DNA of 64,000 nt from an uncultured Bacillota bacterium (GCA_947165005.1 CAMUYN010000003.1:25584-89583); one strand, 5' to 3'; counted from the stretch's first letter, positions 1 through 64,000 are shown. Notes: a model not told the origin generated them from the letters alone. Translations and numbers: made by a program.

Positions 1-3000
1 CAAATGTTGAATAACCTGAATAAATTTTAAAGTTATCGAAATGATTCTCTGTTGTAGTAATTTCAAATGTTGTGTCTTTAACATTTAATGTTCCATATCT
101 ACTATATATTCCTTCATCCTCAAAATTATAAAAATGTGAATTTTCTATTGTAAGACTTCCATTGTTTTCACCAACAAAATATGAATAACTATCTAAATTC
201 TTAATTATAGTAGTACCAGAATTATCTACTATTTTAGATGCAGTTGGTGTTCCACTATTATATGTTTGGCCATTATTATATACACCGCCATAAATATTAG
301 TTGTTCCACCAGAAACTGTTCTAATTGATGCATTTGCATTAGCTGCTCCATTATTTTCACAGTGAATCCATGGTGCATCAAATAAACTATCTGTACTTTG
401 ATCATTATCATTATTTAAATCAACAATATTAAGAATATTTCTATTGATTATTACATGTGCATTTATATTATGTAAATATGCTCCATTTAAGATATCAACA
501 GTACCACTATTATCGATTAAAGTAGATCCTGTAGATGATGTAATAATTCCTTCATCCTTTACAACCAATGTAGAATTACTATTATTCTTAAATAATAATA
601 TTCCATGATTAGTAGATACTTTTGCATCTATCAAATTAATAGTTCCATTATTATCAAATGCAGTAGTTCCAGATATTGCAATTATTTCACCAGTATTTCC
701 ATTACTACTATCTATAATAGTTAACTCACCATTATTTACAAATAACTTATCATTTGATTGTCTAATTGTTTTTCCATTTAAATCAAATGTAACAATATTA
801 CTAACAACAGCTGCTTCATCAATTGTTAAGTTATTATAATCATTTATCATTTGAAGTGTATCACCAGAATTTGCTTCATCAAATGCACTCTTTAAATCAT
901 AATATTTCTTTTCTATTCCAACTGATTGAGTAACATTTTTAATAACATATACTTTATCTAGGTAATTTGTCTTATAATCATCAGATGTACCAGATATTCT
1001 TCCATATCCAACTTCAAGATTAGTTATAGTTCCATAAGTAGGATCTGTTTTACCCATTAATATTCCATCATAGAAATTAATAGTACTACTTGAATTATAA
1101 ACACCATATGTAGTTCCTTTAATAATAGGATATGTCTTAGAAACAGCACCATCTATTTCTATTGATTCTCCTAAATTAAATGTTGAACTAGATAAGTAAA
1201 TAGCTCTTCCATTATCAGATATTATAGAACTATTCTTTTTAACATCCACACGTGATGAATATGAATTAATTGCTGCATTATTAAATGCCTCTATAGTAGA
1301 ATTTTCTATAATTAATAATCCTCTATTTTCTATTACTTCTCCACTACCTCTATTATAAAGATATGAACCCGAAATATTAATAGAATTATCATTATTAGAA
1401 TTATATTTATTTCTAATTAGGTGAGAATTCTTAACACCATATAAATCATCATTATCAGTACGATATCCTGAACCATTTGCTGTTCTATCAATAGTTGTAT
1501 TAGTAATACTAATATTTCCACCATTATTTTCTACAAATGAAGCTTTTATTTCAAATGTTGAATCACTAATAGTTAAACTACCAGTATTAATTAAGTTAGG
1601 ATGTAATCCTGATGTTCCACCAGTATTAAGATTAATAATATTTTCCATAGTTACATCATCTAAAGTTAATGTTCCTTGGTTTAATCCTATATGTGAATTA
1701 TCAGAAACAATTCCAGAAATAGTTGCAGTACCATAGTTATATATTAATTCACCCTTACTTGCTGTAGAATAATCTCTCCATGAACTATCATTATCTCGCC
1801 ATGTCCTACTAGCTATTCCATCATATGTACCACCAGAAACATTTAATGTTCCTAGAGAATTATTTACAAATATGGATGATGAATAAATATAATCAGCATT
1901 ATCTATAGTTCCTCTACGATATGCACTTTCTATAAATGAACTATTTGAATAGAAAGTACCATTCGTAATTATTGCAACTCCACTATTATTAACAATAGTA
2001 CCTGAATTTGTTTGTCTATAACCTAATTTATCATAATACTTAGTAAATACTCCACCAGAAATATTAAGATTTGAATTATTCAAAACAACTTCAGACTCTG
2101 TAGAACCAGCTTCCGAAACATAAGTACCACTTAATATATTTAAAGTTCCATTATTTACAAATATATTACCTGTTGTAGAATCAATCTTACCAACAATATT
2201 TGAATTAGTACTATCAATAGTATCTAATTCACCATTGATAATAAACATAGTATTATTATTGTTATCGATTATATTATTATTAATATCAAATGTAATCTTT
2301 AATCCACTTGGAATTGTAATTGGATTTTCAGATCTTGTTATTGTTATATTTCTTAATGCTTGAATAACATCATTATTATTTATAGTTCCATTAGATAAAT
2401 CAGTATTTAATTCATCTACTGAAGTATAAGATTTTCCTTGAGTAATATTTCTAAATACAGGTTCACTAGTTAAATATTTAGATTCAATATCACCAACACT
2501 ATCATAATCTCTATGTATTGAGTATCCATTTTCTACATTATCAATTGAAACATTGTATGCTTTTTGTCCACTAACTATTCCATCATAGAAATTAACTAAC
2601 AATGCTGGATTTGATGTATAAATACCATAAGATTTACCATTAATTATTGGTTTAGTATTTTCTTTAGAATCAACATTTCCATCATGAATACCTAAATTAA
2701 TTATTCCACTTCCAGAATTATTAATAGCAATATCATTAGACACATTGATAGTTCCACCTTCTATATTAGTTATACCTGTTGCACTTATATTTAATTTAGA
2801 ATTAATTGTTCCATTTTCAATTATCAATGAATACTGATTATTAGTATTATCTATTATCTTTCCTGAGCCACTAATTGTAAATGAATTTGAATAAGTACCA
2901 CTCTTTATTCTTAGAAGACCAGGGCTATTTAATGATCCTGATGGTAAAGTATTACTTTCCAATGTTAATATTCCTTCATTATATATTCTTTCAAATGTAG

Positions 3001-6000
3001 TAGTCATATTCTTAATAGTAGCAGTTCCACTACTATTTAAGAAATAATTTTCAATACCACCAGATACACTATAACTATTACCATCTAATGTAACTGTACC
3101 ACTTGTAAAGTTATAAACGAAATATTTTCCAGCAGATGATGTAACATTAGAATCTTTTACTGTTAGTGTTCCTTTATTATTAAACATGTTATTAGTATAC
3201 CAAAGATTAAATATACTTTCATTTGCAATAATAGTACCACTTTCTGTATTTGTAATAGCAACCTTATTGCTAACATTATTGTCATTACCAAAATCAAATT
3301 TGACTTTATCTAAAGTAACTACACCATTATTATTTTCTAAAATACTAATAGAATAATCATAGTTTCCAATATAAAGTTTACTTACTGTTAATGTCCCTTC
3401 ATTATATATATATTTATCACCATAATAACTATTCTTTCTTAATGAATTAGTACTATCAGTAATAGTTAAATTTCCTTGGTTATTAAATAAATATTTATCA
3501 GAATAAGATTTAACAATATGTCCATTATAATCAATTGTTACTGCTTTAGTATCAGAAATATTAATAGTATTTTGTTGATTTATATCAACAAGTAAATCAA
3601 TTTCATCTCCATTATTAGCAGCATCAACAGCATTCTGAATAGTTGTATATTTAGAATTATTAATTTGTGCGACATATGATTCTTCACCATCAGCTACTGG
3701 TCTTGAATTAGCATTAGAGACTAGAATAATCTTTTCTTTAGAATTATCAATTGATTTATAAATATCATATCCTTCTGGAACATTTTCTATATCGGAATTA
3801 ATTGCTGTATTCGCACTTATTGTTCCATCATAGAAATTAAATCTTCCAGAACCAACTATACCATAATTTGTACTTGAAATAGTTGGAGTATTAGACACTA
3901 CTGTAGATGAACCATTCAATAATGTTATTTTAGCATGACCATTACCAACATTTCCTTTTACTAATCCTGATGTAGAATAGTCTGGCATTTCTTCATTTCC
4001 AGTTTTCATTATTATATTTGATAAATTACTAGAAACATATGATGATCCACCGGTATATGATGATCCACCATAATATCCTCCACCACTATTTCTATCTCCA
4101 TAACCAAGAGTAGTTGAAGTTGTTTGATAGCCACCATAACAATTATCTGTATAATAACAAGATCCTCCACCACCAGCAACTATGATTCTTTGTTCATATG
4201 ATTCTGTACTTCTTCTAGAAGATACAACACCATTATCATAATACCAAGTATTATCTTCACTAGATAGAGAAATATCAGTAGCTCCTCCACCAGTTCCTGG
4301 TACAGTCCAATCATTATAGTATCCAGTTGTTGCTCCTCCACCATTATATGCACCATAATATGATCTTAATGCATTCCAGTATGTTCCAGATGAACCATGA
4401 CCACCAACATGGATATACAATTTATCTCCTTTATTTAGAGTAATTGTTCCTGAAGCATAAGCTCCAAATCCACCTCTATAGATTGATTTATATCCACTAC
4501 TCCATCCATTTGCATCGGATGCGGCGGCTCCCCAAGTTTCAAGTTTATAAGTTCCTGTTTGTGGTGCAGTAAATACTTCTTGTGCACCAGTATACCCAAA
4601 TTCATATTCTGTATCTACATTCTTTTCATCAGAACCAATTGTTACAACACCATTATTATTAATAGCAGTACCAAAGCTTGAATCAATATATGTATTACCA
4701 GTTATATTTAAATAAGGAGTAACATAATTCTTAGTATTATTAAATACTGTGGATTTAGCTCCATTAACATTATTAAATCTTGTATTATATACAGTCATAT
4801 AATAATCATTATCTACTATATCCTTATTAGAAGTAGCTGTAGAGTTTACTATTGAATTCTTCAATAATAATTTAGAAACATATTCTATTCCACCTCTACT
4901 GTAATTACCATCTTCATTAAATATAATAGTTCCTGAACCAGTAAGAGTCGAATCATTTATAACTGCTTCTCCTCTATTATTAATATAGTTTAAAGTAGAT
5001 GAATTAATAGAAACATTACCAAAACTATTATAAAGTGTTGTTAAACTCGAATTATTTATAGATACCATTCTTGGAGATGATTCTAATGAAACTGAACCAT
5101 ATAAACTAGATGAATTTATTGTAAATCTAAGTGGGAATGCCTGTGGTGTGAAATAAATTGAATCATTTCCAGTTGATGAAATATTAGAGTTACTAATAAT
5201 TGTATTTCCAGTAGCATATTCTCTAAATCCTTCTCCAGCACCAGTTACATTAATATTTGTATAAGTAACATCAGCAACAGCTTCATTTCTTATACCCTTG
5301 GCATCAGTTGGTGTTGTTACAACTTTTATACCAGAAATACTTGGATCATTACTTCTATTATAAAGTCCTGTAGAGTTATTTCCTATAGCATTAATAACAC
5401 CACTAGATGAAACTATATCACCATTTGTTTCGTTATAAATACCAATAGTTCCAGCATTATTAGCATTGATAATTGCACCTTCACCAATTATTAATTTTCC
5501 TCTGTTTACAATACCATATTTAGAATTAATGTTAATATTAATAGCCCCACTGGATAAATTTAATGTAGCATGTTCTTCATTTAATAAAATACTAGATGTA
5601 GTAGATGTAATAGTTCCATTAACTGCTTCAGAAACTATATTATTATATGATACTTCTGAATCTATATCTATATTATCTACATCAACTGAACTATCGAAAT
5701 CTACTTCACTTAAATAATCTTTAAATACAGGTAATGTTTTAACATTATATGTTTTAGGTAAATTTTTTTTCATTTCTTCAAGTTCTTCATCAGTAATGTC
5801 AAATGTAATCTTTGCATAACCATCATTTGCTTTTGCACATTTACTAACTGGATCAGAACTAAATCCATTAGGACAATTTTCACTATCTATATATTCAGTA
5901 GAACCCTTAGTACTAATTGTAAATATGTCTTTATCATTATTCACATCAGTAGCTTCCGTACAGTAATAACAATACATTGCTTTGTTATCAAGTGATTGAT

Positions 6001-9000
6001 TTCCGATATAACCGGAACCTCCTCCACCACCTGTACAGTAGTTAGTACCAGCAGCTCCTCCACCGTAGTAGCCTCCTCCTCCAGCACCACCTAAGTATCT
6101 GCTAGAAATATCACTTTCAGTTTGACCACCTTGTCCAAATGAACCTTTTCCAAGTGAAGGATTATATTTATAATATCCGCCTGAAGACTGAGTTCCACCA
6201 GTTCCATATCTATTGCTTTCAGTAGTACCACCATTGTTTCCAACGTATCCACCGGCAGAACCACCAGCTCCATATTCACCATAATCCCAGCGTGAAGATC
6301 CTCCTCCACCACCAGCAACTATAAGAATTGAACTTTGATCACTCTCTAATTCTGAAAGAATACCCTGAGAAGTAGCAATGTGAGTTGCTCCTCCACCAGA
6401 ACCAGAATCAAATTGTGAACCATTTCCGTGATATAAGACAGCATTACCACCACCGTTATATCCACCTTGTGCAGTTGTGTTGCTACCATGAACAGATTTA
6501 CCAGCACCACCTACATTAATATATAGTGTATCTCCCGCAGTTAATTCTACTGTACCTACAGAATAACCACCATATCCTCCGTAAATAGAGTTGCTATATG
6601 AACCACCTTGTGCACCCCATACTTCTAACTTGTATGTGCCTGTAAATCCTACATTAAATGTTTCTTCATGTCCACTATATGGAATTTCTTTTCTTAATGA
6701 ATTATCAATTATATATTCTTCACTTGGTTCACAATTTTCACATAAACCAGCGTATTCATTATACTCAGTTAAATCAGCAAGATACTTATTTTTTGCCTCA
6801 TTATATAATCTTGCTTGTTCTGTTTTATAATTGATATTTCTCTTTCTATTTTCTTCAAATTTTCCATCAATTATCTTTAAATTACCATTATTTTTAATTA
6901 CATAATCATTCTTATTAGATGTTAATGTAAATCCATTTAAATCCAATATTACTTCTTTTTCTTCTGGAACCTCAATAGCTGAATCAAGTGTAATTTGTTT
7001 TAATATTTCAATTGTGTCTACTTCTTGATTTAATACTGGATTATCAAAATATATTTCACTAATTGTCGAATAATTATTTGCATTAATTGAATATGCATCT
7101 TCTAAAGAATTACAATACCTAATTTCTTTAATAAAGAATTTATCTGATTCAGTATTATATGAACCACTCTTAGTATATAAGAAATGGACATAATTAACTT
7201 TATTCTTTTGTAATCTTAAAATTCCAGTTTGATTTTCTTTTACACCGCTAACATAGATTTCTCTTCCAGATGTTCCTGATGGAACTGATGTAGAATCAGT
7301 TACATAGACTGAACCATAATTATATGAATGAGAACTAATTGTTGCATTTACATATAAATATTTATCTTCATTAACATTAGTTAAATCATACATTATATAA
7401 GAATGTGCTGTTGAATTAGCAACTCCTGCATTATTACTTATAAATGAAGCTTCAGTAGGAATCTTAGAATTACTTCCATCCAGATTAAGAATTATATTAT
7501 CTGGATTATTTATTTCTTCTGGAGTTATTTCCTTATTATATACTTTTATATTATATATAGTACCATTCCAATAGTTACCATTACTTCCTGCTCTACCAAT
7601 ATATGCATTAGTAGTAGCTCCAGTTATTCGCCATGTACCGCCTTTTGTTAATTTAGTACCATCATAATATACTTCATAATTTCCTTCTTTATATGTAGTT
7701 AATATACTATGTTTACTACCATTATTAAAGTTTGATGGTCTATTATACCATGCAGCATCACTACCTACTCCATTAGATACTTGAATTCTTCCATCAGATA
7801 ATCCAACTACTATCCTCTCTCTAGAAGATCCCATATAAATAACCATATTATTAGTACTAGTTGTTGAGAATTCTGTATATACTGATTCTTCATAATTATT
7901 TAAATTATAATTAGATGTATCTACATATCCATAATCATTATTACCATCAAATAATAAACCTGTACTCTGTGAATTTAATATTGGTCCATTTAATATAGCA
8001 TTATTATGATTTGATGAAGAATCTTTCCAAGTAAATAAATCATAATCAATATTATTGAAATAATATGTATCATTATTATTATGTAATAATGTGCTTTGAG
8101 ATAATATATTTTCACCTTTAGCATTAGTTAAAGCCACATTATTAATTGTGAATGTATCATCTCCACCATGATTACCATTATAATTATAATAGCAGAAATG
8201 AACATAATTAAGTTCTCCTGGTGTTAAAGAAATAGTATAAGTTCTATTTGATACAACACCATACATATCAAACTTCTTAATAGATGATGCTGAATCATAA
8301 TTTAAGAAATTTTCATTATTTGAAACATAAACATATCCATGATCATTATTATTTAAACTTGAGATACTTGCATTTACAAGTATATTAAAGCCTTCAGTTT
8401 GGTCTCTTAAATCATATATTATATAAGAATGTGCATAAGTGCCTCCAAGGAAAGGATTAGTACTCTTATAAGAACCATCATCTTGTCTTTCAAACGAATA
8501 TCTATTAGTATCATTAAGTAATGCAAAATCACTTGTTTCTTGTCTTTCACCAAGTATATTAAAATTAGATATTTTAAATATTTCTATAGGGTTAATGTCC
8601 CCTCCACCTTTAACAAATCCAAAGTATAAATAATATGCTTTACCTTTAGTTAACTTGTATATTTTATTACCATTAATATCATTACCTGTACTTCTATATA
8701 TTTGAGTACCTGTACTACTTAATGTTTCACTAATTGATATATAACCATAAGAATCAGAATTATATGTATCGGCAAATGTAGTAAATGTTAAGAATTTATC
8801 TTCTTCTTCATCAGTTAAATCTAATTTTAGATATGATATAGCTGTTGTATTAGAAGTTGAATTATTACCATTAACAATAGTTTCATTTACTGCATCATAG
8901 ATAAATCCATAATCACCATATTGTTTTATCTTAGATAACATTTTTTCTTTTTCTTCTTCAAATGTTCCTGAATTTGAAGAATCAAATGCATTATCTACAC

Positions 9001-12000
9001 CACTATCTTTTAATTTTGCATAATATGTACTCTTAATTCTTGCCTGTGGATCAGTTACCCTAGCAAGTTTTGCGACATTTTTATAATTTTCTGTAATAAA
9101 TATTACGTTATATGAATATTGTGTAATAGCGTCAGCACCATTATTAATTAATGCAAGTGTATCTGCTACTAATTTACCATCATAGAAATGAAATTCATCG
9201 TTTTGTTCAAGTGCTGCTGTCTTTCCTTCTATAATAGGTCTATCCATCTCTGGATTAATAAATGTATCACTAACTTCAGAACTTCCCTCACCTAAAATAA
9301 ATGTACCATTATTAACGATTGCTTTATTAACAGTATTTTTTACTGTTCCAATAGTATTATCTGATCTAGGATTTCTATCAACAATCTGTAGTTTTCCATT
9401 ATTTACAAATGTTGCAGAAGCATCACTTGTAATACCTCTTCCATCTAAATCTATTGTTATATCTTGGTCAGCTGCAACTATGATATTTTCATTAACAACT
9501 GGAATAGTTGGATTTGTTTGAATTGTACATTGTACATTAGCGCAATAATTAACTGCACTTTGTATACTATCAAATAGTAAGAATTCTCTTCCTTGATCAA
9601 CCACAATTTCTTTAGTATCAGAATCAACTGTATACCATAGTATTCCATTCTTTCCTACTACTCTAGCTATATATGGATTAGTTCTTACCTCTACTTCTCT
9701 TTCTGAAACATTACCAACATAGTCTTCTGCTACTATTTTAACAATATATTCTGTATCTTGTTCTACACCATAGAATGTATGATCATAGTTTTCTGCATGA
9801 TCCTTAACTCCATCAAATATAGGTGATTCATAAGTTAAATTTTCATCATATATTAATGCTGATTTTTCTCTAGCATATAAAGTAAATTTCTTAACTCCTG
9901 ATCCTGCATCTTGAGCAGTTCCACTGACAGTCATATTAAATGACGCAGCTCCTGTTCCAGGATTATTAATAGTTGGACTAATAGTATCAACATTAACTAT
10001 AGTTTCATTAGTATCAGTACTATAAATATTACTCTTCTTAGAAACTGCTGTTATAGTTTCATTTGAATATACTTTAAATGGTTCTGTATATAAAGTAAGT
10101 GCACCATCACCAATCTTATAATATAATTCATATTCATTATGTTCACTTGATAATGTTACTAAGACACCGCAATTTTCTGTAGATGAATTACCACAAACCC
10201 AAGTTTTATTAGTTTCATTATCTAAACTTGGAGTTATTTCTATCATTGGAGATATAACTTCTTCATAAACAGCATATAAATTTTTGTCTTCAGTAATTAA
10301 AGTATTAAAATCATATTCATTTATTCCATCTTCTGACCAATATAAGAATATATGATGTCCTTTTGTTGGAATTGAAGAAGGAATTGTAGCTTTACTATTC
10401 CAATTCACGTCCTCGGTAGTAAATAATGCAGATTCATTATAGAAATTAACATCATACTTACTTATCTCATAGTGAGCCACCAAATGTTTGTTTCCTGTAG
10501 ATCCTGTTGGAATTCCCGTAACAATAACATTATCAATTGTATAATTTATAAATTCGTATCCTTCCTTACTAGGATTATTTAATAGTATATCTGGAGTTTC
10601 AATATTATATGTAGATGGATTTGTTTTTCCATCATCTAAACTACCACCATCATAATCATAAGTAAGATTATAAGTAATTGGTTCATAATTAGCTGTATAA
10701 CTTCTATGTCCTGTAGATCCTGTTGGAATTGTAACAACTAAATTAGTATTTCCAACTAAATCTGTACCTTCCCATCCAATAAAATTATAACCAACTTTTG
10801 ATGGATTATTTAGTGTTATACTAGCACTATCAACAGAATACTTAGTTGGATTATCTTGTTCTACTTTTCCATTATTTAATGTATACGAAATAGTGTATTC
10901 TATCTTTTCAAAATTAGCTGTATAATTTCTATTTCCAGTACTACCTTTTAATACTATTACTGAAGTAGATTTATTAGCAATATCCGTTCCACTCCATCCA
11001 AGGAAATTATATCCTTCTCTTTGTGGATTGCTTATTGAGAATGTTGCTGTTTCTACATCATATGTAGTTGGATTATTTAGCGCTACCATCTCAGCTTGTG
11101 TTAATCCAGAATAATTAATACTATATGTTATTTTTTCAAAATTAGCTACATAGCTTCTATTTCCAGAGCTACCTTTTGGAATTGTTACTTCTGTTGATGT
11201 CCCTGTTATTCCTGTTCCACTCCATCCAGTAAAATTATAACCAGGTTTTGATGGATTATTTAGTGTAAATGTTTCTGTTTTTCTCATATATGTAGATGGA
11301 TTTGTTTTACCAGGTTCATATACTCCATCATTTAAGTTATATGTAATATTATAAACATCTTCATTATCATGCCATTCAGCAGTATATTCTCTATCTCCTA
11401 TACTTCCTTTTGGAATACTTACATTTATTGATATATTTCCATTTCCATCATTCCATCCAGCAAAATCTTCTATACTTAAGCCTTGTCCATCTTTTCTAGA
11501 AGCCGGAATATTTAACGTAAATGTATCTGTCTCAACATTATATGTTGTTGGATTTTTTAATAAGTTTCTTTCTTCAGTAGTTATTCCTTCATAAGATATG
11601 TTATATGTAATAGGGGTATAGTGTGCCACATAGTTTCGTACTCCTGCACTTCCTTTAGGTATTGTTACTGTCGTTGATGTTCCAGTTATTCCTGTTCCGC
11701 TCCAGCCAGCAAATGTATAACCAGGTTTTGATGGATTATTTAATGTAAATGTGGTTGTACTTCTCTTATATGAACTTGGATTTGGTTCTCCTAAAGTTCC
11801 ACCATCAAGATCATATGCAATTGGATAACTATCTTGGTTTTCATGCCATTCAGCTGTATATGTCTTATTTCCTATACTTCCTTTTGGAATACTTACATTT
11901 ATTGATATATTTCCATTTCCATCATTCCATCCAGCAAAGTCTTCTAAATTAAGCCCTTGTCCATCTTTTCTAGAAGCCGGAATATTTAACGTAAACGTAT

Positions 12001-15000
12001 CTGTCTCAACATTATATGTTGTTGGATTTTTTAATAAGTCTCTTTCTTCAGTAGTTATTCCGCTATAAGTAATATTATAAGTTATTGCTTCATAATTAGC
12101 AGTATATGTTCTATTACCTGAGCTTCCTTTAGATATTGTTACTTCTGTTGATGTTCCAGTTATTCCTGTCCCACTCCAACCAGTAAAATTATATCCTGGT
12201 TTTGATGGATTATTTAATGTAAATGTGGCCGTACTTCTCTTATATGAATTTGGATTTGTTTTACCAGGTTCAAGTGCTCCACCATCAAGATCATAAGTGA
12301 TTGAATAATCATTTTGATTTTCGTGCCATACAGCTGTATATGTCTTATTTCCTATACTTCCTTTTGGAATACTTACATTTGTTGATGTATTTCCATTTCC
12401 ATCATTCCATCCAAGGAAATCTTCTGAATCATTGCCATGTTCATCTTTTCTTGTACTTGGAATATTTAATGTAAATGTATCTGTCTCAACATTATATGTT
12501 GTTGGATTTTTTAATAAATTTCTTTCTTCAGTAGTTATTCCTTCATAAGATATGTTATATGTAATAGGGGTATAATGTGCTACATAGTTTCTTACTCCCG
12601 CACTACCTTTAGATATTGTTACTACTAGTGATGTTCCATCAATTTCTGTTCCACTCCATCCAGCAAATGCATAACCAGGTTTTGATGGATTATTTAATGT
12701 AAATGTGGCTGTACTTCTCTTATATGAACTTGGATTTGTCTTTCCAGGTTCAAGTGCTCCGCCATCAAGATCATATGTAATTAAATAGCTATCTTGGTTT
12801 TCGTGCCATTCAGCAGTATATGTTCTATTTCCTATACTTCCTTTTGGAATACTTACATTTATTGATATATTTCCATTTCCATCGTTCCATCCAAGAAAAT
12901 CTTCTAAATTATTACCATGTTCATCTTTTCTTGTACTTGGTTCATTTAATGTAATAGTTTCTGACTCAATATTATATGTTGTTGGATTATTTAATAAATT
13001 TCTTTCTTCAGTAGTTATTCCTTCATAAGTTATATTATATGTAATTGGGGTATAGTGAGCTACATAGTTTCTTACTCCTGCACTACCTTTAGATATTGTT
13101 ACTATTTCTTCTGTTCCAGTTATTCCTGTCCCACTCCATCCGGCAAATTCATATCCTTCTTTTGATGGATTATTTAATGTAAATGTCTCTGTGCTTCTCT
13201 TATATGAAGTTGGATTTGTCTTTCCAAGTTCAAGTGCTCCACCATCAAGATCATACGTGATTAAATAACTGTCTTGATTTTCTCCCCATACAGCAGTATA
13301 TGTTCTATCATCTATACTTCCTTTTTCAATTGTTACATTGATTGATGTATTTCCATTTCCATCATTCCATCCAAGGAAATCTAGTAAATTATTACCATGT
13401 TCATCTTTTCTTGGATCAGGATTATTTAACTTAAATGTATTTGTTTCAACATTATATGTAGTAGGATTATTTAATAAGTTTCTCTCTTCTTCTGTTATTT
13501 CATTATAAAGAATATTATAAGTATTAATTTCATAAGCAGCTGTTAGTGTTGCATCTTCGTCATTAAATGTAAATGTATTATTTAGGAATACTCCACCGCC
13601 AGTTTTATCATATCTTATAAAACTATAACCTCTTTTTACTGATTCTGCTATTTGTCTTATAGTTCCATAATCTTCTTCATATGTAACAACAGATGCATTA
13701 TCTAAATATGTTCCTCCATTTGGATCAATTGATAATGTAGATTTTTTTATCGCATAGCAAGCAGTATATTCTCTATCTCCAACACTACCTTTTTTAATTT
13801 GTAAATTTAATGTTTCTTCAGTTAAATCTGTTCCTACCCAACCGATAAATGTATATCCCTCTTTACTAGGATTATTCAATGTGAATTCATCACTTACAGT
13901 ATAAGTACTTGGATTATCTTCAGGTAAAGTACCACCATCTAAATTATACTCAATGTTATATGTATTAATTTTATACTTTGCATATAAAGTTAAATCTTCC
14001 TGTACATTTTCATCGTTATAACATGTTCCATTTGCTTCATAACATTTAAATGTATATCCCTTATAAGTAGGAGCATCAATTATATCGATAGCATTTCCTT
14101 CTTCAACTTCTTTTGTACCTATTATAATTTCTTCCCCAGTATTAGGATTTCTATCAATAAATGTTATTGTATATTTATTATTTTTAATTTTTCCAAATAA
14201 TACTATATCCTTAGTAACAGTATTATCAAAATTATATTTATTTGTATATTCTTTATCGGTATACCAACCATCAAAATCTTCTATTCCTGGATTAATATTT
14301 TCAATCTTTTCTAGCGAAGATACATATTCTTCTCTAAATATTTTATTATTTAAATAATAAGCAACATATTTATAGTCTTCTCCACTAGTAATAGCGGTAT
14401 TAATATAATTTCTTGCTTCATTAGTTTTTACTATATCTAAAACTAAACTAGCACTTGTTTTTTCATACGCACCCAATTCTTTATCTTCAATTGCTGTATA
14501 GAATAAATATTTTCCATCTTTCTTCCATCCTGGGTTTTTATTTTCATCAAACGAAAGACCATCTGGAATAATATCCTTTAATACAGTTAATGTACCTTTA
14601 ACTTCACCAGTATTTTTTATATTGATTTTATAATAAATAGATCCCTCAATTGTTTTTGCATTCTTAACAGATCTAACTACTTTAGGTTCTTCGTCATATT
14701 CAAACGTTTCTTTTTTGCCATTTACAATTAAATCTAATTTACTAATAGATTTTTTTATTTCTGCATTAAATGGTTCTACTTCTCTAACAACTATATTTAA
14801 TATTCTTCTATTTTCATCAGTTGTTTCTTCTGTATACCTAACTACTTGATATTTTTCTTCCTCAAGTTTTACTTCATATGTATCTACATCCCCTAAACTA
14901 AATGTATATTCACCATTTTCTTTTGTATAAGTTCTTTTTATCTCTTTATCATCCTTTGATAAACTAAGTTCAAGTCCTTTATACATAGTTCCAGTTTCAT

Positions 15001-15523
15001 CAAAAACTTTTCCTTCAACACTTCTTCCTGTTATTACTACAGGATCTACATTTATTTTTGATTTAGATTCATCTTCACTATTGATTTTAAATTCTGGAGT
15101 AATAGCCACACCATATGGAGCATTTTCTACTACAACAGTTATTACTGGATTATTCTTAGTAGTTGTTATTGTAATGTTTCTTCCATTATTGCTAACAACA
15201 GAATCTTTTATTTCTTTAAATCTTGCATATTTATTTTCACTATTAGTTAAACTTCCAGTTATTACTGCAACATCTTCACTTAATTTATTAATTTTTAATT
15301 TATATTTTATTTCATCATAGTTATTAGAAGAAACGCCGTCATCAACTCCATCTATAACAGAAGCATTTAATGATGTTGTTTTAGATAATACATTTTTTAT
15401 GTTTATTTTTTTAACAGAAGGATTTAGAATTGTAAATAATCCCGCAACAAAAACTAATAGCATTGCTATTATTAGTAAAGTAGTATATTTTTTTGTTTTG
15501 AGATTTCTTAGTTTATGATTCAT
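1..15523 (-). CDS. Giant (>5170 aa) secreted surface protein, 5' end at 15523, 3' end beyond window start; signal peptide, CnaB-like domain, >=12 Listeria-Bacteroides (Flg_new) repeats, LamG-like domain, two ALK-type glycine-rich domains, parallel beta-helix repeats
   Basis: ATG at 15523-15521 with GGAAGG RBS 9 nt upstream. N-terminus MNHKLRNLKTKKYTTLLIIAMLLVFVAGLF is a signal peptide. The frame has no stop through position 1: the ORF track shows no long minus-strand ORF with a stop in 1-15523, and I hand-translated the 5' kilobases, ~9480-9420, ~7620-7560, ~6300-6180 and the last 120 nt without meeting a stop. 480-bp tandem repeats between ~10500 and 13500 carry Flg_new motifs (e.g. TYNIEYNLDGGTL...EGYTFIGW). 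TGTYKLEVWGAQGG and YKLETWGAA glycine-rich modules lie at ~6650-5900 and ~4700-4300. N/S/T/G-rich beta-helix-like repeats fill 1-4200. Confidence 0.8.
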   Translation of the reverse strand, partial: MNHKLRNLKTKKYTTLLIIAMLLVFVAGLFTILNPSVKKINIKNVLSKTTSLNASVIDGVDDGVSSNNYDEIKYKLKINKLSEDVAVITGSLTNSENKYARFKEIKDSVVSNNGRNITITTTKNNPVITVVVENAPYGVAITPEFKINSEDESKSKINVDPVVITGRSVEGKVFDETGTMYKGLELSLSKDDKEIKRTYTKENGEYTFSLGDVDTYEVKLEEEKYQVVRYTEETTDENRRILNIVVREVEPFNAEIKKSISKLDLIVNGKKETFEYDEEPKVVRSVKNAKTIEGSIYYKINIKNTGEVKGTLTVLKDIIPDGLSFDENKNPGWKKDGKYLFYTAIEDKELGAYEKTSASLVLDIVKTNEARNYINTAITSGEDYKYVAYYLNNKIFREEYVSSLEKIENINPGIEDFDGWYTDKEYTNKYNFDNTVTKDIVLFGKIKNNKYTITFIDRNPNTGEEIIIGTKEVEEGNAIDIIDAPTYKGYTFKCYEANGTCYNDENVQEDLTLYAKYKINTYNIEYNLDGGTLPEDNPSTYTVSDEFTLNNPSKEGYTFIGWVGTDLTEETLNLQIKKGSVGDREYTACYAIKKSTLSIDPNGGTYLDNASVVTYEEDYGTIRQIAESVKRGYSFIRYDKTGGGVFLNNTFTFNDEDATLTAAYEINTYNILYNEITEEERNLLNNPTTYNVETNTFKLNNPDPRKDEHGNNLLDFLGWNDGNGNTSINVTIEKGSIDDRTYTAVWGENQDSYLITYDLDGGALELGKTNPTSYKRSTETFTLNNPSKEGYEFAGWSGTGITGTEEIVTISKGSAGVRNYVAHYTPITYNITYEGITTEERNLLNNPTTYNIESETITLNEPSTRKDEHGNNLEDFLGWNDGNGNISINVSIPKGSIGNRTYTAEWHENQDSYLITYDLDGGALEPGKTNPSSYKRSTATFTLNNPSKPGYAFAGWSGTEIDGTSLVVTISKGSAGVRNYVAHYTPITYNISYEGITTEERNLLKNPTTYNVETDTFTLNIPSTRKDEHGNDSEDFLGWNDGNGNTSTNVSIPKGSIGNKTYTAVWHENQNDYSITYDLDGGALEPGKTNPNSYKRSTATFTLNNPSKPGYNFTGWSGTGITGTSTEVTISKGSSGNRTYTANYEAITYNITYSGITTEERDLLKNPTTYNVETDTFTLNIPASRKDGQGLNLEDFAGWNDGNGNISINVSIPKGSIGNKTYTAEWHENQDSYPIAYDLDGGTLGEPNPSSYKRSTTTFTLNNPSKPGYTFAGWSGTGITGTSTTVTIPKGSAGVRNYVAHYTPITYNISYEGITTEERNLLKNPTTYNVETDTFTLNIPASRKDGQGLSIEDFAGWNDGNGNISINVSIPKGSIGDREYTAEWHDNEDVYNITYNLNDGVYEPGKTNPSTYMRKTETFTLNNPSKPGYNFTGWSGTGITGTSTEVTIPKGSSGNRSYVANFEKITYSINYSGLTQAEMVALNNPTTYDVETATFSISNPQREGYNFLGWSGTDIANKSTSVIVLKGSTGNRNYTANFEKIEYTISYTLNNGKVEQDNPTKYSVDSASITLNNPSKVGYNFIGWEGTDLVGNTNLVVTIPTGSTGHRSYTANYEPITYNLTYDYDGGSLDDGKTNPSTYNIETPDILLNNPSKEGYEFINYTIDNVIVTGIPTGSTGNKHLVAHYEISKYDVNFYNESALFTTEDVNWNSKATIPSSIPTKGHHIFLYWSEDGINEYDFNTLITEDKNLYAVYEEVISPMIEITPSLDNETNKTWVCGNSSTENCGVLVTLSSEHNEYELYYKIGDGALTLYTEPFKVYSNETITAVSKKSNIYSTDTNETIVNVDTISPTINNPGTGAASFNMTVSGTAQDAGSGVKKFTLYAREKSALIYDENLTYESPIFDGVKDHAENYDHTFYGVEQDTEYIVKIVAEDYVGNVSEREVEVRTNPYIARVVGKNGILWYTVDSDTKEIVVDQGREFLLFDSIQSAVNYCANVQCTIQTNPTIPVVNENIIVAADQDITIDLDGRGITSDASATFVNNGKLQIVDRNPRSDNTIGTVKNTVNKAIVNNGTFILGEGSSEVSDTFINPEMDRPIIEGKTAALEQNDEFHFYDGKLVADTLALINNGADAITQYSYNVIFITENYKNVAKLARVTDPQARIKSTYYAKLKDSGVDNAFDSSNSGTFEEEKEKMLSKIKQYGDYGFIYDAVNETIVNGNNSTSNTTAISYLKLDLTDEEEDKFLTFTTFADTYNSDSYGYISISETLSSTGTQIYRSTGNDINGNKIYKLTKGKAYYLYFGFVKGGGDINPIEIFKISNFNILGERQETSDFALLNDTNRYSFERQDDGSYKSTNPFLGGTYAHSYIIYDLRDQTEGFNILVNASISSLNNNDHGYVYVSNNENFLNYDSASSIKKFDMYGVVSNRTYTISLTPGELNYVHFCYYNYNGNHGGDDTFTINNVALTNAKGENILSQSTLLHNNNDTYYFNNIDYDLFTWKDSSSNHNNAILNGPILNSQSTGLLFDGNNDYGYVDTSNYNLNNYEESVYTEFSTTSTNNMVIYMGSSRERIVVGLSDGRIQVSNGVGSDAAWYNRPSNFNNGSKHSILTTYKEGNYEVYYDGTKLTKGGTWRITGATTNAYIGRAGSNGNYWNGTIYNIKVYNKEITPEEINNPDNIILNLDGSNSKIPTEASFISNNAGVANSTAHSYIMYDLTNVNEDKYLYVNATISSHSYNYGSVYVTDSTSVPSGTSGREIYVSGVKENQTGILRLQKNKVNYVHFLYTKSGSYNTESDKFFIKEIRYCNSLEDAYSINANNYSTISEIYFDNPVLNQEVDTIEILKQITLDSAIEVPEEKEVILDLNGFTLTSNKNDYVIKNNGNLKIIDGKFEENRKRNINYKTEQARLYNEAKNKYLADLTEYNEYAGLCENCEPSEEYIIDNSLRKEIPYSGHEETFNVGFTGTYKLEVWGAQGGSYSNSIYGGYGGYSVGTVELTAGDTLYINVGGAGKSVHGSNTTAQGGYNGGGNAVLYHGNGSQFDSGSGGGATHIATSQGILSELESDQSSILIVAGGGGGSSRWDYGEYGAGGSAGGYVGNNGGTTESNRYGTGGTQSSGGYYKYNPSLGKGSFGQGGQTESDISSRYLGGAGGGGYYGGGAAGTNYCTGGGGGSGYIGNQSLDNKAMYCYYCTEATDVNNDKDIFTISTKGSTEYIDSENCPNGFSSDPVSKCAKANDGYAKITFDITDEELEEMKKNLPKTYNVKTLPVFKDYLSEVDFDSSVDVDNIDIDSEVSYNNIVSEAVNGTITSTTSSILLNEEHATLNLSSGAINININSKYGIVNRGKLIIGEGAIINANNAGTIGIYNETNGDIVSSSGVINAIGNNSTGLYNRSNDPSISGIKVVTTPTDAKGIRNEAVADVTYTNINVTGAGEGFREYATGNTIISNSNISSTGNDSIYFTPQAFPLRFTINSSSLYGSVSLESSPRMVSINNSSLTTLYNSFGNVSINSSTLNYINNRGEAVINDSTLTGSGTIIFNEDGNYSRGGIEYVSKLLLKNSIVNSTATSNKDIVDNDYYMTVYNTRFNNVNGAKSTVFNNTKNYVTPYLNITGNTYIDSSFGTAINNNGVVTIGSDEKNVDTEYEFGYTGAQEVFTAPQTGTYKLETWGAAASDANGWSSGYKSIYRGGFGAYASGTITLNKGDKLYIHVGGHGSSGTYWNALRSYYGAYNGGGATTGYYNDWTVPGTGGGATDISLSSEDNTWYYDNGVVSSRRSTESYEQRIIVAGGGGSCYYTDNCYGGYQTTSTTLGYGDRNSGGGYYGGSSYTGGSSYVSSNLSNIIMKTGNEEMPDYSTSGLVKGNVGNGHAKITLLNGSSTVVSNTPTISSTNYGIVGSGRFNFYDGTISANTAINSDIENVPEGYDIYKSIDNSKEKIILVSNANSRPVADGEESYVAQINNSKYTTIQNAVDAANNGDEIDLLVDINQQNTINISDTKAVTIDYNGHIVKSYSDKYLFNNQGNLTITDSTNSLRKNSYYGDKYIYNEGTLTVSKLYIGNYDYSISILENNNGVVTLDKVKFDFGNDNNVSNKVAITNTESGTIIANESIFNLWYTNNMFNNKGTLTVKDSNVTSSAGKYFVYNFTSGTVTLDGNSYSVSGGIENYFLNSSGTATIKNMTTTFERIYNEGILTLESNTLPSGSLNSPGLLRIKSGTYSNSFTISGSGKIIDNTNNQYSLIIENGTINSKLNISATGITNIEGGTINVSNDIAINNSGSGIINLGIHDGNVDSKENTKPIINGKSYGIYTSNPALLVNFYDGIVSGQKAYNVSIDNVENGYSIHRDYDSVGDIESKYLTSEPVFRNITQGKSYTSVDELNTDLSNGTINNNDVIQALRNITITRSENPITIPSGLKITFDINNNIIDNNNNTMFIINGELDTIDSTNSNIVGKIDSTTGNIFVNNGTLNILSGTYVSEAGSTESEVVLNNSNLNISGGVFTKYYDKLGYRQTNSGTIVNNSGVAIITNGTFYSNSSFIESAYRRGTIDNADYIYSSSIFVNNSLGTLNVSGGTYDGIASRTWRDNDSSWRDYSTASKGELIYNYGTATISGIVSDNSHIGLNQGTLTLDDVTMENIINLNTGGTSGLHPNLINTGSLTISDSTFEIKASFVENNGGNISITNTTIDRTANGSGYRTDNDDLYGVKNSHLIRNKYNSNNDNSINISGSYLYNRGSGEVIENRGLLIIENSTIEAFNNAAINSYSSRVDVKKNSSIISDNGRAIYLSSSTFNLGESIEIDGAVSKTYPIIKGTTYGVYNSSSTINFYDGILMGKTDPTYGTITNLEVGYGRISGTSDDYKTNYLDKVYVIKNVTQSVGIEKKYYDLKSAFDEANSGDTLQMINDYNNLTIDEAAVVSNIVTFDLNGKTIRQSNDKLFVNNGELTIIDSSNGNTGEIIAISGTTAFDNNGTINLIDAKVSTNHGILLFKNNSNSTLVVKDEGIITSSTGSTLIDNSGTVDILNGAYLHNINAHVIINRNILNIVDLNNDNDQSTDSLFDAPWIHCENNGAANANASIRTVSGGTTNIYGGVYNNGQTYNSGTPTASKIVDNSGTTIIKNLDSYSYFVGENNGSLTIENSHFYNFEDEGIYSRYGTLNVKDTTFEITTTENHFDNFKIYSGYSTF

Positions 15524-15660
15524 CTACTTAACCTTCCATTATTATATAATATAATTATATAATAAATGTACTATTTTAATCAACAAAAATAGACTATTTT
15601 TTTATAAAAAAGGCATGTTTTTTTTAATATGGTATAATTAAATTGTAGGGAGGTAAAAAA

Positions 15661-16677
15661 ATGAAATATTTAGTAACAGGAGGAGCAGGTTTTATAGGAA
15701 GTAATTACATGCATTATGTTGTTGATAAATACAAAGAAGATTACTTTGTTTGTATTGATGCATTAACTTATGCAGGTAATTATAATAATATAAAAGATCT
15801 AGAAAATAGAGATAATTATAAATTTGTAAATGGTAATATTACTGATAGAGAATATATTTATAATTTATTTGAGAAAGAAAAATTCGATTGTGTAATTAAT
15901 TTTGCAGCAGAATCTCATGTGGATAACTCAATTAAAAATCCAGAAATATTTTTAAAAACTAATATTATTGGAACAGGAGTCTTAATGGATGCATGTATAA
16001 AATACGGTGTATCTAGATATCATCAAGTATCTACCGATGAAGTATATGGTGATTTGCCACTTGATAGACCTGATTTATTATTTACAGAAAAGACACCTAT
16101 TCACACATCTAGCCCTTATTCATCATCTAAGGCAAGTGCAGATTTACTTGTTATGGCATATCATAGGACATATGGTTTACCTGTAACTATTTCTAGATGC
16201 TCTAATAATTATGGACCATATCAATTTCCAGAAAAGCTAATACCAAAAACAATTTCTAAGGCACTAAATAATGAAAAAATACCAGTATATGGTAAAGGTG
16301 AAAATGTAAGAGATTGGATTCATGTAATTGATCATAATATTGGTGTAGACTTAATAGTTCATAATGGTAAAATTGGAGAAGTATATAATCTTGGTGGTCA
16401 TTCTGAAAGAAAAAATATTGAAATAGTAAACATTATTTTAAATCAAATGAATAAACCAACTAGTCTAATCGAATTTGTAGAAGATAGAAAAGGTCATGAT
16501 TTAAGATATGCAATTGATTCTTCTAAAGTAGAAAAAGAACTTGGATGGAAGAGAACATATTTTTTTGAAACAGGTATAAAAGAAACAATTGATTGGTACT
16601 TAAATAATGAAGAATGGATAAAGAATATAGAATCCGGAGAATATAAAAAAGCATATAAAAAAATACTTAAAAATTAA
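15661..16677 (+). CDS. rmlB: dTDP-glucose 4,6-dehydratase (NAD-dependent epimerase/dehydratase family)
   Basis: N-terminal GGAGFIGSNY Rossmann motif, STDEVYGD and YSSSK catalytic motifs, 338 aa. Upstream are an extended -10 (TGGTATAAT at ~15629) and a GGGAGG RBS. Confidence 0.85.
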   Translation: MKYLVTGGAGFIGSNYMHYVVDKYKEDYFVCIDALTYAGNYNNIKDLENRDNYKFVNGNITDREYIYNLFEKEKFDCVINFAAESHVDNSIKNPEIFLKTNIIGTGVLMDACIKYGVSRYHQVSTDEVYGDLPLDRPDLLFTEKTPIHTSSPYSSSKASADLLVMAYHRTYGLPVTISRCSNNYGPYQFPEKLIPKTISKALNNEKIPVYGKGENVRDWIHVIDHNIGVDLIVHNGKIGEVYNLGGHSERKNIEIVNIILNQMNKPTSLIEFVEDRKGHDLRYAIDSSKVEKELGWKRTYFFETGIKETIDWYLNNEEWIKNIESGEYKKAYKKILKN

Positions 16678-16693
16678 TTTAAGTATTTTTTTA

Positions 16694-16882
16694 TTATTCA
16701 TCTTTATCATCATCAAAATAGTAATCATCATCCTCTAAATCTTCTTCCTCAAAATTCCATGAATCATAATTACCCTTTTTCATTTCATCTTTCTGTTCTT
16801 CTGTTAATTCATTATTATCATTCATAAAAGAAAATAAACCAAATTTTTGATTATCTTTGTTTTTATCATTTTTATCAAACAT
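16694..16882 (-). CDS. Small highly acidic hypothetical protein (62 aa)
   Basis: ORF only; tightly spaced downstream of the deaminase gene on the same strand. Confidence 0.3.
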   Translation of the reverse strand: MFDKNDKNKDNQKFGLFSFMNDNNELTEEQKDEMKKGNYDSWNFEEEDLEDDDYYFDDDKDE

Positions 16883-16890
16883 AAATCCTC

Positions 16891-17358
16891 CTAATATTCT
16901 ATTTTATCTTCTTTATCCACATATTCTTCAAATACTTTGATAGCTTCTTCTCTATTTAATCCTTTTAAATCTAATATATCTTTATCATTCATATCAGACT
17001 TTATAAAATCATAAATATAATCATCTCTAAATCCAATATTTTCAGCATCTTCTTTAGTATTTGCGTAATAAACTTTTTTTATATTAGCCCATATAATTGC
17101 GGACAAACACATTGGGCATGGATAACAAGATGTATATAATTCACATCCACTTAAATCATAAGAATTAATCCTCTTACATGCTTTTCTTATTGCTTCAATC
17201 TCTGCATGAGCAGTCGGATCATTATTCTTAATGACCATATTAATTCCCTTACCAATTATTTTTCCATCTTTAACAATACACGCTCCAAATGGGCCACCAT
17301 ATTTTTTATCAAAATTATCATTGGATAAATCTATTGCAATATCCATAAATTCATTCAT
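16891..17358 (-). CDS. guaD: Guanine deaminase / CMP-dCMP-type zinc deaminase
   Basis: GGPFGACIVKDG, HAEIEAIRKA and CYPCPMCLSAI zinc-binding motifs. 155 aa, close in length and motif order to Bacillus GuaD. Confidence 0.8.
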   Translation of the reverse strand: MNEFMDIAIDLSNDNFDKKYGGPFGACIVKDGKIIGKGINMVIKNNDPTAHAEIEAIRKACKRINSYDLSGCELYTSCYPCPMCLSAIIWANIKKVYYANTKEDAENIGFRDDYIYDFIKSDMNDKDILDLKGLNREEAIKVFEEYVDKEDKIEY

Positions 17359-17360
17359 AT

Positions 17361-17933
17361 TTACTCCTTAAAACCTAAAAACTTTTTTAATCCCTCTGCA
17401 TTTTTTAAATCTTCTTTACTCATTCCAAAAGCACCAGGAGACACTAGTTTAACATACTTATCAAGAAATTCATCAAAAGATCCATCAAAATAATCCTGTG
17501 GAATAAAAAAAGTTCTTGAACCTCCAGTTACTCTATCCCCCGCCTGAACAAATGCTGAATATCCACCATAAAAATGTTTATTAAATTCATATCTTTCTAG
17601 ATACCAACCATGTAACATAGTACCACAAGAAATAGGTACTTTAAATGTTTTATATTTTGGATTTTTGCTTTGAATTGAATATTCGTGCATATCTTTAATA
17701 TAATCGTAAAAGTCACTATCAGATTTAATCCACGTTAATACTTTTCTAAGTATTTCTCCATCATAATTATGGTAATAAGATACAAATTCATAAACTCCAC
17801 CAACTTTTTCTATCTTATATTCATACTTATCATCAAGCATATCCTCAGTAGCCCAAGGATATGAATCAAATATAATCTCTTTAGCTTTTTCTAGATACTT
17901 ATTTATATCATACTTATATGGAAATTTACTCAT
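17361..17933 (-). CDS. Hypothetical protein (190 aa)
   Basis: ORF in an operon-like array with the deaminase; no recognisable motif. Confidence 0.5.
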   Translation of the reverse strand: MSKFPYKYDINKYLEKAKEIIFDSYPWATEDMLDDKYEYKIEKVGGVYEFVSYYHNYDGEILRKVLTWIKSDSDFYDYIKDMHEYSIQSKNPKYKTFKVPISCGTMLHGWYLERYEFNKHFYGGYSAFVQAGDRVTGGSRTFFIPQDYFDGSFDEFLDKYVKLVSPGAFGMSKEDLKNAEGLKKFLGFKE

Positions 17934-17941
17934 AATTACTC

Positions 17942-18607
17942 CTAATACTTTTTTGTTTCTGAATAACCTAGTATTATTTGATATTTACTATCCATTTTTT
18001 TAATTTTATTCTCTGTTATTAATTCTTTTTCTTTACCCATCTCTACATCAGATGCATCAGGATTCATTTTTGCTTCATCAAATTTATTTCTTAATTCAAA
18101 TTCCTCTAATAAATTTATAAAACGAATCTGTCTTTTTCTACTCCAAGGCACTACTGCATAATTAGATAATAAAATGCTTCTTGGCGTATTAAAACTGCTT
18201 AATAAATCGTATGTCTTTTCTATTGTTCCAAACTCAGTCTTTACTTCAAATGAAGGATCATCTTCCGGTACAAAATATGCATTTTTCTTTAAAACTGCTT
18301 CACCTTTCAATCTAGTTTCACAATATAAAGTAGCTTTATGTAATTCTATTTCATCATTAAAGCATAATCCTTCAGCATAAATTATCATACCTGTTTTAGT
18401 ATTTATTAAGATTGCTTCTATCCCTTTAAGATTAATAGTAATTTTATGATCACCTGCTGAAAGATAACTATCACCTTCAAAATCTTCTAAATATGCTTCT
18501 TCAAAACCTTGATTATTACACCATGTTAAAAAATCTTGCCATGACATAAAACTATATGGCAAATTATAAGATTTTCTTCTTTCATTTTCATAATCTAATC
18601 TATCCAT
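17942..18607 (-). CDS. Hypothetical protein (221 aa)
   Basis: ORF with AGGAG RBS and an upstream extended -10 TGGTATAAT; no recognisable motif. Confidence 0.5.
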   Translation of the reverse strand: MDRLDYENERRKSYNLPYSFMSWQDFLTWCNNQGFEEAYLEDFEGDSYLSAGDHKITINLKGIEAILINTKTGMIIYAEGLCFNDEIELHKATLYCETRLKGEAVLKKNAYFVPEDDPSFEVKTEFGTIEKTYDLLSSFNTPRSILLSNYAVVPWSRKRQIRFINLLEEFELRNKFDEAKMNPDASDVEMGKEKELITENKIKKMDSKYQIILGYSETKKY

Positions 18608-18670
18608 AAATACTCCTATAATAATTATACCATATAAAATAAAATTTTAAGTTTTATTTTAACAAAGCAT

Positions 18671-18702
18671 AAAAAATGGAGCCATAAGGCTCCTTCAGGG
18701 GG
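18671..18702 (-). terminator. Intrinsic terminator downstream of pnuC (CCCCCUGAA-GGAGCC-UUAU-GGCUCC-AUUUUUU)
   Basis: 6-bp GC stem followed by a U-tract on the minus strand. The same CCCCCTGAAGG-hairpin module recurs at 20649-20681 and in variant form at 23094-23127. Confidence 0.7.
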
Positions 18703-18814
18703 TCAATCCAAACTACTCTTCTTGCTTTTTAAAATTTGCTAAACCTTTTTATTTATTGACGTTCCCTATTACTTTGTTTTATTATTTTTTACTCATATTT
18801 AGATGATTTAGCAC

Positions 18815-19492
18815 CTAAATAGCACCTATTTTTTGTTTGTTCTTAATTCTTCTCCAGTTATATACTCCATATATATCATTTATAAGTAATAATACTGGAC
18901 ATAATAAAACTGGTATTAAATTACAATTTCCACTTATAACTGGAATACTCCATAACGTAATTAGGATAATATCATTAATAATAAATCCTATAAAACCATA
19001 TTCACTTCTTCTTGCTGTTAAATATGTTGCTATTATACTAGCTACTATACTAAATGTACTAACAAGTAGATTATTTGTATTAAATATTTTTAATAAATAA
19101 TAATATCCGGCAAACATAACTACTTGTGATAGTAATACTAATAGTAATTCTTTTTTAGTTATTTCTTTTATAATAACTGTATTAGTATTATCTTGATGTT
19201 TTAACCAGTTTATTAATCCTATTATCATCAATGGTAATGTACAACACATAGCGATAATTACTTCACCATAATATGAGTTACTATAAGATACATATGCATA
19301 AAAGAATGTACTTATTATTCCTATTATATAACAAGCATACTTACCTTTAGCTAAGAGTAATGCTGTCCAAAAATAAAGAAGTGTATACCCTAGATCTATC
19401 CATGTACCTTTAAATAAAAAAGTTAATACAAAAGCTGAAATAGTTCCAAGTATTAAAAATAATTTTTCAAAAATAGTCCAACCCTTAAACAT
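18815..19492 (-). CDS. pnuC: PnuC-family nicotinamide riboside / nucleoside transporter
   Basis: 225 aa, 7-8 predicted TM helices, Trp/Tyr-rich loops and the size typical of the PnuC family. Sits 12 nt downstream of the preceding ORF. Confidence 0.6.
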   Translation of the reverse strand: MFKGWTIFEKLFLILGTISAFVLTFLFKGTWIDLGYTLLYFWTALLLAKGKYACYIIGIISTFFYAYVSYSNSYYGEVIIAMCCTLPLMIIGLINWLKHQDNTNTVIIKEITKKELLLVLLSQVVMFAGYYYLLKIFNTNNLLVSTFSIVASIIATYLTARRSEYGFIGFIINDIILITLWSIPVISGNCNLIPVLLCPVLLLINDIYGVYNWRRIKNKQKIGAI

Positions 19493-19503
19493 ATTTACTC
19501 CTT

Positions 19504-20550
19504 TTAGAATGGTAATTTTCCTTCATAAACATAAATCCAAGAATAATTGTTACTTATATTAGTTAAATCATTATTAAGATTTACTTTTACCAAATCATCT
19601 TTTATTTGTTCAAATTGTTTATGTGATATAGTCTTCTCTATTATTTTATCTTCTCTAACTTCAAGTATTCCCATACCTGCCCAAAAGTCTACCATTGAAG
19701 ATGAATTAGAAGCAAGGTGTAGCCAAGCTTCTCCCCCAGCTCCTAGACCAAAAGATCCAAGAAGTGGTATAAGATTATCTTTTTCAAAATATTCTTTTCC
19801 TCTAAGTTCATAATCTATATCTAAAAATGCTTCATTTAATGTTCTAGAATTATATATAAATTTTTTTCTATCTTTGTCTGGTAAATTTGTTAAATCTTCC
19901 TTACCATTCCACATAATATTAGTCTCGGCTCTTTTAAGTCTAATTTCTTTTTCTTCTTCAGGAAGAGCATCAAATCTTGCTTTTACCTCAGGTAAGTATT
20001 CATTCATTTTTTTTAGTAGTTCATCCCTATCATAGAAATCTCTAGCTAGAACTATACTTAAATCAATAGGATAATTTACTTTACCATTAATATAATTAAT
20101 TAAATCTTTAAATGCTTTATTATATTTATCCATACCTTCTTGCGGCGTGTTATTCATATATGTTAATGCTACTTCTTCAGATTCAAATTCTATCTTAGTT
20201 CTTTTATCTTGAGTTTTTGCGATTGGTAAAACATATTCCATTAAATATTTAATTGTAAATATTTCTGCCCAGTCTGGTTCTGGATAAGTTGGAGCCCAAA
20301 AGTGTTTATATCCACCAAAGCAGAAACAAAATAGAAATTCTAAATTATTATTCAATATATTATCAACTTTTTCTTCAGTATATTTTTTAGCATCTTCAAA
20401 CTGTGCTTTACGAGACCATTTTCTTGAGAATAATCTATTTAATATACTATCTTTTAAATCTTTTCCTTCTAAAGGATTAGTTTCTATATTATTAAAATTT
20501 AATAATTCATTATTAATGTAATTATTAACTCTAGTTTCTAAATCGTTCAT
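19504..20550 (-). CDS. Hypothetical protein (348 aa) co-transcribed with pnuC
   Basis: ORF with AGGAG RBS. No motif recognised (contains FGGYKHFWAPTYPEPDW). Confidence 0.5.
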   Translation of the reverse strand: MNDLETRVNNYINNELLNFNNIETNPLEGKDLKDSILNRLFSRKWSRKAQFEDAKKYTEEKVDNILNNNLEFLFCFCFGGYKHFWAPTYPEPDWAEIFTIKYLMEYVLPIAKTQDKRTKIEFESEEVALTYMNNTPQEGMDKYNKAFKDLINYINGKVNYPIDLSIVLARDFYDRDELLKKMNEYLPEVKARFDALPEEEKEIRLKRAETNIMWNGKEDLTNLPDKDRKKFIYNSRTLNEAFLDIDYELRGKEYFEKDNLIPLLGSFGLGAGGEAWLHLASNSSSMVDFWAGMGILEVREDKIIEKTISHKQFEQIKDDLVKVNLNNDLTNISNNYSWIYVYEGKLPF

Positions 20551-20760
20551 GTTATCAGCTCCTATAAGTATTATATCATATAACTATCTAATAGCACCTA
20601 AAATAGCACCTAAATTATTTTGTATTCACTAATTTCTTTTATATACAACAAAAAATGGAGCCTTTCGGCTCCTTCAGGGGGTTTGGTTTGCACTTTCACA
20701 TATATACAGTAAAAGTGCTACGTAACATATTGTTACGCTACTATAATATTATTATATTTT
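20551..20760 (-). promoter_or_regulatory. Promoter plus structured 5' leader with intrinsic terminator (candidate riboswitch/attenuator) upstream of the 348-aa/pnuC operon
   Basis: TTGACA (+20769-20774 rc), 17 nt, TAATAT. Two hairpins follow (GCGUAAC-AAUAU-GUUACGU; GCACUUUUAC-9nt-GUGAAAGUGC), then CCCCCUGAA-GGAGCC-GAAA-GGCUCC-U6 at 20649-20681, then ~95 nt including the tandem AGGTGCTA repeat before the ATG. Confidence 0.45.
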
Positions 20761-20774
20761 AGATTTTTTGTCAA

Positions 20775-20960
20775 TTACTTTGATCTTAATTTTCTATAAT
20801 TAATTATATTTATTATTAGTTCAATAATAGTCATTGAAATAAGAATAATAGTTACTACTAAAAACTTATGTTCAAGTATACTAAATAGTAAACATATTCC
20901 TCCGATTATTATTGAAATTATATTTAAATATATAGAATATAATGCATAGTTTTTACCCAT
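20775..20960 (-). CDS. Small hydrophobic membrane protein (61 aa)
   Basis: Two predicted TM helices; immediately downstream of recG. Confidence 0.3.
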   Translation of the reverse strand: MGKNYALYSIYLNIISIIIGGICLLFSILEHKFLVVTIILISMTIIELIINIINYRKLRSK

Positions 20961-20967
20961 AATACAC

Positions 20968-22944
20968 CTAATCCTTACTTAATGAATTGTTTAAAATATC
21001 TTTTAACTCTGGATAATTATTTATATTTTTCAATATATTATTTGAGTCTTCTTTAGCCTTTAATAATATATCATAATCCCTTGTTAAATTAGCTATTTTA
21101 AAATTCATATCTCCACTTTGTCTTGTTCCAAATAAATCTCCTGATCCTCTTAACTTAAAGTCTTCTTCTGCTAATTTAAATCCATCTGTTGTCTCTTCCA
21201 TAATCTTTAATCTTTCAGTATCTCTATCTGATACTAAAATACAATAAGAATCTAAAGAATTTCTTCCTACTCTACCTCTAAGCTGATGTAAAGTAGCTAA
21301 TCCAAATTTATAAGCATCAAATATTACTATCATAGTAGCATTAGGTACATCTACCCCTACTTCTATAACAGTAGTACTAATTAATATATTTATTTCTTTA
21401 TTTTGGAACTTCTTCATTATATCATCTTTTTCTTTAGATGTCATCTTTCCATGTAATATACCTATACTTTGTTTTTTAAATGCTAAAGAAAAATTCTTAA
21501 GTAAAGTCTTAATATCTTCATCTTCATCTTCACTTTCTATAAGTGGAGAGACAATATACACTTGATGATCATTATCTAGTTCTCTTTTTACAGTATTAAG
21601 CATTTTCTTTAAGTCTTCTTCACTCTTAGTAATATTAATTGTCTTAACTGGTTTTCTACCATTTGGCATAGACTTAATAATAGATATATCCATATCTCCA
21701 TAAATAGTTAATGCATATGTTCTAGGTATTGGTGTAGCACTTAAATATAAGACATCTACCATCTTACCTTTATTTCTTAAATTACTTCTTTGATTAACCC
21801 CAAATCTATGTTGTTCATCTGTTATTATTAACCCTAAATTATTAAAATTAATATCATCTTGTAAAAGTGCATGAGTACCAATAATTATATCTATTTCTCC
21901 ATTAGCTAATTCTTCTTTTATTAATTCTTTTTCTTTTTTTGGAGTACTTCCTAATATCTCTTTAATATTTAAATTATAACCTTTAAATAATTTTTTCATA
22001 TTAAGATAATGTTGATGTGCAAGTATTTCTGTTGGTGCCATTAATGCACTTTGATATTTATCAAGTGCTAAAGCATACATAGAAATAAAAGCTACGATTG
22101 TTTTACCAGATCCAACATCTCCTTGAACTAATCTGTTCATTCTTCTAGGTGATTTTAAATCGGTAAAAATCTCATCTAATACTTTATTTTGATCCTCAGT
22201 TAATTCAAATGGTAAAGATGAAATAAATTTATTTATTTTATCTTTATCTATATTTCTACTTTGACCAAAATTATTAACAGAATTCTTATTAATAAGCTCA
22301 TTAATCTTTAGCATAAAAAGAAATAATTCTTCATATTTAAATCTTTCTAAAGATATATTTAATGATTTTACATCACTAGGATTAGTTATTATATTTAAAG
22401 CCTGTCTCTTATCTATAAAATTATATTTCTTTGATAATTCCTCAGGAATATAATTAACTAAATTACTTTTATTAATTGCTTCCGTAATATATTTTCTTAT
22501 ATTATTATTACTTAATCCCTTAACCAAGTGATATATAGGTGTTATTACCACTCTATTACCTAAATCAAATAACTTTATGTCTGATGCAGTAAATTTTCCC
22601 TTTTCATTATCATATTTACCAATCAATGTAACTATTTTAGAAGGTACTAAATTATTCTTCATGAATGCCCTATTAAATATAACTACATCTATATACTTAT
22701 TCTCTTCTTCATATAATGCTTTAAATCTAATTGCATTTTTAGATCTACCAAAATAACTAATAGTAGGAGTACTAACAATTGTTACACTAACAATAGCATG
22801 TTCATCATTTATATTAGTCTTTTTTAATTTCTCAAATCTATATGGATAATATGATAATAAATCATCTATAGCATAGATATTTAACTTATTTAATTTACTT
22901 ATAGTAGATGCCCCAATACCCTTTATACTAGATAGTTCATTCAT
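20968..22944 (-). CDS. recG: ATP-dependent DNA helicase RecG
   Basis: Walker A GSGKT, DEQHRFG (DEAH box) and HQLRGRVGR helicase motif VI. The ORF track starts at a TTG at 23031; the likely true start is the ATG at 22944 (MNELSSIKGIG...). Confidence 0.9.
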   Translation of the reverse strand: MNELSSIKGIGASTISKLNKLNIYAIDDLLSYYPYRFEKLKKTNINDEHAIVSVTIVSTPTISYFGRSKNAIRFKALYEEENKYIDVVIFNRAFMKNNLVPSKIVTLIGKYDNEKGKFTASDIKLFDLGNRVVITPIYHLVKGLSNNNIRKYITEAINKSNLVNYIPEELSKKYNFIDKRQALNIITNPSDVKSLNISLERFKYEELFLFMLKINELINKNSVNNFGQSRNIDKDKINKFISSLPFELTEDQNKVLDEIFTDLKSPRRMNRLVQGDVGSGKTIVAFISMYALALDKYQSALMAPTEILAHQHYLNMKKLFKGYNLNIKEILGSTPKKEKELIKEELANGEIDIIIGTHALLQDDINFNNLGLIITDEQHRFGVNQRSNLRNKGKMVDVLYLSATPIPRTYALTIYGDMDISIIKSMPNGRKPVKTINITKSEEDLKKMLNTVKRELDNDHQVYIVSPLIESEDEDEDIKTLLKNFSLAFKKQSIGILHGKMTSKEKDDIMKKFQNKEINILISTTVIEVGVDVPNATMIVIFDAYKFGLATLHQLRGRVGRNSLDSYCILVSDRDTERLKIMEETTDGFKLAEEDFKLRGSGDLFGTRQSGDMNFKIANLTRDYDILLKAKEDSNNILKNINNYPELKDILNNSLSKD

Positions 22945-23027
22945 AAAGTAATCCTTTCTTAAAATAATTATAACATATTTTACAAATTCCCTTGACAAAA
23001 AGAAAAAAATAAGTAATATATATGGTA

Positions 23028-23092
23028 CCAATTCCCAAATGGCGAATTGGCTGCTAGTATCACACTAGCCAACCCCTTTTTATTCTTTTTTA
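23028..23092 (+). ncRNA. Candidate small RNA (~65 nt, two hairpins) with near-consensus sigma-A promoter and intrinsic terminator
   Basis: TTGACA at 22993-22998, 17-nt spacer, TATATA. Hairpin 1 is CCAAUUC-9nt-GAAUUGG. Hairpin 2 is UUGGCUGCUAGU-AUCAC-ACUAGCCAA followed by CCCCUUUUUAUUCUUUUUU. No ORF. Confidence 0.3.
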
Positions 23093-23183
23093 TGAAGCAG
23101 TTCTTCAGGGGGGCTGCTTCTTTTTTTAATAATAAAAGTAGACATATTGTCTACTTTATTTTTTTATGCTAATATATATTTAA

Positions 23184-23252
23184 AGGAACATTTAGTTTAT
23201 CTAAGTGTCATCCTTTGGTTTTGGATGGATACTCAGACTAGAGTATCTTTTT
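23184..23252 (+). repeat. Partial copy of the MITE-like element found at 33122-33317
   Basis: AGGAACATTTAGTTTATCTAAGTGTCATCCTTT...GATACTCAGACTAGAGTATCTTTTTT aligns with AGGGACATTCAATTATAAGAGTGTCATCCTTT...GATACTCTTTAGAGTATCATTTTTT. Confidence 0.5.
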
Positions 23253-23290
23253 TATTTCTACTATCAAAAAAAGACTCAATAGAGTCTTTT

Positions 23291-25657
23291 TTATTTTAAA
23301 TATTCTTTTGCTTGTTTTAATAAATCACTTAAAGTATATATTGGTAATGAATAGTAAGTACCATTATTAGATACTATTACTTTATCTTTTTCAAGTTCAG
23401 TAAGTCCTCTTATATGACCTACTTTATTATAATTCTTATCTAATATATAAGCATCAGTTAAATTTCCAATATAAGTTCTTCCATATTTATCAGTACCATA
23501 GTAATGATCAGGTCTAAGAATATTCTCCACCATATTAAGTAACTTCTTTTCTTTAACGTTATATACTGCTAAGGAATTATCTACATAGCTAACAAATAAT
23601 AAATCTTTATTTTTACTATAGAACATACCAGATACTAAATTCTTATTCATAATATTTATTTTTTCTTTTAATTCATTAGCATCTTTTTCAGAAATAGTAT
23701 CAGTACTTACATACCCATATTCTTTTTTTACTTCTTTCATATCTTTACTAGTATTAGTAGTATAGTAAATAACTCTATTTTGATTTTCTGGTATTAATAA
23801 GTATCCTGATTCATTTTGAACTACTTTAGAATAATTAGTTAAATTAAATTGATATTGTCCTTTATAAATAACATTTTGTTTAGTATCCATACTTGCATAA
23901 TTAGCAGTACCATCTTTATTAATTGTTAAATATAAATTTCTATTAGTATATGAATATACTTCAAGTATATCACTAGATGTATCAAAATTATGTTTAACAT
24001 CTCCATTTGAAGCATCAAGTATATCTAATTTATTGCCATGAACTATAGCTATATCATTAACCCCTTCAGCATATGATCTAGTTATTATTTTTCCCCAAAT
24101 ACCATTTTCAGTTCTAGACCAATTTAAGTTATTATCAATATAGTTATAAGATGCTGCTAGTAAATTAAAATCAGATCCCATAGTTCTATTAAATAACATA
24201 TAAACATTATTATCTTTAGTAAACATATTACTAATATAACCAGCATTAAACTTAATACTGTTTATTTCTTTAGCACTTTCAGTATCTATGACATGTACTG
24301 TTATATATTGCTCTTTATCTACACTAAATTGATTTTCAATAGTACTTGCAAACAAATATTTACCATCTTCTGTATAAAATGATTGTCTTACTATATCATT
24401 ATCATATTTAATAGTACCTATTGTTTTATCATTAAGCAAATCATATATAGTTAAATTTTTATTATCTGCATAAGTTAAATATTTAGTTTTAAAATGGCCT
24501 CTTACAAATTGATAAGATGAATCTTCTTTCTTAATTTCTTTTAATTTATCACCATTTTTAGTAACAGTAATAATTACATTACCATCTTTATTTATATAAG
24601 AGAAATAATCTTCTCCGATAAAACTAAAATCATTTTCATCAAAAGTAAAACCATATATATCATTATAAGTTTTAATCTTTTTAAATGTTTTTGCATTCCA
24701 TAAAGTTAATTCCTCTGATTCATCATAAGTAGCTAAATAATTATTATCATAACTAACCTTTATAAAGTCTACTACACCCTTAGTTTTAATTTCATCATTA
24801 GCTTTAAAACTAGATCCTACATCATATACTCCAAGTGCTTCACTTAAAGCATATTCTGCATCAGTAGTATATGGCATTTTAACTTCATCAAACTTAGTTA
24901 ATGATTCATAAGCATATTTAATTGCATCATATCTACTATCATTTTTTAATGATGATATAGATTTTTCAGATAAAGTTGTTGCTTGATGATTTTTAAGTAT
25001 CTTTTGTTGACTATTAATTTTAATTAACATGATTGAAGAATAAAGTGCAAATAATAAGAATGCTCCTGCTGCTATTGTAGCAATAGTTAGTTTTCTTTTT
25101 TGTTCTTGCATTTTATGTCTTTGTTTTAAATCATCATAATCAAGTCCATACATTGGAGCTATTAATCTTAGTTTTTCACTCTTAATCTTACTTAATACTT
25201 CTTTTTTAGTTTCTCCTCTAACATCTGCAGCTAGTGGTTCTACCAAAGTCTTTCCGTCATCATCAACTAATACTTCTTCAGGGAAAGAATCACCTGGTTC
25301 ACCTTCAATTAATACACAGAAGATATTCTTTCTTCCTCTTAATTTTTTAAAAGTTTCTATTTCTTTTTTACACCACATAGAATCTTTTAATCTTGGAGAA
25401 CAAATAACTATTAAGTATTTAGTATTATGAAGTGCATCTACTATTGGATCTTCTAGATTACTAGAAAGTGGTAATTCATCTTGGTCTCTAAATACTCTTT
25501 TAATACTTCTTCCTTCAATACCTAATTGTTCTTTAATATTTTTAGGCAGTTCATAACTTTCTAATATCTTATGTAAGTTTTCTGCAACAAACTTATCTAA
25601 GTCACAATGTCTATAACTTATAAAAGCATCATATTTATATTCTTTTTTCTTTTCCAT
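23291..25657 (-). CDS. TIR-domain protein with one transmembrane helix and a C-terminal ~550-aa beta-propeller-like repeat domain
   Basis: N-terminal YDAFISYRHCD...VICSPRLKDSMWCKKEIE is a canonical TIR signature including the putative catalytic Glu. A hydrophobic segment LTIATIAAGAFLLFALYSSIMLI follows at ~aa 190-215. The C-terminal region has repeated Y/W/D/N-rich beta-strand patterns. A hairpin terminator lies at 23236-23275. Confidence 0.75.
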   Translation of the reverse strand: MEKKKEYKYDAFISYRHCDLDKFVAENLHKILESYELPKNIKEQLGIEGRSIKRVFRDQDELPLSSNLEDPIVDALHNTKYLIVICSPRLKDSMWCKKEIETFKKLRGRKNIFCVLIEGEPGDSFPEEVLVDDDGKTLVEPLAADVRGETKKEVLSKIKSEKLRLIAPMYGLDYDDLKQRHKMQEQKRKLTIATIAAGAFLLFALYSSIMLIKINSQQKILKNHQATTLSEKSISSLKNDSRYDAIKYAYESLTKFDEVKMPYTTDAEYALSEALGVYDVGSSFKANDEIKTKGVVDFIKVSYDNNYLATYDESEELTLWNAKTFKKIKTYNDIYGFTFDENDFSFIGEDYFSYINKDGNVIITVTKNGDKLKEIKKEDSSYQFVRGHFKTKYLTYADNKNLTIYDLLNDKTIGTIKYDNDIVRQSFYTEDGKYLFASTIENQFSVDKEQYITVHVIDTESAKEINSIKFNAGYISNMFTKDNNVYMLFNRTMGSDFNLLAASYNYIDNNLNWSRTENGIWGKIITRSYAEGVNDIAIVHGNKLDILDASNGDVKHNFDTSSDILEVYSYTNRNLYLTINKDGTANYASMDTKQNVIYKGQYQFNLTNYSKVVQNESGYLLIPENQNRVIYYTTNTSKDMKEVKKEYGYVSTDTISEKDANELKEKINIMNKNLVSGMFYSKNKDLLFVSYVDNSLAVYNVKEKKLLNMVENILRPDHYYGTDKYGRTYIGNLTDAYILDKNYNKVGHIRGLTELEKDKVIVSNNGTYYSLPIYTLSDLLKQAKEYLK

Positions 25658-25666
25658 AAAACACCT

Positions 25667-26242
25667 CTATATTATTAATCCATCTCCGTCATAAAGAAGA
25701 ATTAAATCATCTTTATTAACTGTTTCTAATAAATCTTTCTTTTTATTAGAATGTGGTACTATTTCTTTATCTATTATATTAAGTGCAGTAAAATCAGTCA
25801 TATTTACAAAATTATCTTCATATATTGCATCTAAACTAATTGTAGATCCAAGTATTTGAGATCCTGCACTTGATCCAATATATAATTTACCTTTATTAAT
25901 AAAATCTTTTATTACTTCACCAAAATTATTTTTTCTTACCATATCAAGAAGATAAATAGTATTACCACCCATCATATAAATAATATCATATTTATCTATA
26001 TCTAACGGATTACCTATCTTATACTCAGTAATATTTTCTTCTTTAATACCTAAATCTAATATAGTTTTATATTCCTCGTTAACCCAAGCTTTATTATTAT
26101 CTTTTTCTCCATCTACTGCAGTAGTAATATATAAAACTTTTTTATTAGATAATTCTTCTTTTGATATTATCTCATAAAATTTATTTTTAAAATCTTCATT
26201 TCTAATTCCACATGAAGTTAAAACAATATTATTCATAAACAC
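25667..26242 (-). CDS. Peptidase S51 (dipeptidase E / cyanophycinase-like) family protein
   Basis: VLYITTA, YMMGGNT..LL and YIGSSAGS motifs in S51 order; 191 aa. Confidence 0.6.
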   Translation of the reverse strand: MFMNNIVLTSCGIRNEDFKNKFYEIISKEELSNKKVLYITTAVDGEKDNNKAWVNEEYKTILDLGIKEENITEYKIGNPLDIDKYDIIYMMGGNTIYLLDMVRKNNFGEVIKDFINKGKLYIGSSAGSQILGSTISLDAIYEDNFVNMTDFTALNIIDKEIVPHSNKKKDLLETVNKDDLILLYDGDGLII

Positions 26243-26254
26243 CTCTCTTTATAA

Positions 26255-26788
26255 TTAGTTATTTAAAGATTTTAAATATTCTTCAATAACTAATATCATA
26301 TCTGGAGATAATATTTCATTTCTTTTGTTATTAGGCATATTATTTCTAATAATATCTATCGATTCATTTAATGGGAACGATTCTAACTTAAAATGATGAT
26401 TCTTTTCTGATTCAGTTAATTTAATTTTACTCATATCAGGTTCTTTAGTAGTTTCTATTAAGTAATAATTTATTTCATTTTTTCTATTTTTTCCTTTTTC
26501 AGGCCAATCTCTATTCATAAAAGTAACTTTCATAAGTATATCTTTTACTTCAGAATCATCTATTTCTATTCCGGTTTCTTCCATTATTTCTCTTTTTAGA
26601 CATTCATCAATAGTTTCACCTTCATCAAGATGTCCACCAGGAAATTCAAATAACCCATCTTCATTAGCAATTAATATATTATTAGTATTTGTATTAACTA
26701 TTAGTGCTTTTGCTCTTATAACAGTTTCTGTTATATCTTCGTTAGTTAAATTATCATTGTTATGAATTATTTCTTTCATATAAATCAC
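26255..26788 (-). CDS. NUDIX hydrolase
   Basis: Nudix box GGHLDEGETIDECLKREIMEETG. Confidence 0.8.
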   Translation of the reverse strand: MIYMKEIIHNNDNLTNEDITETVIRAKALIVNTNTNNILIANEDGLFEFPGGHLDEGETIDECLKREIMEETGIEIDDSEVKDILMKVTFMNRDWPEKGKNRKNEINYYLIETTKEPDMSKIKLTESEKNHHFKLESFPLNESIDIIRNNMPNNKRNEILSPDMILVIEEYLKSLNN

Positions 26789-26817
26789 CTATATAATTAT
26801 ATCATAAAATCACTTGA

Positions 26818-29800
26818 TTATTTATCAAGTGATTTATAATATTCAAATCTTTCTTTAGAAGTTTCTAAATTAGCTTCAAGTAATTCTTTAGCATGATCTA
26901 AATTAACTGCGGATAACATTTTATATCTAGTTTCATTACTTAAGAATTCATCATATAAAGTAAAGTCTGGTTCTTTAAAATCTAAATTAAATTCTTTAGT
27001 TTTTGCATTATATCTAAATAATGGGAAATATCCACATTTTACTGCTAATTCTTCTTCTTTCATAGAATTACCCATACCACCTTTTATACCATGAGAAATA
27101 CAAGGAGCATACGCAATTATTAAAGATGGTCCATCATGATTCATTGCTTCATTAATAGCTTTAATAGCTTGATTCATGTTAGCTCCCATACTAATTTCTG
27201 CTACATATACATTTGGATAAGTCATCATCATTCTAGCTAAATCTTTCTTAGAAGTATTTTTACCAATACTATTAAATTTAGCTACTGCACCTTCTCTAGT
27301 TGATTTAGAAGATTGGCCTCCAGTATTTGAATATACTTCAGTATCAAGAACCAATATATTAACATTTTCGTTAGAACTCATTACATGATCTAATCCACCA
27401 AATCCTATATCATAACTCCATCCATCTCCACCAATTATCCATACACTCTTATTAAGAATATAATTCTTAATTGGTTCAAGTTCAGGAATTTCATCATAAT
27501 TAAGATTATCCATAACTACTTTAGATGTCTTATAATCATTTGATTTTTCAAGGTAAGCCTCAATTAATTTTTTATTATCTTCTGATACTTTATCTTTATA
27601 ATTATTCATTATATTAATAATTCTATTTTTATATAGTTCTTCACTTAATCTCATTCCATATCCAAATTCTGCATTATCTTCGAATAATGAATTAGACCAA
27701 GATACATTGTATGGAGAACTTGGCATAGATCCACCATATATAGATGAACATCCAGTAGCATTAGCTATTATTAAACCTTCTCCTACTATTTGAGTTAGCA
27801 TCTTAATATATGGAGTTTCTCCGCACCCAGCGCAAGCACCAGAATATTTAAATAATGGTTTATTAAATGCTAATCCTTTTACTATTGTTTCTGGATATAA
27901 ATGTTTATTAGTAACACCACTTATTTTGTTATTAACTCTATCTATATTCTTATCTCCCATAGTTATAGCTTTAGTAGGACAAACCGAAGTACATACACCG
28001 CATCCAGTACAATCATCATAACTAATTTCTAAAGCAAATTTCATATCTGATCCTGGTACATCTTTGTATATAATTCCGGGATTCTTTTCTACTTCCTCCA
28101 TAGTCATTAATTTAGGTCTAATAACTGCATGAGGGCATGCCATTACGCACGAGTTACATGTTGTGCATTTTTCTGTGTTCCAACATGGAAGCATCTCTGC
28201 GATATTTCTCTTTTCTAATTTAGATGTATTTACTTCAAAAGTACCATCATCATGTTTAATAAAATCAGATACTTTTAATTCGTCACCTTTTAAGTGAGAA
28301 ATGTATTCTAATACTCCATTTAATCCTTTTTCTTCTACTTCTAAATTAATCCATTCTGGATTAATTATTGCTTCTTTAATTGATGATTCAACTGAATCAA
28401 GAGCACTTATATTTTTACTTACTATATCTTCTGATTTCTTACCAAATTTATTAGTAATACTATCCTTTAACATATCATATGCTTTATCTTTAGGTAATAC
28501 TTTAGTAATTAGTATTATTGCATATTCCATAATAGCACTAATCTTATTAGGTATACCATTATCTGCTGCTATTTTAGATGCATCTATTAAGAATGTTTTA
28601 ACTTCATTTTTAGCTAAATAATATTTAGTTTTATTATCTAATTCTTCTATATCTTTAGAAGTATTTAATATAAATATTCCATTCTTTCTAATAGATTTAA
28701 CTATATCATAAATACCCAAATAGCTTTCTTTAGTACATACTACTATATGAGCTTTATCTATATAATAACTAGATCTTATTTCTTCTTTACCAATTCTAAG
28801 CTGAGATATAGTTACTCCACCACTCTTTTTAGAATCATATTTATTATAAAGCTGAATATATCCATTAGTATTATCACCGATTAAAGTTGCAAGATCTTTA
28901 GTACCAGATACCATTCCATCTGATCCAAATCCATATACCATTAATTCAATTGCTTTACTATTTATCTTTATTTCTTTTCTATCTAAACTTTTATTAGTTA
29001 CATCATCAATTATGCCTATAGTAAATGAATCAATTGGTTCTTTACTATCTAAATTATCAAATACAGAAAGTATATCTCCTGGAGTTGTATCTTTAGAAGA
29101 TAATCCATATCTTCCACCATATACTTTTACTTTTAATTTAGATTTAGATATAGCATCAACTACATCTAGATATAAACTTTCTCTAGATCCAGCTTCTTTT
29201 GCCCTATCCAGTACAGCAATCTTCTTAACAGTACAAGGTATAGTATTAATAAAATGTTTAATACTAAATGGTCTAAATAATCTAACTATTATCAAACCCG
29301 TATCTTCCATATTATCAACAGTTTCTTTAATAGTATCACATACTGATCCCATTGCAACAATTAACTTAGATGGATTCTTACTTCCATAATAATCAAATAA
29401 ATGATAATTAGTATTAAATTTTTCATTGATAAGTTTCATATAACCATTAACTATATCTGGCATCTTATCATAGTATTTATTTCTTGCTTCTATATTTTGA
29501 AAATATACATCATCATTTTGAGTAGTACCCATTATTTTTTTATTAGCCAAACTACTATTTTTTCTAAACTCATCTATTAAACTAAAATCTACTAATTCTT
29601 TTACTTCTTCTAAATCAAGAACATCTATTTTATTTAATTCATGACTAGTTCTAAAGCCATCATAAAAATTAACAAAAGGAATTCTTCCTTTTAAAGTACT
29701 TAAATATGAAATAAGTGTCATATACATAACATCTTGTACATTAACTGATGATAAAATTGAATATCCAGTTCCTTTAACTGCATATATATCTGAATGATCT

Positions 29801-30168
29801 CCAAATATACTAAGAGCATGAGTAGATACTGTTCTACTTGCAACATTTATAACACTAGGAAGTAATTCTCCTGCTATTTTATACATATTTGGAATCATTA
29901 ATAAAAGCCCTTGAGACGCAGTAAATGTTGATGCTAATGATCCTGTTTGAAGTAATCCATGTATTGCTCCTATTGCGCCTGCTTCACTTTGCATTTCAAC
30001 AACTTTTACTCTTTCATTAAATAAGTTTAACTTTTCTTTGTTACTCCATTCCTCTATTTTTTCTGCACCTGGAGAAGCTGGAGTAATAGGATATAAACTA
30101 ACTGCATCAGAAAACATATATGCAATATGTGCACAAGCAGTATTACCATCCATTATTATTTTTTTCAT
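26818..30168 (-). CDS. nifJ: Pyruvate:ferredoxin (flavodoxin) oxidoreductase
   Basis: 1116 aa, two CxxCxxCxxxCP ferredoxin motifs, TPP-binding GDG...N motif, canonical PFOR domain order. Confidence 0.95.
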   Translation of the reverse strand: MKKIIMDGNTACAHIAYMFSDAVSLYPITPASPGAEKIEEWSNKEKLNLFNERVKVVEMQSEAGAIGAIHGLLQTGSLASTFTASQGLLLMIPNMYKIAGELLPSVINVASRTVSTHALSIFGDHSDIYAVKGTGYSILSSVNVQDVMYMTLISYLSTLKGRIPFVNFYDGFRTSHELNKIDVLDLEEVKELVDFSLIDEFRKNSSLANKKIMGTTQNDDVYFQNIEARNKYYDKMPDIVNGYMKLINEKFNTNYHLFDYYGSKNPSKLIVAMGSVCDTIKETVDNMEDTGLIIVRLFRPFSIKHFINTIPCTVKKIAVLDRAKEAGSRESLYLDVVDAISKSKLKVKVYGGRYGLSSKDTTPGDILSVFDNLDSKEPIDSFTIGIIDDVTNKSLDRKEIKINSKAIELMVYGFGSDGMVSGTKDLATLIGDNTNGYIQLYNKYDSKKSGGVTISQLRIGKEEIRSSYYIDKAHIVVCTKESYLGIYDIVKSIRKNGIFILNTSKDIEELDNKTKYYLAKNEVKTFLIDASKIAADNGIPNKISAIMEYAIILITKVLPKDKAYDMLKDSITNKFGKKSEDIVSKNISALDSVESSIKEAIINPEWINLEVEEKGLNGVLEYISHLKGDELKVSDFIKHDDGTFEVNTSKLEKRNIAEMLPCWNTEKCTTCNSCVMACPHAVIRPKLMTMEEVEKNPGIIYKDVPGSDMKFALEISYDDCTGCGVCTSVCPTKAITMGDKNIDRVNNKISGVTNKHLYPETIVKGLAFNKPLFKYSGACAGCGETPYIKMLTQIVGEGLIIANATGCSSIYGGSMPSSPYNVSWSNSLFEDNAEFGYGMRLSEELYKNRIINIMNNYKDKVSEDNKKLIEAYLEKSNDYKTSKVVMDNLNYDEIPELEPIKNYILNKSVWIIGGDGWSYDIGFGGLDHVMSSNENVNILVLDTEVYSNTGGQSSKSTREGAVAKFNSIGKNTSKKDLARMMMTYPNVYVAEISMGANMNQAIKAINEAMNHDGPSLIIAYAPCISHGIKGGMGNSMKEEELAVKCGYFPLFRYNAKTKEFNLDFKEPDFTLYDEFLSNETRYKMLSAVNLDHAKELLEANLETSKERFEYYKSLDK

Positions 30169-30222
30169 ATTATATCACCATATTTATTATATCAAAATTA
30201 TAGTATAAAAAAAAGAAAAGAA

Positions 30223-31086
30223 TTAATTCTTTTCTTCATTTTTAAACTTTAATTTTCTTTCTATAGTAAATGGGCTAGTATATTTAATAATTGTATCTGG
30301 ATAACCATTTTCAAATATATAATAATCTTCAGATTCATTTTTCCACTTTATTTCTTCGCCAAAAATAATATTATATGCATTATTAATTTCTTCACTTGTA
30401 ATTGTTATTTTTTTATTTAAAAAAATATCTTCCCTTTTAGTATTATTTAAGAAACAAACAAGAGGTTTCTTTTCAGTAATATTTGATATATCATATAATA
30501 ATACTTCATTATCTCTTCCATGTGGATAAACAAAGTTAAATGCATGATATTTATTATTTGATTCACCCACTATTATATAATCAGATTCAATCCCTAGAAA
30601 TTTATACATATTTTGTATTACACCAGCTACTTCAACACACATAGCAGATTTATTTTTATGGAACATTTCAATTGAAATAGATTTATTCATTGTTGCTGAA
30701 TATTCATGATAAATATTATTTCTAGTTTTATCTAAATGATTATATTTTCTTTCTAAACTATCTAAACCTAAATACTTTCTAGTGGCAATATTTACTGCAA
30801 TATATATATTATCTTTATTAATTACTTCATTTATTAAGTATTTATATATTTCTTTATCATCAAATATAACACTTCCATAGATAGTTTCTATATAATCTTT
30901 TACAGGAATATATTCACAAGTTACATTTACTTTTATTTTTTCATCTAATAACCCATCATAAAATACATTTTCTGTATTCAAACCTATTTCTTTTTCTTCC
31001 TTATTTTTTATCATAGATAATCTACTATTAATAAAATCAATTATTTCTTCATTTTTCAAATTTTTAACTAATTTAATATAATTCAT
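30223..31086 (-). CDS. Hypothetical protein, possible transglutaminase-like cysteine-protease fold
   Basis: Cys (SAMCVEVAG), His (KYHAFNFVY) and Asp (LLYD) occur in the transglutaminase-like order and spacing. Confidence 0.35.
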   Translation of the reverse strand: MNYIKLVKNLKNEEIIDFINSRLSMIKNKEEKEIGLNTENVFYDGLLDEKIKVNVTCEYIPVKDYIETIYGSVIFDDKEIYKYLINEVINKDNIYIAVNIATRKYLGLDSLERKYNHLDKTRNNIYHEYSATMNKSISIEMFHKNKSAMCVEVAGVIQNMYKFLGIESDYIIVGESNNKYHAFNFVYPHGRDNEVLLYDISNITEKKPLVCFLNNTKREDIFLNKKITITSEEINNAYNIIFGEEIKWKNESEDYYIFENGYPDTIIKYTSPFTIERKLKFKNEEKN

Positions 31087-31157
31087 ACAAACCCTCTTTT
31101 TTTGTATGAACTATGATACCAAAAAAAATATAAAAAGTAAATAAGAAAGTGAAAAGG

Positions 31158-32981
31158 TTATTCCTTTTCACTTCTTATTTTTGCATCATATTTTTTTCTT
31201 TCTTCAGTATTAAGAATCTTTTTTCTTAATCTAAAGTTAATTGGTGTTACTTCTACTAACTCATCATTATTAATATATTCAAGTGCAGTTTCTAGAGTAA
31301 GTAATTTAGTTTTCTTAAGAACTACAGTATGATCTTTACCAGCACTTCTTGTATTAGTTAATTGTTTTCCTTTAACAACATTTACTGCAAGATCTCCTTC
31401 TTTATTAGATTCTCCTACTATCATACCTTCATAAACGTCTACACCTGGTTCAATAAACATAACACCTCTATCTTCAAGTCCACCAAGAGCATAGGCAGTA
31501 GATTTACCATTTTCCATAGAAACTAGTACTCCTACTTTTCTTTCTCCTACATCAGCTTGGTTTCTTGGAAGATATTCTCTAAATGTATGGTTAAGTACGC
31601 CATAACCTTTAGTCATAGTCATGAAATCAGTTGTAAATCCAATTAGTCCTCTACTTGGAACAATATAATGAAGTTTAACTATACCAGGTAGATTACTCAT
31701 ATTTTCCATAGTACCACCTCTAACACCTAAGGCTTCAATTACTGGACCTACAGTGTCTTCTGGTGCTTCTATTTCAACATCTTCATATGGTTCACATATT
31801 TCACCATTAATTTCTTTTAAAATAACTTTTGGTTTAGATACTTCAAGTTCGAATCCTTCTCTTCTCATATTTTCAATTAATATAGATAAGTGAAGTTCTC
31901 CTCTACCAGAAACTAGAAAACTATCTCTACCATTTTCTTCAACTTTTAGGGCAACATCTGCTTCAGCTTGTTTTCTTAGTCTTTCTTCAATCTTAGAAGC
32001 AGTAACTAATTTACCTTCTTTACCAACAAATGGTGAAGAGTTAGCTGCAAATGTCATTTGAAGTGTTGGTTCATCTATTCTAAGTTTTGGTAAAGCTTCT
32101 TCTTTGTCTTCTTCACAAATAGTTTCACCAACTTCTATATCAGGAAGTCCTGATACAGCAATTACATCTCCTGCATGTGCTTCTTCAACTTCTAATCTTT
32201 TTATACCAAAATATCCAAATAATTTTTGTACTCTAAATTTTTTAATACTTCCATCTAATCTTACACATGAAACCATTTGATTTACTTTAATTGTTCCATT
32301 AACTACAGTACCAATACCAATTCTCCCTACATATTCATTATAATCTAGTAATGCTGGTTGAAATTGTAATGGTTTATTTTTGTCACCTTTTGGTCCTGGT
32401 ATTTGATTAACAATTAAATCAAATATTGGATCCATTGTATGTTCTTGTGTAGTTATATCATCACTAAGTGATGTAGTTCCATTGATTGCAGAAGCATAAA
32501 CAACTGGGAAGTCTAATTGTTCATCAGTTGCACCAAGTTCAATAAATAGTTCTAATACTTCATCAATAACTTCTCTAACTCTTGCGGTAGGTTTATCTAC
32601 TTTATTAACTACTACTATAGGTTTTAAATCTGCATTTAAAGCTTTCTTTAAAACGAATTTAGTTTGTGGCATAACACCTTCATAAGCATCAACTAATAAA
32701 AGTACACCATCAACCATGTGCATTATTCTTTCTACTTCTCCACCAAAATCAGCATGTCCTGGAGTATCTAGAATATTAATCTTATAATCTTTATAGATAA
32801 TTGATGTTGGTTTAGCAAGAATAGTAATTCCTCTTTCTCTTTCAATATCATTAGAGTCCATTACTCTTTCAGCAACTTGTTCATTATCTCTAAATGTATT
32901 AGATTGCTTTAATAATTGATCTACTAAAGTTGTTTTACCATGGTCAACGTGCGCAATTATTGCTATGTTCCTTATATTCAT
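31158..32981 (-). CDS. typA: Translational GTPase TypA/BipA
   Basis: AHVDHGKTTL, DTPGHADF and NKVD GTPase motifs; 607 aa, the length and domain order of BipA. Confidence 0.9.
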   Translation of the reverse strand: MNIRNIAIIAHVDHGKTTLVDQLLKQSNTFRDNEQVAERVMDSNDIERERGITILAKPTSIIYKDYKINILDTPGHADFGGEVERIMHMVDGVLLLVDAYEGVMPQTKFVLKKALNADLKPIVVVNKVDKPTARVREVIDEVLELFIELGATDEQLDFPVVYASAINGTTSLSDDITTQEHTMDPIFDLIVNQIPGPKGDKNKPLQFQPALLDYNEYVGRIGIGTVVNGTIKVNQMVSCVRLDGSIKKFRVQKLFGYFGIKRLEVEEAHAGDVIAVSGLPDIEVGETICEEDKEEALPKLRIDEPTLQMTFAANSSPFVGKEGKLVTASKIEERLRKQAEADVALKVEENGRDSFLVSGRGELHLSILIENMRREGFELEVSKPKVILKEINGEICEPYEDVEIEAPEDTVGPVIEALGVRGGTMENMSNLPGIVKLHYIVPSRGLIGFTTDFMTMTKGYGVLNHTFREYLPRNQADVGERKVGVLVSMENGKSTAYALGGLEDRGVMFIEPGVDVYEGMIVGESNKEGDLAVNVVKGKQLTNTRSAGKDHTVVLKKTKLLTLETALEYINNDELVEVTPINFRLRKKILNTEERKKYDAKIRSEKE

Positions 32982-33121
32982 AAAATCATCCCTTTTTTTA
33001 TTAACTTTTTAAGTTTACCACAAAATTATTATAAATACAACTTTTTTTAACATTTTTATACATCTTAAACCTAGTAAAAATTATATAAAAAAACTATATT
33101 TTGTGTTATTATATAAATGAA

Positions 33122-33317
33122 GGGACATTCAATTATAAGAGTGTCATCCTTTAATTGGGTAATGATACTCTTTAGAGTATCATTTTTTTATTACTATTAC
33201 CAGTAAGGTAAGGATAATATGAATGAAATATACTTAAGAAGCTTAATTATATAAACTCTTTTATTCATTTCACCACCTACTTCCTAAAAAAGAGGATGAT
33301 ACTCTAATTAAATGTCC
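33122..33317 (+). mobile_element. MITE-like non-autonomous element (~196 bp) with 28-bp imperfect terminal inverted repeats
   Basis: Left repeat GGGACATTCAATTATAAGAGTGTCATCC at 33122-33149. Right repeat (reverse complement of 33291-33317) GGGACATTTAATTAGAGTATCATCC. No ORF inside; there is an internal palindrome GATACTCTTTAGAGTATC. Partial second copy at 23184-23252. Confidence 0.55.
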
Positions 33318-33401
33318 CAATTATAATATTCGCAGTAAATATAGCAAATTCCCCCTATTTTTTGTTATTTTTTTATAGTATAATTTTATTAGGTGATAAT
33401 T

Positions 33402-34427
33402 ATGAAAAAAATATCAATAAATATGTTATCTTCAGCCGATAAAGTTAAAGGTCAAGGAGTTGGTTCTGCATACTTAGAACTAATAAAATTATTAAGAGAA
33501 GATGGAAAAGAATACTTTGATATATATATTAACAAAGGATCAAAATATGATATATTACATGCACATACAATAGATCCGATAAATTATATTAAATTAAAAT
33601 TTACTAAAGGGAAAAAAGTTATATATGTACACTTCTTACCAACAACATTAGATGGATCTATTAAACTTCCTAAATTATTTTTTAACATATTTAAATGGTA
33701 TGTAATCAAATTTTATAAACTAGCAGATAAATTAGTAGTAGTTAATCCAATATTTATCAAAGAAATGATAGAAAATGGATTAGATAAAGACAAAATAGTA
33801 TATATTCCTAACTTTGTATCAAAGGAAGAATTCTATAGTCTAGATAATAAAGAAAAAATAAATATAAGAAAAAAATATGGTTATACTGAAAAAGATTTCA
33901 TAGTTATGGGTGCTGGTCAAGTACAAACAAGAAAAGGTGTTATGGATTTTGTTGAAGTAGCAAAAAAAATGCCAGATATAAAATTTATCTGGGCTGGTGG
34001 ATTTAGTTTTGGAGCTATTACTGATGGACATGAAGAATTAAAAAAAGTTATGGATAATCCACCAGAAAACGTTAATTTTTTAGGAATAGTTGAAAGAAAA
34101 AATATGAATGAATTATATAATATGTCTAATGTATTATTTGTTCCTTCCTACAACGAATTATTCCCAATGACAATATTAGAAAGTACAAATTGTCATGTGC
34201 CTTTATTACTAAGAAATTTAGATTTATATGAAGACATATTATTTAAAAAATATTTAAAAGGAAATAATAATAATGATTTTATAAAAGAATTAACTAAATT
34301 AAAAAACGATAAAAAAATATATAAAGAACAAATCAAAAATTCTAAATATATTAGTGATTTCTATACTAAAGATCATGTTCTTGAAATGTGGATAGATTTT
34401 TATACAAGCATAATAAAAGAGGATTAA
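33402..34427 (+). CDS. Glycosyltransferase family 4 (GT-B fold; diacylglycerol glucosyltransferase-like)
   Basis: C-terminal half carries the GT4 nucleotide-binding region (...FVPSYNELFPMTILEST...). AGGTGA RBS before the ATG at 33402; the ORF track's earlier start at 33393 lacks an RBS. Confidence 0.65.
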   Translation: MKKISINMLSSADKVKGQGVGSAYLELIKLLREDGKEYFDIYINKGSKYDILHAHTIDPINYIKLKFTKGKKVIYVHFLPTTLDGSIKLPKLFFNIFKWYVIKFYKLADKLVVVNPIFIKEMIENGLDKDKIVYIPNFVSKEEFYSLDNKEKINIRKKYGYTEKDFIVMGAGQVQTRKGVMDFVEVAKKMPDIKFIWAGGFSFGAITDGHEELKKVMDNPPENVNFLGIVERKNMNELYNMSNVLFVPSYNELFPMTILESTNCHVPLLLRNLDLYEDILFKKYLKGNNNNDFIKELTKLKNDKKIYKEQIKNSKYISDFYTKDHVLEMWIDFYTSIIKED

Positions 34428-35566
34428 TTTAAATCCTCTTTCTTTTGTTCTTTTTCAGCCTTTTTTTCAGCTTCTTCTTTTTCTAGATAAGCTCTAGAAA
34501 TAGTTAATTTATATAATGTATCTTGTTTTAATATTATAAAATAACTCTTTTCATCAGGTATTACTTCATAATATATAATTGGTTCTTTTGTAAGTTCATT
34601 AACATCTAATAATTCTTCAACAGACATAACTCTAACTTTATTTTTATAAATAGATTCATCAATACTTGGTTGACTACTAGTTATTATTAGACGATCATAA
34701 TTCTTTAAAATACCATCTACTGTTCTTCTATAAATATCATTTTTCTTTCTAGTTAATAATAATACTAGCGCAAATAATATTACTGATATAGAACAAAGTA
34801 CTATACCTAGATAAAATAGACTCTTATGAGCAATAATATTTTCATCAATAGGAATATTAAAGTTATTTGCAAGTTCACTAGTATTAATAGAAATATCTAC
34901 TGTATTCTTTGTTAAAGGGATTGTCATTGTTAAAGTACTAGATTTAGCAGGTATTTCTTTACTTCCATAAGATGCTTTACGATAAATATTCATTGTTAAT
35001 ATTACACTACTATCTACATCTAATGAATACTTTTCTTTAAATGAACTAACATATGAATTATATTTTCCATAATCAATAGTTACGCTTTCATTAATATCAA
35101 ATCCACTATCTTTTCCTTCTTCTTTCTTAGTATCGATTAATACTTCGTCTTTAGAATAAAGAATCTTTGAACTATCATTCTTATCTGTTACTAATGTTTT
35201 ACAATCTACTGAATATTCATATTCATAATCTACTATATTAGAAAATTTATTTTCATAGATAAAATTTACATCAAATGTATTTATTAAACTAGCTATATAG
35301 TTATTTGCTTCACTATCGCCTTTTCTTAAGAATTTGTTAGAGTAAAAATCATTATCTTTTAAATGTACAGTATAATCTACAGTACCATTTTCACTATTAG
35401 CAATTGCAGTAATCTTTCCAATAGATGCAAAGATTAATACTCCACCTAATAATAATAAAACTAATAGTCCTATGAATATATAGTTTTTAGCCCTTTTTTT
35501 ACTTGACAAATCTTTTATATAATATAATTTGCCTTTATCCTTATTTTCATATTTTATTTCTTTCAT
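34424..35566 (-). CDS. Bitopic membrane protein, possible accessory or anchor protein of the TasA-like fibre locus
   Basis: TM helix at aa ~30-50, a second hydrophobic segment near aa 250-275, and a charged C-terminal coiled-coil tail. Overlaps the sipW-like gene by 4 nt. Confidence 0.45.
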   Translation of the reverse strand: MKEIKYENKDKGKLYYIKDLSSKKRAKNYIFIGLLVLLLLGGVLIFASIGKITAIANSENGTVDYTVHLKDNDFYSNKFLRKGDSEANNYIASLINTFDVNFIYENKFSNIVDYEYEYSVDCKTLVTDKNDSSKILYSKDEVLIDTKKEEGKDSGFDINESVTIDYGKYNSYVSSFKEKYSLDVDSSVILTMNIYRKASYGSKEIPAKSSTLTMTIPLTKNTVDISINTSELANNFNIPIDENIIAHKSLFYLGIVLCSISVILFALVLLLTRKKNDIYRRTVDGILKNYDRLIITSSQPSIDESIYKNKVRVMSVEELLDVNELTKEPIIYYEVIPDEKSYFIILKQDTLYKLTISRAYLEKEEAEKKAEKEQKKEDLN

Positions 35567-36717
35567 TTTAATTTACTCCCTTCAACAAATTCATATAACC
35601 ATATAGATGGTAATCCAACTAAAGGTATTTTATGATTAGTAATACCAACTATATTTCCTTTTGTTACTACCCAATTATCTTCATCTTTGTTATTATCACC
35701 TTTTGTTTTATAAATAGTATCTCCATTCTTATCTTTAGATATTTGTGATACCCTGTGGACAATAATCTTATTTTGCATTCTAAATACTAATATTGAACCA
35801 ACTTTAATTTGCTTCAATTCATCCTCATTTAATTTCTTTACTATAACTACATCTCCAACAAACAATTCCTTTTCCATTGATCCAGAACCAATTGTTAAGA
35901 AGAAATATTTAAATATTCCACTAGTTAATGCTATTAAAACAAGTAGGAATGCTATTAATGTTATACTTACTATTCTATTCGTTTGCTTCTTCATAAAAGT
36001 ATCAACTTTGATATTTTCTCTGAGTAATTTTCTAGTAACAAAATAAATAATAACCGGATATACTAAGGCAATTACTGCTTGTAAATATTTATTAAAATCT
36101 GGAATAATTGGAATAATGAATACTAATAGTGATGTTATGCATAAATAAATAATATTTGCAAGTATACCAAATCTTTTCATCCAATAAGTTAATAATAAAT
36201 TCTTAGATATACTTGGAATCAATATTAAACATATTGCTTCTAATGCTACTCTAGAATTAGTTATATCATATTTAAATATATTTGCTGAAGTATCAATTAA
36301 TACAAATACTATAAAAGTTAAAACAAAGAATACTTTTCTCTTTTCACCTTTTATTAAGAATTCATGCCTTAATACTTCTCCAGTAGTTATTATCATAGCA
36401 AATGGCAAAATATTCATTAATAATGTCATTAAATTTAAACTATATCCACTTTTTAAGAAACCAATAAAAATACCTGCAACATATATAAATATTTCATATA
36501 TCAAACTAAATATAATTGCAACTAAGATTCCATCTTTTTTAAATCTATGTCTATCTTCTTCATAACCTAGGACTAATGTGGAAATAAAAAACATAACTAT
36601 TATTGCCATAGCAATAATATAGTTATCCGCTTCTAAGAATAATAAATTTACTAAAAACAACACTATCATGAATATTTCTAAAATCAAAAGTTTTTTTTCT
36701 GATTTTTTGAATTTCAT
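35563..36717 (-). CDS. sipW: SipW-type (archaeal/ER-type) signal peptidase I fused to an N-terminal ~270-aa polytopic membrane domain
   Basis: C-terminal TIGSGSMEKELFVGDVVIVKK...ILVFRMQNKIIVHRVSQ...YKTKGDNNKDED matches the SGSMEP...GD...HRV...TKGDNN signature of SipW-class peptidases. Preceded by ~8 predicted TM helices. Confidence 0.7.
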   Translation of the reverse strand: MKFKKSEKKLLILEIFMIVLFLVNLLFLEADNYIIAMAIIVMFFISTLVLGYEEDRHRFKKDGILVAIIFSLIYEIFIYVAGIFIGFLKSGYSLNLMTLLMNILPFAMIITTGEVLRHEFLIKGEKRKVFFVLTFIVFVLIDTSANIFKYDITNSRVALEAICLILIPSISKNLLLTYWMKRFGILANIIYLCITSLLVFIIPIIPDFNKYLQAVIALVYPVIIYFVTRKLLRENIKVDTFMKKQTNRIVSITLIAFLLVLIALTSGIFKYFFLTIGSGSMEKELFVGDVVIVKKLNEDELKQIKVGSILVFRMQNKIIVHRVSQISKDKNGDTIYKTKGDNNKDEDNWVVTKGNIVGITNHKIPLVGLPSIWLYEFVEGSKLK

Positions 36718-36823
36718 ATGCTTTCTCCCTTATTCTATCCTATTTATAATTATATAATATATAATTATTAAAAGTCAATGAAATAAGTCTTATTTACAAA
36801 AAAATTAAGGTTTTTCCTTAATT

Positions 36824-37444
36824 TTATTGTTGTGTATATGTAATTGAAATTGTATCTGGATTAACAGTTACAGGTGCATTTGGTAATTGTGATGCTGTCA
36901 TGTTCTTATCTAATACTGCTACTACCCAAACTTGTTTACTTGCACCAGCAGCTAATGTATCATCAGCAGCAAGTCTAGTTGTTCCTGCTGCGTTAGTGTA
37001 AATACCATATGTAATTTTTCCACATACAGTAGTTTCTGATGATCCACCCTTTGTACAAGAAATATCTGGTACATTGATACTTGTTATTTTAGCAGCATAA
37101 CTACCTGCATTACGGATATAGAATGTATATGTTATTCTATCTCCTGGTGTTTTAAATGTTCCATCCCAAGTAAAACTATCAGTTTTTAATGTTCCTGTTC
37201 CTGTAGCTGTTACAGTTAAACTGTTATCATTTGATAATGTTGGTGTTATAGATACACCTGATGTTCCTGCTGCATTTCCTCCATTTGTTGATGTAAAAAA
37301 TATGTTCCAATTTGATGCTTGTACTTCCGCAGTACCGTTAATATTTAATGTTGCACTAAATGTAGCAAATGCTACTCCTATACTTACTACAGCAAGCACA
37401 AGTGCAATTACTATAGAAATTGTTGTTCCTTTTCTTCTACCCAT
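36824..37444 (-). CDS. TasA/camelysin-like secreted protein, SipW-cognate signal peptide class (paralog 1)
   Basis: N-terminus MGRRKGTTISIVIALVLAVVSIGVAFATFSATLNINGTAEV matches the SipW-cognate pattern (GxAFAxFS). Conserved WNIFF, TPGDRITYTFYIRNAG, C...C and YGIYT blocks are shared with the four other paralogs. Confidence 0.55.
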   Translation of the reverse strand: MGRRKGTTISIVIALVLAVVSIGVAFATFSATLNINGTAEVQASNWNIFFTSTNGGNAAGTSGVSITPTLSNDNSLTVTATGTGTLKTDSFTWDGTFKTPGDRITYTFYIRNAGSYAAKITSINVPDISCTKGGSSETTVCGKITYGIYTNAAGTTRLAADDTLAAGASKQVWVVAVLDKNMTASQLPNAPVTVNPDTISITYTQQ

Positions 37445-37458
37445 ATATTTCTCCTATA

Positions 37459-38082
37459 TTAATTTTGATCGTAATAAACTGAAACTGCTGGTGCAGTTAC
37501 TGTTACTGCTTGAGTTGGTAAATCTGATCCATTTGTTGCAAAGTTATCTAGTAACATAACTTTAACCCAATATTGTGCAGAACTATTAGAATTTAATGGG
37601 TCGTCAGCAGTTACTGCTTGAGTACATGCTTCATTCTTATATATACCATATGTAACATGTGAATTACAGAATGTCTGTGCACTTGTTGTATCAGCATATG
37701 TACATGTTACATTTGGTGATAATGTTGAACGAACTTTTGCATTAAATGATCCTGTATTTCTTGCATAGAAAGTATAAATTACATAATCTCCTGGCGCAGT
37801 TAATGTTGCCGCCCATGAAAAATTATCTGCAGATAAACTTGCTAATGTTGATGATGCAGATCCATGTTCTGTGATATTTGCTGCTGGTAATGTCCCTGCT
37901 GATGATGGTTTTGACCCATTTGATGCACTTGCAAAGAATATATTCCAGCTAGATTGCTGTACTGTTGCAGTACCGTTAATATTTAACTGTGTACTAAATG
38001 CCGCAAACGCTACCCCCAAACTTATTACCGCTAATATTAGTGCTACTACTATAGCTACTATTGTTCCTCTCTTTTTTTCCAT
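37459..38082 (-). CDS. TasA/camelysin-like secreted protein (paralog 2)
   Basis: Same signal-peptide class and conserved blocks (TAPGDYVIYTFYARNTG). Own promoter TTGACA-17-TATATT at ~38095-38125. Confidence 0.55.
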   Translation of the reverse strand: MEKKRGTIVAIVVALILAVISLGVAFAAFSTQLNINGTATVQQSSWNIFFASASNGSKPSSAGTLPAANITEHGSASSTLASLSADNFSWAATLTAPGDYVIYTFYARNTGSFNAKVRSTLSPNVTCTYADTTSAQTFCNSHVTYGIYKNEACTQAVTADDPLNSNSSAQYWVKVMLLDNFATNGSDLPTQAVTVTAPAVSVYYDQN

Positions 38083-38193
38083 ATTATATTTCCTCCTATT
38101 TTAAATATACTCGCACTACTTATTATTGTCAACCAAAAATGTTTATAAAGTGTAAACCACAAAAAAAAAGCATCATAAATGATGCTTTTATAA

Positions 38194-38847
38194 TTAATTT
38201 TGACCAAATGATACAGTTGCTGATATTTGATTAGTTTTTACTGTTTCTGTTGGTAAATCTGAACCGTCTTGAGCCCAGTTTGTATCAAGCCATGCTATTA
38301 AATAATAAGCTTTAGTTGTTCCTGCAGGAATAGTTTGATCTACTGCTACAGCACTAGAACCAGCAGTATCATTATATAATCCATAATGAATATGTCCACA
38401 TACTCTTGTTTCAGCCTCTTGTTGTGCAGTACCTGTTTTTATTGTACATGTTGGAATTGGCATATTAACATCAGTTACTTTTGCGTTAAAAGTACCACCA
38501 TTTTTTACATATACAGTATACATTACTCTATCACCAGGTGTTCTAAAAATAGCATCCCAAGTAAGTGTAGTTGCAACCATACTACCAGTTGCAGTAACAG
38601 TTGGTGTTACATTAGGATCAATATTTGATATTTGAATATTTCCTGATGGAATAGTTGTACTTTCTGATGGTTTTTCCCCATCATTAGCTGTTGTAAAATA
38701 CATATCCCATTTTATAGTATCTACTGTTGCAGTACCATTGATATTTAACGTTCCTGAAAATACAGCAAATGCTACTCCTAAACTTATTATAGATAATACT
38801 ACTGTTATAATAATCGCAATAACTTGTCTCTTTTTTTCTTTTTCCAT
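38194..38847 (-). CDS. TasA/camelysin-like secreted protein (paralog 3)
   Basis: Same family (TPGDRVMYTVYVKNGG). Own promoter TTGACT-17-TATATT and terminator hairpin at ~38150-38180. Confidence 0.55.
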   Translation of the reverse strand: MEKEKKRQVIAIIITVVLSIISLGVAFAVFSGTLNINGTATVDTIKWDMYFTTANDGEKPSESTTIPSGNIQISNIDPNVTPTVTATGSMVATTLTWDAIFRTPGDRVMYTVYVKNGGTFNAKVTDVNMPIPTCTIKTGTAQQEAETRVCGHIHYGLYNDTAGSSAVAVDQTIPAGTTKAYYLIAWLDTNWAQDGSDLPTETVKTNQISATVSFGQN

Positions 38848-38958
38848 ATATTTCTCCTATTCTTCTATAATATAAATATACTTTTATCATAAAAAAAAGT
38901 CAATATTTATTAGAAAGAAAAAACATCGTTTACACGATGTTTAAATCATATTAATATA

Positions 38959-39657
38959 TTAGTTGTTGCTAACAGCACTACTAGATTGTGTATATGCAAG
39001 TGTTGTTGTAATTGTTGCTGTTGTAACATCTACTGGTGCTAAACTTTGACCATCATTTCCACCATAACTATTATCTAACCAAGCAACTAGATAATATTGA
39101 TTAGATGAATGAGCATTTAAAGATGTACCTGTTTGTAATGGTGTTGTTCCTGCTGAATCTGTGTATATTCCATAATGGATATGTGCACATACTGATTCTT
39201 CAGCGCCAGTTTGTCCACCTTCAGCTGTACAAGTGAAATTAGTTACTCCTACTTGAGTAAGACCTGAAGTTCCAGTTGAATCTAAAGTGGCATTAAAATC
39301 ACCATCATTAACAACATAGAATGCATAAGTCACTCTATCACCTGCTGTTTTAAATGAAGCACTCCATTCAATTGTAGTTGCTGATGTAATATTTCCAGTT
39401 CCACTTGCAGTAGTTGTAAATCCAGCCCCATTTGATGGTGTAATAGAAGCAATAGGTGTACTTGATGATGGTTTACTACTAGATTGTGAACTATATGCTG
39501 AATTTGAGAAATAAATATCCCATTTAGTTGCTTGAACTGTTGCAGTACCATTGATATTTAATGTTGTACTGAATGCAGCGAATGCAACACCTAAACTGAT
39601 TACAGCTATTACTAATGCAGCTACTACTGCTATAGTTACTCCTCTCTTTTTTTCCAT
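38959..39657 (-). CDS. TasA/camelysin-like secreted protein (paralog 4)
   Basis: Start trimmed to the Met preceded by GGAGGA (MEKKRGVTIAVVAALVIAVISLGVAFAAFSTT). Promoter TTGACA-17-TATACT at ~39690-39720; terminator hairpin at ~38905-38935. Confidence 0.55.
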   Translation of the reverse strand: MEKKRGVTIAVVAALVIAVISLGVAFAAFSTTLNINGTATVQATKWDIYFSNSAYSSQSSSKPSSSTPIASITPSNGAGFTTTASGTGNITSATTIEWSASFKTAGDRVTYAFYVVNDGDFNATLDSTGTSGLTQVGVTNFTCTAEGGQTGAEESVCAHIHYGIYTDSAGTTPLQTGTSLNAHSSNQYYLVAWLDNSYGGNDGQSLAPVDVTTATITTTLAYTQSSSAVSNN

Positions 39658-39731
39658 ATTTTTACTTCCTCCTCTATTATAAAGTATAGAACAATATAGA
39701 TATATTGTCAATTATTTTAAATAAAAAAATA

Positions 39732-40103
39732 TTATATTTTTTTATTTAAAATATGTATAGTTAATAATAATACTATAGTTGCTGATAATGATATTAAAAA
39801 GTAGTTAGTATTAGTCTTAATCATTTTCTTTTTTTCTTGTTTATCTAGCAAATAATTTTCTTTACATATCTTCTTTATATCATCATCATATTCTTTTTTA
39901 CCCTCTTGATCAGTACCTTCATATTCTAATTTATCTAAAGTGCATATTTCTTTAGAATAATCATCATATGATAATATTTCAGGGCCATTTATCATATTAA
40001 TACCGGTTGATATTACAACAATAATAGATATAATTGCTCCTACTATAAATATTGAATTTACAATTTTTAAAACTAAATCTTTTTCTTTTGCAAATAATTT
40101 CAT
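39732..40103 (-). CDS. Small two-TM membrane protein (123 aa)
   Basis: ORF with N- and C-terminal hydrophobic helices; between tyrS and the TasA-like array. Confidence 0.4.
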   Translation of the reverse strand: MKLFAKEKDLVLKIVNSIFIVGAIISIIVVISTGINMINGPEILSYDDYSKEICTLDKLEYEGTDQEGKKEYDDDIKKICKENYLLDKQEKKKMIKTNTNYFLISLSATIVLLLTIHILNKKI

Positions 40104-40199
40104 ATTAATCCTCCATTATAACTAGGTAATATTTCTTTTTACCTCTTCTTATTATTACATATTTATTATATAATGAAGTTTCTTTATTTACAAGTAATT

Positions 40200-41417
40200 C
40201 TAGAAAATAACTTTCATAAATACTTTTTTGCCTTTTTGTAAGATTATATATCCATCTTGTAAATCTTCTTCAGTTATTACTTTATCAATATCATTTAATT
40301 TTTCTAAATTTAAAGAAAGTCCATTTTGATCAATTAATCTTCTTCCTTCTGATTTAGATGGAACTAATCCTACTTTTACGAGTAAATCTAGTATATTAAT
40401 ACCTAAATCTTCTTTTGATAAATTTATTGTTTCTATATCTTTAGGTAATCCAGTTAATGAAACAGACAAGAAACTTTCTTCTGCACGTTTAGTATCTTCT
40501 TCTCCATAAAATATTTTAGTTATTTCTCTAGCAGCAAAAAGTTTAGCTTCTCTTGGATTATTTTTAATATCTAATTTAGCTATTTCATCAAGTGGTACTC
40601 TTGTATTATTAACCAATAATAATTCTATCATTTCATCAGGTTGATTCATTATTTCTTCAAACATTTTATTTGCTCCAGTACCTAAGAATACTCCTGTTCC
40701 TCTTGATTTAGACATTAATGTTCCATCTATTGGATTTTCCATTAAATTATTAGCTACTACAAATTTATCTTTATCTCTATATTTCTTTAATAAATCTCTT
40801 CCTACTAAAGCATTGAATATTTGATCTGTTCCACACATTTCAACATCTATATCAAGTGCAACACTATCATATCCTTGTAACATTGGATAAATAAATTCAT
40901 GCATAAATATTGGTTTATTCTCTTCCATCCTCTTTTGGAACATATCTCTTACTAATAATTGCCCTACAGTGGCATGTGATAGTAAATCTATCATATCCTC
41001 TGAAGTTAATTTATCCATCCATTCACTGTTAAATACTACATGTGTAGGATTTTCTTTATCTTCAGTATTGATAAGAGGTTTAATACTTTCTATCCAATGT
41101 TCCGCATTTTTTTTTGCTTCTTCTCTTGTTAATCTAGCTCTTGCAGATGTTCTATCTGTTGGATCACCAATACAAGCAGTAAAATCTCCAAATAATATAT
41201 ACACTTCATGTCCTAATTTTCTAAATTCATCCAACAACATAAAGTTTTTTGCATGGCTTAAATGTAATGATGTTCCTGTAGGATCTGCACCTATATAGAA
41301 TTTTAATTTTCTATCTAATAATGCTTCCTTAAATTCTTCTCTTGATGGAAGTATTTGTCTTACTATTCCCCTATCAAGTATTTCATCAATTCTTTTTGAT
41401 TTTTCTTCTCTTGTCAT
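40200..41417 (-). CDS. tyrS: Tyrosyl-tRNA synthetase paralog (divergent; HLSH and LMSKS variants of the class I motifs; C-terminal S4 domain)
   Basis: GADPTGTSLHLSHAKNF, CIGDPTDRTS, LMSKSRGTGVFL and a C-terminal S4-like RRLIDQNGLSLN; 405 aa. Preceded by a T-box leader with a UAC specifier. Confidence 0.75.
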   Translation of the reverse strand: MTREEKSKRIDEILDRGIVRQILPSREEFKEALLDRKLKFYIGADPTGTSLHLSHAKNFMLLDEFRKLGHEVYILFGDFTACIGDPTDRTSARARLTREEAKKNAEHWIESIKPLINTEDKENPTHVVFNSEWMDKLTSEDMIDLLSHATVGQLLVRDMFQKRMEENKPIFMHEFIYPMLQGYDSVALDIDVEMCGTDQIFNALVGRDLLKKYRDKDKFVVANNLMENPIDGTLMSKSRGTGVFLGTGANKMFEEIMNQPDEMIELLLVNNTRVPLDEIAKLDIKNNPREAKLFAAREITKIFYGEEDTKRAEESFLSVSLTGLPKDIETINLSKEDLGINILDLLVKVGLVPSKSEGRRLIDQNGLSLNLEKLNDIDKVITEEDLQDGYIILQKGKKVFMKVIF

Positions 41418-41419
41418 AT

Positions 41420-41640
41420 TTCCTCCTTAAACAAAAAAAGTTCCTATAATATAAGGACGAATTACCGCGGTACCACCTTATTTCATAGAAACTATGCACT
41501 CTAATTATAACGGAATTACCGATTAAATTCAGAATATGTAATTCATTCTTAAAAATACACTAGTTTTCACCAACCACTAGTTCTCTAATAATATATTTTA
41601 AAAACTACTAATTATTCATCAACATTTAATTACATTCTAA
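41420..41640 (-). promoter_or_regulatory. T-box riboswitch leader (Tyr specifier UAC) with promoter, upstream of the tyrS paralog
   Basis: -10 TTATAAT at rc 41640-41646. Stem I contains AGAGA and GGUGAAA-like elements; specifier loop GAAUUACAUA. Conserved T-box sequence AAUUAGAGUGCAUAG...AAGGUGGUACCGCGG; terminator/antiterminator and U-tract before GGAGG-ATG. Confidence 0.8.
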
Positions 41641-41679
41641 TTATAACACATATTTTATAAAAATAAACAAAAAAAAGTT

Positions 41680-42975
41680 TTAATTATTATTCTTAACTAA
41701 AACTTTCATGTAATTCTTTTTTCCTTTTCTTACTACAAATCCACCGTCTGTAATATCAGAAGGAGTAACCATATTTTGTTCTTGTTGCATTCTAACGTTG
41801 TTTAAATATATACCCCCTTGTTGCAATAATCTTCTAACTTCTGATTTTGATTTAGCCATTTTTATTAATACCATTAATTCTTCAATAGGAATACCTTCTC
41901 CCATAACATCTGCACTTATTCCACATTGAGGCATGTTTTCTGAATTACCAGCATTTGAGAATACTTCTTCACTTGCTTTCTTTACTTTTAAAGCTTCTTC
42001 TTCTCCATGTACTAATTTTGTTACTTCAAAAGCCATTATTTTTTTAGCATTTCTTATATCTTCAGTACACATTCTCTTTATATCTTCCATTTCATAATTA
42101 CTAAAGAATGATAATAATCTTTCTACGTCTTCATCATATGAATTCATAAACATTTGATAGAAATCATAAACAGTTGTTTTTTCTCTTGAAACCCATAATG
42201 TTCCACTAGCTGTTTTACCCATTTTTTCTCCATCTGCCTTTATTAATAACGGACATGTTAATGTTTGTAATTGTCTATCTTCTAAACCATTTGCAAAATC
42301 CATTTTTCTAGCCAATTCTACACCTGCTATCATATTTGCCCATTGGTCAGAACCACCAACTTCTAATACGCACCCATATTTTTCATTTAAATATACAAAG
42401 TCATAAGCTTGCATTAACATATATCCCATTTCTAAGAATGTTAATCCACCAGATTCTAATCTGTTTTTATAGCAATCAGTAGCTAACATTTTATTAACAT
42501 TAAAATGTACTCCAACTTTTCTCATAAAATCAACATATGATTCTGGATTAATCCAATCTGCGTTATCTAATATTAGTGCAGGATTATCTCCATCAACATC
42601 TACGAATCTCTTAACTAATTCTTTCACTTCTGCTTTATTGTATGCTACTTGTTCTTTAGTTAGCATCTTTCTCATATCTCTTTTTCCAGTTGGATCACCA
42701 ATTAAAGCTGTAGCCCCTCCGATTACAATTATTGGATGATGTCCCTTCTCTTGTAATCTTCTTACCATTGTAAGCGCAAAGAAATGTCCTATATGTAAAC
42801 TATCCGCTGTTGGATCTATACCTATATAAAACACTTTTGGTTCACTATCGTTTAACATTTCTTCAATTACTTTTTCATTTGTAGCTTGATATACATATCC
42901 TCTTTCTCTTAGTATATCAAAAGGTTTTTTTTCCATATTAACTCCCCTCTCAAATAACATTGCATATATTAACAT
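41680..42975 (-). CDS. tyrS: Tyrosyl-tRNA synthetase (canonical)
   Basis: IDPTADSLHIGH, GGATALIGDPTGK, KMGKT and a C-terminal S4 domain (RRLLQQGGIYLNNVRM); 431 aa (about 416 aa from the better start MEKKPFD). Confidence 0.9.
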   Translation of the reverse strand: MLIYAMLFERGVNMEKKPFDILRERGYVYQATNEKVIEEMLNDSEPKVFYIGIDPTADSLHIGHFFALTMVRRLQEKGHHPIIVIGGATALIGDPTGKRDMRKMLTKEQVAYNKAEVKELVKRFVDVDGDNPALILDNADWINPESYVDFMRKVGVHFNVNKMLATDCYKNRLESGGLTFLEMGYMLMQAYDFVYLNEKYGCVLEVGGSDQWANMIAGVELARKMDFANGLEDRQLQTLTCPLLIKADGEKMGKTASGTLWVSREKTTVYDFYQMFMNSYDEDVERLLSFFSNYEMEDIKRMCTEDIRNAKKIMAFEVTKLVHGEEEALKVKKASEEVFSNAGNSENMPQCGISADVMGEGIPIEELMVLIKMAKSKSEVRRLLQQGGIYLNNVRMQQEQNMVTPSDITDGGFVVRKGKKNYMKVLVKNNN

Positions 42976-42990
42976 TTTTATATCAAAATG

Positions 42991-43758
42991 TCAATTTTTT
43001 TGATATTTAACTATATTAAAAACTACCTTATATAAATCTTCATAACTTGTTTGAATGTCAGATAATGAAATTAATTCTTCTGGTGTATTATCATCTATTA
43101 TTGCAATTTTTTTTCCTTTCTTTAATCCAAACATTTCTATATCATTATAATCATTACCAAAAACATAAATATCATCATTAATAAAAATATTATCTATTAT
43201 GAATTCTATTGCAGTTCTTTTATTTATACCCTTTGAATTAATTATAATATAATCTTCGGACTTAATAGCATTAATATTATTATTATTACATTTATCTATA
43301 AAAGCATTAACACATTCATTACTTTTAAATTTAATTGTGATTTGACAAATATCATTTACCAATACTTCATTATAAAAATCTTTAGAATTACTAATTCTTT
43401 TTGACACATAAAGTAAAGTTTTATCTCCATACTGTATATAATTATTTGAATTAGATGGATTAAATAATATATATTCTACTTCCTTATAATCGATATATTT
43501 TAATATTTTTTTTTCATTTTGAGTTAAAAATCTTTGATAAATTATTTCATTATTTTTTGTTACTATTTTTGAACCATTCTCGATAATAATTGGTAATTCA
43601 TTTAAATAATTATTTACGATTTCTAAACTTCTTAAATATCCTCTGCCTGTACAAAAAATAAAAGGAATCTTATTTTTTTGTAAAAAAAGTAATAATTTAT
43701 CATTACTTTTTTTATTTTTATAAATTACACCATCTATATCAAAAAACATTAATTTCAT
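42991..43758 (-). CDS. HAD-IIB (Cof-type) phosphatase
   Basis: FFDIDGVI motif I, GNDYNDIEMF motif IV, cap domain between. Confidence 0.75.
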   Translation of the reverse strand: MKLMFFDIDGVIYKNKKSNDKLLLFLQKNKIPFIFCTGRGYLRSLEIVNNYLNELPIIIENGSKIVTKNNEIIYQRFLTQNEKKILKYIDYKEVEYILFNPSNSNNYIQYGDKTLLYVSKRISNSKDFYNEVLVNDICQITIKFKSNECVNAFIDKCNNNNINAIKSEDYIIINSKGINKRTAIEFIIDNIFINDDIYVFGNDYNDIEMFGLKKGKKIAIIDDNTPEELISLSDIQTSYEDLYKVVFNIVKYQKN

Positions 43759-44771
43759 TTTTTGACCTCAAATACTGTTTTAATATTATCCTTAATATTT
43801 TCGTAATTTTTTATATATTCTACTGATGACAAAAAATCAATTCTATAAGAAATCAAATCGTTAACTTGAATGTCTTTTTTTTCTAATAAATCTAATGCCT
43901 TCTTAAAGTCATTATGTATATTACAGTATGAGTTTATTCCTTTTAAAGTGCCTTGCTTATAAAATAGTGTCCTAATATTAATATTTGCAAGATAATTAAA
44001 TGCATATACTCCATAACAAAGAATTAAACAATTATTATTGCCTACTTCTATTGAAGTGTTTAAAGTGTCAGATTGTTTCCCTCCAACTGTTTCTAATATA
44101 ACATCAAATTTTATATCACATTTTTTTATTTCATCAAACAGCAAATAATTAATACCTAAATTCTTAATCTTATCTCTATGTTTTGCAAACAATATAATAT
44201 TCTTATCACTATACATTGATTTTAATATTCTATAACAAATTATTCCTAAAGGCCCATCTCCTATAACTGCTATATTTTCTATATTATTTTTTTTGATTTC
44301 TTTTATATAATTAATTCCATGTAATGCTACTGCAATATCATCAATAAATATTGCATCTTCATAGTTTATGTTATCTGATAACTTATAAACACAATTTTTA
44401 GGAACATAAACTACTTCCGAATAACCACCATCTATATCTCTTCCTACAATTTTAATATCATTACATAAACTAAAGCTTTCACATGGAGCATGTTCAAGAG
44501 CAACATCAAAAGGATTTACTACTACTTTATCTCCAATACTAAAACCTTCGCAATTCTCTCCAAAATTGCTTATAACTCCCATAATTTCATGTCCTAATAT
44601 ATTTGTATTAATATAGTTTTTATTTGGAGTTTGTTTTAAAAACTTTAGAATATCACTACTACACAAGCCCAGATATCTAGTTTCTATTTCTATTTCATCA
44701 TTTTTACATTTTCTCTTTTCAAATGTTTCAAAAAAGAAATCATTTTTTTCTTTATAAAAAATCCTTTGCAT
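43755..44771 (-). CDS. Zinc-dependent medium-chain dehydrogenase/reductase (sorbitol/threonine dehydrogenase-like)
   Basis: GLCSSD...GHEIMG catalytic zinc motif, VIGDGPLG Rossmann motif; 338 aa. Confidence 0.75.
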   Translation of the reverse strand: MQRIFYKEKNDFFFETFEKRKCKNDEIEIETRYLGLCSSDILKFLKQTPNKNYINTNILGHEIMGVISNFGENCEGFSIGDKVVVNPFDVALEHAPCESFSLCNDIKIVGRDIDGGYSEVVYVPKNCVYKLSDNINYEDAIFIDDIAVALHGINYIKEIKKNNIENIAVIGDGPLGIICYRILKSMYSDKNIILFAKHRDKIKNLGINYLLFDEIKKCDIKFDVILETVGGKQSDTLNTSIEVGNNNCLILCYGVYAFNYLANINIRTLFYKQGTLKGINSYCNIHNDFKKALDLLEKKDIQVNDLISYRIDFLSSVEYIKNYENIKDNIKTVFEVKK

Positions 44772-45906
44772 GCTTTTCTCCTAATAATTTATAAATTTTG
44801 TTACTATTTCCGCCTGTATGTTTTATATATTTGATTAACATATCTAATCCTTGCCCTGTTTTAATTGCTTCTTTTGCCTTTACATAGCCTTCTTTATAAT
44901 TTGTAACCATTCTAGACAAATACAATATATTAGCACAATTAATACATACTATATCTTCATGTGCTTCTAAGCCATTACCTGCTAAAACGCTTAAGATATA
45001 TTTTATGTTTTCCTCTTTAGTTTTCCCTTGTGCTATATCTCTAGAAGTATATTTTGGCAAACCCAGTTCTTTTATCGGATTAAAAATTAATAAATTACCA
45101 TTATTTATTCCGTCTTTTGTACCAATTATCTTTGTCTCACCATATACTCCCATTTCATCAATAAAATGAATTCCATCATCTGTGCTAGAAACAACTAAAA
45201 CATTTTGGTTGCCAAATTTCTTTAAAACATCTAATGATAATTCTACATTCGGATGTGCTAAACCATATAAAAGTGAATCTGTTTTTACTGGACAAATTAA
45301 TGCTGCCAATCCAAAACTTAAAACATGTGGAGCAAAAAAATTACCACCATATATTTTGTCAAATTTAGGAATAATATCCTCTATGCAAAAGAATGCAAAA
45401 CCACAGTCATTTAATATATCTATACTCTCATCTAATGTAATATCTTTATTAGCGCCTACTATTTCCATAAAATCAGCGGACCCAGTAACTGACGAAGTTG
45501 ATTTAGATCCTGGTTTAACAACATACGCCCCCATACTTGAAGCAAGTAAAGCACTTGCTGTTGAAATATTAATTGTTTTAACCCCTTTTTTACCACTACC
45601 TGCTAACGTTACTATTTCATGATTATCTATTTGTATTTTTTTTCTTTCAATAGGATTATAATTATCCAAACTAAATGCTTCTTTTAGTAAAGCTACTACT
45701 TCATCAGATGTTGGATTCTTAGTCATAATTGCTGTCAAAAAGGATCCTAACATAGTATTTCTAATATTATCATTTTTAACATTTAAAATCTCAGAGAATG
45801 CAGACCTAAGTAAATCTATATCATATTTTGAATTTACATTTAATCTATATAATAATTCTTTTAAATTTTTATATTCATTCATTATCCCACGCCCCACATA
45901 TATCAA
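44752..45906 (-). CDS. TrpD-family (glycosyltransferase family 3) phosphoribosyltransferase-like protein
   Basis: LAGSGKKGVKTINISTASALLASSMGAYVVKPGSKSTSSVTGSADFMEIVG aligns with the GTGGDG..NIST.....AA.G..V.KHGNR..SS..GSAD.LE motif block of anthranilate phosphoribosyltransferase. Confidence 0.65.
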   Translation of the reverse strand: MIYVGRGIMNEYKNLKELLYRLNVNSKYDIDLLRSAFSEILNVKNDNIRNTMLGSFLTAIMTKNPTSDEVVALLKEAFSLDNYNPIERKKIQIDNHEIVTLAGSGKKGVKTINISTASALLASSMGAYVVKPGSKSTSSVTGSADFMEIVGANKDITLDESIDILNDCGFAFFCIEDIIPKFDKIYGGNFFAPHVLSFGLAALICPVKTDSLLYGLAHPNVELSLDVLKKFGNQNVLVVSSTDDGIHFIDEMGVYGETKIIGTKDGINNGNLLIFNPIKELGLPKYTSRDIAQGKTKEENIKYILSVLAGNGLEAHEDIVCINCANILYLSRMVTNYKEGYVKAKEAIKTGQGLDMLIKYIKHTGGNSNKIYKLLGEKHAKDFL

Positions 45907-46897
45907 TTAATACTTTTGCATATTTTTTCTTGCTTTCTAGCCATTTATCACCCTTTTCTTCACAAATTTTATATAATTCTTCTAATTCTTCTGGAGAATA
46001 ATATGATACTGCACTCATCATTTGAAAAATTGTTGAATCCTCTGGTTTTTCATATTCATCTTTACTATTAACAACAAGATCATATATCTTATCAGGAGTC
46101 ATGTCCACAGAAATAGATGAATCAGGAATACTCTTACTCATCTTTGGATAACCATTTAACCCCTTTATTACTCTAGAATATAATGCTCCGATTGTCATAT
46201 CAAGATTCATGCGTTCTACAACTTTTTGGGCAATTCTAACATATAAATGTTCTTCTAAACCTAACATAACTAAAACGTTTTCATAATTATCTACATATCC
46301 CAAATGGATGAAATCTGCAACCATCAATAAAATTGCTTGTTTAACTTTAAAGTCAATTCCCTTATATATATTTTTGCTCTTATATAATTCGGATAAATCT
46401 TCTTCCGCTTCTAAAAAGTCTTCATCTGTTAAGCAATTTGAAATCAAATAAGCTGTTTTTAATATTTCAGGATGATCAATTTGTGTTCTTAATACTCCTT
46501 TTGTTTCATCAAAGCCTAACTTTTTTATAAACTTAGTATATTTATCAGCACGTTCTTTTAGCACTTCTAAAGACTGATTTCTAGCATTATAGGAATCTAA
46601 ATCTCCTAAAACAAACTGAACTTCAAATCCTGCTTTTTGTAAAAAGATTGCTCTTAATATTTGAGATAATGTTCCCATATGTGGTGTTCCACTCAAACCT
46701 ATTCCAGTAGTAATAATCTGTTTTTTGTCATTAACACCTTTAACAAATTTTTCTGCCTTATAATGGCATAACCATTTTTCCTTCATAACATCTCTACTGA
46801 TATTACTTAAACTAAAATCAATAGGTTTAAAATCCATTGCATTATAGCCATACTTGTTAATAACACTTCTGTAATATTCATCATCAAATTTTATCAT
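45875..46897 (-). CDS. Class Ic aminoacyl-tRNA-synthetase-like paralog (TrpRS/TyrRS fold) with degenerate HIGH region (GTPHMGTL), intact KMSKS and a ~55-aa N-terminal extension
   Basis: TTGIGLSGTPHMGTLSQ (a TrpRS-style HIGH region), GDLDSY, KMSKSIPDS; 340 aa. Start overlaps the previous gene, indicating an operon. Confidence 0.6.
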   Translation of the reverse strand: MIKFDDEYYRSVINKYGYNAMDFKPIDFSLSNISRDVMKEKWLCHYKAEKFVKGVNDKKQIITTGIGLSGTPHMGTLSQILRAIFLQKAGFEVQFVLGDLDSYNARNQSLEVLKERADKYTKFIKKLGFDETKGVLRTQIDHPEILKTAYLISNCLTDEDFLEAEEDLSELYKSKNIYKGIDFKVKQAILLMVADFIHLGYVDNYENVLVMLGLEEHLYVRIAQKVVERMNLDMTIGALYSRVIKGLNGYPKMSKSIPDSSISVDMTPDKIYDLVVNSKDEYEKPEDSTIFQMMSAVSYYSPEELEELYKICEEKGDKWLESKKKYAKVLIDICGAWDNE

Positions 46898-46959
46898 TTT
46901 TCCCTCCTTATTTATTGCTAAATTATTTACACTTAATATAGTTGCTTTTTTTTAATTTA

Positions 46960-47110
46960 TAGCAACAAAAAAACGGTGCTTAAACACTATATGTTAAAGT
47001 TACCGTTTTCATTTTTATTGGGGCAAAAAAGCATATTAAATTGTATTTAATATTTAAATTTTCAAAAACTATTGTTCTTTCTACCAATACTTTTATATTA
47101 TTCATAAATC
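46960..47110 (-). promoter_or_regulatory. Leader region of the aaRS-paralog operon with 8-bp hairpin, U-tract and possible 41-codon leader ORF (candidate attenuator)
   Basis: AAAACGGU-23nt-UACCGUUUU followed by U-rich sequence, about 90 nt upstream of the ATG. Small ORF MNNIKVLVERTIVFENLNIKYNLICFFAPIKMKTVTLTYSV with GAGGGG RBS ends inside the hairpin. No T-box consensus found. Confidence 0.3.
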
Positions 47111-47250
47111 TCACCCCTCATAAATAATTTAATTTATTTTATCTCCATATATATCAATTGTCAATAACATTCAAAGAATATATATAAATTTTTTTCAGTT
47201 GCAAAAAAATATAAAAAGTTGTATAATAAGCACTTAAAAGGAGAAATTAT

Positions 47251-47682
47251 ATGAATACTAATGAAAAGAACAAAAAAATAAATATTATTATATTACCACC
47301 ATATATGAGAAAAATTGATAATAATAAATTAATACTTTTATACACAAAAATAAAACCTATTATATCAATTCAAGAAAAAAAATATAAGTTAAATACTTTC
47401 ACATTGGAGCAATTATTAAAAAATTATAATTGGAATAGTGAAGAAAACAAGACAGAATTAATTGATAGTAACAGCATTGAAATAATCACCGATTTCCTAT
47501 GTTTACATACACACAAAGAGCAAGCATCTTTAGAAGAAATATTATCACAAATCCCAGATGATATAACTAATTTTGCTAACGCTTTTGAAGTGATTGAAGC
47601 ACCTGAAAAAAGAGAGAACTTGATTGTACATGCTAAAGGATTACATTTATCAAAAATCAGAATATATAAAATCAATGAATAA
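47251..47682 (+). CDS. Hypothetical protein (143 aa)
   Basis: Strong promoter TTGCAA-17-TATAAT and AAAGGAG RBS. Followed by a bidirectional terminator (GAAGC-UUAU-GCUUC) at 47690-47718. Confidence 0.55.
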   Translation: MNTNEKNKKINIIILPPYMRKIDNNKLILLYTKIKPIISIQEKKYKLNTFTLEQLLKNYNWNSEENKTELIDSNSIEIITDFLCLHTHKEQASLEEILSQIPDDITNFANAFEVIEAPEKRENLIVHAKGLHLSKIRIYKINE

Positions 47683-47698
47683 TATTAAAAAAAGAAGC

Positions 47699-48701
<1,003 letters not shown>

Positions 48702-48711
48702 TAAAAAAGAA

Positions 48712-48745
48712 GAAGTAATACTTCTTCTTATAATTATATATGCAT
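48712..48745 (-). terminator. Intrinsic terminator of the 350-aa TasA-like gene (AAGAAGAAG-UAAU-ACUUCUUCUU)
   Basis: 9-bp perfect stem with a following U-rich tract, directly after the stop at 48755. Confidence 0.65.
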
Positions 48746-48754
48746 CTTCCTGAA

Positions 48755-49807
48755 TTAATTACAATAAGTAGCTGGTGAATGATTGAGTGGATCTATCCCA
48801 CAATTTGTGCCACTTAAGCCAGAAACGTCTACGCTTTTAGTCTCTGTAAGATTAATATAAGCTGCTACATCATAACCAACAAAATAATTACATGAGCCAA
48901 TTGGATCTGATGAAACCTCTGTTTGGTATTCCCATCCAAGTGTTTGACATAGTGTTTCTAAATCTGATGTAGTACTTGAAGTCCCAATGCAATATTCTGT
49001 GGAATTATAAACTAAACATGTAAATGATTCACCACCCGAACTTTTAATATAAGCATCTTGAGCAGATAAATCTGATAAACTATTAACCCAATCTGCACTG
49101 GTACCTTGTTCAGTATCTATTTTTCCATAATAAGTTATATTGGCTGGTGAATTACCACCGTTACCACCATTTCCAGCATTATTAGATATTGCTGAACTTG
49201 TTTGTTGGAATGTTACAGTTGCTGATATTGCATCTGTTGTTAAATCTGATTGTACTAATCCTGATCCATCATTTCCTCCATATGAAGATGATAATTCAGC
49301 TATTAAATAAAATACTTCTGTATCTCCTGCATCCACTGTGAATGATGTTGTTAATGGTGTTGTTCCTGTTGAGTCTGTCCATAAATTATAACTTATATAT
49401 TGACATGCATTTTGTGGATCTGTTGTACATTGAACTGCTGGTTTAACTATATTTGATACTTGTGCATTATAGTTTCCACCATTCTTTACATAGATAGTAT
49501 ATACTATTCTATCTCCTGGTGATTTAAAACTTGCATTCCATGTATATGTTGTTGCTACATATGATGCCGATATATTTTCTGCTGTTGTTCCTCCTGTAGA
49601 TATATTCGCTGCTGGTACTGTTGTTGATTGTGTTGGTTTTGGCCCATCATCTTGTGATGTAAAGAATATATCCCAAGTTGTTGATTCTACTGCTGCAGTA
49701 CCATTTATATTTAGCGTTGTACTAAATGCTGCAAATGCTACTCCTAAACTTACTACAGCAATAATTAAAACTATCACTATTGGTATTGTGATTTTTCTAT
49801 TATCCAT
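48755..49807 (-). CDS. TasA/camelysin-like secreted protein (paralog 5) with a ~140-aa Cys-rich C-terminal extension
   Basis: N-terminus MDNRKITIPIVIVLIIAVVSLGVAFAAFSTTLNINGTAAV and SPGDRIVYTIYVKNGG blocks match the other paralogs. A GNGGNGGN linker follows, then a domain with 8 Cys (CLVYNSTEYC...CQTLGWEY...CNYF...CGIDPLNHSPATYCN). Confidence 0.55.
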   Translation of the reverse strand: MDNRKITIPIVIVLIIAVVSLGVAFAAFSTTLNINGTAAVESTTWDIFFTSQDDGPKPTQSTTVPAANISTGGTTAENISASYVATTYTWNASFKSPGDRIVYTIYVKNGGNYNAQVSNIVKPAVQCTTDPQNACQYISYNLWTDSTGTTPLTTSFTVDAGDTEVFYLIAELSSSYGGNDGSGLVQSDLTTDAISATVTFQQTSSAISNNAGNGGNGGNSPANITYYGKIDTEQGTSADWVNSLSDLSAQDAYIKSSGGESFTCLVYNSTEYCIGTSSTTSDLETLCQTLGWEYQTEVSSDPIGSCNYFVGYDVAAYINLTETKSVDVSGLSGTNCGIDPLNHSPATYCN

Positions 49808-49883
49808 ATTTCCTCCTACTTTATATTAATATTATACATCCCCCGGGTATATTTGTAAAGAACAAAAAAGAAAAATTATTCTT

Positions 49884-51233
49884 CTATTTTTTGTTTTTGT
49901 TCTTTAAAGGGATATTAACATCTACTTTCTTGAATAGTAATTTATAATTAAAGCTATCTATAATTATATATATAAGAACTATTAATGTTATTATTTGATC
50001 TCTAAATGTAAACATTAAATGTTTATATGAATGATTCGCTAATATTAAATATCTTACATATGGCATAAAACTAATAATTAATAAGAATATATAATATTTC
50101 TTTTCCTTTAGACTTTTCCAATCTATAAATATTAAAATTAACATAATAAATAAGAATACAAAATATTTAACTATTAATTTATCAAAATTTTCTCTTATAT
50201 AATACATAAAAGGAATACAAAAAACATTTCTAGGTATAACATTTTTATATAATACCGTTTTACTTTCTATACCTTGTAGGCCATTAAATCTAAGAGTAAA
50301 ATTTCTTTTCACATAATCAAATGCATTTATTTTTAGTATTAATGATGAAAGAACCCATTTAGTCAACCACATTAATCCATAACCCAGAAACCATAAAATA
50401 CATGCTTTTAAAATAAATATAGTTGTCTTTTTAAAATCTTCTAATCTATTTTCTTTTTTTCTAATAATTATTATAAATATTAATGGAACAAATATAGTTA
50501 AAATTTCTGTTGTTAGAAAATCAAAGAAAGTTGCAGTTATTCCTGTAATTAAGAATAATATTAATAGTTTGTTATTTGATTTAGAAACATCACTATCTTT
50601 TTTATCAATTAATAAAGTAAGAATTGATGTTATTATCATAACATAAAACATAACAGAATATTCAATACATATTGGTACATACCAGCAAGATGTTAATATT
50701 AAAGATATAATAAATATAATAGCCATTTTTTTGGATCTTAAGAATAATAATACTAATAATATTAAAGCCAATATACTTAAAATAATAATATTAATTAAAT
50801 ATATTTTATCCATACTCATTATAGTAAGTAATGGTCTTAAAAATACCATACAGCCATTCCAATATCTTAAATAATTAGTATTAGGTTCTTTATCTTTTTC
50901 AACAAGATTAATAAAATCTACATTTGAATCCATATGTGTTTCTTGATAAAATTTATCCCATAATACTGATTTAATGGCATCGTTTGAATCAATATTATAT
51001 AAAATATTTAATTTTCTTGTATCAGCATAATAATGAATATATGTATCATATCTTTTATACGTAAAATAATATATACCCCTATATTTTTTATAAAAATCTA
51101 AACTTGCTTTAATATTTTTTTCAATTGAACTTTTTGGTATTTTAGCTGTTAATACTAAAGACCCAAATAATATTAAAACAGTAACTATAAAAATTATTAT
51201 ATATTTTAAAATATTCTTTATTATTTTCTTCAT
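49884..51233 (-). CDS. Polytopic membrane protein (449 aa), unknown function
   Basis: At least 10 predicted TM helices; no catalytic motif recognised. Confidence 0.5.
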   Translation of the reverse strand: MKKIIKNILKYIIIFIVTVLILFGSLVLTAKIPKSSIEKNIKASLDFYKKYRGIYYFTYKRYDTYIHYYADTRKLNILYNIDSNDAIKSVLWDKFYQETHMDSNVDFINLVEKDKEPNTNYLRYWNGCMVFLRPLLTIMSMDKIYLINIIILSILALILLVLLFLRSKKMAIIFIISLILTSCWYVPICIEYSVMFYVMIITSILTLLIDKKDSDVSKSNNKLLILFLITGITATFFDFLTTEILTIFVPLIFIIIIRKKENRLEDFKKTTIFILKACILWFLGYGLMWLTKWVLSSLILKINAFDYVKRNFTLRFNGLQGIESKTVLYKNVIPRNVFCIPFMYYIRENFDKLIVKYFVFLFIMLILIFIDWKSLKEKKYYIFLLIISFMPYVRYLILANHSYKHLMFTFRDQIITLIVLIYIIIDSFNYKLLFKKVDVNIPLKNKNKK

Positions 51234-51292
51234 ATTAGTATATCTTCCTACTTATTAATAATAGCATATATTAATAAATAAAAAAAGAAGAA

Positions 51293-51694
51293 TTACTCTT
51301 CTTCTAATTTTTTTAATACTTCTCTAACTACTTTAGCAGTTTCTGCTTTTACTTTTTTAGCAGTACTTTCAAGTACTGGTGTTCCTTTTTCTTTAGCATA
51401 CTCTACTAATTCAGTAGCTTTTTTCTTTAATGCTTCACCTTTTTCAATAGCAATGGATTTAACTTTTTCTTTATCTAAATCTTTAATACCATCTTTTATT
51501 TCTTTTACTTTCTTTTCAATATTAGCTTTAACTTCATCTTCATCAATATCTTTTAATTTATCACAAAGTTCACTAATTTTTTCTAACAAATCTTTTCTTA
51601 ATTCTTCACCTTTTTTAGGAGCAAACAATAATGCTATTCCGGCACCAATAGCTCCACCTAAAAGTAAACCACCAATACCACTTCTTTTACTCAT
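51293..51694 (-). CDS. YtxH-like (DUF948) membrane-anchored stress protein
   Basis: N-terminal GIGGLLLGGAIGAGIALLFAPKKGEELRKDL, then K/E-rich helices typical of YtxH. Confidence 0.6.
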   Translation of the reverse strand: MSKRSGIGGLLLGGAIGAGIALLFAPKKGEELRKDLLEKISELCDKLKDIDEDEVKANIEKKVKEIKDGIKDLDKEKVKSIAIEKGEALKKKATELVEYAKEKGTPVLESTAKKVKAETAKVVREVLKKLEEE

Positions 51695-51995
51695 CTTTAC
51701 TATCCTCCTTTAATCTTTTTGACTTTTTGTCACTAACTTTAAATACTTTTTCAATTGCTCCAGCAATTACATTAATAATTCTATCACTTAATAATGATAT
51801 TTTATCTGTAGCAAGATCAATAACATCAAATACGCCATCTAATGTTTTAACTTTCTTATCAACATTATCTACTACATCTTGTACTTTATTTAATGCTTTT
51901 ATTGCCTTAATTGATATTATTATTAATAAAATAATAAGAGCAATTAATAGTATATATATTATTATAGGCAATAACTGACTTAAATATTCCATCAT
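51687..51995 (-). CDS. DUF948-like membrane protein (YtxG-like)
   Basis: N-terminal TM helix followed by a coiled-coil region; gene pairing as in Bacillus ytxG-ytxH. Confidence 0.45.
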   Translation of the reverse strand: MMEYLSQLLPIIIYILLIALIILLIIISIKAIKALNKVQDVVDNVDKKVKTLDGVFDVIDLATDKISLLSDRIINVIAGAIEKVFKVSDKKSKRLKEDSKDE

Positions 51996-51997
51996 TA

Positions 51998-52903
51998 TTA
52001 TTCTTCCTCCTCTTCTTCCTCATTATACATATTATCTATTAAATTAAATAGATCTTCTTTTTTATCTTCTTTTTCTTCTGTTTTTTTAGTTTTTTTCTTC
52101 TTAGGTGTTTCTATTTTAACATCAGGGGCTATATCATCTTCCTCTTCTTCCTCAGGAATTTCTTCTTTTTCTTTAGGAACAATTACTTCAGGTTCTTTAA
52201 ATTCTACTTCTTCAGCTTGTTTTGGTTCCTCAACTTCTGCTTCTATTTCATCATAAGTAATAATAACTGAAGGTTCTTCAACTGGTAATTCTTCTTCTTT
52301 TTCTTCTTCTCTATCAAGATTATAGAATATATCATTATTCATAGTCTTCTCTAATTCTTCATCAACATCTTTATATGCTCTATTTCTTACGCTATCATAA
52401 TCTACTATCTTTTTATCAAAAGAAAATTCTTTTGTCTTATCAGCATCTACTACATCATCAACAGTATAATTCTTATCTAATATTCCATATACTGGTGAAA
52501 TAACTGGAGATGGTTTGAAATGTTTCTTTTCCTCTTGTTTTGGTTCTTCTCTTGAAATATTATGATAAATACTTCTTGTATATGTCTGTTCTTTAACAGG
52601 TTCTCTTCTAACAAAAGTATCTTCTTTCTTTTCTTCTTTTTCTTCTTTATCAAATATTTCATCGCCCATATCCATAGGAAAATTAAATGTTCTTTCAGAT
52701 TTAAATAATTCTCTTTCAGAAAGATCATTATTTGCCTCTTGTTTAACATCTACTGCTACTTCTTCATTAATTTCCTCTTTTGTTTCTATTTTTGGTTCTT
52801 TTTTGAAAAAATTAAATTTCTTTTTTTCTTCTCTTTTTTCTTCTTCATAATCTTCTTCTACATCTTCATAGAAAAAGTTCTTAACCTTATTCATAATACT
52901 CAT
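51998..52903 (-). CDS. Glu/Lys-rich low-complexity protein (301 aa)
   Basis: ORF with extreme E/K content and a poly-Glu C-terminus. In the conserved ytxG/ytxH neighbourhood. Confidence 0.45.
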   Translation of the reverse strand: MSIMNKVKNFFYEDVEEDYEEEKREEKKKFNFFKKEPKIETKEEINEEVAVDVKQEANNDLSERELFKSERTFNFPMDMGDEIFDKEEKEEKKEDTFVRREPVKEQTYTRSIYHNISREEPKQEEKKHFKPSPVISPVYGILDKNYTVDDVVDADKTKEFSFDKKIVDYDSVRNRAYKDVDEELEKTMNNDIFYNLDREEEKEEELPVEEPSVIITYDEIEAEVEEPKQAEEVEFKEPEVIVPKEKEEIPEEEEEDDIAPDVKIETPKKKKTKKTEEKEDKKEDLFNLIDNMYNEEEEEEE

Positions 52904-52915
52904 ATAATTTCACCT

Positions 52916-53593
52916 CTAATCATCGTCACGTTCAATTTCTTTCTTTTCAATTAAATCTTTACTAGCTTCTTCTCCATTATATGTATCATAATCCTTTTCA
53001 TATTTTATAAAAGTACTAGTATTATTTTTCTTAACATTAAATATATTATACTTTTGATTTGCACTTAAATTGTATTTTTCATCGCCAAGTATATTTTCAA
53101 TTACTTTATCATTATACTTTATACTTGATAATATATAAGCCATATTATTAAGAGTATTTTTTAAATCTTTTTTATCTATATAACTTTCAATTTTAGAATA
53201 GTTATACATCATTTCAACAAAGTATTTATCATTATCTTCATTTACTTCTACATAACCATATTTATCTTTATATTCTAATTTACTAGATAAAAAAGCTTTT
53301 TTATCAACTTTATAATCTGTCTTAGTCTTATAGTAATAACTAACTACATCTGCATATAAATAATATTTTTCATCATTACAAATTAATACTTCATTAAATT
53401 CATTTGATTCAATTTTAGTTACTCCAATAGGTAATTTATACTGGTAACCTATTGCATTATCACTAGTATATTTATTATCTCTTTTAATAATATTATTTAT
53501 ATTTTTTAAATAGTCTTTAGTATTAATATTTACTATAGTACACCCAGTAAATAAAAAAATTAATAAAAATAGAATTATCTTTTTTAGTCTCAT
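52916..53593 (-). CDS. Lipoprotein (lipobox LFTGC)
   Basis: Signal peptide MRLKKIILFLLIFLFTGC. Confidence 0.6.
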   Translation of the reverse strand: MRLKKIILFLLIFLFTGCTIVNINTKDYLKNINNIIKRDNKYTSDNAIGYQYKLPIGVTKIESNEFNEVLICNDEKYYLYADVVSYYYKTKTDYKVDKKAFLSSKLEYKDKYGYVEVNEDNDKYFVEMMYNYSKIESYIDKKDLKNTLNNMAYILSSIKYNDKVIENILGDEKYNLSANQKYNIFNVKKNNTSTFIKYEKDYDTYNGEEASKDLIEKKEIERDDD

Positions 53594-53662
53594 TTAAGCA
53601 CCTACTTTTATCTCTTATAATTATATCAAAAAAAAATACTTATTAAAAGTACTTTTTTAAAA

Positions 53663-54292
53663 TTAATCTTTATATGCTTCTAATCTATTTATTCTTACTC
53701 CATTTTCACTAAATTTCTTCTCATATTCAGTCATAAAATTTTCTTCTATATTACTATTATGTAAATCTAAAGATATATTTTTTAATTTATATCCATAATT
53801 ACTTAAACTTTCAATAGAAAACTCAAACAAATGAATATTATCAGTCTTCATAAATATAGTTTTATTATTCTTAAATATAGAATCATATAATTTCAAGAAT
53901 CTTTCATGTGTCAATCTTCTTTTAGCATGTCTTTCTTTTGGCCAAGGATCAGAGAAATTAAGATATATTAAATCTATTTCTTTATCAAACACTTCATTTA
54001 TTTCTAAAGCATCCATTCTAATAAATCTAAGATTAGGTATATCATTTTCTACTTTATTAACTGCATACATTAATACTGTATCATATTTTTCAATAGCTAT
54101 ATAATTATTTTCTGGATGATTAATAGCATTTGCTATTATGAAATCCCCTTTTCCACAGCCTATCTCTATATATATTTTATTTTTATTATTAAAAATAGTA
54201 TTCCACTTACCTTTATAATCTTTTGGATTATTAATAACATACTCTGAATTAGTTATTATTCCTTTAGCATTCTTATTATTTCTAAGTCTCAT
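53663..54292 (-). CDS. trmB: tRNA (guanine46-N7)-methyltransferase
   Basis: EIGCGKGDF SAM motif and FSDPWPKERHAKRRL signature. Confidence 0.9.
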   Translation of the reverse strand: MRLRNNKNAKGIITNSEYVINNPKDYKGKWNTIFNNKNKIYIEIGCGKGDFIIANAINHPENNYIAIEKYDTVLMYAVNKVENDIPNLRFIRMDALEINEVFDKEIDLIYLNFSDPWPKERHAKRRLTHERFLKLYDSIFKNNKTIFMKTDNIHLFEFSIESLSNYGYKLKNISLDLHNSNIEENFMTEYEKKFSENGVRINRLEAYKD

Positions 54293-54436
54293 ACAAAATC
54301 ACCTAGAAAATATTATATAATAAAATGAATAATAAAACTATAATTAATTATGGTCCTATTATTTTAATTATATAAAATTAGCCCATACAAATTATGGGTA
54401 TATGCATATATTAAATTAGAAAGTGAGGTAATTAGT

Positions 54437-54691
54437 ATGGATAGACCAGGTTTTGAAAGTTATAGCATGATGAATATGTATCCAAATTATATGATGCCTA
54501 TGCCATCATTTATTCAAGGAGGAAATACATGTCAAAATAGCAATATAAATCAATCTCAAAATTATCAAATTCAAACATTAGAGAATGAAATAAATAATTT
54601 AAAAACTAGAGTTTCTAGATTAGAAAACTCTATGTATCCAGAAGCATTAGATTATAACAAAACTTATCAAAATTCTTTAAACATGATGTAA
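54437..54691 (+). CDS. Small Q/N/M-rich protein with coiled-coil (possible spore coat/late sporulation protein)
   Basis: AAAGTGAGGT RBS. Upstream AC-16nt-CATATATTA resembles a sigma-K promoter. Confidence 0.35.
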   Translation: MDRPGFESYSMMNMYPNYMMPMPSFIQGGNTCQNSNINQSQNYQIQTLENEINNLKTRVSRLENSMYPEALDYNKTYQNSLNMM

Positions 54692-54868
54692 TTCTTTATA
54701 TATTATACAAGCAGAATAACAATATATCTGTTCATCACCATAAATAGAATTACTAATACTATATTTTATATCTATTAGTTTCTTATCACTAATAAATTCA
54801 TTTATGCTATCTTCTAGATCTTGTTCATGTTCAAAATCAAATATTTTTACTTTCATAATTATCACCAA
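54677..54868 (-). CDS. Cse60-like small sporulation protein
   Basis: MKVKIFDFEHEQDLEDSINEFI...IDIKYS resembles the Cse60 family N-terminus (from memory); 63 aa. Confidence 0.45.
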   Translation of the reverse strand: MVIIMKVKIFDFEHEQDLEDSINEFISDKKLIDIKYSISNSIYGDEQIYCYSACIIYKELHHV

Positions 54869-54890
54869 AATAAAAATAACATATAAAATG

Positions 54891-55340
54891 TTATTTTTTT
54901 GTCACATAATGTATTTTATATTCTTTATTATCAATTTTATACTTAACTAATACTTTCATAGTTATATTAAAATCTTCTATATCTCCTTTATATGGAATAT
55001 ATCCTACTAAGATAAGTCCACTTGGTTTCTTATCTTTTTTTAATGATTCTTTTTCATCAAATATGCCCATAGATGGATATATATCATCTGTCTTTTTATT
55101 ATGATAACAGATTATAGTTATGTCATTAATATCTTTTTTTACACTATCAAGTATTACTTGATATCTTACTTCTTTAGAAGTGATTTTATCATATTTAATT
55201 TCTATATTAAACGGATAAGAATCAGAACTTTTTTCTACTGATTTAAGTTCATCAATATAATTTAAATAATCCTTTTTTTCAGAGGATGTACATCCACACA
55301 CAAAAAATATTAGTAATATAATTATTAATACTTTTTTCAT
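54891..55340 (-). CDS. Lipoprotein (lipobox FFVCGC)
   Basis: Signal peptide with lipobox. Confidence 0.55.
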   Translation of the reverse strand: MKKVLIIILLIFFVCGCTSSEKKDYLNYIDELKSVEKSSDSYPFNIEIKYDKITSKEVRYQVILDSVKKDINDITIICYHNKKTDDIYPSMGIFDEKESLKKDKKPSGLILVGYIPYKGDIEDFNITMKVLVKYKIDNKEYKIHYVTKK

Positions 55341-55990
55341 AGAACCTCAGTTAAATAATTACGAGTAATATTGTCTATTATTCTAGGAGCAGTTTCTTCA
55401 TATGCTTCAGTTTGTGCAGAATAATCTCCTTCTTCAGAAATTCTATCACTGATACCCTTTATTATAACTATATCGATATTATTTAATTTACATACTCTTG
55501 CAATTGATGCAGCTTCTGTATCAGATGCTACCATATCTGTTTCTCTAGCCATTAAATAATCTTTTTTAGTTATTAATGACTTATCGCTAGTACCAATTAG
55601 CCCATCAAAATATTTCATAGTAACATTTACTTTATTAAGTTTAATAATACTACTCTCTTTTATTAAAGGTTCTACTTCTCTAATAGATAAATCATATTCT
55701 GATACTCTATCAGGAATAATAATATCTTCATAATCTAGATAATCGCATACTAAAGTACATGTACCTATAAATACTACCTTTTTAAGATTAAATTTATCTA
55801 TCATATATTGAACTGCTGCAGAAGCCATTGCTTTTCTTCCAATACTCCTAAAAAGTAATACTTCTTTATTATATATACTAGTTTTATAATAATCTCCATA
55901 AATATATGAATCAGTTAAAGATTTATCAATATCATATACTTTAAGTAATGCATCCCATTCAATTTTAGATGTAACAATAACTCCTATCAT
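55337..55990 (-). CDS. PNP_UDP_1 family nucleosidase/phosphorylase (MTA/SAH nucleosidase-like, divergent)
   Basis: MIGVIV N-terminus, GRKAMASAAVQ...VVFIGTCT and ETDMVASDTEAASIARVC...KGISD blocks in MtnN order. Confidence 0.5.
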   Translation of the reverse strand: MIGVIVTSKIEWDALLKVYDIDKSLTDSYIYGDYYKTSIYNKEVLLFRSIGRKAMASAAVQYMIDKFNLKKVVFIGTCTLVCDYLDYEDIIIPDRVSEYDLSIREVEPLIKESSIIKLNKVNVTMKYFDGLIGTSDKSLITKKDYLMARETDMVASDTEAASIARVCKLNNIDIVIIKGISDRISEEGDYSAQTEAYEETAPRIIDNITRNYLTEVL

Positions 55991-56559
55991 AAAGTATCCT
56001 CTTCCTTATATCTTGAATTATATAAATCATCATCTTCAAGTACTTCAGTTTGTTCTTCTATCTTAGGAAGTTCATTTATATTAGATAGATTAAAATAATC
56101 TAAGAATACATCTGTAGTCTTATATAAATTAGGTCTTCCTGGACTATTATCATCTTTACCAGACACTTCAATTAATCCTTTTGCTATTAAATTTCTAAGC
56201 ATTTGAGAAGAATTAATTCCTCTTATTTCATCAATCTGAAATCTAGTAACTGGTTCATTATATGCAATTATAGCTAGTGTTTCAAGTGCTGCATCACTTA
56301 AATTATTACTTACTTCTAAAGCAAGTGATTTTAAATATTCATTTTCTTTTTCTTTAGTAACTAATTTATAATTATTTCCTAAAACTTTAAGTTCTATTCC
56401 AGAATCATCACTAGAATATTTTTCGTTTAGTTTAGTAATTATATTATCTAATTCTTCCTCACTAATATTTAATATATCAAGTAATTCTTCTTTAGATAAT
56501 CCTTCACTACCTACTGCAAATAATAATGCTTCTACTGAACTAATCATCTTTTTCACCAT
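55987..56559 (-). CDS. scpB: Segregation and condensation protein B
   Basis: EALLFAVGSEGLS and the winged-helix repeat pattern; overlaps scpA as in the scpAB operon. Confidence 0.85.
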   Translation of the reverse strand: MVKKMISSVEALLFAVGSEGLSKEELLDILNISEEELDNIITKLNEKYSSDDSGIELKVLGNNYKLVTKEKENEYLKSLALEVSNNLSDAALETLAIIAYNEPVTRFQIDEIRGINSSQMLRNLIAKGLIEVSGKDDNSPGRPNLYKTTDVFLDYFNLSNINELPKIEEQTEVLEDDDLYNSRYKEEDTL

Positions 56560-57271
56560 CCCTACTGCTTACATATATTTCATTAAAATTATTTTCTTGT
56601 GTAATAATAATTTCTTTATTCTTAGCCATTTCAAGTACTGTTAAAAATGTAACTACTACATACTCTCTAGTTCTTTCTTTAAATAATTCAAAGAAAGAGA
56701 CTTTTTTCTTAGATTTAAGTATTTTTTTAATATCTCTACTTCTTTCTTCAATAGATATTTCTCTAGTAGTTATTTTAGTTTCTATTGGTTTTTCTAATTC
56801 TTTTCTTTCTAAGAATTTAGAAAGTGCCATAGCTAAATCATCAACAGATACAGATCCATCATTTTCAATATGTTTATCACTTAAGCTATAAAAATTAATT
56901 GGATCTTTAGTATAGAATTCTTTTCTTTCTTCTTCTAAACCTTTAAAAGAAGCTATCATATCTTTATATTTTTGATACTCTACTAATCTATTTACTAAAT
57001 CTTCTCTTGGATCTTCTTCCTCTTCATCATCATAACTAGGTAATAGCATTTTAGATTTAATTTCTAATAACTCACTAGCCATAACTAAATATGAAGATGC
57101 TACTGTTAAATTCATTTCTTCCATTTTATTTATAAAATCTAAGTATTCTTCAGTTATCTTAGAAATAGATATATCATATATATCCATTTTATTAGTCTTA
57201 ATTAAATGAAGTAATAAATCTAATGGACCTTCAAAGTCGTTAATAACAAAGTTCGTTTCCATATGCTTCAC
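56540..57271 (-). CDS. scpA: Segregation and condensation protein A
   Basis: FEGPLDLLLHLI N-terminal signature; 243 aa. Confidence 0.85.
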   Translation of the reverse strand: MKHMETNFVINDFEGPLDLLLHLIKTNKMDIYDISISKITEEYLDFINKMEEMNLTVASSYLVMASELLEIKSKMLLPSYDDEEEEDPREDLVNRLVEYQKYKDMIASFKGLEEERKEFYTKDPINFYSLSDKHIENDGSVSVDDLAMALSKFLERKELEKPIETKITTREISIEERSRDIKKILKSKKKVSFFELFKERTREYVVVTFLTVLEMAKNKEIIITQENNFNEIYVSSRDGEKDD

Positions 57272-57333
57272 CTACCTTAATCATTATATCATTATTTCTT
57301 GATAAATACAAAGGAATAATATATAATTAAAGC

Positions 57334-57633
57334 ATGAAAAGATTTAATATGATTGATGAAAATTTTATATGTGAAAATTGTCATAAAGAAGTAAACGAAT
57401 TAGGATATACCGCAAGAGATCATTGTCCATACTGTCTTTATTCAAAACATGTTGATATTAATCCAGGTGATAGAAATAATCCTTGTAAAGGATTATTAAA
57501 ACCAATTGATATAGAAAAGTTTAAAGATACATATAAGATAATTTATAAATGCGAAAAATGTGGAGAACTACATAAAAATATTATGGCTAATGATGATGAT
57601 TTTGATTTAATAATTGAACTATCAAAAAAATAA
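57334..57633 (+). CDS. RNHCP-domain zinc-ribbon protein
   Basis: CENCHK...TARDHCPYCLYSKH...CEKCGELH. RDHCP matches the RNHCP signature. Confidence 0.55.
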   Translation: MKRFNMIDENFICENCHKEVNELGYTARDHCPYCLYSKHVDINPGDRNNPCKGLLKPIDIEKFKDTYKIIYKCEKCGELHKNIMANDDDFDLIIELSKK

Positions 57634-57645
57634 TGGGATAACCCA

Positions 57646-59190
57646 TTATTTTTTAGTTGTTTTCTTAGTTACTTTTTTAGTTGCTTTTTTAACAGCAGGT
57701 TTCTTTTCTTCTGTTTTAGTTTCAACTTTTTTTGGTTCTTCTTTCTTTACTTCTTTAGATTTTTTACTTTTTGATACTACTATTACAAATGCAAGTAGAA
57801 CTGCTATAGCTACCATGAATATAATAGCGTTTTGATTAAATCCTTTTAAGAATATAGCTATTACTAATAAATAAGCTAATAATAATACTAAGAAGTATTT
57901 ACCAATAAATTTAATCCAGTCAATATATCTTGTTTCTGTCTTATGTAAAGCAATTAATAATAATATACTTGTTGGAGATATTAGTAAGAATAAACTATAA
58001 ATTGCTTGGTAAGTAACAGCAAATAAAGCTTCATATTTAGATGCTGCTGTTCCCATAAGAGATGTTAGAGTAAATTGAGCTGCATATCCAGTATCTGGAT
58101 ACATAATAGATGCAAGCATACTTGTTACAGAACTATTAAATAGACCTACTTCTTTACCATTTATGAAATTTGAAATAGTATAGAATATTCCTGATGTGTA
58201 AACATTTACTAATACTAAATTAGCAAGAGTAATAATTACAGCATAAGGGAATGCCTTCTTTAAACCATCTGCAAAAGCTTCAAAGAAATCATTTATTTTT
58301 AATCTATATATTAATGATAATACTACTGAAGTAAACATTAATAAAGTCCCAAAGTTATAACTTTGCCATGCACCAAATGGAGCAATTGATGTACCAAATA
58401 TTGCATCAAAAATTGATACTTTAGCAACTTTGGCTTCTCTTAAATTATTTAAGAAATCTTCAAATCCTTTAAATCCAAAATATCCATTCCAATTAACAAA
58501 TCCTAGTATTACAAATACTAGTAATAAGATAAATGTAACATATAATGGAATCATTTTTTTCATTGTTGATTTTCTTACTTCTCCATCTAATTTTTTGTTT
58601 TTATTAAATAGTAAGATAAATGCTACTATAGATACTAATCCTATTAATCCTACAGTTATTTTTGCTACAACATTATCTTTAACTGTTAGAGATAAATATT
58701 GATTAATATAATAAGTATAAGTACTTCCACTGAATCCTAAAATTATAGATCCAATAGTTGCTAATATACTACTTGGTTTTCCAAAACCTAATTTACTTAA
58801 AACATCAAGTAAGAAAGGTACAAAAACTAACATTGGTAGTATATCACCACAGAATAATGTAACTAATCCAAGACCAAATACAGTGATAACTATAAATAGT
58901 CCTCTATTAGTATCAAATACTGATGCTGTATTTTCAACTAAAGCATCATATCTACCAGTTTTCTTTAAAACACAGTAGAATATCCCAATTACAAGTATAA
59001 ACATTATTGTAGTTACTACGGCATTAACTGTAGTAATACCGTTAGAAAATAAATTAGCAAATGTAACTGGTAATATTGTTCCTTTTTCAAGTCCAGTATA
59101 ATTTATACTAGAACCAGGAATAAAATAAGATAAAACCATTGATAATAATATAACAATAGTTAAAACTTTAAAAATATTATATTTTTTCAT
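57646..59190 (-). CDS. YfcC/DcuC-like anaerobic C4-dicarboxylate or basic amino acid carrier with a ~40-aa Lys-rich C-terminal tail
   Basis: About 12 TM helices; C-terminal SKSKKSKEVKKEEPKKVETKTEEKKPAVKKATKKVTKKTTKK. Confidence 0.55.
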   Translation of the reverse strand: MKKYNIFKVLTIVILLSMVLSYFIPGSSINYTGLEKGTILPVTFANLFSNGITTVNAVVTTIMFILVIGIFYCVLKKTGRYDALVENTASVFDTNRGLFIVITVFGLGLVTLFCGDILPMLVFVPFLLDVLSKLGFGKPSSILATIGSIILGFSGSTYTYYINQYLSLTVKDNVVAKITVGLIGLVSIVAFILLFNKNKKLDGEVRKSTMKKMIPLYVTFILLLVFVILGFVNWNGYFGFKGFEDFLNNLREAKVAKVSIFDAIFGTSIAPFGAWQSYNFGTLLMFTSVVLSLIYRLKINDFFEAFADGLKKAFPYAVIITLANLVLVNVYTSGIFYTISNFINGKEVGLFNSSVTSMLASIMYPDTGYAAQFTLTSLMGTAASKYEALFAVTYQAIYSLFLLISPTSILLLIALHKTETRYIDWIKFIGKYFLVLLLAYLLVIAIFLKGFNQNAIIFMVAIAVLLAFVIVVSKSKKSKEVKKEEPKKVETKTEEKKPAVKKATKKVTKKTTKK

Positions 59191-59309
59191 ATATCCTCCT
59201 TCAAATATTTTTAAATTTTTTGATTTCTTATGCTCACCTCTAATCTCCTATAAAAATTATATCACAATCATATATAAAATAAAACAAAAAAAATATGCCT
59301 AGGCATATT

Positions 59310-60776
59310 TTATTTGTTTGGTTTCATAGTTGGAAATAAGATTACATCTCTTACTGAAGCTTGATCAAATGCAAGCATCATTAATCTATCCACTCCACAA
59401 CCAAGTCCACTTATTGGTGGCATACCTTGTTCCATAGCAAGAAGATAGTCTTCATCAAGATCCATTGTTTCATCGTCCCCAGCTTCTTTAGCTTTTAATT
59501 GTTCTTCAAATGTTGCTCTTTGAACCTCTGGATCAACAAGTTCTGAATATGCATTACAGATTTCTGCTCCACATACAACAACTTGGAAACAATCAACTAT
59601 ATTCTTGTCATTATCATTTCTTCTAGCAAGTGGTTTTAAACTGGCTGGATAATTATACATAACTACAGGTCCAATTATATTTGCTCTAAGTAATTTCTTA
59701 TATAAGAAATCAGTTAACCCTGAAATAGATTTATAATCATCCATATCCTTTAAAGTAAAGAATCCTTTTTCTACTACTTTAGATTTATATTCATCAACAT
59801 TAGTTTCTGTTAAGAAATCAAAACCTAATATTTCTCTCATTCTTTCTACATAATTAACTCTTTCAAATGGTTTACTAAAATCAAGAGTATTACCTTGATA
59901 AGTTATTATTGGAGATCCTGTTAAGTAAGTTAAAACTTCCCTCATGAAATCTTCAAAGAATACTATATTATCTTCAAAATTCCAATAACTTGCATACCAT
60001 TCTATTTGTGTAAATTCGGGATTATGTTGTGGATCCATTCCTTCATTTCTAAAGCATTTTGCTACTTCATATACTCTATCATAACCACCAGCGATTAATT
60101 CCTTTAAATAACATTCTGGTGCTATTCTTAAATTACAATCTAAATCAAGTGCATTATAATGAGTGAAGAAAGGTTTAGCAGTTGCTCCACTTACACTAGT
60201 TTGTATAATTGGAGTTTCTACTTCCATGAATCCATTTTTATCTAAATAATTTCTTAAGAATAAGTAGAATTTACTTCTTCCAGTAAATACTTTTCTAGAT
60301 TCTTCATTAGTTATTAAATCAACATATCTTTCTCTATATTTAATTTCTGTATCTTGAAGTCCATGGAATTTTTCTGGAAGTGGTCTAAGAGCTTTACCTA
60401 AGAATGTAAATTCTTCTACTCTTAAAGTTTTTTCACCAGTTTGAGTAGTAAAAATTTCTCCCTTAGCACCAATAAAATCTCCTGAATCAATTAATCTTTT
60501 AAAGAAATCATATCTTTCTTCACCTAATATATCTTCTCTAAATTCTAATTGGAAGTTTGCATCTATATCTTTAATTTTTACAAAAGATAATTTACCCATT
60601 TTTCTAGCAAAACCTACTCTACCAGCAAGTTTTACATCTTTAGTTCCATCCTCTATATTTTTTGCTTCTTTTAATGTATGTGTTCTTTCATATTTAGCTG
60701 GATATGGATTACATGTTTTTCTGATTTCATCAAGTTTATTTCTTCTAATTACTTCTTGTTCACTTAATTCTCTCAT
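59310..60776 (-). CDS. lysS: Lysyl-tRNA synthetase (class II)
   Basis: N-terminal OB fold and class II motifs (FRNEG, GLGxGxDR); 488 aa. Confidence 0.95.
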   Translation of the reverse strand: MRELSEQEVIRRNKLDEIRKTCNPYPAKYERTHTLKEAKNIEDGTKDVKLAGRVGFARKMGKLSFVKIKDIDANFQLEFREDILGEERYDFFKRLIDSGDFIGAKGEIFTTQTGEKTLRVEEFTFLGKALRPLPEKFHGLQDTEIKYRERYVDLITNEESRKVFTGRSKFYLFLRNYLDKNGFMEVETPIIQTSVSGATAKPFFTHYNALDLDCNLRIAPECYLKELIAGGYDRVYEVAKCFRNEGMDPQHNPEFTQIEWYASYWNFEDNIVFFEDFMREVLTYLTGSPIITYQGNTLDFSKPFERVNYVERMREILGFDFLTETNVDEYKSKVVEKGFFTLKDMDDYKSISGLTDFLYKKLLRANIIGPVVMYNYPASLKPLARRNDNDKNIVDCFQVVVCGAEICNAYSELVDPEVQRATFEEQLKAKEAGDDETMDLDEDYLLAMEQGMPPISGLGCGVDRLMMLAFDQASVRDVILFPTMKPNK

Positions 60777-60812
60777 AATTTCACCTCAAATTTCTTAAAT
60801 TATATCATATTT

Positions 60813-61784
60813 TTATATTTTTTTCTTGTATTCTTCTAATATTTTTACTAATTCTGCCTTATTTTGGCATTTAAATATTTCTCTTTTAATTTCAGTACTA
60901 CCATTTAATCCCTTTATATACCATGCAGCATGTGTCCTCATTTCTAGTACTGCAGTTTTTTCTGGCTTAATCTCTGATAAATATTCTAAATGTTTAAGAG
61001 CTAAATCTATCTTTTCTACTGGAGTTAAATCTGGTAATAAATTACCTGTTTCTAGATATTCAATTACTTGTTTAAATAAATATGGATTGCCTAGTGCTGC
61101 TCTACCAATCATAACACCATCACAATTAGTTTCATCAATCATTCTCTTAGCATCTTCAGGTGTTTTTATATCACCATTACCTATTACAGGTATATTAACA
61201 TTTTCTTTAACCTCTTTTATTATATTCCAATCTGCTTGGCCTTCATAACCATCTGATCTTGTTCTTGGATGAACAGTAATTGCAGAAGCTCCTGCTTCTT
61301 CAATTATCTTTGCTACTTCTACTGCATTTATACTGTTTTTATCCCATCCACTTCTTATTTTAACTGTTACTGGACACGGAACTGCTTCTACTACGGCTTC
61401 TACTATTTCTTTTATCTTATCTGGATGTTTAAGTAATCCTGCCCCTGCCTCAGATTTAACTGCTACTTTAGGTACTGGACATCCCATATTAATATCTATA
61501 ATATCTGGTTTCATTAGTTCATATACTTTTTTTGCTGCAATAACAAAACTTTCTTTGTCACTACCAAATATTTGTTGTGATATAGGTCTTTCTTCTTCAG
61601 TCATAAATAACATTTTTTTAGTTTTCTCGCTATCAAAAACTAGTGCCTTATCAGATACCATTTCAGCTTCTATTAAGCCTACTCCATATTCTTTAACTAT
61701 TCTTCTAAAAGCACTATTACATACTCCAGCCATCGGAGCTAAAACAACATTATTTTTTAAAACGATATTACCAATCTTTAACAT
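60813..61784 (-). CDS. dusB: tRNA-dihydrouridine synthase
   Basis: VLAPMAGV, DINMGCP and FMN-binding barrel motifs; 323 aa. Confidence 0.9.
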   Translation of the reverse strand: MLKIGNIVLKNNVVLAPMAGVCNSAFRRIVKEYGVGLIEAEMVSDKALVFDSEKTKKMLFMTEEERPISQQIFGSDKESFVIAAKKVYELMKPDIIDINMGCPVPKVAVKSEAGAGLLKHPDKIKEIVEAVVEAVPCPVTVKIRSGWDKNSINAVEVAKIIEEAGASAITVHPRTRSDGYEGQADWNIIKEVKENVNIPVIGNGDIKTPEDAKRMIDETNCDGVMIGRAALGNPYLFKQVIEYLETGNLLPDLTPVEKIDLALKHLEYLSEIKPEKTAVLEMRTHAAWYIKGLNGSTEIKREIFKCQNKAELVKILEEYKKKI

Positions 61785-61793
61785 ATTTCCTCA

Positions 61794-62147
61794 CTATTTA
61801 AAGAAATAAGAAATAATTAAACTACCTATACTAAAAATCATTGGAATTACAATCCATGCTAAAGAAATAAGAATACTAATAATAAATCTTTTTTTACCTT
61901 TTTCTTTATTTTCCATTGTCTTATTGCTACCCATAGTACAAAGATAAATAATTGCCATAATTAAACCAATTGGTGGAAGTATACAGGATATTATTATACA
62001 CATACCTCCAATTGTTCCATAGTCCATTTGTGCTGCAGCATCCTTTTTTTCATCACCAGTAAGCACTATATCTTCTTTACCTTGTCCACAGTAAAGACAA
62101 TATTTTGTATCATCAGCAAGTTCCCTACCACATTTTCTACAATACAT
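61794..62147 (-). CDS. Zinc-ribbon (CxxC...CxxC) small membrane protein
   Basis: MYCRKCGRELADDTKYCLYCG followed by two TM helices. Confidence 0.5.
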   Translation of the reverse strand: MYCRKCGRELADDTKYCLYCGQGKEDIVLTGDEKKDAAAQMDYGTIGGMCIIISCILPPIGLIMAIIYLCTMGSNKTMENKEKGKKRFIISILISLAWIVIPMIFSIGSLIISYFFK

Positions 62148-62217
62148 AAAATCACCAAAAATATTATATCACAGTAACATTTTATATCAAAATAAATATT
62201 ATATTTTAGAGGCATTT

Positions 62218-62727
62218 ATGTTAGAGATAATATTATCTATCATTGGTGTAAGTATAGATGGTTTCTTTACTGGAAGTGCACTTGGTCTTAAAAACACTAA
62301 AATACCAATAAAAAAATTAATAGTTATATCATTAATACCCATATTAATGGCTTATCCAGTTATGTTTTTCGGATATAAAATATCCGATGTAATTACGAAT
62401 GACATAATTAAAATAATTGGTTTTATATTATTTTTAATTATGTCAATTAATTCGTTTGTTGAAATTAAAAAGGATAAAATCAAAGATATTAATTTATTAA
62501 ATATCATATCTATTGGTTTAAGTGTGGGACTTGATTCATCTGTCTGCGCATTTACATTAGCATTAGAAAAATCAAATCCTTTTATTACACCACTATATTT
62601 TGGAATATCACATTTTATTCTAATATGGCTCGGAAACACATTATTTAATAATAGGATAAATAACAGATATATAAAGTATTTAAGTCCAATAACATTTCTG
62701 ATACTTGCATTATTTAGATTATTTTAA
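62218..62727 (+). CDS. MntP/YtaF-like (DUF204) membrane protein
   Basis: Two half-repeats, each with a small-residue-rich helix (SIDGFFTGSALG / SVGLDSSVCAF); 169 aa. Confidence 0.45.
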   Translation: MLEIILSIIGVSIDGFFTGSALGLKNTKIPIKKLIVISLIPILMAYPVMFFGYKISDVITNDIIKIIGFILFLIMSINSFVEIKKDKIKDINLLNIISIGLSVGLDSSVCAFTLALEKSNPFITPLYFGISHFILIWLGNTLFNNRINNRYIKYLSPITFLILALFRLF

Positions 62728-62734
62728 AAGAGAG

Positions 62735-63235
62735 TTATAACTCTCTTTTTGCTTTTATAATAAATCTCTCTTGATTATTATTAGTACAAGTTATTAAATA
62801 TAGACTTTTATCTTCATTAAAATATGAGAAATCATCTACTTTAATCACCTTTTTATCTACAACCTTATAATTATAATCTGTTATAAAATTACTAATAATA
62901 ATCTGATCATCTATATTTAAATTATATATTTTATTAAAAACATACTTATTATTATGACCTGCTAGTATAACTCTATTACCATCTATTTTGTCAGAAAAAT
63001 TTGTTAATTCAACTAAGTTTTCATCTAACGATTCATCTCCTTCTTTAATCAAATTTTTATAATCAAATTTAGGAATATAGATAAACCCAGAATATATATT
63101 ATTAATATTATTATTTTCTATGACTTTTTCTACTTTTTTCTTCAGATTTATTTCTTTAGTTACAGGAATAAACAATATAAATAAAGAAACAATTAAGAAT
63201 ATCTTAACTAGTTTTCTTAATAAAGACATAACCAA
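62735..63235 (-). CDS. Sortase (membrane-anchored transpeptidase)
   Basis: N-terminal TM anchor, ILAGHNN catalytic His and LYLITCT catalytic Cys motif (TLxTC), conserved Arg near the C-terminus. Confidence 0.7.
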   Translation of the reverse strand: MVMSLLRKLVKIFLIVSLFILFIPVTKEINLKKKVEKVIENNNINNIYSGFIYIPKFDYKNLIKEGDESLDENLVELTNFSDKIDGNRVILAGHNNKYVFNKIYNLNIDDQIIISNFITDYNYKVVDKKVIKVDDFSYFNEDKSLYLITCTNNNQERFIIKAKREL

Positions 63236-64000
63236 TTACATTAAAAAACAATAATATAAAATATGAAAAATCATTTTCTTTTGAAGTTATAGGCATAATA
63301 ACTTTATCATTATTAAAAGTTATTTTTGATGAACATATATCATCACTAACTTCTAAATTAATTTCATTATCATTTAATTTATATCCGTTAGGAACACTAA
63401 CTTCTTTAATTATATAATTACCATATTCTAAATTAAATTTAGCTTCCCCATTTATTGTTGTTCCTTTATAAACTAGATTATTATTTAAATCATATACTTC
63501 AAAATCACTGTCTAATTTAATATCTCCAGAAATACTAAAAACAGATATTTCACATTTTATTTTTTTGTTTATTACATCCAATTCTTTAGTTATATACTCG
63601 ATTGTATCATCATAAGATAAATCTATCTCGTATATATTTTTATCTAGTTCATAGCCATAATTAGGACTTATTTCTTTAATATAATATTTTCCTAGAGGTA
63701 ATACTTTTGATGCAGTTTTAGTATTACTAGTATTAATTTCATCAACTAAGTTATTATTTGAATCATAGATATTAAATTTAACATTTTCAAGGTTTTCATT
63801 ATTTTCATTAATCTTATTTATTAATATCTTGCCCTCTTGTTTCTTATTAAAGAAATCTATTTCTTTAGATACATCATCCTTAGTAATAGTAAATTCTAAA
63901 CCATCATTTATTAAATAAGGATTTACTGTTTTAATTTCCTCAATTTTATATTTCCCTTCTTTTAGAGAAATATTTATTTTACCATCATCAAATTCTAATA
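63204..64000 (-). CDS. Cell-wall-sorted surface protein with CnaB-type repeats, 3' end only (5' end beyond window end); C-terminal sorting signal with non-canonical MPITS motif
   Basis: Reading frame open from 64000 to the stop at 63204. GKYYIKEISPNYGYELD- and NGYKLNDNEINLEV-type CnaB patterns. The C-terminus is ...VIMPITSKEND-FSYFILLFFNVIGYVFI-KKTS (motif, hydrophobic segment, basic tail). Overlaps the sortase gene. Confidence 0.65.
   Translation of the reverse strand, partial: LEFDDGKINISLKEGKYKIEEIKTVNPYLINDGLEFTITKDDVSKEIDFFNKKQEGKILINKINENNENLENVKFNIYDSNNNLVDEINTSNTKTASKVLPLGKYYIKEISPNYGYELDKNIYEIDLSYDDTIEYITKELDVINKKIKCEISVFSISGDIKLDSDFEVYDLNNNLVYKGTTINGEAKFNLEYGNYIIKEVSVPNGYKLNDNEINLEVSDDICSSKITFNNDKVIMPITSKENDFSYFILLFFNVIGYVFIKKTS

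Follow-up and report, generated by a model that had tools for sequence, protein, structure and literature searches.

A probable tyrocitabine-type biosynthetic operon linked to tyrosyl-tRNA synthetase genes in an uncultured Bacillota bacterium

We conclude that a four-gene operon in the DNA of an uncultured Bacillota bacterium is probably a tyrocitabine-type (tyb-like) biosynthetic cluster, whose product, we infer, would target tyrosyl-tRNA synthetase (TyrRS), with linked TyrRS genes providing self-protection. The tyb cluster, which makes tyrocitabine in Lactobacillus iners, was reportedly described by Patel et al. (Cell 2022). Its pathway starts from tyrosine, PRPP and ATP and yields a translation inhibitor that resembles tyrosyl-AMP (PMC13235161). 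The operon studied here encodes a TybB-type paralog of aminoacyl-tRNA synthetases (aaRSs) with ATP-binding signatures, an adjacent TybC-type phosphoribosyltransferase and a TybE-type reductase of the MDR family. Both the tyrocitabine class and how widely it is distributed have been published before; according to PMC13235161, the original tyrocitabine paper had pointed out relatives of the cluster in archaea and in candidate phyla. Below, the window is the whole 64-kb stretch of DNA that was analysed, and L numbers denote related loci.

Results

Operon organization and leader

Four translationally coupled minus-strand genes with overlapping starts and stops lie immediately 5' of tyrS. They encode, in operon order, a TybB-like class Ic aaRS paralog (45875..46897, 340 aa), a TybC-like TrpD-fold phosphoribosyltransferase (44752..45882), a TybE-like MDR (zinc-type) dehydrogenase/reductase (43755..44771, 338 aa) and a Cof-type HAD-IIB phosphatase (42991..43758, 255 aa), and successive genes overlap by 8, 20 and 4 nt. 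The reading frame of the TrpD-like gene is open to 45906, and the likely start is the ATG at 45882, as in the 97%-identical locus L092. A first-pass annotation had described these overlapping genes directly upstream of tyrS on the same strand, and each ORF was recovered in its place. All four proteins score under the curated cutoff of their respective housekeeping families. The same gene set is found again in dozens of unrelated genomes, and the arrangement is therefore not due to chance.

A promoter-like site (TTGACA-17-TAAAAT, minus strand, 47136..47164; 11/12 as a consensus match only) precedes the operon and is invariant in L092 and L093. The leader of about 240 nt that follows (minus strand, 46898..47135) contains a 41-codon ORF (47105-46980, as an ORF reading) and a terminator-like hairpin with a U-tract (about 47010-46963; MFE -45.8 kcal/mol, z = -3.5). 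The Rfam search found neither a T-box nor any other Rfam family in the leader at E<=1, in agreement with the first-pass annotation. The hairpin, U-tract and 41-codon ORF that it had also pointed out are present; the frame of the ORF is not kept in the 97%-identical relatives (L092/L093), where a 1-nt indel in the hairpin loop changes it and the stems and U-tract are retained. The leader might give negative feedback on the operon.

A divergent plus-strand ORF of 143 aa (47251..47682) has a syntenic counterpart of 91% identity in L092, and accompanies the operon in the single close relative seen (L092/L093). It had no match in Pfam, NCBIfam or PADLOC, and the PADLOC anti-phage defence models gave no meaningful match.

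TyrRS genes in the window

The first TyrRS gene on the operon strand (41680..42936) begins 54 nt past the HAD gene. It encodes 418 aa from a probable ATG at 42936, as in L092, within an ORF that extends to 42975 (TIGR00234, 381 bits), and has a promoter-like site of consensus type at 42994-42966 on the same strand. This TyrRS is the probable self-protection copy. The second TyrRS gene (minus strand, 40200..41417; 405 aa, 314 bits) has HLSH and LMSKS motif variants and lies behind a T-box leader (RF00230; minus strand, 41450..41631; 99.2 bits against a gathering score of 93) whose specifier, read from the alignment, is UAC (Tyr). Its product is 56-59% identical to cluster-linked TyrRSs of the Alphaproteobacteria MAGs L014, L015 and L025.

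Upstream of the operon is a tyrS pseudogene (minus strand, 47699..48657) with an in-frame TAA inside HIGH; it ends after KEKTP and retains a T-box remnant (48482-48657, 87.6 bits). The window thus has two intact tyrS genes and one dead copy. The second TyrRS with its T-box and the pseudogene were both absent from the first-pass annotation.

The aaRS-like protein belongs to a separate family

The 340-aa protein scores 57 bits with PF00579, 68.1 bits with TIGR00233 (trpS; cutoff 176.75) and 30.8 bits with TIGR00234 (tyrS; cutoff 113.8). Its aaRS domain begins at about residue 59 and contains PHMGT (residues 72-76) and KMSKS (residues 252-256), which bears out the earlier description of a class Ic synthetase-like protein with a degenerate HIGH, an intact KMSKS and an N-terminal extension. 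PHxGT (PHMGT in the window protein), KMSKS, D195 and E216 do not vary within the family, in which the first His of HIGH is always kept and Thr always takes the place of the second. Searching 1.84 billion representatives with a profile gave only 329 matches at E<=1e-3; canonical TrpRS and TyrRS are therefore not among the sequences retrieved. By their sequences, the aaRS-like proteins are a sharply separate family. Cyclodipeptide synthases, which have a class Ic fold without HIGH/KMSKS, were ruled out as an identity for the protein since KMSKS and the first HIGH His are invariant.

In L. iners DSM 13335, the genes of the related locus (L078) run MFS, aaRS-like, TrpD-like, NRPS (A-T-C), ADH. We have taken this locus to be the tyb cluster, equating the two by species and by the match of its gene order to the description of TybA-E (PMC13235161). 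The gene at the TybB position was located by profile-derived patterns and confirmed by tblastn with the window protein (E 6e-74); the two proteins are 40.8% identical and share PHMGT, KMSKS, LMxADF and GLEEH.

A housekeeping role in Trp or Tyr metabolism, with a genuine TrpRS and an anthranilate phosphoribosyltransferase TrpD, has a negligible probability. The best named matches are indeed the trpS and trpD models, and the top structural match of the 340-aa protein is the TrpRS of A. pernix. Against this, the scores are 68 versus 176.75 for trpS and 156.5 versus 199.05 for trpD, the second HIGH His has become an invariant Thr, the TrpD motifs GTGGD and KHGN are replaced, no further trp genes are adjacent to the operon, and canonical synthetases are not retrieved together with the aaRS-like family. 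The reservations of the first-pass annotation, that the 340-aa protein could be the housekeeping TrpRS and the TrpD-like protein the sole housekeeping trpD product, both fall away: the former lies far below every TrpRS/TyrRS cutoff in a family of its own, and the latter has neither canonical motif.

The AF2 model retains a C-terminal helical domain, which superposes on the matching region of archaeal TyrRS/TrpRS, and tRNA binding by the aaRS-like paralog is therefore possible. By analogy with TybB, we predict that the enzyme is an adenylate-releasing "abortive" synthetase that adenylates a modified tyrosine, instead of the amide ligase or resistance determinant at which the first-pass annotation had hinted.

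TrpD-like, MDR and HAD proteins

The TrpD-like protein matches PF00591 at 120 bits and TIGR01245 (trpD) at 156.5 bits (cutoff 199.05). It has GSGKKG in place of GTGGD and KPGS in place of KHGN, and is 27.3% identical to its L. iners L078 homolog, with which it shares the GSGKK motif. By analogy with TybC, it is predicted to be an "Amadori synthase" type of enzyme that acts on PRPP and L-tyrosine. The MDR dehydrogenase (ADH_N, 61.5 bits) has GHE and GDGPLG motifs, keeps two of the four structural-zinc cysteines as read from sequence, and is 29.1% identical to the L078 ADH. For both the TybC-like and the TybE-like protein, the identity to the L. iners counterpart is thus low. The HAD protein (Hydrolase_3, Cof-type HAD, 81 bits; DIDG and GNDYND motifs) is predicted to remove the PRPP-derived 5-phosphate.

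These genes accompany the aaRS-like gene widely. The TrpD-like gene adjoins it in 58/59 loci, the MDR gene is within 6 kb in 56/59, and a HAD gene of some subfamily is nearby in 53/79. Fusions of the aaRS-like protein to a TrpD-like protein (P0194 and P0224) and to a HAD protein (P0092) point to functional coupling. Such adjacency, and at times fusion, of the aaRS-like and phosphoribosyltransferase genes would also be expected if the aaRS paralog were a non-catalytic regulatory subunit of the phosphoribosyltransferase, as in HisZ/HisG. This arrangement is very unlikely here, given that the ATP-binding signatures PHxGT and KMSKS are invariant through the family and that TybB is reported to add AMP (PMC13235161).

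TyrRS linkage across related loci

Among 59 related loci with at least 6 kb of flank on each side, 53 have a TyrRS gene within 6 kb; they come from several bacterial phyla, archaea and a plasmid. The neighborhood conservation that the first-pass annotation had proposed to look for is thus found, for the gene set and for TyrRS. The reverse control covered 22 type-2 tyrS loci, whose TyrRS has Gln at position Q173, with 3 kb or more of flank on both sides; an aaRS-like gene was found in none. On the Bacillus thuringiensis plasmid, IS elements flank a cassette made up of aaRS-like, TrpD-like, ADH, HAD, MFS and tyrS genes, and the block of cluster plus two TyrRS genes has different genomic surroundings in the window and in L003, L007 and L009.

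It could be argued that the cluster was inserted beside a housekeeping tyrS in this lineage and is functionally unlinked to it, and the downstream tyrS does have a normal Tyr T-box like that of Bacillota housekeeping tyrS. We consider such chance or regulatory synteny extremely improbable: it is contradicted by the 53/59 linkage over bacterial phyla, archaea and a plasmid, by the 0/22 control, by the plasmid cassette, and by the movement of both TyrRS genes with the cluster while the flanks differ.

The linked TyrRS genes are spread over at least four clades. In archaeal MAG loci the TyrRS is of bacterial type, 61-68% identical to Bacteroidota TyrRS, and the aaRS-like protein tracks at 59-68%; globally, the phylogenies of aaRS-like proteins and their linked TyrRSs do not follow each other (Spearman 0.04; Mantel 588/2000). 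In the largest linked clade, Q173 is replaced by M/V, which is suggestive of insensitivity; the replacement is not exclusive to clusters, as one of six such metagenome TyrRSs with adequate flanks has a cluster nearby. Accessory genes differ by locus (GT2/GT4, radical SAM, methyltransferase, sulfotransferase, NRPS, and MacB, C39-ABC or MFS exporters), a variability that gives the loci the character of biosynthetic gene clusters. The few loci that do not have a TyrRS include L078 and L081, the two loci in which an NRPS and MFS occur together, which fits alternative routes of self-protection.

An additional tyrS copy is thus co-inherited beside the cluster, as expected of self-resistance aaRSs. 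A different role for these genes is conceivable but rather unlikely: in a tyb-like pathway, the linked TyrRS (and tRNA-Tyr) could supply Tyr-tRNA or tyrosine activation, or the aaRS-like enzyme could act on tRNA-Tyr. The tRNA-Tyr genes that directly adjoin the linked TyrRS in L009 and L019 would also fit a supply role, and the modelled C-terminal helical domain of the aaRS-like protein resembles the archaeal anticodon-binding domain. The two TyrRSs of L003 are 99% identical in their catalytic domains, which is in keeping with supply and, under self-protection, speaks more for gene dosage than for a special resistant allele. However, the L. iners pathway has been reconstituted and its cluster has no TyrRS or tRNA gene (PMC13235161), recruitment from four unrelated TyrRS clades is more in line with "any TyrRS will do" than with a specialised partner, and the plasmid cassette couples tyrS with an exporter. 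We favor self-protection: the linked tyrS copies, rather than the aaRS-like gene, are likely the resistance genes.

Discussion

Homology to the tyb genes and linkage among the genes are what the sequences show directly, and the chemistry proposed for the first, second and fourth of the steps below is carried over through that homology from the literature, as summarised in a review (PMC13235161). In L. iners, TybC joins PRPP to L-tyrosine with an Amadori rearrangement, TybE reduces the TybC product to a linear form, and TybB, which is TyrRS-like, puts AMP on the tyrosine carboxylate; the pathway as published has no phosphatase step (PMC13235161). In the window, the TrpD-fold enzyme would link the alpha-amine of L-tyrosine to PRPP, followed by Amadori rearrangement of the product. 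The MDR dehydrogenase would then reduce it to a linear polyol, and the HAD phosphatase, for which L. iners has no counterpart, may take off the sugar phosphate. Finally, the class Ic paralog would adenylate the tyrosine carboxylate and free the product, with no tRNA charging. The first-pass annotation had proposed a short small-molecule pathway; its phosphoribosylation, redox and adenylation steps match tyb logic (PMC13235161), and its dephosphorylation step is our reading of the HAD gene.

The end product would mimic tyrosyl-AMP and block translation. A 2026 review called the molecular target of the tyrocitabine class unknown (PMC13235161). TyrRS linkage in most related loci suggests that TyrRS is the target of tyrocitabine, and we infer for this cluster that the adjoining TyrRS genes would protect the producer. 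For the class as a whole, we see about an even chance that the tyrS genes beside most tyb-like clusters are immunity genes and hence that TyrRS is the target. In this lineage, a drop in tRNA-Tyr charging would induce the second TyrRS through the tyrosine T-box.

The layout with HAD and TyrRS is the commonest in the sampled loci. If our interpretation is correct, this layout, rather than the one with an NRPS prodrug step found in L. iners, would be the commonest form in bacteria and archaea, and in this lineage the Tyr T-box would provide an inducible TyrRS in reserve.

The operon has parallels in several known systems. The window proteins share their folds with canonical TrpD and archaeal TrpRS/TyrRS but are below the family cutoffs, have changed active-site motifs and lie in another genomic context. 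The agrocin 84 system has a LeuRS, AgnB2, as a self-resistance copy. Target duplicates also confer self-resistance in antibiotic clusters for mupirocin (IleRS), indolmycin (TrpRS) and albomycin (SerRS) (PMC9437257). As in those systems, an extra target copy lies in or beside the cluster and moves with it on mobile DNA. In contrast, a 2022 review of aaRS duplications has no TyrRS example (PMC9437257), and in some tyb-like relatives the extra TyrRS has a catalytic domain identical to its neighbor's. Bacillus subtilis has a second TyrRS, TyrZ, which is more selective and T-box-controlled (PMC9437257). The second TyrRS of the window is likewise divergent and preceded by a tyrosine T-box, whereas TyrZ is tied to a MarR regulator and D-tyrosine selectivity, with no biosynthetic cluster.

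The tyb cluster itself is the closest parallel. The TybD NRPS (A-PCP-C; acyl prodrug step) and the TybA MFS exporter are accessory to formation of the active compound (PMC13235161). The window has neither, and the L078 NRPS and MFS proteins gave no tblastn match in its 64 kb. Its own additions are the HAD, a TyrRS on the operon strand, a second TyrRS controlled by a T-box and a leader that resembles an attenuator. Common to both are the three-enzyme core in the same order (41%, 27% and 29% identity to L078) and the predicted product type, a tyrosine-sugar-AMP nucleotide that would inhibit translation.

Organization of the operon and its leader

Four packed genes with overlapping ends had been annotated directly upstream of tyrS, and this arrangement held up. 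The genes for the aaRS-like protein (45875-46897, 340 aa), a TrpD-like protein (44752-45906, with a likely ATG at 45882 that yields 376 aa and is also the start called in contig L092, which is 97% identical), an MDR dehydrogenase (43755-44771, 338 aa) and a HAD phosphatase (42991-43758, 255 aa) lie on the minus strand and overlap successively by 8, 20 and 4 nt; tyrS follows on the same strand after a gap of 54 nt. All four family assignments made in the first-pass annotation were borne out by Pfam and NCBIfam. The 340-aa protein carries PHMGT and KMSKS, scores 57 bits against PF00579 (Pfam), and falls below the NCBIfam cutoffs for trpS (68 bits vs 176.75) and tyrS (31 vs 113.8). The second protein matches PF00591, with a trpD score of 156.5 bits against a cutoff of 199.05. 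The third has an ADH_N domain, as in zinc-type MDR dehydrogenases, and the fourth, in which DxDG and GDxxND-type motifs are intact, belongs to the Cof-type HAD-IIB hydrolases. These results, with trpS, tyrS and trpD scores below their cutoffs, also uphold the earlier view that the operon genes do not encode housekeeping enzymes, and the names TrpRS (for the 340-aa protein) and TrpD (for the 376-aa protein) should be avoided in annotation. A PADLOC scan returned nothing, and we rejected a defence system as a reading of the locus.

A promoter-like site lies upstream of the operon at 47164-47136, and the leader contains the 41-codon ORF, hairpin and U-tract described at first pass. As was also stated then, it lacks a T-box: Rfam, at E<=1, gives neither a T-box nor any other family, and we rejected a known riboswitch there. 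Promoter, leader and hairpin are 97% identical in the close relatives L092 and L093, in which the hairpin stems and the U-tract are kept. The loop of the hairpin differs by an indel of 1 nt, which displaces the end of the small ORF so that it has 50 codons rather than 41, and thus neither the C-terminus of the leader peptide nor the Tyr codon in the loop is conserved. We therefore rejected a Tyr-sensing leader peptide; feedback through the conserved Tyr21 codon remains a speculative model. The leader hairpin is a probable attenuator. A second promoter-like site (42994-42966) overlaps the end of the HAD gene and is predicted to be one from which the first TyrRS could be expressed independently of the operon. 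Divergent from the operon promoter, on the plus strand, is a 143-aa ORF (47251-47682) that is 91% conserved and syntenic in L092 and L093. It has no family in Pfam, NCBIfam or PADLOC, and might have a regulatory or accessory role in the cluster.

The aaRS-like protein family

A word-indexed search found 481 relatives of the aaRS-like protein, the best 120 of which are at least 50% identical to it and are named 'hypothetical' or 'tryptophanyl-tRNA synthetase'. An exhaustive profile search of 1.84 billion representatives gave only 329 matches at E<=1e-3 (119 at E<=1e-30), indicating that canonical TrpRS and TyrRS are not retrieved by the profile. As judged from sequence comparison, the protein defines a distinct and widespread family. 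Invariant positions in the family alignment include G65, G67, S69, G70, P72, H73, G75 and T76, the GDLD-YN-R block, D195, F196, G213, E216, H217 and PKMSK (P251-K255); S256 is nearly invariant.

The nearest solved structures by sequence profile are TrpRS of A. pernix (E 1e-13) and TyrRS of M. jannaschii. An AlphaFold model of the 340-aa protein (pLDDT 85, pTM 0.87) superposes on archaeal TrpRS and TyrRS and on bacterial TyrRS over essentially its full length (TM 0.63-0.73). When aligned by profile to M. jannaschii TyrRS, D195 corresponds to D158, E216 to Q173 and F183 to Y151, and T63 takes the place of Y32. The alignment indicates that the amino-acid pocket is probably of the Tyr/Trp type and somewhat enlarged.

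Fusions join the aaRS-like domain to a TrpD-like domain in proteins P0194 and P0224 and to a HAD domain in P0092; P0137 and P0174 were noted with them. In two of these proteins the aaRS-like domain is preceded by an N-terminal part of ~570 aa that has no Pfam match and contains a type I phosphoribosyltransferase-like motif, LLDDNIMSGMT. This part might stand in for the TrpD-like enzyme as a non-orthologous replacement.

Conservation of the gene neighbourhood

Conservation of the neighbourhood, named at first pass as a check, was addressed by a scan of species-representative genomes. Flanks of 6 kb or more on each side were available for 59 loci; among these, a TrpD-like gene lies within 6 kb of the aaRS-like gene in 58, an MDR dehydrogenase gene in 56 and a TyrRS gene in 53, counts that are not independent because many of these loci are from related Streptomyces. 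The taxonomic spread is wide despite this kinship. Hosts among the best 80 of 121 confirmed loci include Bacilli and Clostridia MAGs, C. beijerinckii and L. iners. There are also loci in Alphaproteobacteria, Gammaproteobacteria, Thermodesulfobacteriota, Acidobacteriota, Bacteroidota and Myxococcota; in the candidate phyla Saccharibacteria, Kaiserbacteria and Magasanikbacteria; in Woesearchaeota, Aenigmatarchaeota and Methanosarcinales MAGs; and in ~45 species of Streptomyces, Kitasatospora and Streptacidiphilus.

Other genes vary by locus. In 53 of 79 loci there is a HAD phosphatase close by, though not always of the same subfamily. Accessory genes include GT2 and GT4 glycosyltransferases, radical SAM enzymes, a methyltransferase, a sulfotransferase with TauE, and NRPS or AMP-binding enzymes; the exporter may be MacB, C39-ABC or MFS, and HIT, PNP and nucleotidyltransferase genes also occur. 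This combination of a constant core with tailoring and export genes that differ between loci is what a family of natural-product clusters would be expected to show.

A conserved Streptomyces version, found in Streptomyces sp. A5-4 (L036, 6163-15246) and ~45 other actinomycete loci, has the order HAD, MDR dehydrogenase, TrpD-like, radical SAM, aaRS-like, methyltransferase, a 410-aa ORF, GT2 and an N-terminally extended TyrRS of ~470-490 aa. The 410-aa ORF has no Pfam match and in tblastn matches the GT4 of C. beijerinckii; no NCBIfam model specifically names any protein of this version. In four loci (L003, 9021-9992; L007; L008; L094, 1079-2798), with aaRS-like proteins 80-87% identical to that of the window, a sulfotransferase gene lies directly upstream and replaces the window leader, which suggests a sulfated product variant; L094 adds a TauE-family transporter.

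TyrRS genes of the window

The TyrRS gene that follows the operon (ORF 41680-42975, probable start 42936) scores 381 bits against TIGR00234. The second, which was not noted at first pass, lies just downstream at 40200-41417 on the minus strand and encodes 405 aa with the motif variants HLSH and LMSKS; the two enzymes are only 30% identical to each other. A bona fide T-box (41450-41631, minus strand, 99.2 bits) precedes the second gene, and we read its specifier as UAC, a tyrosine codon. Upstream of the operon lies a dead third tyrS, likewise not noted at first pass (47699-48448, minus strand), with an in-frame TAA inside the HIGH motif and a T-box remnant (48482-48657, minus strand, 87.6 bits). 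Truncated after KEKTP, it continues as the last ~10 codons and terminator of ytxH, a duplicate of the 3' end of that gene. In L092, ytxH itself occupies the dead-tyrS position and directly abuts the 143-aa ORF. The intact ytxH of the window is at 51293-51694, indicating that ~3.6 kb has been inserted between this position and the intact gene.

The window also has genes for predicted surface or secreted proteins. Two candidate secreted proteins of 250 aa (38959-39711) and 350 aa (48755-49807) have a common N-terminus (...VSLGVAFAAFSTTLNINGTA) and match no Pfam family; one of the two genes is inside the 3.6-kb insertion. A gene with an S26/S24 signal-peptidase-like domain (35563-36717) is near them, and the neighbouring ORFs 36824-37444, 37459-38082 and 38194-38847 may belong to the same family as the secreted proteins. 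An ORF of >5174 codons (1-15523, minus strand), rich in N, T, G and S and with an N-terminal hydrophobic segment, runs off the window start and probably encodes a giant surface protein.

Linked TyrRS genes as candidate self-protection

The linkage between TyrRS and the cluster is specific. Cluster-linked TyrRS were used to seed a reverse scan, in which loci whose TyrRS has Gln at the position equivalent to Gln173 of B. stearothermophilus TyrRS were taken as controls; the aaRS-like gene was absent from all 22 controls that had 3 kb or more on each side. Linked TyrRS that were scanned, namely both window enzymes and the enzymes from L001, L005 and L036, all passed the tyrS cutoff. Linked TyrRS genes fall into at least four separate clades, which suggests repeated recruitment of whatever TyrRS was available.

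The linked TyrRS are extra copies that travel with the cluster. In the B. thuringiensis plasmid pBMB172, genes for the aaRS-like and TrpD-like proteins, ADH, HAD, MFS and tyrS lie between IS6/recombinase and IS4; transposase and resolvase genes come after the C. beijerinckii locus, and L089 adjoins conjugation genes. The TyrRS of archaeal MAG loci are of bacterial type, S4-like at the C-terminus and 61-68% identical to those of a Bacteroidota locus; the aaRS-like protein keeps step at 59-68%. Within the lineage of the window, the window and the loci L003, L007 and L009 have the cluster and both TyrRS genes in different genomic contexts, with no flanking genes in common. The window keeps two intact TyrRS genes, and the third has decayed. 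Globally, the aaRS-like protein shows no co-phylogeny with its nearest TyrRS (Spearman 0.04; Mantel 588 of 2000), consistent with partner swapping, and co-transfer holds only within subgroups.

We hypothesize, from these genomic comparisons, that the linked tyrS genes serve in self-protection and that TyrRS is the target of the tyrocitabine class. Published tyrocitabine (tyb) chemistry would make the product an N-substituted tyrosyl-AMP analogue. A TyrRS copy under T-box control would be induced when charging of tRNA-Tyr falls, as a TyrRS inhibitor would cause; such induction is also the normal response to tyrosine starvation. Gln173 of B. stearothermophilus TyrRS contacts the alpha-amine of the substrate. 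The largest clade of linked TyrRS has Met or Val at this position, a change that is attractive as a possible resistance signature because the proposed inhibitor is N-substituted. It is also seen in TyrRS that are not near a cluster: among metagenomic TyrRS with this change and adequate flanks, the cluster is nearby in only one of six. The metagenome loci L099-L102, L107 and L111 have Met at this position and no tyb-like genes within the available flanks; their TyrRS could represent orphan resistance genes, or else a housekeeping variant specific to a lineage.

The tandem TyrRS of L003 and L004 are 99% identical over the 329-aa catalytic domain and 31% identical over the C-terminal tRNA-binding domain, suggesting recent gene conversion or domain swapping; in L003 they lie at 14032-15291 and 15581-16825, the second behind a T-box. 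For this lineage the pattern of identity speaks for dosage or for differences in tRNA binding, rather than for a resistant active site. The data also leave room for a supply role of linked TyrRS together with tRNA-Tyr: tRNA-Tyr(GTA) genes adjoin linked TyrRS in two unrelated loci, L009 (10389-10472) and L019 (8375-8457). ARAGORN also reported, near the Aenigmatarchaeota cluster, an unusual tRNA whose anticodon loop is irregular (L017, 14940-15024).

Self-protection by an extra TyrRS, if confirmed, would be the first example found of target-duplicate self-resistance involving this enzyme. We found nothing relevant in the literature on TyrRS self-resistance, on clusters that combine TrpD and TyrRS, or on SB-219383 biosynthesis. 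The linkage provides a cheap and specific target hypothesis, a panel of candidate resistant TyrRS enzymes, and a handle for genome mining of the tyrocitabine class.

Relation to the tyrocitabine cluster

Tyrocitabines are an antibiotic class recently described from the human microbiome, with a target reported to be unknown (PMC13235161, a 2026 review). TybC uses PRPP to glycosylate L-tyrosine in a step that includes an Amadori rearrangement, reduction by TybE gives a linear form, and the TyrRS-like TybB adds AMP to the tyrosine carboxylate to give the active compound (PMC13235161). TybD (A-PCP-C) then acylates the AMP ribose to form a prodrug, and TybA exports it (PMC13235161). A locus of L. 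iners DSM 13335 (L078) has the order MFS transporter, aaRS-like, TrpD-like, single-module NRPS (A-T-C) and MDR dehydrogenase. This agrees with the published description of tyb (PMC13235161), and we equate the locus with that cluster from its species, the order of its genes and their domains.

The aaRS-like, TrpD-like and dehydrogenase proteins of the window are 40.8%, 27.3% and 29.1% identical to those of L078, with PHMGT, KMSKS and LMxADF, and GSGKK in the transferase, common to both. This homology to tyb-type genes supports the original suggestion of a short small-molecule pathway. We considered several other readings: an SB-219383 cluster, queuosine modification in tRNA-Tyr (by analogy with GluQRS, and with GT2/GT4), a HisZ/HisG-type regulator, and a pyrrolysine-like system for a non-canonical amino acid. 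None of the four is needed to explain the data, given the invariance of the ATP motifs, the contexts with NRPS and exporter genes, and the published tyb chemistry, and all were dropped.

The window differs from L078 in several respects. It has no NRPS and no MFS homolog, both of which are present in L078, and it has a HAD phosphatase, predicted to remove the PRPP-derived phosphate, and coupling to TyrRS genes. The paralog also appears, from the model, to retain a C-terminal helical domain, at odds with the description of TybB as being without a tRNA-binding domain (PMC13235161). Across 79 loci, TyrRS is linked in 66 and HAD is present in 53, whereas the two loci with both NRPS and MFS, L078 and L081 (Olsenella), are without linked TyrRS. 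Two alternative strategies of self-protection, prodrug formation with export or an extra copy of the target, would fit this distribution, although the split is not absolute, as L005 has both NRPS and TyrRS.

Since the published tyrocitabine class already covers loci of this kind, the window locus is not categorically new. Its layout differs from that of L. iners tyb and is much more widespread, with the trio beside TyrRS in most related loci, and it allows a testable prediction of what the class targets. We conclude that the locus belongs to the tyrocitabine class and represents a distinct and apparently commoner architecture, in which a HAD phosphatase and a linked TyrRS are joined, here, by a T-box-controlled back-up.
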